From the NCBI RefSeq assembly GCF_020745735.1, contig NC_083422.1:16120001-16184000 (forward strand): DNA of 64,000 bases, written 5' to 3'. Under the pieces are notes generated by a model, which worked only from the letters and a program-made list of their open reading frames with translations, searched no databases and had not been told where the DNA came from. Source of the stretch: Hemiscyllium ocellatum (lineage: Eukaryota). The first letter of the stretch is position 1; the number at the start of each line of letters is the position of its first letter. Below, in pieces: positions 1-64,000 of this stretch. Position numbers and translations under genes: made by a program.

Positions 1-353
1 ACCTTATAGAGGTTTATAAAATCATGAGGGGTATAGGTATGGTAAATAAGCGAGGTCTTTTCCCTGGGTTAGTGGAGTCCAGAACTAGAGGTCATAAGTT
101 TAGAGTGAGAGGGGAAAGATATAAAAGAGCCCTAAGGGGCAACTTTTTCATGCAGAGGGTGGTGTGTGTATGGAATGAGCTGGTACAAGGTGGAGGTGGT
201 GGAGGCTGTTACAATTATAACATTTAATAGGAAGGGTTTTGGGGGACATGAGCCAAGTGCTGGCAAATGGGACTAGATTAGTTTAGATATCTGGTCAGCA
301 TGGACAAGTTGGACCAAAGAGTCTATTTCCGTGCTGTACATCTCTCTGACTCT
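1..353 (+). mobile_element. CR1 (HER1-type) LINE 3' fragment
   Basis: Encodes LIEVYKIMRG...RTRGHKF...RGNFFMQRVVCVWNEL, the CR1 ORF2 C-terminus, followed by the 3' tail. Near copy at 63150-63530. Confidence 0.9.
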
Positions 354-619
354 GTCCTTCTATTATTGTGTTTTACAGATAACGTAGCCATTGATGAGTG
401 TTTCTGTAGCAGATCTGCTGAGCCAGACGTAGAACCAGGCAATATTGTGAAGACAGAAGGAAGTGATCTTGGTTTGACTGAGTGGATATGTGGTCGGAAA
501 CTTAGGGTGGAAGTTTCCAGACACTGTAGCCTTGGGAATGCAGGCAGGACACCGGGAAGATCAAAGGATGTAATTTTGGGATGGTTGCCATCAGACTGCT
601 GCCATTAAGAATGTCTATG

Positions 620-900
620 CTGAACATAAACCCAAACTAAACTAGTCCCACTTGCCTGCTCCAGGCCCATATCCTTCCAAACCTTTCCCATCCACCTACT
701 CACCTAAGGGTCTTTTAATGTTGTAACTATGCCCACATCCACCACTTCCTCAGGAAATTCATTACATATATTCTGTGTAAAAAAAATTGACCTATCATAT
801 TTATTTTTCTCTCCGCTCACCTTAACAATATTCCCTCTAGTCTTGAAGTCCCCATCCTAGAAAAAGGACACCTATCTATTTCTCTTTATCTATTTCTCTC
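620..900 (-). mobile_element. Degenerate CR1 3' fragment
   Basis: Reverse complement resembles the same 3' tail (ctagtcccacttgcctgct...ccaaacctttcc). Confidence 0.6.
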
Positions 901-1767
901 ATCTGGGGATGGGCCGGAATGGGGATTAGCTACTTGGAGAAACCAACCTGCATATTTAAGGCTTTGATCAGGAGTCATTCAGAGCACTCTTGATCTTTTA
1001 CTGTTGGTGGGCATCCCTGGGGCATTCCAAAGGACTATCAGTGCTGGCAGAGTCAGTGCAACCCTGTCCTCTACTACTGTCCTTCTTGAGTCTCTGCATT
1101 CCTCTCATTACCAGTTGTTCCAAACCTTTGGCTATAATCCTTGTAGCATTGTAGCAGTCCCTTCAGCTTCGACCTGAGCTCTGATATTGCTGCCTAAACC
1201 TCAACATCACTTTGCCATCCTTCTTTAAGATGTTCCTTAAAAACTGCCTTTTTTAAAAATTCAAAGTAATGCACCATATGCTTCTGGATTCTTTACAGTG
1301 ATTGATGCTGTTACAGTGAGGTGTTTGTCTCTAACTCCAAATTGTCAATATCAATGAGAAACAAAAATGATCCGGCCCTAATCTTTGTTCAGCACTGAAT
1401 TTAATCCTATTCCATTCTGAATAACTTGGCACTGATCCAGATTCTGCTTTTTATATTTTTTTAAGCAATGTGGCTTCCACACAGTTATTTATTCTGTATC
1501 CTCACACTCTACACTTCATCATGAACCTATGATGTGGAACTTAATGAAACGACAACGGATGAATGGGCATCGCACAACAATCGACAGACAGGAGGGTTCC
1601 CTCCCAGTTGGGGAACACTTCAGTGGTCCAGGACATTCAGCCTCGGATCTTCGGGTGACCATCCTCCAAGGTGGACTTCGGGACAGGAAGCAGAGGAAAG
1701 TGGCCGAGCAGAGGCTGAGAGCTAAGTTCGGTACCCATAGGGAGGGCCTCAACCGGGACCTTGGGTT

Positions 1768-2073
1768 TTTAGATTAGATTTACAGTGTGGAAACAGGCCC
1801 TTCGGCCCAACAAGTCCACACCGACCCACCGAAGCGAAACCCACCCATACCCCTACATTTTACCCCTTACCTAACACTACGGACAATTTAGCATGGCCAA
1901 TTCACCTGACCCGCACATCTTTGGACTGTGGGAGGAAACCGGAGCACCCGGAGGAAACCCACGCTGACACGGGGAGAACGTGCAAACTCCACACAGTCAG
2001 TCGCCTGAGTCGGGAATTGAACCCGGGTCTTCAGGCGCTGTGAGGCAGCAGTGCTAACCACTGTGCCACCGTG
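1768..2073 (-). mobile_element. tRNA-derived HE1/V-SINE-like SINE
   Basis: tRNA-like head GGTGGCACAGTGGTTAGCACTGCTGCCTCACAGCGCC..GGTTCAATTCCC, central GTTTCCTCCGGGTGCTCCGGTTTCCTCCCACAGTCCAAAGA and a CR1-like tail with TCTAA repeats. Confidence 0.9.
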
Positions 2074-2107
2074 GGTTCATGTCACATTACAGGTGATCAC
2101 CATTGTA

Positions 2108-2262
2108 CTACACACACACACAGATATTCCTACACACACACACTCTCACATACACACGGACACAGGTACACACAGATGCGCACACAGACACCCACACACA
2201 CCCTTACAGACACACACACTCACACATGCACTCCCTCACAGACTTCAGACACTCTCCACTCA

Positions 2263-2293
<31 letters not shown>

Positions 2294-2305
2294 TTCTCAC
2301 ACTCA
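2108..2305. repeat. Imperfect (CA)n microsatellite
   Basis: Directly visible. Confidence 0.9.
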
Positions 2306-2318
2306 CAACCCCCACCCC

Positions 2319-2354
2319 ATTCCTGATGAAGGGCTTATGCCCGAAACGTCGAAT
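2319..2354 (+). ncRNA. Minimal type I hammerhead ribozyme motif (PLE family A tail)
   Basis: ATTC-CTGATGA-A-GGGC-TTAT-GCCC-GAA-ACGT-C-GAAT: stem I, core, stem II hairpin, palindromic stem III and a GUC cleavage triplet. Confidence 0.8.
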
Positions 2355-2896
2355 TTCCTGTTCCTTGGATGCTGCCTGACCTGCTGTGCTTTAACCAGCA
2401 ACACATTTTCAGCTCTGATCTCCAGCATCTGCAGACCTCACTTTTTACCCCACCCCAGACAGACAGACACACACACAGCCAAAGACCCACATGCACACAT
2501 ATATTTTGTGTGGTGACTAGAGTTACATTGCACTTTGCTCAATAACTGCATACATTCATGTAGAACTCTGAGCTGAAAAACTGCATGAATTTATGTAAAA
2601 CTCTGTTATCTCACTTTTTTAAATTAGAATCAATCTAAACATCAGGTCATAGACAGAGAACACAGGGGGCCAACACCTTCAACATATTGAAGCTATCACC
2701 ATTGTTAACAGCTAACCCGAGAATGCAACTTTTAAAAAAAGGTTTTGTGATTTACACATGAAAGAAGTGAAACTATCACTGTATTCTAACAGATGAAAGG
2801 CTTAACAGACAATCAATTTTTCAATGTATAATTTCAGTTACATCACACTGCAAATTTTTGCTATAAATTCTGTGTTACGATCGAACCCTCCACTAT

Positions 2897-2931
2897 CACC
2901 TGATGGAGGAGCGTCACTCCGAAAGCTAGTG
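2897..2931 (+). ncRNA. Hammerhead motif, PLE family B (one core substitution)
   Basis: CAC-CTGATGG-A-GGAG-CGTCA-CTCC-GAA-AGCT-A-GTG. Confidence 0.6.
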
Positions 2932-4257
2932 TGCTTCCAATTAAACCTGTTGGACTATAGCCTGGTGTTGTGTGATTAATGAAAGGCAGTTAGAAGATCC
3001 AAGTTTATGACCTTTACTGCAATACAACTGTAATTTTAAAGCTTCTTTAATGTAACAAACCATCCCAAAAGTCAGAAGCATTATGAAGCAAATTGAATAT
3101 CAAGCCATTTTGACACAAGAGCAAACTTGGCTAATGAGAATGGTTTTAAGGAGGATTTTAGAAGAGGAAATGGAGATGGAGAGAGAGGACAAAGTATTGG
3201 GAGGAAATTCCAACACATAGGAACGAGGCTGCTAAAGACTCAGGCAAAGACTTTCCAATGTTCAGTAAAAGAAAGGCAGTGAGTGAGCTGTGTTTCATTG
3301 TATCTGCCCTGGCATGGGGCAAACTATTCCATACAATCACATGCTTCTCAGTTATACAGCAAGCGATTGTGTAAGTTACTCAACAGTTCACATAGTGAGT
3401 GTGACAGAAGTTCTCACCATTGGCCGGGACCTACTGGCTTCCAAAGGGCATCCAGTCTCCATACCTGATGCTGCAGCCCCACACTGTGCTAGTTACCCCA
3501 TAATATCAGGCACAGAAGAAAAACACAGAAGGACTCTCCTTCTCAACTTCTCCCCTTGCCTGAGGAGTGCCAACCCTCAGGTTAACCCAGTCGTAGGACT
3601 GGGGCAACTGTATTGTTGGCGTTTCTACCTCATCTTTCTTTTTAAACTGATTTCATGATCACCTCCTTCTGCACTTCACTATTATCTCTTCTCATTCTGT
3701 CTTTCTTGCCTTTCACCCTAAAACTGCCCTTCTACATTGTTTATTTGTCTGTAATTTCCCTGACAATGTAATTGCTTAATATCTAATTCAACTGAAATAT
3801 TTTCCAGTTCTGATGCACGATCACTGATCTGAAACAATGTCCTCTCCACAGAACCTGCCAGACCACCTTAGCAACATTGTCTCTGCTTCTGCGACTTGCG
3901 TTTTGAACCCACTGGTTAGTTTAAGGACTATCATTGCACAAACTTTGCTCAATGTTGCAACGTGTGTCTCTATTTTAAATCCTTGGCTTCCTTACAATTC
4001 AAAGTGATCCCTAGAGATCTAATTGAGTCAAACATGAAACACCCAACCGAGAGCCTTCTCTGGGTTTATTTGGCCCATGGGAGATTGTAAACAGTGCTTC
4101 AGTGTATCTGAAAGGAATGTGGCAACATCCCACCATGAGGGAGGATGCTGTCTTACTTCAGAATATCACCATTCTTGGTTTTAATTGGGTCCTGATCACT
4201 GCTTCATGTTAGTCCCTTGCAGCTGGACGTCTCCCTGTTGGAGGTTTAGCTTTGTAC

Positions 4258-4690
4258 AACATGGAAACAGATCCTTCAGTTCAACTCGTCCATGTTGACC
4301 AGACATCGTAAACTGATCTGGTGCCATTTGCCAGCATTCGGTTCACAATCCTCGAAACTCCTCCTATTCACATACCCATTGAGGTGCCTTTTAAATGTTG
4401 AAATTGAACCCATCTCTGCCATCTCCTTTCGCAATTCTTCTGTAATGTGAACTCTTTTCAAGGTTATTTAATTCCCTAAGTTCCCTGGCTTCCATATCCT
4501 TCTCCACAGTAAATACTGATGTGACATATTTGTTTAGTATCTCACCCATCTGCTGTGGTTGCACACATCGATAGTCACATTGATTTTTAAGTGGCCCTAT
4601 TCTCTGCCTAGTTACTGTTTGTCTTTAATGTGTTTATAGAATCTCTTTGGAATTCTCCTTGACTCTATTCACCATAACTATCCCATGTCC
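4258..4690 (-). mobile_element. CR1 LINE fragments
   Basis: 3' tail and GSISTFKRHLNGYVNR, then an internal piece similar to 47580-47720. Confidence 0.75.
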
Positions 4691-5139
4691 CCTATCCTGA
4701 TAGGCAGGGCCCACCTTGTTATGTCAGATAACCTTTCCAGCTGTGAACTGCTATTCACAATTCAAATTAATTTCAATATTCATGATCATTTCAGTGGTGA
4801 TGGTTATTTATATGGCCAGAAAAGCCTAGCACTGTGTGTCAGTGGAAAAATATATTTAAATGAAACGAGAAATAGTTAAAGGTAGAATATACTCCTTATA
4901 ACTAGCCTGCGCCTGTTAAAAGTGAGGTACTTTCTGATGCCAGAAATCTCTCTGAGAGGATAGGGAAGAGGAAGTGGCACAATAGGGCAGATTGTGTACT
5001 CAATACTGGAGCATTGCTTCAGGCTTTGCAGAGGACGAAAGAGGTCCTGTTTTTACAGAGGGCTGAGAGGCTCCCCAGACAGACACACAGACAGATTAAC
5101 TCATTGGATGCAAACAGCCCAAGAGGTGAATGCTAGCAA

Positions 5140-5340
5140 GGACAGGGACGTGGAGGTCCTGGTCAAGAGGGTGGTGCAAAGGAGAGGAGTCCTCTTCTTG
5201 GACAATCAGCGGAGGAGGCCATGACACCAGCTCCTGCCAAACTGGTTGGAATTAACTGGGTCAGTGCCATCTTGATGGTCTGAAGGGACAGCCAGCAATG
5301 TTGTAAACAGGTTAATGACATTCTCCGCACTGTCAGGGTC
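5140..5340 (+). pseudogene. Decayed Myb/SANT-like DNA-binding exon, PIF/Harbinger transposon type
   Basis: DRDVEVLVKRVVQRRGVLF..RRRP*..W.E / VSAI..V*R..QQCCKQVNDILRTVR, with stops and a frameshift. Fits the Myb_DNA-bind_5 pattern. Confidence 0.65.
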
Positions 5341-6344
5341 AGCAGCATACTTTTCTCGCTGTCACCTTATGCTCATTCTGTCTTGTTATTGAGGCACTCA
5401 CCTCACACATCCCCACCATTCTCACTGTCGCCTGTAACATCTTCCCTCACTTGCTCTCCCTTGAACATCCCAACCACTAACAGTGCTTGCCCTTTGGACT
5501 GTCTCCACAGAGCGCTGTTACATCTCACCAGCTTTCCCTACGTGCACCAGAATGAACAGATTTACCACGCACTTTCATCTCACTTGGTTTCCTCCTGTTT
5601 CTCATTCCAGGGAGACACAGGGCAGACAGACCTTGTATGGGTGGCAAGTGCCAACAGCTGTGTCCTCGCCCCCTGCAAAGGGAAAACCATGGCCCTTGCA
5701 GGACAAGGGAGGGACTGCTCCTGTGAGGATCATACAACTCTCAATACCTGAGTAAGTGCCTCCCTGTGTACCACTACCTCTCTCCTATTGACCCTGCTGT
5801 CATCCTCAATCAGTCCATATCACTTCTAACTACTGGTCACGACGCCCTCTCTCTCACTTCTGTCTTGTCGGTTCTGCAAGGTTCCTGACAATGTCTGTAG
5901 AGAAGCAGCCAGCTGTGGGTGAACCCCCAGCTCCTAGATTTCCTTGGCTGAGAGTTTGGAGGCCTCAGAGGAAGCATCATTAACAAGGCTGCCCCTAGCA
6001 CCCTCCATCAACTCAGACACTGAGACCTGTAGATGGAGTGTGAGGGTACTCAAGCTGGTGAGCACCTCACAGTGACAGCCCTGCAGCTGGCCAAGGGGGA
6101 AACGGTCCAGACCACTGGTACTCGGAGGGCTCAGGCAGGAGGACCGAGTGGTGTCAACGATCAGGGATTTTGTTCTAATGTACAGGGAGGGTCAGGACCA
6201 GCAGGCAGCTATCTGGGAGGCACTGGCTGTCATTGCCCAGAAACTACAGCCGTGCTGCAACATTAGAGTTTGTCTGGCTGTCTCGATGGACAAATTGGCA
6301 GTTACTATCAATACTAGGTCCAGTACCCTCAGGGACTGCAGGAG

Positions 6345-6382
6345 AAAAACACATGTGCACGCACACACACATGCACACTCAC

Positions 6383-6415
<33 letters not shown>

Positions 6416-7498
6416 TACTCTCTCAAACACACACACTCGCTCTCTCTCACACACACACTCTCTTTCTCTCACACACACATACATTTTCTCTCCCTCACAC
6501 ACACATACATTCTCTCTCTCACACTCACTCACTCACACACATACACACACACTCTCTCTCACATACACACTCTCTCTCCCACACACACACTCTCTCTCCC
6601 ACACACACACATACTCACACATTCTCTNNNNNNNNNNNNNNNNNNNNNNNNNNNNNNNNNNNNNNNNNNNNNNNNNNNNNNNNNNNNNNNNNNNNNNNNN
6701 NNNNNNNNNNNNNNNNNNNNNNNNNNNNNNNNNNNNNNNNNNNNNNNNNNNNNNNNNNNNNNNNNNNNNNNNNNNNNNNNNNNNNNNNNNNNNNNNNNNN
6801 NNNNNNNNNNNNNNNNNNNNNNNNNNNNNNNNNNNNNNNNNNNNNNNNNNNNNNNNNNNNNNNNNNNNNNNNNNNNNNNNNNNNNTTCTCTCTCTCACAC
6901 TCACTCACACACACACATAAACACACTCTCACACACACATACACTCTCTCACTTCAACACACTCTCTCTCACACACCCACAGACGTACACACACTGTCCC
7001 TCTCACACACACTCTCAAACACACACATACACACACTCTCCCTCTCACACACACTCTCAAACACACACATACACACACTTTCTCTCACATATACACACAT
7101 ACAAACTCNNNNNNNNNNNNNNNNNNNNNNNNNNNNNNNNNNNNNNNNNNNNNNNNNNNNNNNNNNNNNNNNNNNNNNNNNNNNNNNNNNNNNNNNNNNN
7201 NNNNNNNNNNNNNNNNNNNNNNNNNNNNNNNNNNNNNNNNNNNNNNNNNCTCTCTCTTCACACACAGACTCTCACACACAGACGCTTACACATACACACT
7301 CTCTCTCACACACACTCTCTCTCACACATACTCTCACATACACACTCTCTCTCANNNNNNNNNNNNNNNNNNNNNNNNNNNNNNNNNNNNNNNNNNNNNN
7401 NNNNNNNNNNNNNNNNNNNNNNNNNNNNNNNNNNNNNNNNNNNNNNNNNNNNNNNNNNNNNNNNNNNNNNNNNNNNNNNNNNNNNNNNNNNNNNNNNN
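6345..7498. repeat. (CA)/(CT) low-complexity tract with three assembly gaps
   Basis: N runs at 6628-6885, 7109-7249 and 7355-7498. Confidence 0.95.
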
Positions 7499-10400
7499 TG
7501 CTGACAGGGGCATGGTGTCCTTGAGCCGCACTCCTGTGTCATCCATCCTCACAAAGAGACAGTGATGGACCCACACACAGATCTTTTGCCAGTTTCCACT
7601 CAGGGCACTCCACTTCCACTCTACCTGACACTTTCTCACCCCCAAGGAGGGGCAGCTTGCCACTAGCAAGAGGACACCTGGTGTGTGTAGGACATCCATA
7701 TACAAGACACCTCCACCCCCCCACCACCCCCCGCCATCCCCCCACCTCCATCCCCCATCCGTGTCACCCCTCCAAACCTTCAAGGCCAATGTGTTTCACA
7801 TCAGAGCAGACTGCCTCAACCCAGGAAGTGAACTGAGGTTTGGTGGGAGGGAGAGAATATAGCAAGCTCATTGAGGGCACAATGGAGGCACGGGGGAAGA
7901 ACACTTTGGTGTAAACAGAAATGTGCACAGGAATGTTGATGACATTAATTTGCATGGATCTGCTTTTGAATGTGTGTGCGTAGACACTGAATCTCTCTAA
8001 TGCTTGTTTCCATTTGTGTGTGAATGTAAGCTGATAGAGATTTGTTCAGCAGTGGCTATGCCAGGGAGGGGCCACGCACAGAGAGAGTCAGTGCTGTAAC
8101 ATAGAGTCAACAATCTGTCATGCCTGCCATCCTAATCCCCTAATCTCTCTCTCACCAACACTCTGACTTTGTTTAATTTTAACTGATTGACTTTGTTAAA
8201 TTTTCAGAAAACAGTTTCATACTGAGCCACAACATTCCCAAACTCAACTTGAAATTCTCCAAATTACAATCAATCTATGCACAGATCTTTAATTCTGAAG
8301 TTACTAATTAACTCTGGTTACTAAATCTAAAATAGCCTGTTACTAGTAGTTTGAGAATACATTCTTACAGAAAACTACTTCAACTGCACTAGATAAATGC
8401 AAACCAATCCTGCTAACTTGCTTTGCCTAGTCTCACTGAAGGTTAAAGTCCCCTATCATTATTCTATTACCCTGATTACATGCTATTCTAACTTGTTGAC
8501 TTATGTTCTGCTCAACACTACCATTCCTAATGGGGACCCATAAACTAAGATTTCTTGGCCTTTGTCATTATCTTGACCTCTAATGACTCTACTTCAAGAT
8601 TTTCAGGTCAAGCTCCGTTCCCACTGCTGTCTTTATTTCAGCTTTTATGATCAGCATTCCCCTCAACCATTGCTAGGTAAAAGCATGTATCTCCATTTTA
8701 GCCATTCATTTACCTACCTTGTTCGGCACGTCTTGTGCATTCAGGGATAGTGCCTATAACTTTATCTTTCTGATAATTTTCTGTGATAGGGCATTAATCA
8801 TTAATAATTGCTCTTTACTTTTGTTACGACCTCTTCATTGAGGCTTCTGGTGGTGCAGTGGTAGTGTCCGAGCCAGGAGACTTGGGTTCAAGTCCCACCT
8901 GTCCCAGAGATGTGTAATAACATCTCTAAGCAACTCATTAAAAAAAATTAAAACTCTTTCACAGCAAGCTAGATTTGATCCAAATTAATACTCTCTTCAT
9001 CAGCATTGACACTTGTCTTCAGGTTTGTAAAGGTATCCTAACTTCAGCCCTCCCCATCACGTGCCCTTTTTTTTTAAAGCTCTAATCATTACACCTAACT
9101 ACTGGATTTGGGCTGTTAATGTTGGAACCTCCCTCCTTTGCCTGAAGAGATCCCATTAACTCCAGGCTTTTAATCTTTCATGCTACATGAATGTTGCTGC
9201 CAAGAGCAGCTCTTGTTGCCCATCTCTAATACCTCTTGAGCTGGGTGGGTCATCAGCCCCATCAGAGGGACATGAGGAGTCCCCACGTTGCTGTGTCTCT
9301 GGAGTCAGGAGAGGACCAGCAGATTTCAGGAGAAGGGAACCCAGTTGGGGTTTATGGTAATTGGTGATAGTTGCTATAAGATGCTTTCTATTCCAGATTT
9401 ATGAATTGAATTTAAAGTCTGTGAATCCATGTTGAAGGGAAACATCTGTGAATTTCTAGTCCAGTGACACTTCTACCACTTCCTGTCCTTTGTATTGAAG
9501 CACCAGCCCCCCATATCACTCTCACAGTCATGTATTTAACCCTCTATCCTTGATTCCTGACTGTAACTCAGATATCATGCAGTGGATGTTATTTTTTAAG
9601 GTTTTGCTTTCAAATTTGGATCCCAGCTCCTCAAGCTACCTCAATAGAGATAACTTTTTAAATATGTCAATATCATTACGCGACCAATGATTATATTTCC
9701 CTCCTCATTGACCAACTTCCTCTTCAGTCGCAACTACATAAGTCTGACAATGCTAGGTAATATGCTGACAGATGATTGGCTGGCAGATCCCTGGAGAGAA
9801 CTACAAACAGTCTCCAAAGAAGAGGAGGTTCCAGACTAAAGGCAAGTATAGGCTATGGTGGGGCCTGGATGACCGGTGATCCTCAAAGGGGGTATGGCCA
9901 CCCCTTACCTGATACCAGCTTTTGCAGCTAAACAAGTGGGATCTAGCCATGAAGTGACCAGTTAAAAGCCTTAGTAGGCCCAAGCATAGGCGCACCATCC
10001 AATTCCTCTGGCATTGTTCATCAAATAAGAGACAGGTTAGGCAGAGGGTGAGTTTGCTGTATTGTAAGGGCTGCACGTACCTTCACACCCAACAGCAAGG
10101 AACTGTCAAGTTCTGCCCTTCCTTCCAAATGTGCACTCTCCTGATGGGTGTCGAATGTTCTCACATTAATCTTAATGTAATTAAGCTACATTCCTGAGTT
10201 TCAATTGAATTGAACTGAATTTATTTTCACGTGTGACGAGGCGCAGTGAAAAGATTTGTCTTGCGAGCAAAACAGGCAGATCACAGATTTAAGGAGGATA
10301 GATAGTAAATAATAGGTAAACAGCAGCAAATCCAAAAACACAGGTACAGGCAAATGTTAACAGTTTGTGAGTCCATTCAGTATTCTAACAACAGAGTGGG

Positions 10401-10644
10401 TAGCTTCACCCCATTTCCAGGCTCGGCCTAAACTCACCCCCATTGAACTCTAGTGTGTCTGGATCACAGCGAGTTAAACAGATATCCAAATATAGATGGC
10501 CTGTTGTCATCACTGATTAACATTTCAATTCGGTAAACGTGGAGCAGCTTGTGCAAGAAGCAGCAAAATCCGTTCTATAGATACTAGCAGTGGAAATCTG
10601 TGAGAAAAATAAATTTAAAAAATGCTGCAGAAACTCAGCAACCA

Positions 10645-10895
10645 TTTAGGACTGAGATGAGGAGAAATGTATTCACCTAGAGAATTGTGAGTGTGGAATT
10701 CATTGTCACAGAATGCACTTGAGAGCAAAACATTGAGTGTTTTCAAAAAGGCATTTGAATATGGTTCTTAGGGCTAAAGGGATCAAAGGGTATGGGATGA
10801 AAGCAGGAACAGGGTACTGAGTTGGACAATCAACTGAGGTATATTCAATGGTGGAGCAGGTTCAAAGGGCTGAATGGCCTACTCCTGCTCCTATT
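10645..10895 (+). mobile_element. Old CR1 3' fragment
   Basis: atttaggactgagatgaggagaaat...gggctgaatggcctactcctgctcctat tail. Confidence 0.75.
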
Positions 10896-11714
10896 TTCTT
10901 TATCGTTGTAAATAAGCTTTAATGAGAACATAGCATAGATTTCACCTGGGAAACCCATTATCCAAATTGCTGTAAACAATATTAAATATTGCAGTGCCAA
11001 AATATGAGACAAAAATATGCCCACAATCTGAGTGGGCGAAGAACATAGACGCTAAGGTGGACCGATTTGCTAATAAAACATTTAATTAAACCTAGACTTT
11101 ATCTTCTCTAGCCTGGTAACTGAACCTCAGCATGTCACATTTGCCAAGTAATCCCAATTGTCCCTGATGTTTTTATTTACTTATTTTTAGAAGTCTGTAT
11201 AAATTTACACCTAAATGAGTTCAGCAGCTGTGTTAAAATATCAAAATAATATTCAGGCTTTTTGACGGTGGGAGCCTCCTATGTTCAACATGGTTCTGCT
11301 TCTTTCAGGTTTTCCCATGTAACATGGGTTTGCGATATTGCTGGTTGTTATCAACTGCATTCTATCAATAATAGCAGGACAAGAATGGATTTGATAACAG
11401 GATGATGCTGTACATTGTGATGGAGCAGGACAGCAGCAGGGCTATGCAAGAGACTATGGGGAAAGGACAGAATAATCCATATGAGTTGAATGTGATTGCA
11501 GAGAGCAGTAACATGTACAAAAATTTAAATAAAAAAGTCGGCAGAGTCAGGTTAGAGTTATTCATCAGGAGAGGGAACCAATTTAGAACATCGCTCTTCT
11601 CAAATATCTTTTCAAAATAAACAAGGCAGAAGAATTTAGAAATCACTGACTTTCTTTAGCAACCTTGTTGCTCTGGCCACAATTCCCAAACTATTAATTT
11701 CAATGAAAAGCTGC

Positions 11715-12030
11715 ATTCACAATAGTTCCTCCGACAGCACCTTCCAAACTCACCAACCTCTACCATCTAGAAAGACAAGGATGCAAGGGAACACCACCAA
11801 CTGCAAGTGCTCCTCTCGACTGCTCATTATTCTTTCTTGGACCTACATCCTGTTTGCTTCACTGTTGTTGTCAAAATCTGGGAATACCCTTCCTAAGAGC
11901 ACAGAGGGTGTACCTACAGCACGTGCACTGTCCCAGTTCAAGAAGACAGCTCACCACCATCATCTTCTCATTGGTCATTCAAAATGGGCTGTAACCTTTG
12001 CCTGAGCCAGTGATGCCCAGATCCCATGAA
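11715..12030 (+). mobile_element. LINE/SINE-type 3' repeat fragment
   Basis: ttcaagaagacagctcaccaccat...agccagtgatgcccagatcccatgaa, a tail resembling that of the SINE at 46268. Confidence 0.55.
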
Positions 12031-12250
12031 ATGGAGATGTCAGTGTTGGACTGGGGTGTACAAAGTTAAAAATCACACAACACCAGGTTATAGTCCAACA
12101 GGTTTAATTGGAAGCACTAGCTTTCGAGCGTTGCTCCTTCATCAGGTACTTGCGGTACTACTGCCTGATGTAGGAGCAGGGCTCCAAAAGCTAGTGCTTC
12201 CAATTAAACCTGTTGGACTATAACCTGGTGTTGTGTGATTTTTAACTTTG
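12031..12250. mobile_element. Palindromic mini Penelope-like element (two inverted family B tails)
   Basis: Inverted arms, each with a hammerhead-derived motif. Exact 13-bp TSD CAGATCCCATGAA at 12018-12030 and 12251-12263. Confidence 0.85.
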
Positions 12251-12359
12251 CAGATCCCATGAAGACATTTTAAAAATCTAAACTGGTTCATATGCCTTGT
12301 GTTGAAGTTCAAATTTGCTCTTCATTTGCACCAATTTTAATAAAAACAATTAAGATGTC

Positions 12360-12920
12360 AAATTTATAAGACACTTGTTATACCACAAATGGAGTGATTG
12401 TGTACAATTCTGGGCATCACATTATTAAGAAGGAGAGGAACACACTGCAGAAAGTGCAGAAGCAGCTTTCTGGAGTGGTAATAAATCTCAACTATGAATT
12501 CGATTGAAAGTGCTGTGGCTGCTTTCTTTGGAATGAAGAATGCTATGACGAGATTTGGTAGAGGTTTTCCAAACCATGAGCAGCCTACACAGAGTAGATG
12601 GGGAGAAACTGTTCCCACTTGTAAAGGATCAAGAACAAGTGGGCATAGATTTAAATTGATCTGCTAAAGAAGCAAAGGTTAAGTGAGGAAAAACTATTTC
12701 ACTCTGCAAGTAGTTAGGGCCTGAAAATGTGTTAGAGACATGTTCAACTGAGGCATTCAAGATGGCAAGAGATGATTATTTGGATAAAAAAATAATGTGT
12801 AAGAAAATGGAGGGAGGTTTGATGCAGGAGATTGGCACTGCGTAATGATGCTCAGTTGACAGACTGGTGCAAACACAAAGGGCAAAATGGCCTCCTTCTG
12901 CAAAGTAACAATTCTGTGAT
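12360..12920 (+). mobile_element. Degenerate CR1 3' fragment
   Basis: LYKTLV.PQMEx.VQFWA..Y-like translation and the 3' tail. Confidence 0.7.
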
Positions 12921-14436
12921 TCTCCAAGATTCTGAGAAATGCAGCACTGCAAATGCAGCACAACTTGGTAACTCCCTATGTCAGTATACTGCCTGAATAA
13001 CACTTGCAGCCACACTGTACCGGTATAATTGCCATTGAGAAATTCACGGAGAAAGTGAGGATGAGATTGGCCTAATAGTGATTATTTGGGATTGTATCCC
13101 ACATCTGAATTTCCCAAGAGCATGGCTGTAATTCACAACAAGAAGAGTGTTGATTTGTTTTAATAGGCTTCATGCCCCACTGACCATCTCTGTCTTCGGA
13201 AACATTCAGCAGTGCAATTTGACAGTCGGGACGCAATGGGGGAAAAGTAGAAATTTAATAATGTCTCATCTATTAAAAAGAGTGAGCTACAGATTACTAG
13301 GGTCATCCATCTCATTATGTCTTTATCCCTTGCCGAAGTTTCTATTCCCTTGAGTATAGAAGATTAAATGGTAAGGTAGTCAAGGTGTTTTAAATGATTT
13401 AAGAATTTGATGAGATAAATAGTGAGGGACGGTTGGGAAAATCCTTGACAAATGGCATAGTCTTCACATTAGAGCAAAGGTAATTTCAGAGACAGCACTT
13501 CTGCATACAAGTAACTATGGAAACCTATCTCTGTTTCTCGGTGTCAATTGAAAGCTTCAAACCTGAGATTGTTGGATTATTAGTAATTGTGGTGTAGTGG
13601 TAGTGTCCTTATCACTAGGCCAGGAGGCCAGAAAGCCAGTGCAAATGATTTTGAGCAATACATCAGTTCAGGACAAGTTTAAGGGGAATCGACTATTCCA
13701 GTTCAAACAATTGCCAGCAGTTATTGTTCAACTTGTATTACTTTTAATATAAATAACAATAATAATAATAAATATGTCATTAGTTCTACAGATATTCAGT
13801 TATCTTCAAGCACTCAAGAACAATAACTGAATATTGTTCTCTCAGTTTATATTTTAAAACATTCCATTATCCAAATGGAGCTCCTCTTCCCTGACCCATC
13901 CACTGCCACCTTTCTTGCTAAAATGGTTACTTTATATCTCTCAAATTGCCATGAAGCCTGACGTTACTCCTTCAACTGATAGTGCTCCAAAGGAGCCCAT
14001 CCTGGTCCCTTCGCTCCTCTGAATGTCACTCATAAATAAGGTGGCAACCCACGGCATATATCTATTCTTTAATGAATTACACCATCAATAAGAACTATCC
14101 CTGATTAACTGGTGCTAAGATCACCAAGTTTGGTGTATTCTGGAGTGGGGAGGGAATCATGGCTGAGCTTTCTGACCAAGCTGGCTACCTCCTCCTCTTA
14201 CTCAGAAAGCACATATTCAAGGTGTATTCCCATTTCTCTTCATTCGTTCACAGCATGTGGGCAATGCCAACATTTATTGCCCAAACAGATTTGCCCTTGA
14301 GATGGTGGTAGTCTCCTCACTGCTAACGAAAGCAGCATTGAGTCACGAGAAGCTCAGAAAAATAAGAATTGCACAAAGCTTCAGTCAGGTTCCTTGTAGC
14401 ACTGGAGGAAGAAGAGCATTCGGGCCTGCACTGCTC

Positions 14437-15148
14437 TCAAATGGTCAGGTGACATGTGATCAGACTGTCACATGATCAATGCCTCCAACGAGACTGTCAC
14501 ATGATCAATGCCTCCAACACCACAAATGTACGTGGCTGCACCCATCTCACATCCACACTGCCGGGCTGTTTTACCCTGCCTTGGGCTGGATTTTGGCTTC
14601 CACCAGTTGGTCACAGCATCACTCACACCAGTTTCAGCCAGAGCTGAACTACAGAGAAGCCCCTCCTCCCCTTCACCCCGGTCTCATTGTATCATTACAT
14701 GGAAACAACTTTTCTAATCGAAACCTGTCAGAAGCTTGTACACTTCCATGAAAAAGCTCCTCAATTGCCTTTGATCCAAGTAAAATTATCTCAACTTCTC
14801 CAGTCTCACAGAAACTGAATTATTCCAGTCAAGGTTTATTGCATAAGTTCTGAAGACAACATTGTGGAATGGACTGCAAAAGATCAGGATCAAGGCCCTT
14901 TGCTCCGCTGTCACACTGAGGAGTTTATCCAGGATTTCTCTTGCACGTCCTATCATAGGTCTCATATTATAAACTGGACTCCATTTTCTAAATCAATCTC
15001 CAGATGGAGAGATATTGGATGGTCCTTGTTTCAGATCAAGTTCCTAAACTCAGGTTGTTAGCTCTGGTTGGAGGCATTGGTCATGTGACAGTCTGGTTGG
15101 AGGCATTGGTCATGTGACAGTCTGATCACATGTCACCTGACCATTTGA
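14437..15148. repeat. 82-bp inverted repeat pair (14437-14518 / 15067-15148), each arm with a 29-bp tandem duplication
   Basis: tcaaatggtcaggtgacatgtgatcagactgtcacatgatcaatgcctccaac and its reverse complement. Confidence 0.9.
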
Positions 15149-15356
15149 TGAATCCCATCTGATCGTATGGCCAGAACTTCTTTCATGTTTCTAGGCCTAC
15201 ACAATGAGTCTTTGTTTGTCAGGATATAAAGGCCCCCTCAAGAAGGCATCATTCAAGAGGTCAATAGCAGGAGAGTGGAACCACACTCCTGAATATGATG
15301 CTGCAGAAGATTAATGATGTATCAAAGGCAGGAAGAATGAATGGGATATTCAACCA

Positions 15357-15557
15357 AGTTAAAAATCACACAACACCAGGTTATAGCCCAACAGATTTAA
15401 TTGGAAGCACAAGCTTTCGAGCACTGCTCCTTCATCAGGTAGTTATACCAGTGCTTCGAAAGCTAGTGCTTCCAATTAAACCTGTTGGACTACAACCTGG
15501 TGTTGTGTGATTTTTAACTTTGTACACCCCAGTCCAACACCGGCATCTCCAAATCAT
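15357..15557. mobile_element. Palindromic mini Penelope-like element (family B)
   Basis: Inverted tails. Exact 12-bp TSD GATATTCAACCA at 15345-15356 and 15558-15569. Confidence 0.85.
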
Positions 15558-16498
15558 GATATTCAACCACATTTTGATGTAGAATCTCAAGTCACCTCAC
15601 AGTGCCTGTCGAATCCTTCACTGTTGCAGAGAGTCATCAAACAAACACATCTTGCAGGTCACCCTATCTCACTCTTTCTGGGCATTCATTCACAGCACCA
15701 TCTGATTACCCATCGTTGACACTCATCATCATCATAATACACAGAGCTCTCCTTCTCAGTAAGCCTTCATGAATGTTCTCCATTCATTCTTTCAGTCCAT
15801 TCATTTCACTAACTCAGAAAGCCTGTTTCCACTCTTGCAGGAGAAGAGATCGGAGAACACATGACAGAGACAGAGAACCAGAGCTGATCTTGCCACCATC
15901 TGCACACTGACATTCACGGAGAGAGAAATGTGGAAATGGAATCAAGTCACTTTGTGCCTGGCCGTTGGACGTAGAGATCTGCTGCTGTCTTAGTGATAAA
16001 ATAAAATGTCAGACAGAGACATGGTTGACAACACTCACTCTTGTTGAATTGATGGTAGCAGCCATTGAAATAGGATAATATTATCAAGACATTGTAGCAC
16101 AGAAGGAGGTCAATCAATCTTTCAAGTCTTGTCAGATATCTGGACAGGAATCCAGTCAGTCCTTTACCCCTGCTTCAATTTTAAAATGTTTATTTCCTTC
16201 GAGTGTCCTTCTAATTTTTTTTCAAAATTGTTCAGAATTTTTCCTTTCATCATTCTCATAGGAAACAGGTCATAGGTCATTACTGCTACCCATGTAAAAA
16301 TAGTGTCCCTCTTCATTGCATCTCTCACCCAAAATGGTAAATCTCTGCCCCTCCCCCAACCCCGCTACCTTTCTCATTGTACCATTACATGGGAAGAACT
16401 TAGGGTAAAAAATGAGGTCTGCAGATGCTGGAGATCAGAGCTGAAAATGTGTTGCTGGTTAAAGCACAGCAGGTTAGGCAGCATCCAAAGAATAGGAA

Positions 16499-16534
16499 AT
16501 TCGACGTTTCGGGCATAAGCCCTTCATCAGGAAT
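16499..16534 (-). ncRNA. Intact minimal hammerhead motif (family A)
   Basis: Reverse complement is ATTCCTGATGAAGGGCTTATGCCCGAAACGTCGAAT. Confidence 0.8.
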
Positions 16535-17438
16535 GAGGAGAGTGTGCCAAGCAGGCTAAGATAAAAGGTAGGGAGGAGGGAGTTGGGGGAGGGGCGATGG
16601 AGATGTGATAAGTGGAAGGAGGTCAAGGTGAGGGTGATAGGCTGGAGTGGGGTGTGGGCGGAGAGGTCAGGAAGAAGATTGCAGGTTAGGAGGGCGGTGC
16701 TGAGTTGAGGGAACCGACTGAGACAAAGTGGGGGGAGGGGAAATGAGGAAACTGGAGAAATCTGAGTTCATTCCTTGTGGTTGGAGGGTTCCCAGGCGGA
16801 AGATGAGGCACTCCTCCTCCAGCCGTCGTGTTGTTATGTTCTGCCGGTGGAGGAGTCCAAGGACCTGCATGTCCTCGGTGGAGTGGGAGGGAGAGTTAAA
16901 GTGTTGAGCCACGGGGTGGTTGGGTTGGTTGGTCCGGGCGTCCCAGAGGTGTTCTCTGCAGCGTTCCGCAAGTAAGCGGCCCATCTCCCCAATATAGAGG
17001 AGGCCACATCGGGTGCAACGGATGCAATAGATGATGTGTGTGGAGGTACAGGTGAACTTGTGGCGGATATGGAAGGATCCCTTGGGGCCTTGGAGGGAAG
17101 TGAGGGAGGAGGTGTGGGCGCAAGTTTTACATTTCCTGCGGTTGCAGGGGAAGGTGCTGGGAGTGGAGGTTGGGTTGGTGGGGTGTGTGGACCTGACGAG
17201 GGAGTCACGAAGGGAGGGGTCTTTGCGGAACGCTGATACGGGAGGGGAGGGAAATATATCCCTGGTGGTGGGGTCCATTTGGAGGTGGCGGAAATGACGG
17301 CGGATGATACGTTTATACGGAGGTTGGTGGGGTGGTAGGTGAGAACCAGTGGGGTTCTGTTTTGGTGGCAGTTGGCGGAAATGACAGCGGATCATCAACT
17401 TTACCAACACCTTCCATCCCGACCTCAAATTCACCTGC

Positions 17439-18605
17439 ACCACCCCCCACCTTTTCCTCCGCTACATCGATGACTGTATCGGCGCTGCCTCGTGCTCCCA
17501 CGAGGAGGTTGAACAGTTCATCAACTTTACCAACACCTTCCATCCCGACCTCAAATTCACCTGGACTGTCTCAGACTCCTCCCTCCCCTTCCTAGACCTT
17601 TCCATTTCTATCTCGGGCGACCGATTCAACACAGACATCTACTATAAACCGACTGACTCCCACAGCTACCTGGACTACACCTCCTCCCACCCTGCCCCCT
17701 GTAAAAACTCCATCCCATATTCCCAATTCCTTCGTCTCCGCTGCATCTGCTCCCAGGAGGACCAGTTCCAACACCGCACAGCCCAGATGGCCTCCTTCTT
17801 CAAGGACCACAGATTCCCCCCAAACGTGATCGACAATGCCCTCCACCGTATCTCCTCCACTTCCCGCTCCTCCGCCCTTGAGCCCCGCTCCTCCAACCGT
17901 CACCAAGACAGAACCCCACTGGTTCTCACCTACCACCCCACCAACCTCCATATACAACGTATCATCCGCCGTCATTTCCGCCACCTCCAAATGGACCCCA
18001 CCACCAGGGATATATTTCCCTCCCCTCCCCTATCAGCGTTCCGCAAAGACCACTCTCTTCATGACTCTCTCGTCAGGTCCACACCCCCCCCAACCAACCC
18101 AACCTCCACTCCCGGCACCTTCCCCTGCAACCGCAGGAAATGTAAAACTTGCGCCCACACCTCCACACTCACTTCCCTCCAAGGCCCCAAGGGATCCTTC
18201 CATATCCGCCACAAGTTCACCTGTACCTCCACACACATCATCTATTGCATCCGCTGCACCCGATGTGGCCTCCTCTATATTGGGGAGATGGGCCGCTTAC
18301 TTGCGGAACGCTGCAGAGAACACCTCTGGGACGCCCGGACCAACCAACCCAACCACCCCGTGGCTCAACACTTTAACTCTCCTTCCCACTCCACCGAGGA
18401 CATGCAGGTCCTTGGACTCCTCCACCGGCAGAACATAACAACACGACGGCTGGAGGAGGAGTGCCTCATCTTCCGCCTGGGAACCCTCCAACCACAAGGA
18501 ATGAACTCAGATTTCTCCAGTTTCCTCATTTTCCCTCCCCCCACCTTGTCTCAGTCGGTTCCCTCAACTCAGCACTGCCCTCCTAACCTGCAATCTTCTT
18601 CCTGA
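17439..18605 (+). pseudogene. 5'-truncated PLE ORF: RT C-terminus, Cys-rich linker and GIY-YIG endonuclease
   Basis: One open frame: FLRYIDD (YIDD at 17463-17474), LKFT, LPFLD, YKPTDSHSYL, SQFLRLR.ICS, PCNRRKCKTC, IIYCIRCTRCGLLYIGE, REH, GMN. The Cys-rich linker suggests the Neptune group (inference). Confidence 0.9.
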
Positions 18606-18737
18606 CCTCTCCGCCCACACCCCACTCCGGCCTATCACCCTCACTTTGACCTCCTTCCACCTATCACATCTCCATCGCCCCTCCCCCAACTCCCTCCTCC
18701 CTACCTTTTATCTTAGCCTGCTTGGCACGCTCTCCTC

Positions 18738-18773
18738 ATTCCTGATGAAGGGCTTATGCCCGAAACATCGAAT
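18738..18773 (+). ncRNA. Hammerhead motif (family A), stem III palindrome mutated
   Basis: ATTCCTGATGAAGGGCTTATGCCCGAAACATCGAAT. Confidence 0.6.
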
Positions 18774-19294
18774 TTCCTATTCCTTGGATGCTGCCTAACC
18801 TGCCATGGGAAGAACTTATCCTTGTCTACCTTATCGAAACCTTCCAAAATCTTGTGGAATGGACTGCAAAAGATCAGGATCAAGGCTCTTCGCCATTAAC
18901 ATGAAGGGAACGATTGGGGGGAGAATATTCTCGAAGTGTCCACCCACTTATTGCACAAGACTGGTTGAGGTATCCATGGTCTGGTGGATGGATGGTGATG
19001 CTCCAGGCCAGTCCCAAGGATTGAGCAGCTTAGAGTTTCCCAACCCAGGTATGGAGATGCTGAGAGCAATTTATCATGGGAGAGCTACTGAAGTAGCTCA
19101 CATCAATGGATTCCAATGAATCTGAGGAATATGGTAAACAGGTAAAATGGAGATTCGTCAAGCAGTTTGCGCTTGTTGTGTGTTTCTATGTGAGTGAACA
19201 TAATTGGAACAATAGGCACCTATAACATCATGCACACCCATGTTCTAGCACCTCTCTCCCTGGAGATAAACTGGGCTGGTTGTTTTGGTTGAAC

Positions 19295-19315
19295 GGTCTC
19301 AGCTGCTAGTTTTAC
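19295..19315 (+). promoter_or_regulatory. Degenerate ISRE position of gene A
   Basis: GGTCTCAGCTGCTAGTTTTAC aligns without gaps to the gene B ISRE within homologous flanks. There are 6 differences in 21 nt. Confidence 0.7.
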
Positions 19316-19406
19316 AGTCAGGGAAGAAAGCACATTGAGTGCAGTTCTCTCTCAACTCACTGCTGGACGTTCTGGTGGAGCACGAACTTGCCATTTGATC
19401 AGCATA

Positions 19407-19411
19407 ATGAG
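19407..19411 (+). CDS. IFIT5: IFIT5-like gene A, coding exon 1 (ATGAG)
   Basis: cataATGAG|GTAAAC donor. The phase-2 join to AG|C at 26619 gives MSTTQKDALKV, the typical IFIT micro first exon. Context is homologous to exon 1 of gene B. Confidence 0.8.
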
Positions 19412-19758
19412 GTAAACAAATTATTGAAATTCTACCTGTTTTAGACAGGTAAATATGTAGGTTATTGAAAAATGAGCTCATTTTCAGAATTATTTTGCTA
19501 TAAATGACAAAGGAACTGACACACTTAAAGCAGGATTACTTGTCACAGTGAGGCATACAGGTAAATGTTTACTGTTGCACTGGAACTAGTGAGTGTCAGA
19601 AGAAATAAGAGTCATAAGGCAATTTATAGTGTTTTGTCAGGTAATCTTTTAAGGAAAACCAACCTTAATTTTCACGCAGATATTCCAAAAACACACAAAT
19701 CAAACTTTAATTAAACTCCACACTGTCATAATGTTGAATCGAATATTTTGTAAATATT

Positions 19759-19876
19759 GGGAGAAAGTGAGGACTGCAGATGCTGGAGATCAGAATTGAG
19801 AGTGTAGTGCTGGAAAAGCACAGCAGGTCAGGCAGCATCCAATTTTCCCATTTTTTCCAGCACCACATCTTGATTC
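19759..19876. mobile_element. Short inverted PLE-tail insertion in intron of gene A
   Basis: Tail in - orientation then a short + piece. TSD TGTAAAT(A/G)TT at 19749-19758 and 19877-19886. Confidence 0.7.
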
Positions 19877-19989
19877 TGTAAATGTTCTCAAACAGATGTG
19901 ATGAAACATGACTATCTGGAGTGATGGACTTACATAAAACTGTGGATTGTGGTTCATCCTGATGAATGAACTTAAACTCATTCGGGACT

Positions 19990-20184
19990 AAGAATCACAC
20001 AATGCTAAGTTGTAGTCCAACAGCTTTCTAAGCACTGCTCCTTCATCAGATGGTTTATCACAACTACCCGATAAAGGAGCAGTGTTTGGAAAGTGAGTGC
20101 TTCCAAAAAACCTGTTGGACTATAACCTGGCATTGTGTGATTTTTAACTTTATCCACCCTGGTTCAATGCCGTCTCCTCCAAAA
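19990..20184. mobile_element. Older palindromic mini PLE (family B)
   Basis: Same arms as 12031 and 15357 but more decayed. Imperfect TSD CATTCGGGACT / CATTCAGAACT. Confidence 0.75.
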
Positions 20185-20688
20185 CATTCAGAACTGTAAT
20201 TCCCAGGGTAACAGAAAACACATTACATTGCAGAATGTAACTGACTATCCCTGATGTGAGTTTGGTTGAAGTGGTCACTGAGCTGATAAGGAGAAGATGG
20301 GCTTAAAAACTTGCTGCAGTCACTCCTGCAAGGTACCATCACTCCAGAGCAGCTTAATCCTGCTCTCTACTCCAGTAACTGTTCTGTCACTGTTCAATCT
20401 CCATGTCTCCCATTCTCTATTCATTAATAGGTGTCATAAATAGTTACAAATATTATTCAGATGTAAAACAAATTTACCTTTAAAATACAATTTGAGTTAT
20501 TCCTAGTTTTATTATCCTAATATTATGTGTCTGTTGGTGTTTGAAGTTACTAACAATTAGATGAAAAGATAGATCTATATATAACATGTTTCACAACCTC
20601 AGAAAAGCCCAATGCATTTTACAGTCAGCGAAGCGGCTTTAAAGTGTAGTCACTGTTGTATTTTAAGAGGTAATTATAAAATGTTTAT

Positions 20689-21038
20689 GGCTGGCAGGGT
20701 GGCACAGTGGTCAGCACTGCTGCCTCACAACACCAGGAACCCAGGTTTGATTCCAGCCTCAGACAACTGTCTGTGTGGAGTTTACATGTTCTCCTTGTGT
20801 CTGCATGAGGTTCCTCTGGGTGCTCCGGTTTCCTCCCACAGTCCAAAGATGTACAGGTTAGGTGGATTAGCCATGCTAAATTGCTCATAGAGTCTAGGGG
20901 TGTGCAGGTTAGGTGGAGTAGCTGTGGGAAATGCAGGGTGACCGGGATAGAGTAGATCTGGGAGGGCTGGTGTTCAGAGGGTCGGCGTGGATCTGATGGG
21001 CTGAAAGGCCCGATTCCACAGTGTAGAGATTCTATGAA
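20689..21038 (+). mobile_element. HE1/V-SINE-like SINE
   Basis: tRNA-like head, central domain and tail as at 1768. Confidence 0.88.
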
Positions 21039-23464
21039 GCACACACAATTTGCACATGCCAAGTTACACAATCTGTTTTGATGATGTCTGCGAAGGGCTT
21101 ACATATCAGCTGGGGCATTGTGAAGATATCCTTTGTTCTTCCAACAGCACCATCGGAAACCTCACACCCACCTAAGAGGCCAGAGTGAGCCTTATTTGAA
21201 TATCTCACTCAAATGCTGATGTCCCTACCATGGGACACCTCCCTCAGCATCAGCAGTGCCAACCTCAGTCACAAGGCCAGGTCTGTGGAGTGAGGATTGA
21301 ACCCACAATTTGCCAACTTAGACTTAACAAATGCATGAGGTATGACAACAGCTAAGACCAGCTGGAAAAAGTTTGAAAATATTGCTCTGAAGTATCAGGG
21401 TGAACACAAATAAAGAGTGTTTTTCCCAAATTATAATGAGCAGGAGGTCACCAGAGAAAACAAAAAGCCTTCATATGGGTGCACAGTCAGCTGGGACACT
21501 GAAAAACACAACATCTGACTTTGTTTTCTGGGCCTCTGGGATGTTTGGCCAAAGGATCGCATCACAGGTTCTCTGAGCTAGCATTGCAGAGACAAATACT
21601 TCATAGTTTCAACAAAAAACCCACAGAATTTCATGCTGCACACTGCATCTTAACCTTAGTACAGTGCAGGAAAAGAAAACTCAGTTACCCGCAGGAAAAG
21701 CCGGGTGTAGTAGTTTGAATTAAAAGGCAAAGGCTGGAAATTCACCAGGAACTGGTTGGGAATTACAGAAAGGATGGGGATGGGGCGGGGAGTGGCGGGG
21801 GGGGGGGAAGGGTGGAATTGGAAAAGACTGGCCACATGCACATGGGGTAGATGGAGTTGAGAATGAGCTGGGCTGGCTGAAGGATGAAGGATGCCTGTGT
21901 AGCTTGGACAGCAAGAAAGCATGAAAAATTTTGCATTGAACTAACACCTCATCACATCTTGTAGGAATGTCCCTCTACCATTCAGGTGAAATTATTTATT
22001 TTGAAATACATTCATTGTAGATTTGAGGGGAAATATGATAACTCAGTTGTGTGACAATAACTTGCATTTATGTATCACCTTCTGATATGATGTGGTTATC
22101 TGTATGTTACTGCTTGTAACACATACTGCAGAGAGTTGTGCTGTTTTTGAAATAAATATAATTGGAGTTTATTAACAGATAACAATGAACATAATATGAT
22201 ACTTTAAACTTGCATATGCAGTCTGGGTTATATGCCCACTTAGATTGCTGCTATATTCCATATATTGTTGACTTTCTGATTCTCAGAATGACCAGCAGAA
22301 TGGCTGGCAGTTTAGCTATCAGACTAACTTTATGACTGGACAGAGAAAAAAACACAGACCACTGTGTACCAAGCTGCTTTAAAGGTATACCATTTTTCTT
22401 AATTTAGTGTATTACAGCGGCACAGGAATGTAATCAGACAAAAACTGAGGCAAGAACTGATACAAAGAAAAAGAAGGAACTGCTTAGAGGGTGAAAATAA
22501 GTTGAATAGAATGGATAATCTTTAAGGAGAGGTTGTCTTGAGTTCTGAGATTTTGGAACTCTTGGGGCTGAACCCAACAGTGGGTGAGAGGAGAATGGAC
22601 ACAAGGCCAGAGATTGGTGAATGCAGAGCTCTCAGAGAATTCTAGGGCTGAAGGAGATCACAGAGACAGGCAAGAGTGAGGTCATGAAGGGACTTGAACA
22701 CCAGGATGACATTATTCCTTCTGTGATATTTGTGAACTGGAGCCAATGGAAGTCAGAAAGACCAAACGTAATGGATGATGGAGGAGAGGAACTTATGCAT
22801 GTCACAGAACTTTGTGAAGTGCAGCAGATGAGAAATTGGCCGGGAACTCTTTTAGGTAATTGAGTCTAATGTGTGAGGGGTTCAGTAGAAGATGGGCTGC
22901 TGACTTGCAGACAAGGTGATGCTAGAGGGATAGATCTAGATGGTCTTTGTGATGGCGAGGATCTGTGCTGCTTAACTTACAAAGGTGTTCAAAGATAGTA
23001 TCACAATGAATGGCCACCAGCTGTTTTCGGTGGTGTAGCTCGGGGAAAGAGAGATTGTTGGAAAGTGCAACTTTTTCTTTTGCTTCAAATAATGCCCTAG
23101 AAACCTTAACATCATCTGAATCACCAGAACAGCTCAAGTCTGCCTTGCTGAAGAATACTGTACTGGATGATATTCATCCAGATTAGAATAAGTTTACTAG
23201 GGCAGGATTTTATGCAGTTCTTTGGACTCTACATCCTCCTCATTCTCACAAAGGGAGTCCACTTCAGATGAGGCAGCTGCTGCCCTTCATGAATATTTCT
23301 GGGAACAGCAGAAATAGCTTTCAAAAAAGACTTCCTCACATATCTCAGGAGTAAGGCCCTGCCTTCGAGAGCAACTGGCCATTTTTGTCAGGCAGCAGCT
23401 CTGTTGTCCCAGCAGCGCCAAGGTTGAATGGTGGCCATTATTGGGACTGCACAAAAGTGGAAGT

Positions 23465-23605
23465 GGGTACTGCAGATGGTGGAGATTTGAGTCAATCCTC
23501 ATTGTGGCCTCATTCCTGATGAAGGGCTTTTGCCCAAAACGGTGATTTTCCTGCTCCTCGGATGCTGCCTGACCTGCTGTGCTTTTCCAGCACCATTTTA
23601 GTCTT
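23465..23605. mobile_element. PLE tail fragments with degenerate hammerhead motif
   Basis: cctgatgaagggcttttgcccaaaac...gatgctgcctgacctgctgtgcttttccagcac. Confidence 0.7.
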
Positions 23606-24092
23606 GTCACTACTGGGACTGCAGGCAGTCCCCAAAGGGGTGGAGCCTTGGGGTCTGGGAGTAGGCTTTGAGAAGCTGGTGGTGGGGAGGAAACATAATA
23701 ATGTAAGAAATAGGAGCAAGAGTAGGCCAATATTTAAGATCATGGCTGAACTGCCCCTGGCCTCAGATCCTCTTTAGTGCCAGCTCCTCATAGCCCTCAA
23801 TTCCTTAATATTTCAAAACTCTACCTCCCTCCTTTTTAAATCCTTTCAATGATGCAGCCTCCACAACTCATTAGGATAAAGAATTCCAGACATTCAAAAC
23901 CCTCTGAGTGGAAACATCGTCACAACATCTACCCTGTCAAGTCCACTCACAATCCTGTACGTGTCAATAAGATCATTCCTCATTTTTTTTCTAAATTGTA
24001 ACAAGTAAAGGCTGAACCTGTTTAGCCAACAGGTTAATAAGTCAACCCTTCATTCCAGCTGAATGAATCTCTTTTGAACTGTCTCCAATACA

Positions 24093-24632
24093 GGGAGAAA
24101 GTGAGGATTGCAGATGCTGGAGATCAGAGTCAAAAGATGTGGCACTGGAAAAGCACAGTCAGCAGCTGAGGAGCAGGAAAGTCAACGTTTAGGCCACACA
24201 TGCACTCAACAACCACCACCCCATGGCTGACCACTTCAACACCCCCTCCCACTCCGCCAAGGACTTGTGAGTCCTGGGCCCCCTCCTCCACCAAATCCAA
24301 TCCACCTGATGCCTGGACAAGCTCACTTGTCCGGACTTGTCCTACCTGCCTAGCTCTTTTTCCACCTATCCACTCCATCCTCTCCTCCCTGACCTATCAC
24401 CTTCATCTCCTCTCCCACTCACCCATTGTACTCTATGCTACTCTCTCCCCACCCCCACCCTCCCCTAGCTTATCTCTCCATGCTTCCAGCTTACTGCCTT
24501 TATTCCTGATGAAGGGCTTTTGCCCGAAACGTCGATTTCGCTGCTCCTTGGATGTTGCCTGAACTGCTGTGCTCTTCCAGCACCACTGATCCAGAATCTG
24601 GTTTCCAGCATCTGCAGTCATTGTTTTTACCT
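24093..24632. mobile_element. Inverted PLE insertion (- tail, then + EN remnant and tail)
   Basis: Tail-out arrangement. Hammerhead core CTGATGAAGGGCTTTTGCCCGAAACGTC at 24506-24533. Confidence 0.8.
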
Positions 24633-24658
24633 TGTCTTTTTAACTACTTGATACATCT

Positions 24659-25530
24659 TGTTATAAAGTGGAGGTTGATCCCCCTCTGAGAGCTAAAACC
24701 AAAACACCCAGAAAGGCTCACCTTGCCCTATAATTTATTAAAAGAAGTGTGAAAAGTGATATAACCAGCCTCTTATCTTCAAGCTGTTATAAAGAAGTGG
24801 TTAAATTAAACAAACTCCTTTCATTCACTCTATAACCAACTAGTAACAATTCACTTACCTAATTTTAACAGTCAACAAATTAAGTGAAGCACCAATGAAC
24901 CAAACAAATCCCCCTTGACTACTAATTATTCCCAAATAAAACAAAATCGTAATGGTATGCTGTTCCAATAGATTCAAGTCCCACTTACATAAACTAAAAT
25001 AAAAATTAGAATTGAGTCTCTCTAAATTACAGCCAGATTACATCTTCTGGAATGTTCTGTGTTTTCTCATTGATTTTCTATCAGGACTGCCTTCTCCTTC
25101 GAATTCTTGTGTCAGGAATTTGGGTGGTGAGCCACAATACCATGGTAAATAGATGGTGCTTACTCTAAGAGCTGAGAGCTAATACCTCTTGGCAGATGGC
25201 AGTTGGTTCTCCTATTGATTTTCAAATGCTCTCTTCTTTTATACTTTTGATGATCTATCAACTGTTTTACAATTGGATTGGTCCTTAGTTGTCAAAACCA
25301 TTAGATTTAAATTTAATAGGTTTTTGTTAGCTCGGGGTCTGATTTAAATTGATTGGCTAAATTCGAACTGGTTGTCTTGACAGCAAAACAAAACTTTTAC
25401 CTGGATTACTAACCTCACAGCTCTTTTAATCCAAATGTTTCAATTCAGGGGCTCTGTGTACCTGCAAACCCACAGACGTCCTTTTTGAATCGCGAAGCAC
25501 AGAGAAAAAAACATCTTTTAAAGGGACCAC
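24659..25530. mobile_element. Possible solo LTR-like repeat
   Basis: Begins TGTTATA like the LTR-like element at 55669 and interrupts a - strand CR1 remnant. The right end and TSD are not resolved. Confidence 0.4.
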
Positions 25531-25559
25531 GCAATGCTTTCCCCATTTTACAATTTTAT

Positions 25560-25900
25560 GCACACTAACTTTGTAATAACTTACATGATAACTTTTGGTG
25601 TTTCGTGCACAAGAACACCTAGGTCTCGACAGCACTTTACTTTTTTTGGAGTCTGTCTCCATTTAAATATTAGTCTGCTTTTGGATTCTTCCTACTAAAG
25701 TGCATGCGCTCAAATCTCCCTATATTAGAGTCCATCTGCCAAAGTATTGGCCCCTCACTCAACCTACCTATGTCCCTTTGCAGATTCCTCATTTCCTCAT
25801 TACACCATACCCTCCCAGCTAATTCTTTTACTATAAGCAAATTTGGATACATTACTCTCTGCTCCCTGCTCCACCTCATTAATATAGATGATAAATAGTG
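25560..25900 (-). mobile_element. CR1 RT fragment
   Basis: LFIIYINE..(SKFA)..LQRDIGRLSE..LWQM..N. Confidence 0.75.
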
Positions 25901-26618
25901 AAGAGAAAAGAGAAGTTGGATCTTGGAAAAGAAGGCTCCAATAGACAAACAAAACCCTCAGGGCCTTGGCTAACACCAGCCAGTGCTGGTAAATCTGCCA
26001 GGCTTCCCCAGCCCCATTCAATTTGAAATACGTAAGGGCTGGGGATGGAGATCAAATAAGCAATGTCAATGCCTTATGTTGAATTTCCAAAAACACCCAG
26101 ATGCAGACAATCCAGTAAGGGAAGGAAATGAATATCTATCCAACAGTGCTGTACAATGCTGAGGATACTTTATGATGAACTATCTTTCCTGTTTTAGAGG
26201 TATGTACATATGCTACATGTTAGGTTGGAGAATGAACATTCCCATAGTCACTCCGAGAGAGAGTCACTGAGACTGATATTATAGGAGTCAACTACTTTCG
26301 AAATAGCACTTAGGATTTGTCAATGAGACACCTCCTGGTGAGAAGTAGACATATTTGAAAAAAAACAGGCAGATGGAGTGCATGAAAAATGCTCTTGTTC
26401 CTGAGATGTCGCTGTGCATTTGATGAGAAAACAGCAGGTAGTGGGTCAGCCATTAGAAAGGAAACAGATGCAAAACCAGCCAAGGGAATCTTTCTGAGTT
26501 TCTGGGCTGTATAACTCGTGGTTTCATTGTCAGTAAGTTTGCAGAGGTTAGGTGTCGATGCAGGGGAAATGCATTAACTGGCATGAGCTAAATTGTGATG
26601 AATTTTATTCTCCTGCAG

Positions 26619-28071
26619 CACCACACAGAAGGATGCGTTGAAAGTGAATCTCGATCAGCTTCAATGTCACTTCACGTGGACTTCGAAGAAAAAAACCATC
26701 GACTTGGATGATATGAAACAAAGATTAGAAGATACAATACAGACAAGTGTGAAACCTCAAGCCCGGTTTTACAATCACTTTGCTTTTATAAACTGTCAGC
26801 AAGGAAAATATGAAGAGGCAATTCAGAATTTAAAGGAAGCTGAAAAGATTCTGAAGGAGAGTCATGGTGATGATTTTGAGAAGAGAATCTTGGTCACCTA
26901 TGGAAACTATGCCTGGGTTTATTATCACATGGACCGACTGGAGGAGGCTCAGTCCTACCTCGACAAGCTGGAGACAGTCTGTAAGCTATTTCCTGAAGCC
27001 TCTCGGTTTGCAGCAATGATACCTGAGGTTTATGGGGAGAAGGGTTTGTCACTGTTGAAATCTGCTGGCCAATATTATGAAGAGGCAAAGGAATGTTTTA
27101 AAAAGGCTCTAGAGAAGGATCCTGACAACATTGAGTGGAATGTTGGCTATGCCACTGTTCTGTATCGTCTGGAAGAGTTTTCTGGAACCCCTGAGAGTCA
27201 CAAACCCACTCAATCAATGAAACAACTTAGACGTGTGCTGGAGCTGGATCCTGATCATGCTGAAGCCATGGTGCTGTTAGCTTTAAAACTACAAGAGTTA
27301 AGTCAAGAGGGGGAAGCATCCACATTAGTTGAACGAGCGTTGCAGAAGTCTCCTGATCACCCACACGTGCTTCGATATGCAGCAAAGTTTTACAGAATCA
27401 AAGGAGATGTTGAAAGAGCTTTGAAAGTGTTGAAGACAGCAATGGAAATTACCCCCAACTCTACCTTCTTACACCATCAATTCGGTCTGTGTTACAGAAA
27501 GAAACTAATGTCATTGCTCAAAAATCCACTCAGCAAGAACCCTAGCAATCCTGCTTTTCAACAGAAAGTTGAACTGATCAAACTTTGCAAGTCTCATTTT
27601 AAAAATGCCTTCAAGCCTCGGCCATTAACCTTTATTAAGGCACAACTGGATTTTGCAGGAATATGTTCACTAAATGAAGAGTTTCCTGAAGCAGAGAAGA
27701 TCTACACCAATCTCCTGAAACTGAAAGATATCCGTCCAGAGAATAGGCAAGCAATATGTTTACAAGCTGGATTATTTCAACTATTCCAGAAAAGAGCAGA
27801 ATCAAAAGCCGTCGCCCTTTTTCTGGAAGGAATGAAAGTGAATTACAATTCCATAGAAAGAAAAAAGTGCCGTGAAAATTTGGAGAGGATCGCAACAGGA
27901 CGGCTTCGCAGGAATCCACGAGATACCGAGGCCCTTGGTGCTCTTGGCTTCCTGCATCAACTGGATGGGAAGAAGCGCAAAGCTGTGGAATACTTTGAAA
28001 AGGCCCTGCAATTTGATCAAGGCAATGAAGAATATCTCAGTGCCCTTTGTGAATTACGTCTTTCTATCTAG
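26619..28071 (+). CDS. IFIT5: IFIT5-like interferon-induced TPR protein, gene A, exon 2 (spliced product ~485 aa)
   Basis: Acceptor ttttattctcctgcAG at 26617-26618, then an open frame. IFIT motifs LQCHFTW, GNYAWVYYHM, VLRYAAKFYR, FLHHQxGLCY and C-terminus ALCELRLSI, which matches human IFIT5 as I recall it. One-to-one orthology is not established. Confidence 0.95.
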
Positions 28072-28437
28072 CTCAGTAATGAACTTGCCAGCTAAAGTTC
28101 AGCTGAAAGATGAATTAACACTCTCTAATCTATAATCAGCTTTTACCTAGTATCCACTTCACTTATATTTTGCTTAGATATTGTTCAATTGAGCATATTA
28201 TTCATGCGTATAATTTTCAGATGGCGAATTGTATTTTAGTTATTCTAAACGTCTGCTTTATTTAGGAATGTTGTCATCACTGGTGAACTAACTAACCAAC
28301 ACCCAAGAGTTATTGCTCTGTGTAGAAAGAAACAAAAACATTTGAGTTTTTTGGGATTTGGGTTAATTGATCCAATTGGACACAGCTGAAAAGAAACTGT
28401 TTTTAATTCAATTATGAACACTTAATAAGCCTGATTT

Positions 28438-28676
28438 TTCCCCTTCACTGTTTGATCACACAGCATTGTTCTTTGATGTGAAGAGCACTACTTGTCACAG
28501 GCCACTTGGGTGTTTTCCTATTTTCCTGGTGGTGGATATTGAATAAAGATTTGTGCACTTTGTGTCTCTCACTGTGTCTCACACCTGCACACACACCATG
28601 GGTGCTGGGGAAAAAATAAGCACTACCGCAGTTAGGCGGTAGTGTGGGGGTTAATAAAGAAAATTATATAAAAAAA
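28438..28676 (+). mobile_element. 5'-truncated poly(A) retroposon 3' end (L1/Tx1-like)
   Basis: 14-bp TSD AATAAGCCTGATTT (28424-28437 and 28677-28690), terminal hairpin, AATAAA and A-rich tail. Absent from the gene C flank. Confidence 0.8.
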
Positions 28677-28919
28677 AATAAGCCTGATTTAAACTCCAGT
28701 TTGGTTTTGGGTGTGTGGTGAAGGAGTTACAAAACTGACCCTTTGCTGCTAATGTCTGTCTCAGGATATTTTAAATTCTAAACTGCATTCATGTGCTTAG
28801 CCATTAGTGTTCGGGTGGGTGTTTTGAAAGAGATTCTGGGTCCATCACATGGAATGGAAAAGGGGTATGTTGGGAGACAGTATGGGGAAGCTCCAAGTTA
28901 TTATATTGGGGCCTGGTGG

Positions 28920-29180
28920 GGGAAAAAATGAGGTCTGCAGATGCTGGAGATCACAGCTGAAAATGTGTTGCTGGTCGAAGCACAGCAGGCCAGGCAGCAT
29001 CTCAGGAATAGGGAATTCGACGTTTCGAGCATAAGCCCTTCATCAGGAATGAGAGAGAGTAGCCAAGCAGGCTAAGATAAAAGGTAGGGAGCAGGGACTT
29101 GGGGGAGGGGCGATGGAGGTGGGATAGGTGGAAGGAGGTCAAGGTGAGGGTGATAGCCGGAGTGGGGTGGGGGCGGAGAG
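28920..29180 (-). mobile_element. PLE family A tail with hammerhead motif (29015-29050)
   Basis: Matches 16403-16670. Absent from the paralogous gene C flank near 54250. Confidence 0.85.
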
Positions 29181-29219
29181 AGTCATGTGCAAAGAAAAAT
29201 AAACATTTCCCTCTTTGTC

Positions 29220-30980
29220 ACTTCAGAGTTCCATCATGGACTCTACCAAAATCTGCTCCAGAAAAGCATTTGGTAGACATTCCACAAATTCCTTTCCTTA
29301 GGATCCATGACCAACCTATACATTGAAGTCCCCCATGATTATTGGAATACAGCTTTTCTGACACACTTTTTTCTATCTCCTGGTTTATTTTCTTCCCAAA
29401 TTCTGACTATTGCCAGGTGGCCTGAACATAACACCTCTCAGGGTCTTTTTCCCTTTGTGGTTCCTCTACACACGCACAGGTTCTACACTTTCAGACTCTA
29501 TATCACTTGTTGCTTTTGATTTAATTTCATTTCTTACTAACAAAGCAACCCACCCCCCTGTCCATCTGCCTCTTCCTTTGATAGGGCCCGTATCGTTGGA
29601 TACAGCTTCTGATCCCAGCCCTGAGTGCCTTGTAGCCACATCTCTGTGATACCCACAACAACTAATATCAATCTGCGTAACAAGCTCATTTGGAGAAAGT
29701 GAGGACTGCAGATGCTGGAGATCAGAGTCGAGAGTGTGGTTCTGGAAAAGCACAGCAGGTCAGGCAGCATCCGAGGAGCAGGGAAAAAAAAAAATCGATA
29801 TTTTGGGCATAAGCCTTTCATCAGGATGTCCTCCTGATGAGAGACTTATGCCCAAAACTTCGATTCTCCTGCTCCTCAGGTGCTAGAAGGTTATTTACCT
29901 TGTTTCATATGCTGTATACATTTAATTACAACACCCTCATTGACTGTCCCAATTCTTAATATTGTCCCTTTATCTGCTATGCCTGAAGTTACATTCCGGA
30001 TGCTTTCCACACTCTTTCTCCTATTTCTTGCTCTGGAAACTTTAAATTGCCTCTGCTCAGCTCTCACCCCACTTTTAATTTTTTTTCCATGCAACTGAAC
30101 TCTATCCCCACAAGGCTAAAGGATTTTGGTCCCAGGTGGAGCCCATCACATTGCTACAGCTCCCTCCTTCCCCAAGGCTGGTGCCAATGTCCCATGAATT
30201 CAAACCTGTTTCTCCCACATCAATCACACATTTATCTCTTAGGTATCATTGACCCTGTGCTAATTTGCTCCTGGCTTAGGTTGTGGTCCGGAGATTATTA
30301 ATACTTTTTGGTTTTGCTTTTCAATTTTGCCCCAAGCTGCTTATATTCCCTCAGCAGAATCTCTTTCCTCTTTCCATCTGCATCATTGATACGTCTGTGG
30401 ACAACAACAATGGCATCTTCCCCTCCCATTCCAGGTTGCTCTGCAGCCCAGATGAGATATCCTGACGCCAGGCAATACAGTCTCTGGGACTGTCCATCCT
30501 GTTTATTCCTCTGACTATACTATCCCTAATTGCGACTACATTTCTCTTTTTCTTTCCCCCACCACCCCGAATGGTACCACAGTGCTATGGTCAGTTTGCT
30601 TATCTTCCTTACTGTCCTTACTCTCACCCACATAGGGAGCAAGAATCTCAACTCTATTAGACAAGATCAACGGCTGAGGCTCGTTCAGCACTACCTCTTG
30701 GTTCCGTCCACTTGCCTCACTGACAGTCACCCTCCTGTCCCTGTCTGCTGACTGAATTCAAGGGAGTTAAACTGAAGGTGTGACTGTCTCCTGAAACTCA
30801 GCACCCATGTAACTCTCTGCTTCCTTGAAATGTCGCAGCGTTTGAAGCTCAGACTCCAGCTCATCAACTCTGAGTCGGACTTCCTCAAGCACTTGCTACA
30901 GACGTGGTCATTATGAACAACAAAGAAGTCCACCATCTCCCACACTATGCAGGTAAAACACATCACCTGGCCCTGTCTAT
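29220..30980 (-). mobile_element. Decayed CR1 (ORF1/esterase to endonuclease region) with an inverted PLE-tail insertion at ~29690-29885
   Basis: MMCFTCIVWE...HVCSKC zinc-finger-like ORF1 segment, and ELVTQID....VVGITEMWLQG / GGWVALLV endonuclease motifs. Confidence 0.7.
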
Positions 30981-31891
30981 TGGTAGGATTAAAAATGATA
31001 TGGTCAAACCAAATTTTTAAGGGTTTATTATTAAGAGTTCATTGAACATAACAATGAGCAATTGAAAACAACTGAATTGAAAATCACTGGTTTAGTATGA
31101 GGCAGTTGTTTCAGCTGTTGGGAAACCACTTGACACAGCCACTTGGAAGGTGGTTGTCTGAGAAAGTACTGAACGTATGCAGAATGGGAGCAACAACAAG
31201 GACTCTGTAGCACTTGTTGGACACCACTTCGGACTGAGATTGCAATCGTGCCAGGGATCCTGAATTCTTCAGCCATTCCAAAATGGAGTCCCTAATGGGC
31301 AGAAGGCACTGAGATTCATTGTTCGATATCTTGAGCATGTCTAAAGTAGATTAATAGATCTACTCATTAGTTTGCATATGTCTCTAATCTATTAAAGATA
31401 TCATGTAGATCATTAAGATGTCTTTACAACTTAATATACACTTGTTGCTTAATATATTTATTGACCAATAAATATATATATAAAAAACTAATAAAGGTGT
31501 TAATTTGGATCACCTGACCTGTAGAGTTATTTTTGTGACCTCCCACCGAATTCACAATACACCCTGCAGCTCTATTTTATCTACTTAGTTTTTTTAACAG
31601 TTTCCAACTGGTCTTTTAGTTTGCAATATGTAAACATTTCTCCCATTTCCCTTCAATCTGAAAGTAACCTATGAAAGTCCAATTATTTCCTGTAATGTCA
31701 CTCTTTCCTTTCTGCTGCCCTCTCTCCCCGCCCCGATCCTGGGCTTCAACTTATCCTATAAAAAGACCTTACAAAATACAAAAAAAACTCTCATATTTTG
31801 TATCAAAATCCCAAGCTGCTTCCAAATTCTCAGAACTATACTGTACTCAGCTTACTGATCATTACTGTGACTTGTGTAAGTGTTCTTCTCC

Positions 31892-32197
31892 GGGACAGCG
31901 CAGCAGCTCAGTGGTTAGCATTGCTGCCTCACAGCACCGGGTTTGATTCCAATCTCGTCAGTGTGCACGTTCACCCTGTGGGGTTCCTTTGGGTGCTCCA
32001 TTTTCCTCTCACAGTCCAAAGATGTGCAGGTTGGGTGGATTGGCCTGTAATGTCCAGGGATGTGCAGGCTGGGTGAGTTAGACATGGGGGACGCAGGGTT
32101 ACAGGGACAGACTGGATCTAGGTGGGATGCTCTTCAGAGGGTAGGTGTGAATTCAATGGGCTGAATGGCCTGCTTCCACACTGTAGGGATTCTATGC
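31892..32197 (+). mobile_element. HE1/V-SINE-like SINE
   Basis: Head cagtggttagcattgctgcctcacagcac, tail ccacactgtagggattctatg. Confidence 0.85.
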
Positions 32198-32859
32198 TTC
32201 TGCACTGCATTTCTTGCCCAAAATGTTAAATCTGTGGCCCCCCTCCAGCGCTCATTGTATCATTACGTCTACCTTGAAACCTGTCACAAGCTTGTACCCC
32301 TCCATTAAATAGCTGCTCCATCTCCTTTGCTCTAAGTAAAATTGCCCCAACTCCTACAACCTGATTTACGCCAACAAAAGACTATTGTATAAATTCTGAA
32401 GCCACCATTAAGGAATGAAGTGCAAAAGATCAGGATCAAGGCTCTTTGCCATCAGCATGATGGGAAAGGCTTGGGGGGAATGTTCTAGAAGTGTCCAGTC
32501 CCTTAATGCCTGGGAGTGGGGCAAAATGTCAGTGCCCAGGTAGGAGGGTGGTGTTGCCCTAGTTAAAGGGATTGAGCAGCTTAGAGTTTCCAACTTCCAG
32601 GTGTTGGAGATGCTGAGGTCAATTCATCATGGGAGAGCTATTAAAGCATCTCACATCAGGAGATTCCAACAAAAGGTCTGAGGAATATGGTAAACAGGTA
32701 AAATGGAGATTCATCAAACAAGTTGCGCTTGTGTGTTTCTGTGTGAGTGCACAGGTCTGTGTGGATAACTGGAACAATAGGAACCCATGATATTATGCAC
32801 ATCCATATTCCAGCACCTCTCTCCCTGGAGATAAGCTGTCGTAGTTATTTTGATGAAAT

Positions 32860-32880
32860 AGTTTCAGTTTCTAGTTTCAT
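32860..32880 (+). promoter_or_regulatory. ISRE / IRF-binding array of gene B
   Basis: AGTTTCAGTTTCTAGTTTCAT matches the ISRE consensus (tandem GTTTC cores) just upstream of exon 1. Confidence 0.85.
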
Positions 32881-32987
32881 AGTCACGGAAGAAAACACCT
32901 GGAAATTGTGACACATCGACCATTACTTCCAACCCTCTGACCGGTGAAGGTTTTGCTGTAGCAGGAATTTGCCATTTGATCAACATA

Positions 32988-32992
32988 ATGAG
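32988..32992 (+). CDS. IFIT5: IFIT5-like gene B, coding exon 1 (ATGAG)
   Basis: cataATGAG|GTAAAA, ~110 bp downstream of an ISRE array. Joins AG|T at 36643 to give MSDTEKDLLKV. Confidence 0.85.
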
Positions 32993-34283
32993 GTAAAAAT
33001 CATTGAAATTCTATCTGCTTTAGACAGTTAGACACATAGACTATTGAACAAGGAGTTTGCTTTTACAAATACTTTGGTATAAATTACAAAGGAGTTGAAA
33101 CCCTTAAAGCAGTGTCATTTGTCACAGTTAAGCGTACAGTAAGTGTTTACTGCTGCACGGGAGGAACTGCAAGGCAAAAGGCCGATCTATTTATAGTATT
33201 CCATCACATAATCTTTTAAGTAGCGATCGACCTTAATTTTCACTCAGATGTTGCAGAAAATACAAAGCGAAGCTTCAACTCCATTCTGTCAAAATGTTGA
33301 GTAAAATATTCTACACATGTTGTCAAGCAGATATGATCGGTCAATCCCAATCCCAAATCCCTGTTCTTCATTATTTCAATTTTACCCCAAATGTGTCTCG
33401 TTGGAACCTCCTCATTCTTTTGATTCCTGGCTGTTGACCAGTTTGCTAATTTGATCAGCTCCAAGATGGAGAACGCCACAATGAAATAATATGATGTACC
33501 TGCTATTAATTTCCACAAAGCTACAAGATCCCAGCACAGATTCTCCAGGAATCTTTAGCCCTCTCCTCACCCTGCCCGCCTCTCTCGAAAAATTGGGAGT
33601 TTGAGGAGGGCAGAAAGATGTGTGGTTTAGTAAGATATTATGCTTCAGGACATTGGAACTAGCTAAGGGGAACATTGAAAGTGAGTACTGATGGAAGGGT
33701 TCGACATAACAAGATGGAGGACTAAGGCAGCTCAGGGAGGAAGGTATAGGAAGGACATTGTAGGAGCAGCTTGAGGACGAAAGGACCCTTGTGGAATGGG
33801 GGTCAGGTGATTATATTTTGAGCAGGAAAAAGACAGGAAATCTGGAATTGATGAATTGTTTCTGAACATCTTGTATATCTGTATCATTTGAAAGGCCTCG
33901 ATTAAATCACTGTTTCAAAGGTGAATGAATTCAAACCAAGTTAATGCAACCTAAGCAGTTAATTTAACCTTTTAAGGGTTAGTATGCTTCTCATCTGTTT
34001 GGGCTGTAACCCCTCTCAAACCAATTTATCTTTCCTGGGTCTTGCCATGATTTTAATGCACTAGCATTATTGAATCTTCATGTTTCATGAGTAGAATGCT
34101 TGGGGCACACATCCCAACGAACTTGTGTTGGAGACAGGAACCAAAGTAGGAAGTTTCTATTTCAGCTTATTCTGATTCCAAGCTGACAGTGTTACAAATC
34201 AAAAGCCAGTGTGAAACCCAGCTTGATAGACCACAACCTGTATTCTTCTCCCCTTTCCTATGGAGGTCAGATACTGAAAATTT

Positions 34284-34570
34284 TAGATTAGATTCCCTAC
34301 AGTATGGGAACAGGCCCTTCAGCCCAACAAGTCCACACTGACCCTCCGAAGCGCAACCCACCCAGACCCATTCCCTGACCCCACATTTACCCCTGACACG
34401 ATGAGCAATTCACCTGGCCTGCACATCTTTGGATTGGGGAGGAAACCAGACCACCCGGAGAAAACCCAGACAGACATGGGGAGAATGCGCAAACTCCACA
34501 CAGTCACCCAAGGTGGGAATTGAACCTGGGTCCCTGGCACTATGAGGCAACTGAGCCACCATGCTGCCCA
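34284..34570 (-). mobile_element. HE1/V-SINE-like SINE (intron of gene B)
   Basis: Same family motifs. Confidence 0.85.
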
Positions 34571-35099
34571 AAATATTGTCAAGAGATGGTCAGTGTACTT
34601 TTAACAAAAGCAAATAACGTTTACTGCACAAAAGGTAAAAAAAAAACCACAACGTATATTGAACTATATAAAAATCATTGGAATGATTTCATTACAAAAA
34701 TCAGAAAGAAAGATTCATCTCTTTTACCCCAGCAATAACTTGATAGACATGCATACCTCATTGAGTGTTTCATTTTTGCCTCCATGATAAAGTGTCTCAC
34801 TCAGCTGCCACAGCTAGAGTTGGTTTCCTTTTGGCAAATTTCTGCTGTACATTCATTCAATGCTATTTTATTCAGTTCATGTCCCCTCTGTGACAAAATA
34901 AATATCTAACTCAAATTACCAATTTATTTTTCATATGAAGCACCAAGAAGTTCATTTCAACTTTCTATTGTTCAGTCATTACTATTGAAGCCTATAAGAA
35001 GCTGGGAGAATCCAGTCATTGCTATTTCACTAGCATTCTCAATCTGACTACCCTCACCAGGAGGGAGGCAAACATGACAGCTGTCAGTTGTGTTTAACA

Positions 35100-35457
35100 G
35101 AATCAGAGAAAGCCCAGAATGTGGAAGCAGGCCATTCAGCCCATCAAGTCCACACCGACCCTCTGAAGAACATCTCACCCAAACCCACACCCAATATCCT
35201 ATCCCCTTAACCCCCACATTTATCATGACTAATACACCTAACCTACACATCCCTGAACAGTATATGAATTTAGCATGGCCAATCCACCTACCTGCACAAC
35301 TTTGGTTTGTGGAAGGAAACCAGGGGCATCTGGAGGAAATCCATGCAGACACTGGGAAAATGCACAAATTCCACAAAGGCAGTCACCCGAGGGTGCAATC
35401 AAACCTGGGTCCCTGGAGCTGTGAGCAACAGGGCTAACCACCAAGCCACTGTGCTGG
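35100..35457 (-). mobile_element. HE1/V-SINE-like SINE (intron of gene B)
   Basis: Same family motifs. Confidence 0.8.
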
Positions 35458-36642
35458 CTCACAAGCTGTGAAAGTTTGCAGATCGCACCAGCAGATTTCT
35501 GGAGGAAGCAGGAAGTAAAGATATCCAGATGGTGACTTTGACAACCTCTGGCATCGTGTGCCACCAGGTAAAGGCTGCAGGGGTCAGCAATGACTAACAG
35601 AACTTTTCCCAGCCTCCTCAGGAGGCTTAGTGCCATGGACAGAAACCCATCTAGAGGATACTGCTTCAAGCCAGCTAGAATGCTGTCTTTAACTCCTCCG
35701 TCCCGTTTAGTGACATGTAGCTGAGAAGCAGGCAGCTCCTGCTCCTGTTGTCCCTGACACTGTTGTTACTGCCCCTCTTGTTATTCATCAGAGGACCAGG
35801 GTACAGCTGCTTAAATTGTTGGTCTTCTTCAGTGAAGGGAGACAGCACGACAGTGCAGATCAAAGAGAGAAATGCCCCAAAGGAGCCGAAATGTTGGCAA
35901 AGTGGTGGATGTCACCTAATAATTAGTGAAGGTGAACTCCCAGCACAAATCCTGGTGTACATAAGGTATTGTGCACACAAGTAAACATCCTAGGCAATGT
36001 TTTATACACATAAGTATACATCCTAGGCAAAGAGGCAATTGTCTTGAATCAGTATTTGAGGTTTTTATAAAGCATCAGGTTCACCACCCTGTTCAGCTTC
36101 ACTGTGTTCCTGCTTTATTGACCCCAGGAACCAGGCACAGGCACTTATAGTCACAATGCAGGATTAACTCTGCAGACAGCTGATCTTTAGCATAGTTTAA
36201 TTGTTCTCCAGCCTGTCTCAATGGGTTATCTCACACCTTTCCAGAAGAACAGGTCTCTGGTAACTTCTCAACCTGCTGGCATATTGATTTTCTCCTGCAT
36301 GCACTGATCTATCCCAAGGTGGGTCAGGTTAAAACACTACCTTTGGAGACCCCTTACCTGAAGTCACCATGAGAAACTTGCTAATCCACTTGAAGCAATT
36401 TTTCGATAGGGCCTGCTGAGATTCGACGATAAGACCAAGAAAGTTCAGTGAAACACATTGTTCAGGAGATAATCCAAAAATGTTTATGTTGGAATTAATG
36501 GTGGGACATTGGTAAGTATCTTAGCTGTATCAAATGTTTATCAAAGATAAGTGTTAGAACAAATTCCAAGGATAAAATATGTAAAATTGTAAAAGAAATG
36601 AATCACAGACTCACTTTTAGGAATGCTTTTATTCTCTTGCAG

Positions 36643-37993
36643 TGACACAGAGAAGGATTTGTTGAAAGTGAGTCTCAATCAGCTTCAATGTCACTTCACG
36701 TGGACTCCACAGAAAGAAACCATTGACCTGGATGATATGAAACAAAGATTAGAAGATTCAATAGAGGCTGGTGTGAAATATCAAGCCAGGTCTTACAACC
36801 ATCTCGCCTTTATAAACTGTCTGCAAGGAAACTGTGAAGAGGCAATTCAGAATTTAAAGGAAGCTGAAAGGATTCTGAGGAAGGGACATGAAGATGAATT
36901 TGAGAAGAGAATCTTGGTCACCTATGGAAACTATGCCTGGGTTTATTATCACATGGACCGACTGGAGGAGGCTCAGTCCTACCTCAACAAGCTGGAGACC
37001 GTCTGTAAACTATTTCCTGAAGCCTCTCGGTTTACAGCAATGATACCTGAGGTTTACGGGGAGAAGGGCTGGTCACTATTGAGTACAGCCGCTCAATATT
37101 ATGAAGAGGCAAAGGAATGTTTTACAAAGGCCCTGGAGGAAGATCCTGACAACATTGAGTGGAATGTTGGCTATGCCACTGTACTGTCCCGTCTGGAAGG
37201 ATTTTCGGGTACCCAACTGAGTAACAAATCTACTGAATCAATGAAACAGTTTAGGCGTGTGCTGGAGCTAGATCCTGATCATGCTGAAGCCATGGTGCAG
37301 TTAGCTTTAAAACTGCAAGAGTTCAATCAAAAGGAGGAAGCATCCATATTAGTTGAGCGAGCGTTGCAGAAGTCTCCTGATCTCCCATATGTGCTTCGAT
37401 ATGCAGCAAAGTTTTTGAGAAGAGAAGGAGATGTGAAAAAATCGTTGGAGCTGTTGAACAGAGGGCTTGAAATTACCCCGAACTCTGCCTTCCTGTGCCA
37501 TCAAATAGGTTTGTGTTACAAAACCAAACTGCATCAACTGAACAAATATCCAGGCCGCGGAGACCCTCACAGACAACAGAAAGCTGAATTAATCACAAAA
37601 TGCAAGTACTATTTTGAAAAGGCTTTTGAGCACCGCCCACTAACATTTATTAATGCACGGCTAGATTTCGCTGTGATTTGTTCACTAAATAATGAGTATC
37701 ATGAAGCTGAGGTGACCTTCAGCAATCTACTGAAATTAGAAAATATTCATCCAGGAAATAAACAGGCAATATGTCTTCAGGCTGGGTTATTTGAACTGCG
37801 TTCCAAAAGATCAGAATCAAATGCCATCATCCATTTTCTGGAAGGACTCAAAATCAAATATAACTCAAAGGAACAGGAAAGATGTCGGAGCCAGCTGGAG
37901 AAGATAGTAGAAAGACAACTTCTCAGGAATCCAAGAGACAGCGAAGCCCTTGGTCTGCAGGAGTTGCTTTTTCAGTTGAATGAGAAGAGATGA
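36643..37993 (+). CDS. IFIT5: IFIT5-like gene B, exon 2 (~451 aa spliced; ends at a premature TGA, ancestral stop at 38075-38077)
   Basis: Acceptor ttttattctcttgcAG at 36641-36642 and the same IFIT motifs. The frame continues after the TGA as KAIEYFEKALEVDSDNEEYQSALCELK*. Confidence 0.92.
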
Positions 37994-38699
37994 AAGGCTA
38001 TTGAATACTTTGAGAAAGCCTTGGAGGTTGATTCTGACAATGAAGAATATCAAAGTGCTCTTTGTGAATTAAAATAATTCATTATTCATTACAAAGATGG
38101 GCTGAATACTTCAAAGCTTGAATATTGACAAGAAGAGAGACATGTTGCCACAGCTTTTGTCTTGCACTCGCTTGTACAAATGCAAGTAAAGTGCATTTTA
38201 AAGACCACAATAATTTGTCACAGCTAAGGGGTATGTTCAAACCCTGAGCCTTGTATAAATTCCTGGGAGCTCAGCGAGCGTACAGTTTCCCTTTGTTTGT
38301 TCCATAGCAATACCTCAGCTAATCTGACTGGCAAACCAATAAGCACCTTTTTTCCTTTAGTGTAGCTCAGGTTACGTTGTTTACATCATTAAAAATTTAG
38401 AATTCAATTATTTCTTAAATGAGTGTAAAATGAGAAGCTGTGAAGGTTCTGTTGTTTCAGTAAAATACCATGAAATGAAATTCTGCTTTACCTGAATCAG
38501 TCGTTCTCAACTGTTCTGGTTCTGAGAACCCCTTCCATATTATAATAATCCTATGGATCTCCTGTGGAATGAAAGCATCACTTTTTCTACATAAAGTGTA
38601 GTTATGCACTTAAGCATCTGATTTTAATATTAATGGATTACGACAGAGACATATCACTTCTGTGCATTTTGTGAAGATTGCCATAAAAAATTCTCCAGA

Positions 38700-38970
38700 A
38701 TAGATTCCCCATCAGGGACAGCATCTTCCCAGATGTCCAGTGAGGTTTCCCATTATCCAAGGGAACCATAAATATATCACTCAACAAATCCAGGGAAAGC
38801 CTATGGAACAAAGCAAAGAGACCTGCCGGGCTTTCATTGAACTTTTAAAGACCTTTGACACTAACAACCATGAAGCATTTTTGGAATTCCTCCAGAAGCC
38901 TAGATACCCAGGAAGATTCCTTACTATTCTACAACTCCAGCAACATGGCATGATGGCAACTGTCTTTTCA
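38700..38970 (+). mobile_element. RTE-clade LINE RT fragment
   Basis: QQIQGKPMEQ..AFIELLKTFDTNNHEAF..LQK..YPGRFLTILQ..HGMMATV resembles RTE/BovB RT domains 2-3. Confidence 0.65.
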
Positions 38971-39814
38971 CTACTCCTCCTCCTGTTTCTATGAGCAGCA
39001 AGTCCTGTCAGGTCGAAAGGATCATCTCTGTGAACCCTGTGGATAGGAACTGCCTTCCCAGTTTTTCCCTCCACCCATAATACCCAGACTTTTTCCTCCT
39101 GACTGTATGAGCGTGAAAGAACATTTACAAGGGGCTTAGAGTTTTAACCAGTAAGGTTATGTGTTAATAGTTTATAATTGTTTCTCAGTAGTTAGAATCT
39201 ATTGATATGTAATAAGCAGCTAGCTATGTACAGAAACCTGATCCATGCTTTCTGTCAATCTCAGTCTGAAATACATTGCTGAATTAGAAGTAAGTTTTAA
39301 AAATCTTTAACTTTTGTGATGACTCCTGAAACAGCAGGAATACCCAGTGAAATGTAATAAACCACTCAACAGCTGGTTACTTCCAGGGTTAGTTTTTGCT
39401 CCTGTGCTGGTGGTTCTCCATCTAACTCTGCCCTAGCCTCTTTCTTAGTGCCACCTTTGAGGGCACATTTTGGGGTTGATGCAAGTGACTACCTTACTGA
39501 CGTCTCGCAGAAGGATGCCATGGCTAATAAAGTGTCGAGTATTTTCAAGGAAGAAGGGTTCAGGCAATCTCATTTCTCTTGGTTATCAGGAGCAGTCTGA
39601 GTAGGGTGGCACCGGCCAGAGCTTGAGTGCTCCTGATGATGCCAAACTCCTCTCACCAATCTTTAACCTGCTGTGCCAAAACACAGTTGTTCCACATTTG
39701 ATCTTGTTGTGCTTCATTAAGTCAACAAGTTTGGGCTGAGTACAATCCTGACATGCATTCATGCTTTGCATCTCACACATTTTACTTGTTGTCAGGCCAG
39801 TAGGTGAAAGAAGG

Positions 39815-40497
39815 AAAATCACGTTTTGGGCAAAAGCCCTTCATCAGGAATAGTGGCAGGGAGCCTCCAGGGTGGAGAGATAAATGGGAGGAGGGTGGGG
39901 CTGGGGAGAAGGTGGCCAAGAGTACCATAGGTGGATGGGGGTGGGGATGAAGGTGATAGGTTGGAGAGGAGGGTGGAGCGGATAGGTGAGATGGAAATTG
40001 GCAGGTAGGACAGGCCATGAGGATGGTGCTGAGTCAGCAGGTTGGAACTGGGGTAAGGTGGGGGAGGGGAAATGAGGAAACTGTTGAAAGATGAGGCGGA
40101 AGATGAGCTGTTCCATATCGGAACACTTCATTTCCAGGGCATCAATGTGAACTTCACCAGTTTCCTCATTTCCCCTCCCCCACCTTACCCCAGTTCCAAC
40201 CTGCTGGCTCAGCACCATCCTCATGGCCTGTCCTGCCTGGCAATCTTCCATCACACCTATCCGCTCCAACCTCCTCTCTGACCTATCACCTTCATCCCCA
40301 CCCCTATCCACCTATTGTACTCTCAGCTACCTTCTCCCCAGCCTCACCCCCGTCCCAGTTATCTCTCCACCCCAGAGCCTTCCTGTCTCTATTCCTGATG
40401 AAGGGCTTTTGCCCAAAACGTCGATTTTCCTGCTCCTCGGATGCTGCCTGACCTGTTGTGCTTTTCCAGCACCACTCTAATCTAAACTCTGATCTCC
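39815..40497. mobile_element. Inverted PLE insertion (~270-bp arms)
   Basis: ~39815-40085 (-) mirrors ~40160-40425 (+). Both hammerhead motifs are degenerate (GAAA to AAAA). Confidence 0.85.
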
Positions 40498-40764
40498 AAA
40501 AGGTGAAAGAAGCCTGTTGCCAGCCAAGAAAAATCCTTATCTCATGCTGACAGCTGGATGTGCTGTTCATGTGCCAGCAGTGACCGCTTTGTAAATAAGT
40601 CCGCATCTTGTTCAAAGCATTCAGTGCCAAAGTTTTCCACTATCTAGCAGTTTTGTAAAGCTTACAGTTACTGTGGAGATCCTGCCTTCTCAATCTCACC
40701 CCTCTCCTGAGTCATAGTGACACTCAGGTGAAACCAGTTGTTTCTCCCTAATCAGAGAGCTTTC

Positions 40765-42025
40765 TTTATTCCAAAAGTTTACTTTATTCATAAAAAAATG
40801 ACTTTATTTACATAGTCGCTGAAGCAGTTCAGTTCAGTATGCGGAACGCTTCAGAGAACACCTCTGGGCCGCCCGAACCAACCAACCCAATCACCCCGTG
40901 GCTCAACACTTTAACTCCCCCTCCCACTCCACCGAGGACATGCAGGTCCTTGGACTCCTCCACCGGCAGAACACAACTACACGACGGCTGGAGGAGGAGC
41001 GCCTCATCTTCCGCCTGGGAACCCTCCAACCACAAGGTATGAATTCAGATTTCTCCAGCTTCCTCATTTCCCCTCCCCCCACCTTGTCTCAGTCGGTTCC
41101 CTCAACTCAGCACCGCCCTCCTAACCTGCAATCCTCTTCCTGACCTCTCCGCCCCCACCCCACTCCGGCCTATCACCCTCACCTTGACCTCCTTCCACCT
41201 ATCCCACCTCCATCGCCCCTCCCCCTAGTCCCTCCTCCCTACCTTTTATCTCAGCTGGCTTGGCTCTCTCTCTCTTATTCCTGATGAAGGGCTTATGCTC
41301 GAAACGTCGAATTCTCTATTCCTGAGATGCTGCCTGGCCTGCTGTGCTTTGACCAGCAACACATTTGCAGCTGTGATCTCCAGCATCTGCAGACCTCATT
41401 TTTTACTAGCATGTGAAGAAGCAAACATTAGAGTTTAACTTCATCCATCAAGCAAACCCAAGGCATTTCTTACTTGTACAACGTTATAGTTATGTACATT
41501 TGAGGCACTGAAAGGATCCGATAACTAAAAAGACCCCCATTTAACTTTGGCAGAAAGACCTCTGATGGTGGTCTTTTCTCCACTGCACCTTGGCAGCAGC
41601 TATCCCAAGCTTCAGTCATCCCTCCGCATGTAGTCCTGGACTTTGGAAGGTGCCAGACTGCAACACTCAGTCAGGGTCAACTCCTTGTTCTGGAAGACCA
41701 GCAAATTCCAGGCAGATCAAATGGCGCAGTTCACTGAGTTGACGGTGCTCTGAGCAACATTGATGTTTGTCTTGGTGTATGTCCCAGAGAACAGACCATG
41801 CAGCACAGAGTCCCATGTCATGGAGCTGCTCAGAACAAACATCGATAAGAACCATTGCATCTCTCTGCAGATGTCCTTTGCAAAGGCACATTCCAGCAGG
41901 AGAAAGGGCAGCGTGCAGTGGTACAGAGAGTCTGGGGGGAAAAGAAGAATCTCCCTTCTCATCAACAGCCAAGCAATGTCTTGGGTACTTGTTGGAAAAC
42001 AGCCCACTGGTCTTAGAGGACTATC
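40765..42025 (-). mobile_element. Tx1/L1-clade LINE 3' fragment, interrupted by a PLE
   Basis: LLECAFAKDI..EMQWFLS.F..SSSMT.DSVLHGLF.GT.TKTNIN.A..TVNSV..AI, a zinc-knuckle C-terminal region. T-rich end with TTTATT near 40765-40790. Confidence 0.7.
40838..41407 (+). mobile_element. PLE family A 3' fragment with hammerhead motif at 41277-41312
   Basis: AERFREHLW...VAQHFNSPSHS..RRLEEERLIFRLGTLQPQGMN, then ATTCCTGATGAAGGGCTTATGCTCGAAACGTCGAAT. Confidence 0.9.
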
Positions 42026-43004
42026 ATGACTTTACATACTTATATAATATTTACCATTTTTAGGTCATGAAGTGCCAGGCCCTTATTTATTTTCACATTA
42101 TATAGAGTCAGTGTTCTCTTGAGATTTGGAAGTGATCTGTCTGAAGAATATTTCTGTGTTTTCTCTATGTGAACACAATAATGAAGGTACTACCTGCCTT
42201 GTTTGTGGAAATACAACAAAATCACTTTAGCTGTCTTCACCAAATCTGTTGAAATCCTTAGTCAATTAGTTTCATAAAATAATTATTAATTCTCACCAGG
42301 GTTCACAACTGGGCTGCATTCCCTGCTATGTTGCCCGGTCTGACACTATTTGGATAACTGCCATTAGAAGCATGTCACAATTCAGTGAGAGAAAGCTGCC
42401 TGGGCAGCAGAGGGACAGTTAGTGTTTACACACACACTCCATTGAGTTTTGTTACACTTCTATCAGACACCTTTTTTGGAAACGTTTCAAGCTCTTCACT
42501 GGTGCTGCTGAGGATTTTATTACCAGTATCCATTCCAAACGTAGACAATCAACAATTGTGGGATTTCCTCATTTTAGTCACAAGGTCAGTCACGTCTAGC
42601 ACCCATTTAGAAGGGAAGTCTAATTTAAGATGGAGGTTAGGAAGGATTTTAGGGAACATTGGGGGCAGGGTCATTAAATTGGGGTGTGTTTTAGGCTGGA
42701 GCCCTGCTTTAAGTTTCAGAGTGTCTACACGGGGTGTACATTTGGAATGGGACATTTGGGTGAGGGAAAACTTTGGAGTGCTTCGGGGAGTTTGGGGACG
42801 GCAAGGTTTTGAGATGGAATTAAAATTTGGGACAGGGTTTAGGGGCCGCATTACATTTATGTTTGTGGTGGGGAGTGTTAGCAATAGCAGACAGCCTTTA
42901 AATTGGATTAAGTTAAATTTCAGTTTGGGAAGAGTGTTAGAGTGAGGGGTGTTTCCAGTTAGGGTTGTGGCAGTTGAAACAATTATGTGGGCCTTAGGAG
43001 TTTT

Positions 43005-43301
43005 TTAGATTCTAGATTACTACAGTGTGGAAACAGGCCCTTCAGCCCAACAAGTCCACACCGACGCACAACACACCCAGATGCATTCCCCTATATTTAC
43101 CCATTCACCTAACACTACGAGCAATTTAGCATGGCCAATCACCTAACCTGCACATTTTTTTTTGGATTGTGGGAGGAAACTGGAGCACCCGGAGAGATAC
43201 GGGGAGAATGTGCAAACTCCACACAGAGAGTCACCTGAGATGGGAATTGAACCCTGGTCTCTGGCGCTGTGAGGCAGCAATGCTTACCACAGTGCCACCC
43301 G
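43005..43301 (-). mobile_element. HE1/V-SINE-like SINE
   Basis: Same family motifs. Confidence 0.88.
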
Positions 43302-44062
43302 AAGTTGCTCAGGATCTTTAGACAGATTTGCATTAAAGGTGGAGGTATTGAGGAAGAGGATTTATGAAGGTTTGGGGCTTCAGAAAGGGTATTTAGGATG
43401 GAGTGTGCGTTGAGGTAGCGTCTGGTTTTTGGCATATGAGTTCTGCTGTCAGACAATGAAAACCTGTGTAAATCAGTACACATTTTGTGGTAGAGTTCAG
43501 ATTTAGGATTTATGTTTCAGGTGGGATGAATAAGGTAAATTGGCTGTTCTGGGTTCTGTGCTATTGTCCAGGTGGTTGGCATAGTTCCCCTTTGGGATTA
43601 AGAATCCTGTCAGGCTGGCATTTTCAAGGGTATTCTCAATTTTAGTTTGCCTGAAAAAAAACTGTCCAGTCTTATTCTTGATTTCAATTTGTTGGCAACT
43701 CTATTGTTAATTTTCCAATTCTCCATCCCCTCTTCCTTTCCTTTGTGCTGGTGCCCAGTTCAGATTCATTTTCAGCTTAATGTGCAGGCTGTCCTTTGAT
43801 TGCTTTGTCCTGGTTTCCTGCTCTTCTATCGAGTCACTAAAGTGTTTCCTGTTGACAGCAGATGGCACAGACTACATTGCGTTATTCACGTATTAAGCTT
43901 GCCATTTTCTCTGTGTTCCTTTTGAAGCGTTTGCATGTTCCACTGCTTGTCACAATAATTTAGGGTGGATTGTGTCGTCGCTCTGCTCCTGACTCATAAT
44001 TGTTTGCCTGCTTTAAAGCCTGGTGTCCTGTTACGTTCGCTCAGTGAATTGCCTTCTGCAGC

Positions 44063-44887
44063 ACAATGGCTCAGTCGTTAGCACTGCCGCCTCACAGCGC
44101 CAGAGACCCAGGTTCGATTCCAGCCTTGGACAGACTGTCTGTGTGAAGTTTGCACATTCACCCCACCCCCCGCATCTGTGTGGTTTCCTCCAGGTGCTCC
44201 AATTTCCTCCCAAAGTCCAACGATGTGCAGGTTAGGTGGATTGGTCATACTAAATTTGGCTGTAGTGTCTAGAGATGTCTAAGGTAAAAACAATGGAAGA
44301 GCACAGCAGTTCAGGCAGCATCCAACGAGCAGAGATGTCTAAGCTGAGTGTAGTCACCTGTATTCCTGATAAAGGGCTTTTGCCCGAAACATCAATTTTA
44401 CTGCTCCTCGGATGCTGCCTGAACTGCTGTGCTTTTCCGGCACCACTCTAATCTAGACTGTAGAAGCCATGGGAAATCCAGAGCTCTGGGGATAGGATGG
44501 GGTTTAGATAACTTACAGTGTGGAAACAGGCCCTCCGGCCCAACAAGTCTACACCGACCCGCCGAACCACAACCCACCCATATATTTGCCCCTTTACCTC
44601 ACACTATGGGTAATTTAGCATAGCCAATTCACCTGACCTGCACATCTTTGGACTGTGGGAGGAAACCGGAGCACCCGGAGGAAACCCACGCAGACATGGG
44701 GAGAATGTGCAAACTCCACACAGTCAGTTGCCTGAGTCGGGAATTGAACCCGGGTCTCTGGCGCTGTGAGGCAGCAGTGCTAACCACTGTGCCACCGTGC
44801 CGCCCACAATGTGTTGGTTCTGGGTCGAAGGGTTGTTATGGCCATGAGAGGCCAAATGGCTTTTTTTCTGTACTGTAGGGATTCTGA
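44063..44887. mobile_element. Nested cluster: + SINE containing two PLE-tail pieces and a - SINE (~44503-44806)
   Basis: A 47-bp PLE-tail piece (44284-44330) is flanked by the 13-bp TSD AGAGATGTCTAAG. Confidence 0.8.
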
Positions 44888-46267
44888 AACCTTTTAAATG
44901 CATCTCTAACTATTTTATTGAGGTGGTGGGTCATTTAAGCAGCATGTTTGAATTAACAGTGGCTTTCATGTTGACTTTGCAATGGAAAGTTGGCTCTCTT
45001 GAAGTTTGACTAATGGGCTGAAGTTCATGTTCTTTCACTGTGGGCGATTTTTGTTGGGGGCAGGGTGGTAAGCATGTAAAGTAGGAAGGGGGGGCAACAC
45101 CACCACCTTCTTGCAGACCCCAAATAGTACCCCATGACACTATAAGTGGCTGGGCAGCAAATTGGGCAGAATGCCTGCTATTTGTAAGTAAATAAGCAAG
45201 GGTTAGTCCACCTTATCACCAAGCTTACTGCCTCCAATAAGGCACTGCCCACACCACAATAATGGTTGGCATGAGAAGGCAGGCAGTCTGTTACTTATCA
45301 CAGACTGTTTAAGCAGCAGGGAGGGAAAGGAGTCACACCATTCAGGGTGGTGCTCTGTGTGCATCCTCGAAGATGTCACCACCCTCTTCGTTCCAACTGC
45401 TTGCTCTCAAAAGTGTGTCACTTTTTCCACCTCAGCGGGCTATCCAATCCCTCATCACCATCAGTGCCCAGGATTTCTCTGGTTCTGGTGCTCATGTTCT
45501 CTTCTGCCTGAGGCTTGCCTGCAGCATTCCTGTCGTGCCCAGTGCTGACCTCGGGCCCTGCTGGCGCTGCCAGAGCTGCCTGTCAATGGGACTCGCCAGC
45601 AGCCATTGAGAGGATAGGACCTCTTCCTGCCGAGGGGCTGAAGCCCCAGGCTGTCTGTTTAGCTTGGCCACAGCATGTTCTGGCTACAAAATGGCTTCTT
45701 TGGTCTGCATTAGATGCCTAGCAACAGAGCACTCAACGTCCTTGAACCACCTCCTCCCACGCACCCCCACCGCCCGAAGCACTCAGCCCAATGTTTTTGA
45801 GAAAGCCTCCTCTGAATCCTCTCTGGCTTCCTGCCGCTTGGAGTGTCATCACTGCCTGGTTGAAAACCTCCAACTTTGTGCTTATCAAGTGTGGACTCAT
45901 TGGCAGCAACTTCAGCAGCCTGAGGCAGGTGTGTTTCGTGCGGTGCTGTTTTGTGTGGAAGAAGCTGGTAGCCTTTTCTGAGGAGAGACAGTCTGGATGT
46001 GATGTATTAATTAAACAGTGAGGGAACATGAATGTCAGGTGAGTGTGGTTTACTGATCCCAGACAAGGAGTGGATGTATGGTGCGGAGTGTGCTGACCTC
46101 TTGCTTGGTAGCAGCATTCTGCTCAGTAGGTAAAGTATTCAGAAACTCTGCCCCCAGTCTTTCCATTTTCAGTGGTGTCCTTCTAACTGAAGCCTGTCAA
46201 GGGCTAGCCTCTGCCCACCAACACCCCCCCCCCCCCCTCACCGTGCCCACTAACATACTTTATTTTT

Positions 46268-46605
46268 GGGGAGGCAATGGTTTAGTGGTATTGTTGTGGG
46301 ACGGTTAATCTAGAAACCCAGCTAATGTTCTGGGTTGCAGCCCCACCTCAGCAGATGGTGGAATTTGAAATCAACTAAAAATCTGGAATTAAGAGGCTCA
46401 TGACCATGAAACCGTTGTCAACTGTCAGAAAAACTCATCTGGTTCACTAATGTCCTTTAATTGGTCATCCTTACCTAGTCTGGCCTACATGTGACTTCAG
46501 ATCCACAGCATTGGGGTTGATCTTAACTGCCCTCCAGGTAATTACGGATGGACAAGACATGCTGACCTCGACAGTGACACCCACGTCCTGTGAGAGAATT
46601 TAAAA
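46268..46605 (+). mobile_element. Second SINE family (SacSINE1/DeuSINE-like)
   Basis: tRNA-like head, then ctggttcactaatgtccttt...tggcctacatgtgacttcagatccacagc. The family name is from recall. Confidence 0.6.
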
Positions 46606-47184
46606 ACAAAATCTCAGGGCTGTTTGTTCACCCTACGTCAGTCATTTGTAGGACTAGCTCTGGCTAACAACAATGTGACAGATCATCAAGATGTTGACTA
46701 GAGGTGAGAGTTCACCAACCCCTTACCTTAGTTCATCCTTTAGTTTACCTAACACTGGGGGCCATCTTTTAGCCGTTACTATGCCCTTGTTTCGAAAACA
46801 AGATACAATCATGTCAAGTTATATTTTATGTCTGGGCTGTAGTTTATTTGTTCAAAGGAGAGAAGAGAGAGACAGCCTTCTGTCATATGCTATCATACAG
46901 AGCTTGCAAATTCTGTTTAAGTGTTACAATACTCACAAGAATACCATTTTTCACAGAACGGAGCAATCCAAATGATGTAAATATGTTCAAAGACAATGTC
47001 ATGAGACTGATGGAGGAGTTATGATCAAGGTCAATGCAAAATGGCCACGTCTTTTTGGCCAAGTGATTTTTTTTCTGCGACTAAACAGGAAAATTCAGGC
47101 CCACGTTCTCTGGCCAATATTAAACTAACAAAAACATGCCTACTCACATGCCCACAAATGTTCTTGCCAATTTTCTGATGGGAC

Positions 47185-48012
47185 CGGCAGCCATAATTCT
47201 ATGAGTTTTAAGATAGTGATGTATCTAAAAATTGAAGTTCTAAATTGGAGGAAGGCCAATTTTGACAGTATTAAGCAAGAACTTTCAAAAGTTGATTCGG
47301 GGCAGATGTTCGCAGGTAAAGGGATGGCAGGAAAATGGGAAGTCTTCAAAAATAAGATAATGAGAGTCCAGAGACAGTATATTCTCTCTAGAGTGAAAGG
47401 CAAGACTGGTAGGTGTAGGGAATATGGGATGACGAGAAAAATTGAGGCTTGGGTTAAGAAATAGGAGGAAACATATGTCAGGTACATACAGCAGAGATCA
47501 AGTGAATCCTTAGAGTATAAAGGCAGTAGGAGTATACTTAAGAGGGAAATCAGGAGGGCAAAAAGGCATAATGAGATAGCTTTGGCAAATAGGATTAAGG
47601 GGAATCCAATACATTCTACAAATACATTAAAGACAAAAGGGTAACTAGGGAGAGAATAGGGTGCGTCAAAGATCAGCAAAGCGGCCTTTGTGTGGAGCCA
47701 CAGGAGATGGGGGAGATACTAAACAAGTATTTTGCATCAGTGTTCACTGCAGAAAAGGACATGGAAGATATAGAATGTGGCAAAACATATGCTGACATCT
47801 TGAAAAATGTCTATATTGCAGAGTCATGTTACAGAAGAGGTGGTGTTGGATGTCTTAAAGTGCAAAAGATGGATAAATCCCCAGGACTTTGTCAAGTGCA
47901 CCCTAGAACTCTCTAGGAAGCTAGGGAAGTGATAGTTGGGCCTCTTGTTGAAATTTTTGTATCATCAATAGTCACAGGTGATGTGCTGAAAGACTGGAGG
48001 CTGGCTAATGTG
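47185..48012 (+). mobile_element. CR1 ORF2 internal fragment
   Basis: HNSMSFKI..EVLNWRKANFDSIKQEL, EMGEILNKYFASVFT, DKSPG..VHPR.L, with stops. Confidence 0.88.
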
Positions 48013-48926
48013 CTTATATAATGTTTAAGTTTGTAAGTGGGTCAGGCGAGTGTGCTAAATGGTTTAGGGGAGGGGAGGATGCCAATTGGGTAAATATCAG
48101 ACTAGGAAAGTGGCAGCTAGGCAAGGTTAAAAGGGTGGCATCAGTATAGAGCAAGGTCAGGTGACAGGGTGGTAAGGCAGCAAGGTCACTGACGGCTGGG
48201 GAGGTGTGCAAGCTGAGTAGATTGACAGTATAACTAAAATAGCAGATGGTTACGACAGTGAGATCCGTTTGGGGGATGTCGGAAGGTCTTAGGCAGAGGA
48301 CATTTGGAGCTCTGGAAAATATTTTGTGGTTCAGTTGTGTGATTCTCCAGGAATTAGAACAGGTTAGGTTGCAAGTGTCCAGATCATTAATTGTAATTCA
48401 GAGTAAGGGACTTTGTCAGAGGGTTCCAGATGATGGGTAATTATCTATCTGAAGTTTTAGCTTTCCAGGCAATACCCACTAGTCAGTATATCAGGCCTTT
48501 CCAACAGACTGAATGTTTATTATCGAGGTAAGTTTATTTGACAAATCAGAGCCCTGAAGATCTAGCCAATGTTAATGTATTAGCAGCTAGCGTTGCCAAA
48601 AGCAATTAAATGTATTCCTGCAGGGTTCATCATGTGACTTTACCCAGCCCCTGCTCCCTGAGTGAATCATTCTCACAATGAATGCTTTCTGCCAACTGGA
48701 TGACTCATGACTGTCAGCCAAGCAATCTTTTTATTGATTTTTCAGAATCTTTTGTATCCAGTTTCAAGGAAATAACAAAGTAAAACCTTTTTTTCCCCAA
48801 ATATGCTAGTGATTTCTCTCCAGGATTGCACCCAACAGCATCCTAGAGATTTACCTTCAATTCCTGGAGTCACCCTGTGAGTGCATTCTGTGCCAGAAAG
48901 ACCGACAGACAGAAGCTTTAGTTCTG

Positions 48927-48995
48927 AGTTTCACTTTCCAGTTTCAGTTTCATTTCACATTCAGTCAGTGACTTCAAGTGAGTCATGAAACGAAA
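48927..48995 (+). promoter_or_regulatory. Multi-ISRE array of gene C, with an AP-1-like site
   Basis: AGTTTCACTTTCCAGTTTCAGTTTCATTTC (48927-48956), TGAGTCA (48979-48985) and GAAACGAAA (48987-48995). Confidence 0.85.
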
Positions 48996-49029
48996 AAATA
49001 CATTTTGTTGAAAAACAACACATGAAACT

Positions 49030-49270
49030 CACCTTCCACTCCATCCTCCCCTTCTATCTATTACCAACAAGCCTCCCCCCCGCCTCCCCCTGCATCGACT
49101 GAATACTTTCCCAGCTGCCTTTACCTCAGCCCCAGCCCCATCCTCCTATATATCTCTCAGCCCCTTTCGACTCACACATTCCTGACGAAGGGTTTATGAC
49201 GGAAACATTGATTCTCCTGCTCCTTGGATATATCCTGAGCTGCTGTGCTTTTCTTGTGCCACACATCTCA
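49030..49270 (+). mobile_element. Degenerate PLE tail between the ISRE array and exon 1 of gene C
   Basis: C-rich UTR, then cattcctgacgaagggtttatgacggaaacattgattctcctgctccttggat...gctgctgtgctttt. Confidence 0.75.
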
Positions 49271-49344
49271 GCATAAAACACATTTCTCAATCAACTCACT
49301 GGAGCTGAATACAGCAAAGAAAGAAGTTCAACATATTTTACATG

Positions 49345-49349
49345 ATGAG
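49345..49349 (+). CDS. IFIT5: IFIT5-like gene C, coding exon 1 (ATGAG; a second in-frame ATG at 49342)
   Basis: catgATGAG|GTCAGT donor. Joins AG|C at 51768 to give (M)MSATQKDALKV. ISRE array ~400 bp upstream. Confidence 0.8.
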
Positions 49350-49749
49350 GTCAGTAATGTTCACTTGAAATTCTTTAGTATCGGAATTTATGTGTAGACT
49401 ATGGGGCAAGAAACTTGTTTCTTCATAAATAAAATGTTCAGACTTAAAGTTTTATATTGACTTGTGTTTATATAGGACCTGAAATGTAATTTAATTTCAT
49501 AGGGAATTAATCAACAAAAATTGACACAAAAGAAAATACTTGGAAAGTGACAAGAAAGCTAAGTAAACAAGAGGTTTTTAAGGACAGACCGTTTTTAATG
49601 AGGGAATTATGGGGCTGTCGGTGCTGAAGCCAGTGCTGGAGTAAAATGGAGGCCAGGCATAAAGCTAGAGTTTGGTGAATGGAGAACTCTCAGAAAAATC
49701 TGGTACTGAAGGACATCACAGAGACAGGAAAGGGTGAGATTGTGAATCT

Positions 49750-50970
49750 CATAGAGTCATAGAGATCTATAGTACGGAAACAAACCCTTCGGTCTAACTC
49801 ATCTATACCGACCAGCTATCCTAGCCTAATCTAGTCCCATTTGCCCATATCCCTCCAAACCCTTCCTATTCATATACCCATCCAGATGCCTTTTAAATGT
49901 TGTAATTGTACCAGCCTCCACCACTTCCTCTGACAACTCATTTCATACATGCACCTCATCTGAGTGAAAAGGTTGCCCCTTCGGTCCCTTTTATATCTTT
50001 CCTCTCTCACCCTAAACCTATGCCCTCTAGTTCTGGTCTCCCCCACCTCTGGGAAAATACCTTGTCTATTTATCCTATCCATGCCCCTCATAATTTTATA
50101 AACCTCAAGAAGATCACCTCTCAACCTCCAACACTCCAGGAAAAGAGCCCCATCCTTTTTGGCCTCTCCCAGGAGCTCAAATCCTACAACCCTGGCAACA
50201 TGCTTGTGAATTTTTTCTGAATCCTCTCAGGTTTCACAATATCCTTCCGATAGGAAAGAGACCAGAATTGCATGCAGAATTCCAAAAGTGGCCAAATTAA
50301 TGTCCTGTATCGCCGCAACATGACGCCCCAACTCCTATACTCAATCACAGAACTACAGTGTGTAAACAGGCCATTTGGCCCAACAACTCCAAACCGACCC
50401 TCTGAAGAGAAACTCACCCAGTCCTATTTCCCTACCCTATTCTCTACATTTACCCCTGACTAATGCACCTAACCTCCACATCCCTGAATGCTATGGTCAA
50501 TTTAACATAGCCAATTTGTCTAAACTGCACATCTATGGGACTGTGGGAGGAAACCAGAGGACGCAAGCAGGCACAGAGAGAATGTGCAAACTCCACACAG
50601 TCAGTAGCCCGAGGCTGGAATCAAACCCAAGTCCCTTGTGCTGTGAGGCACCAGGGCTAACCACTGTGCCATCCCATGTTCTGATTATTAAAGAAAAGCA
50701 TACCAAATGCCTTCTTCACTATCCAATCTTCCTGCAACTCCACTTTCAAGGAATTGTGAACCCGCACTCCAAGGTTTCTTTGTTCAGCAACACTTCCTAG
50801 GACCTTATCATTAAGTGTATAAGTCCTGCACTGATTTGCTTTTCCAAAATGCAGCACCTCCCATTTATCTAAATTAAACTCCATTTGCCACTCCTCAGTC
50901 CATTGGCCCATCAGATCAAGATCTCATTGTAATCTTTGCTGTCCACTGCAGCTCCAATTTTGGTGTCATT
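49750..50970 (-). mobile_element. CR1 3' fragment with a nested SINE (~50346-50675), intron of gene C
   Basis: WTEEWQMEFNLDK.EVLHFG, RTLIWPLLEFCMQFWS, RGDLLEVYKIMRGMDR and the 3' tail. Confidence 0.9.
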
Positions 50971-63535: not shown

Positions 63536-64000
63536 CCAGAACATTCTTCTAACTCTAACAACACAAATCAATTAACGCTTCTAACAAAAAAACTAAAGAA
63601 GAAAAGCTAGGTGTTGAGTTCTCACCAACTTCGTTCCTTGAGATATCATTTTGAGCAACTGAAAAAACTCAAGATACAGGTGAATTTTCTCAGTGAAAGA
63701 TGCTAACTTGAGACAAAATTTAAACTGAACTGCAGGTTCAGATGGAATGGAACAGTCATCCCAATACCTCCAAATCTCTCTCTTTCAGTACACAGAACAA
63801 AATGAGTTCTTTTACAGTCTGTGTTACTTTGAAATGTACAACAAGGAACAGGCCCTTCCGCCTACTGTTGAGACGGAAACCGAATGGTCTCGTCTCTACG
63901 TGTTCGTTGGAAGGAGAGATCAAACCGGCTAGAGTTTGGAGCAAAAACACCGTTTATTACAGAATCAAGACTGGCAAACTATACAACGAATTCAAAAGCA

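Follow-up and report, generated by a model that had tools for sequence, protein, structure and literature searches.

Decay of the promoter-proximal ISRE in an intact IFIT gene of the epaulette shark

IFIT genes belong to the classical interferon-stimulated genes, and their association with the ISRE is believed to be as old as the jawed vertebrates. The locus analysed here raises the question of what becomes of an IFIT gene when its own promoter no longer carries this element and its protein is kept. The window, i.e., the whole stretch of 64,000 nucleotides that we have analysed, comes from Hemiscyllium ocellatum (epaulette shark) and is an IFIT cluster with three tandem genes, called A, B and C in the following, all on the plus strand and each of two exons (Table 1). 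A is an IFIT without a typical ISRE in its promoter, while its sister genes B and C have one.

Liu et al. (2013) have described a two-exon structure and proximal ISREs for IFITs across vertebrates (PMC3688568). A fits the two-exon plan, in which exon 1 consists of the 5'UTR, the ATG and two nucleotides. Its predicted splice leads from ATGAG followed by gt (19407–19411) over an intron of 7.2 kb to exon 2, which begins at 26619 with a C after the acceptor cag. The original prediction that the ORF and the splice sites of A are intact is borne out by this arrangement, with the donor gtaaac after 19411, the acceptor before 26619 and a product of 485 aa. The product ends in ...LRLSI, as does human IFIT5, and is IFIT5-like: the human IFIT5 structure 3zgq matches A end to end (residues 5–487, E 5.6e-114), and IFIT1 matches with E 3e-103. 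That is, A encodes an all-TPR protein in the class of ~470–490 aa, alignable over its full length with the solved IFITs. B and C are TPR proteins as well (Pfam families of A: TPR_2, TPR_12, TPR_19 and others), and the N-terminal L-x-C-H-F-T-W motif is present in A as MSTTQKDALKVNLDQLQCHFTW at offset 15, the same as in 62 of the elasmobranch IFIT hits. The counterpart of A in RefSeq is XP_060697758.1, which is modelled there as protein-coding. Exon-1 cassettes of the A/B or the C type were found nowhere else in the window, and the remaining long ORFs of the window gave no match in Pfam. One long open frame at 6148–7524 holds three N runs (258, 141 and 144 bases) at 6628–7498, and its readable parts are likewise without a Pfam match.

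Table 1. Coordinates of the features discussed in the text, as positions in the window
Feature	Position	Strand	Details
Transposon-derived insertion of ~3.95 kb (including a Penelope hairpin), splitting the upstream region of A	14904–18855		A 14720–14903 corresponds to B 32276–32449; A from 18856 corresponds to B from 32412
26-bp block, identical in A and B	18865–18890	+	perfect run
21-bp block, identical in A and B	19018–19038	+	perfect run
36-bp block, identical in A and B	19121–19156 (B: 32677–32712)	+	holds ATGGTAAACAG followed by gt (19131–19141); forkhead-like GTAAACA inside
23-bp block, identical in A and B	19247–19269	+	GATA-type AGATAA; ~30 bp upstream of the ISRE position
Decayed ISRE of A, GGTCTCAGCTGCTAGTTTTAC	19295–19315	+	aligned to the triple-GTTTC ISRE of B, 15/21 identical
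Core-promoter/5'UTR block, CAGTTCTCTCTCAACTCACTG	19341–19361	+	kept in A, C (CATTTCTCAATCAACTCACTG) and whale shark; lost in B
Exon 1b of A, coding part, ATGAG	19407–19411	+	then donor gtaaac; yields the N-terminus MS-TTQKD...
Exon 2 of A, remaining 485-aa ORF and stop	26619–28071	+	IFIT5-like TPR protein; Pfam TPR families; human IFIT5 3zgq match
Intact ISRE of B, AGTTTCAGTTTCTAGTTTCAT	32860–32880	+	exact; 3 x GTTTC (GAAACTGAAACT on the minus strand); 107 bp upstream of the B ATGAG
Exon 1b of B, coding part, ATGAG	32987–32991	+	then gtaaaa
Exon 2 of B, ORF of 451 aa	36643–37993	+	~35 aa shorter than A and C
Two tandem ISREs of C, AGTTTCACTTTCC and AGTTTCAGTTTC	48927–48951	+	second identical in whale shark
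SINE-like insertion of ~248 bp, between the ISREs and exon 1 of C	49024–49271		absent in the whale-shark ortholog (L001 9610–10139)
Exon 1 of C, coding part, ATGATGAG	49342–49349	+	then gtcagt; spliced exons give XP_060697874.1 of Hemiscyllium ocellatum exactly
Exon 2 of C, 486-aa product	51768–53220	+	

We have compared the 5' ends of A and B, which are homologous over 18856–19747 and 32412–33310, respectively (928 columns, JC distance 0.25, 73% identity). The length of ~0.9 kb originally given for the alignment of the two promoters therefore stands, but the alignment comprises ~440 bp upstream of the ISRE site, exon 1 and ~335 bp of intron 1, so it is not wholly promoter. The original reading of the ISRE site itself, with an exact element in B facing a broken copy at the same place in A, holds as well. 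All three GTTTC (GAAAC) units of the A site are broken, and no GAAA/TTTC core is left in it. When AGTTTCAGTTTCTAGTTTCAT was searched in A with three mismatches allowed, no match was obtained. An E-box, CAGCTG, lies inside the remnant at 19300–19305. B and C each have an ISRE less than a few hundred bp from the start site, and A has none there; for C, the SINE-like insertion means that the distance from ISRE to ATG has grown from about 140 to about 400 bp. We have ruled out an assembly error as the source of the decayed site, since the contigs of four whole-genome DNA runs span 19127–19572/19780 with no letters differing from A, these four runs being from one study whose individuals may be related. 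The runs were classed as whole-genome DNA by their even coverage of promoter and intron and by repeats at depths in the millions.

In a four-way alignment, AGTTTCAGTTTC is found in B, in C and in the whale shark, and A has GGTCTCAGCTGC at this place. As the 12-mer is present at the aligned place in both outgroups, C and whale shark, the ISRE is ancestral and was lost on the lineage of A, and the proposed loss is thus upheld by a related shark. The opposite reading, a gain of the ISRE by B, for which one may say that A and B alone cannot give a direction, is very improbable and has been rejected, as the homologous proximal promoters of C and of the whale-shark gene have the identical 12-mer and as three perfect GTTTC units would take five or six directed changes from A-like sequence. 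Apart from the ISRE and the ATG, the 5'UTR/core promoter of A (19316–19406) resembles its counterpart in C (local alignment 18/21, shuffle P=0.0005), and a similarity is also seen between A and the whale-shark gene L001 (P=0.01), while the comparison of B with C gives P=0.7. In addition, the second ISRE of C is unchanged in the whale shark, which shows that a presumably working ISRE has been conserved across the distance between the two sharks.

The number of changes tells something about the tempo of the loss. With six mismatches in 21 positions, the ISRE site of A does not depart from the background divergence between A and B (P=0.27), and if all six are placed on the lineage of A, their number is above the expected 2.6 (P about 0.05). 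These counts indicate that the site in A is simply unconstrained and not specially targeted, and that it has decayed at or above the neutral rate, being free of constraint through most of the history of A. Since the promoters of A and B are about as far apart (0.25) as the synonymous sites of the two sharks, epaulette and whale shark (0.23–0.25), the duplication that produced A and B is old. The loss of the ISRE is old as well.

The scan for regulatory motifs agrees with the original prediction that the ISRE is gone from A, and neither a replacement ISRE nor an IRF pair, GAS or NF-kB motif has been found. GAAANNGAAAC, the ISRE, is absent from 14000–26618 including the A intron; no ISRE core is found in 1–17598, so that the 19 kb before A are free of any canonical ISRE; and in 18856–19420 the scan gave neither a pair of IRF half-sites nor a GAS or NF-kB motif. 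The only core upstream of A, a single GAAANNGAAA at 17599–17608, corresponds to the chance frequency and lies inside the Penelope insertion. That insertion is bounded by a direct duplication of 38 bp (14866–14903 and 18856–18893, 36/38 identical), which may be the long target-site duplication of a Penelope-type insertion. The loss of the ISRE in A is thus uncompensated in cis.

These absences weigh on the reading that A is still interferon-inducible, which we consider possible, if on the unlikely side. Induction would then come from distant or shared ISREs of the cluster, from an IRF-E-like site or from read-through from other starts, and this joint reading has several candidates: the B ISRE at 32860, the sequence GAAATAGAAAC in the B intron at 34153, elements beyond the window, and the IRF-E-like GAAATGGAAAG at 17598–17608 in the Penelope insertion. 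The last of these is at chance level, as is the lone core that begins at 17599 in the same transposon, and both the 19 kb upstream of A and its intron have zero canonical ISREs. The cluster, however, is compact with its genes all on one strand, and A could still be made inducible from a distance, by the ISRE of B, which lies 13.5 kb downstream, or by further ISREs of the cluster. In zebrafish, distal ISREs have been found as effective as proximal ones, but the ISRE-less IFITs of the same species showed no induction (PMC3688568). Read-through finds a parallel in mouse Ifit1b, whose second start site overlaps the Ifit1 promoter (PMC7762956), and the gene models of the shark cluster do include odd upstream first exons.

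We have further asked what the coding sequence of A tells about its state. A and C share 93% identity, A and B 70%. The nucleotide identity between A and C (95.3%, 26597–28358 against 51746–53513; 58 sites of exon 2 tell the two genes apart) begins 22 nt ahead of exon 2, continues into the 3' flank and is not seen in the intron and the promoter. This limitation to exon 2 and the 3' flank points to a conversion of exon 2 of A with C, and A is therefore a mosaic of a B-type 5' end and a C-type exon 2, which is consistent with gene conversion or unequal crossing-over. The same pattern can be taken in favour of another reading, namely that A is transcriptionally dead or dying and that its exon 2 looks healthy through repeated gene conversion from C. 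We regard this reading as unlikely. Among the informative sites of A and C in Hemiscyllium and Chiloscyllium, 10 group by species, as such conversion would have it, but 12 group the orthologs, i.e., twelve A-specific residues are kept in both genera. The transposon-derived insertion, which lies ~440 bp upstream of the dead ISRE, would suit a dying gene; on the other side, the core block, exon 1b, both donors and the four upstream blocks are conserved, for which a conversion of exon 2 cannot account, and RefSeq has a protein-coding model.

The substitution pattern also speaks against a dead A. The values of omega are 0.318 between A and whale shark, 0.311 between C and whale shark, and 0.415 between A and C. 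In Tajima's relative-rate test, lineage-specific changes are fewer in A than in C, with 21 A-specific against 30 C-specific nucleotide changes (P=0.21), and the amino acid changes number 14 against 15. The branch of A has 7 synonymous and 14 nonsynonymous changes, which are too few to prove purifying selection. Overall, A shows no sign of relaxed constraint and evolves no faster than C, and conversion could help to hold its frame open, even with no selection acting on A. Orthologs of A with intact ORFs are found in two Chiloscyllium species, which also have C-like genes. Early pseudogenization, which had been put forward as one possible state of A, is disfavoured by these observations: ORF and splice sites are intact, omega against the whale shark is 0.32 and close to that of C, the rate is not accelerated, and the Chiloscyllium orthologs are open as well.

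As for expression, none of the runs that match the stretch is recorded as RNA. Two small runs guessed to be RNA, which come from one sample, contain shares of 0.41 and 0.37 of the words sampled from A exon 2 and 3'UTR, where C alone explains 0.425, and 0.00 of the words of 18856–19420, the exon-1 region of A. The absence of an A-specific signal in these runs favours a dead A; the word shares hint that C was expressed and A was not in that one sample, and they do not prove A silent. The annotation shows a similar picture, as the models of A orthologs are without the canonical exon 1: that of C. plagiosum starts in the intron (at the counterpart of 26389–26448 here) and that of C. punctatum at an internal Met. 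For the C orthologs the MMS exon 1 is annotated, while A is annotated without the canonical exon 1 in three species. Taken together, the RNA-like runs and the annotation models are weak hints of a low expression of A.

In the whale shark, a partial B-like IFIT exon 2 is seen at 928–1882 of L001 (NW_025969406.1), 7.7 kb upstream of the C-type gene. The order in the whale shark, B-like and then C-type, is that of the epaulette shark, so both gene types predate the split of the two families. An upstream region of the A/B type was not found in the whale-shark sequences L001 and L003 or in the old C. punctatum sequence L002, and L001 provided the C-type outgroup.

Upstream of the ISRE position, parts of the promoter have been retained selectively. 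Their alignment contains four perfect runs (36, 26, 23 and 21 bp), all of them upstream of this position, against 0.46 runs of >=20 bp expected (P=0.0002); a search of 18800–19800 against Rfam gave nothing. The RefSeq model of A (MVNS...) starts here, in a first exon different from exon 1b. This exon 1a, ATGGTAAACAG followed by gtaaaa, has the same phase as the canonical ATGAG. A different first exon with an ISRE of its own had been named as something that would speak against the uncoupling of A; the different first exon does appear in RefSeq, but like exon 1b it has no ISRE nearby. Should A really start with exon 1a, its dead ISRE would lie in intron 1. The N-terminus MS... is found in 62 of the elasmobranch IFIT hits, and MVNS is seen in the RefSeq model of A alone. 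The sequence ATGGTAAACAG followed by GTAAAA in the 36-bp block can be read as an alternative first exon or, if unspliced, as an upstream ORF of 4 codons.

B has its own defects. When 32881–32986 of B is set against 19316–19406 of A, the core-promoter block TCAACTCACTG of A, C and whale shark is missing in B, and B, with its ISRE kept and its ORF 35 residues short, has the appearance of the more degenerate copy elsewhere. Considering that the core block and the C-terminal end are gone from B and the ISRE is gone from A, the two copies have decayed in different places. One may go further and suppose that shark IFITs of the A/B type had a distal ISRE-independent exon 1a and an ISRE-driven exon 1b, that the copies underwent complementary degeneration, and that A has persisted over tens of millions of years as a "sentinel" IFIT, constitutive and obligately independent of interferon. 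In this scheme, which we hold to be doubtful, A would be the copy that gave up the ISRE and kept the core promoter and the full ORF, and B, equally doubtfully, the copy that kept the ISRE and gave up the core block together with 35 residues at its C-terminal end.

The explanation that we prefer, and to which we would give about an even chance when taken as a whole, is that ordinary substitutions have worn down the ancestral promoter-proximal ISRE of A, an intact IFIT5-like gene. This process probably set in shortly after the duplication from which the promoters of the A type and the B type arose. The other parts of the gene have been retained, including the core-promoter block, the ATGAG exon 1 with its donor, the four blocks upstream of the ISRE position, the acceptor and the ORF of 485 aa. 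Since the 19 kb upstream and intron 1 offer no ISRE, IRF, GAS or NF-kB replacement, a direct switching-on of the A promoter by ISGF3 or IRF3/7 is most likely no longer possible. To judge from the sequence, an uncoupling from interferon is the most likely consequence of the ISRE loss, and we hold it with middling confidence. We expect that A responds to interferon weakly or not at all and has a low basal or non-interferon (tissue-specific) expression, and its transcription may possibly begin from the conserved upstream exon 1a that RefSeq uses.

ISRE-less IFITs have been described before from mammals and zebrafish, and A is a further, independent case, from a cartilaginous fish. A typical ISRE is missing in IFIT1B of human, chimpanzee and dog and in IFIT5A and IFIT12D of zebrafish (PMC3688568). 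Like A, IFIT1B in these three mammals is a tandem duplicate with an exon 1 of ATG and two nucleotides and an ISRE-less promoter, and its neighbours keep the ISRE. Unlike IFIT1B, A arose independently in a shark, its protein is IFIT5-like and not an ortholog of mammalian IFIT1B, and its loss can be aligned base by base to the intact ISRE of the sister gene B and of the outgroups. The zebrafish genes IFIT5A and IFIT12D, which are fish paralogs with ISRE-less promoters, were not induced, as was also seen in a reporter assay for IFIT5A (PMC3688568), and this is the behaviour predicted for A. They differ from A in lineage and expansion, and in that their induction was measured in zebrafish while A is known from its sequence. 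For mouse Ifit1b, degenerate and poorly conserved ISRE-like sequences, two annotated start sites and poor expression have been reported (PMC7762956). It resembles A in its decayed ISRE, and its two start sites parallel the candidate first exons 1a and 1b; its distal start, however, overlaps the ISRE-bearing Ifit1 promoter, whereas exon 1a of A has no ISRE nearby. We have found no literature on the regulation of shark IFITs.

Seen in this context, A is a cleanly polarised and independent example of an ISRE that was lost while the protein was kept, in which an antiviral effector would be uncoupled from interferon as in IFIT1B. If A is constitutive, it offers a natural test of whether a pre-positioned IFIT protein is useful. 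In addition, the promoters of A, B and C amount to a ready-made set of natural mutants with which the function of an ISRE could be dissected for the first time in a shark. Judged on its letters alone, A is an ordinary step in the birth-and-death evolution of an immune gene cluster.

Two further stretches of the window recall the first exons of Chiloscyllium models. In the A intron, 170–230 nt before exon 2, positions 26389–26448 encode MLLFLRCRCAFDEKTAGS, the N-terminus of the A-like model of C. plagiosum. We have rejected this stretch as an alternative first exon in H. ocellatum, as splicing from its canonical GT donor would put exon 2 out of phase and no GT stands at the place where the phase would be kept. 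The second stretch, at 30571–30950 and thus 1.5–2 kb upstream of the B promoter, encodes the N-terminal 40 residues (MVPQCY...PTLC) of the B-like XP_043569077.1 of Chiloscyllium plagiosum, which suggests either a far-upstream alternative first exon of B or an annotation artefact.
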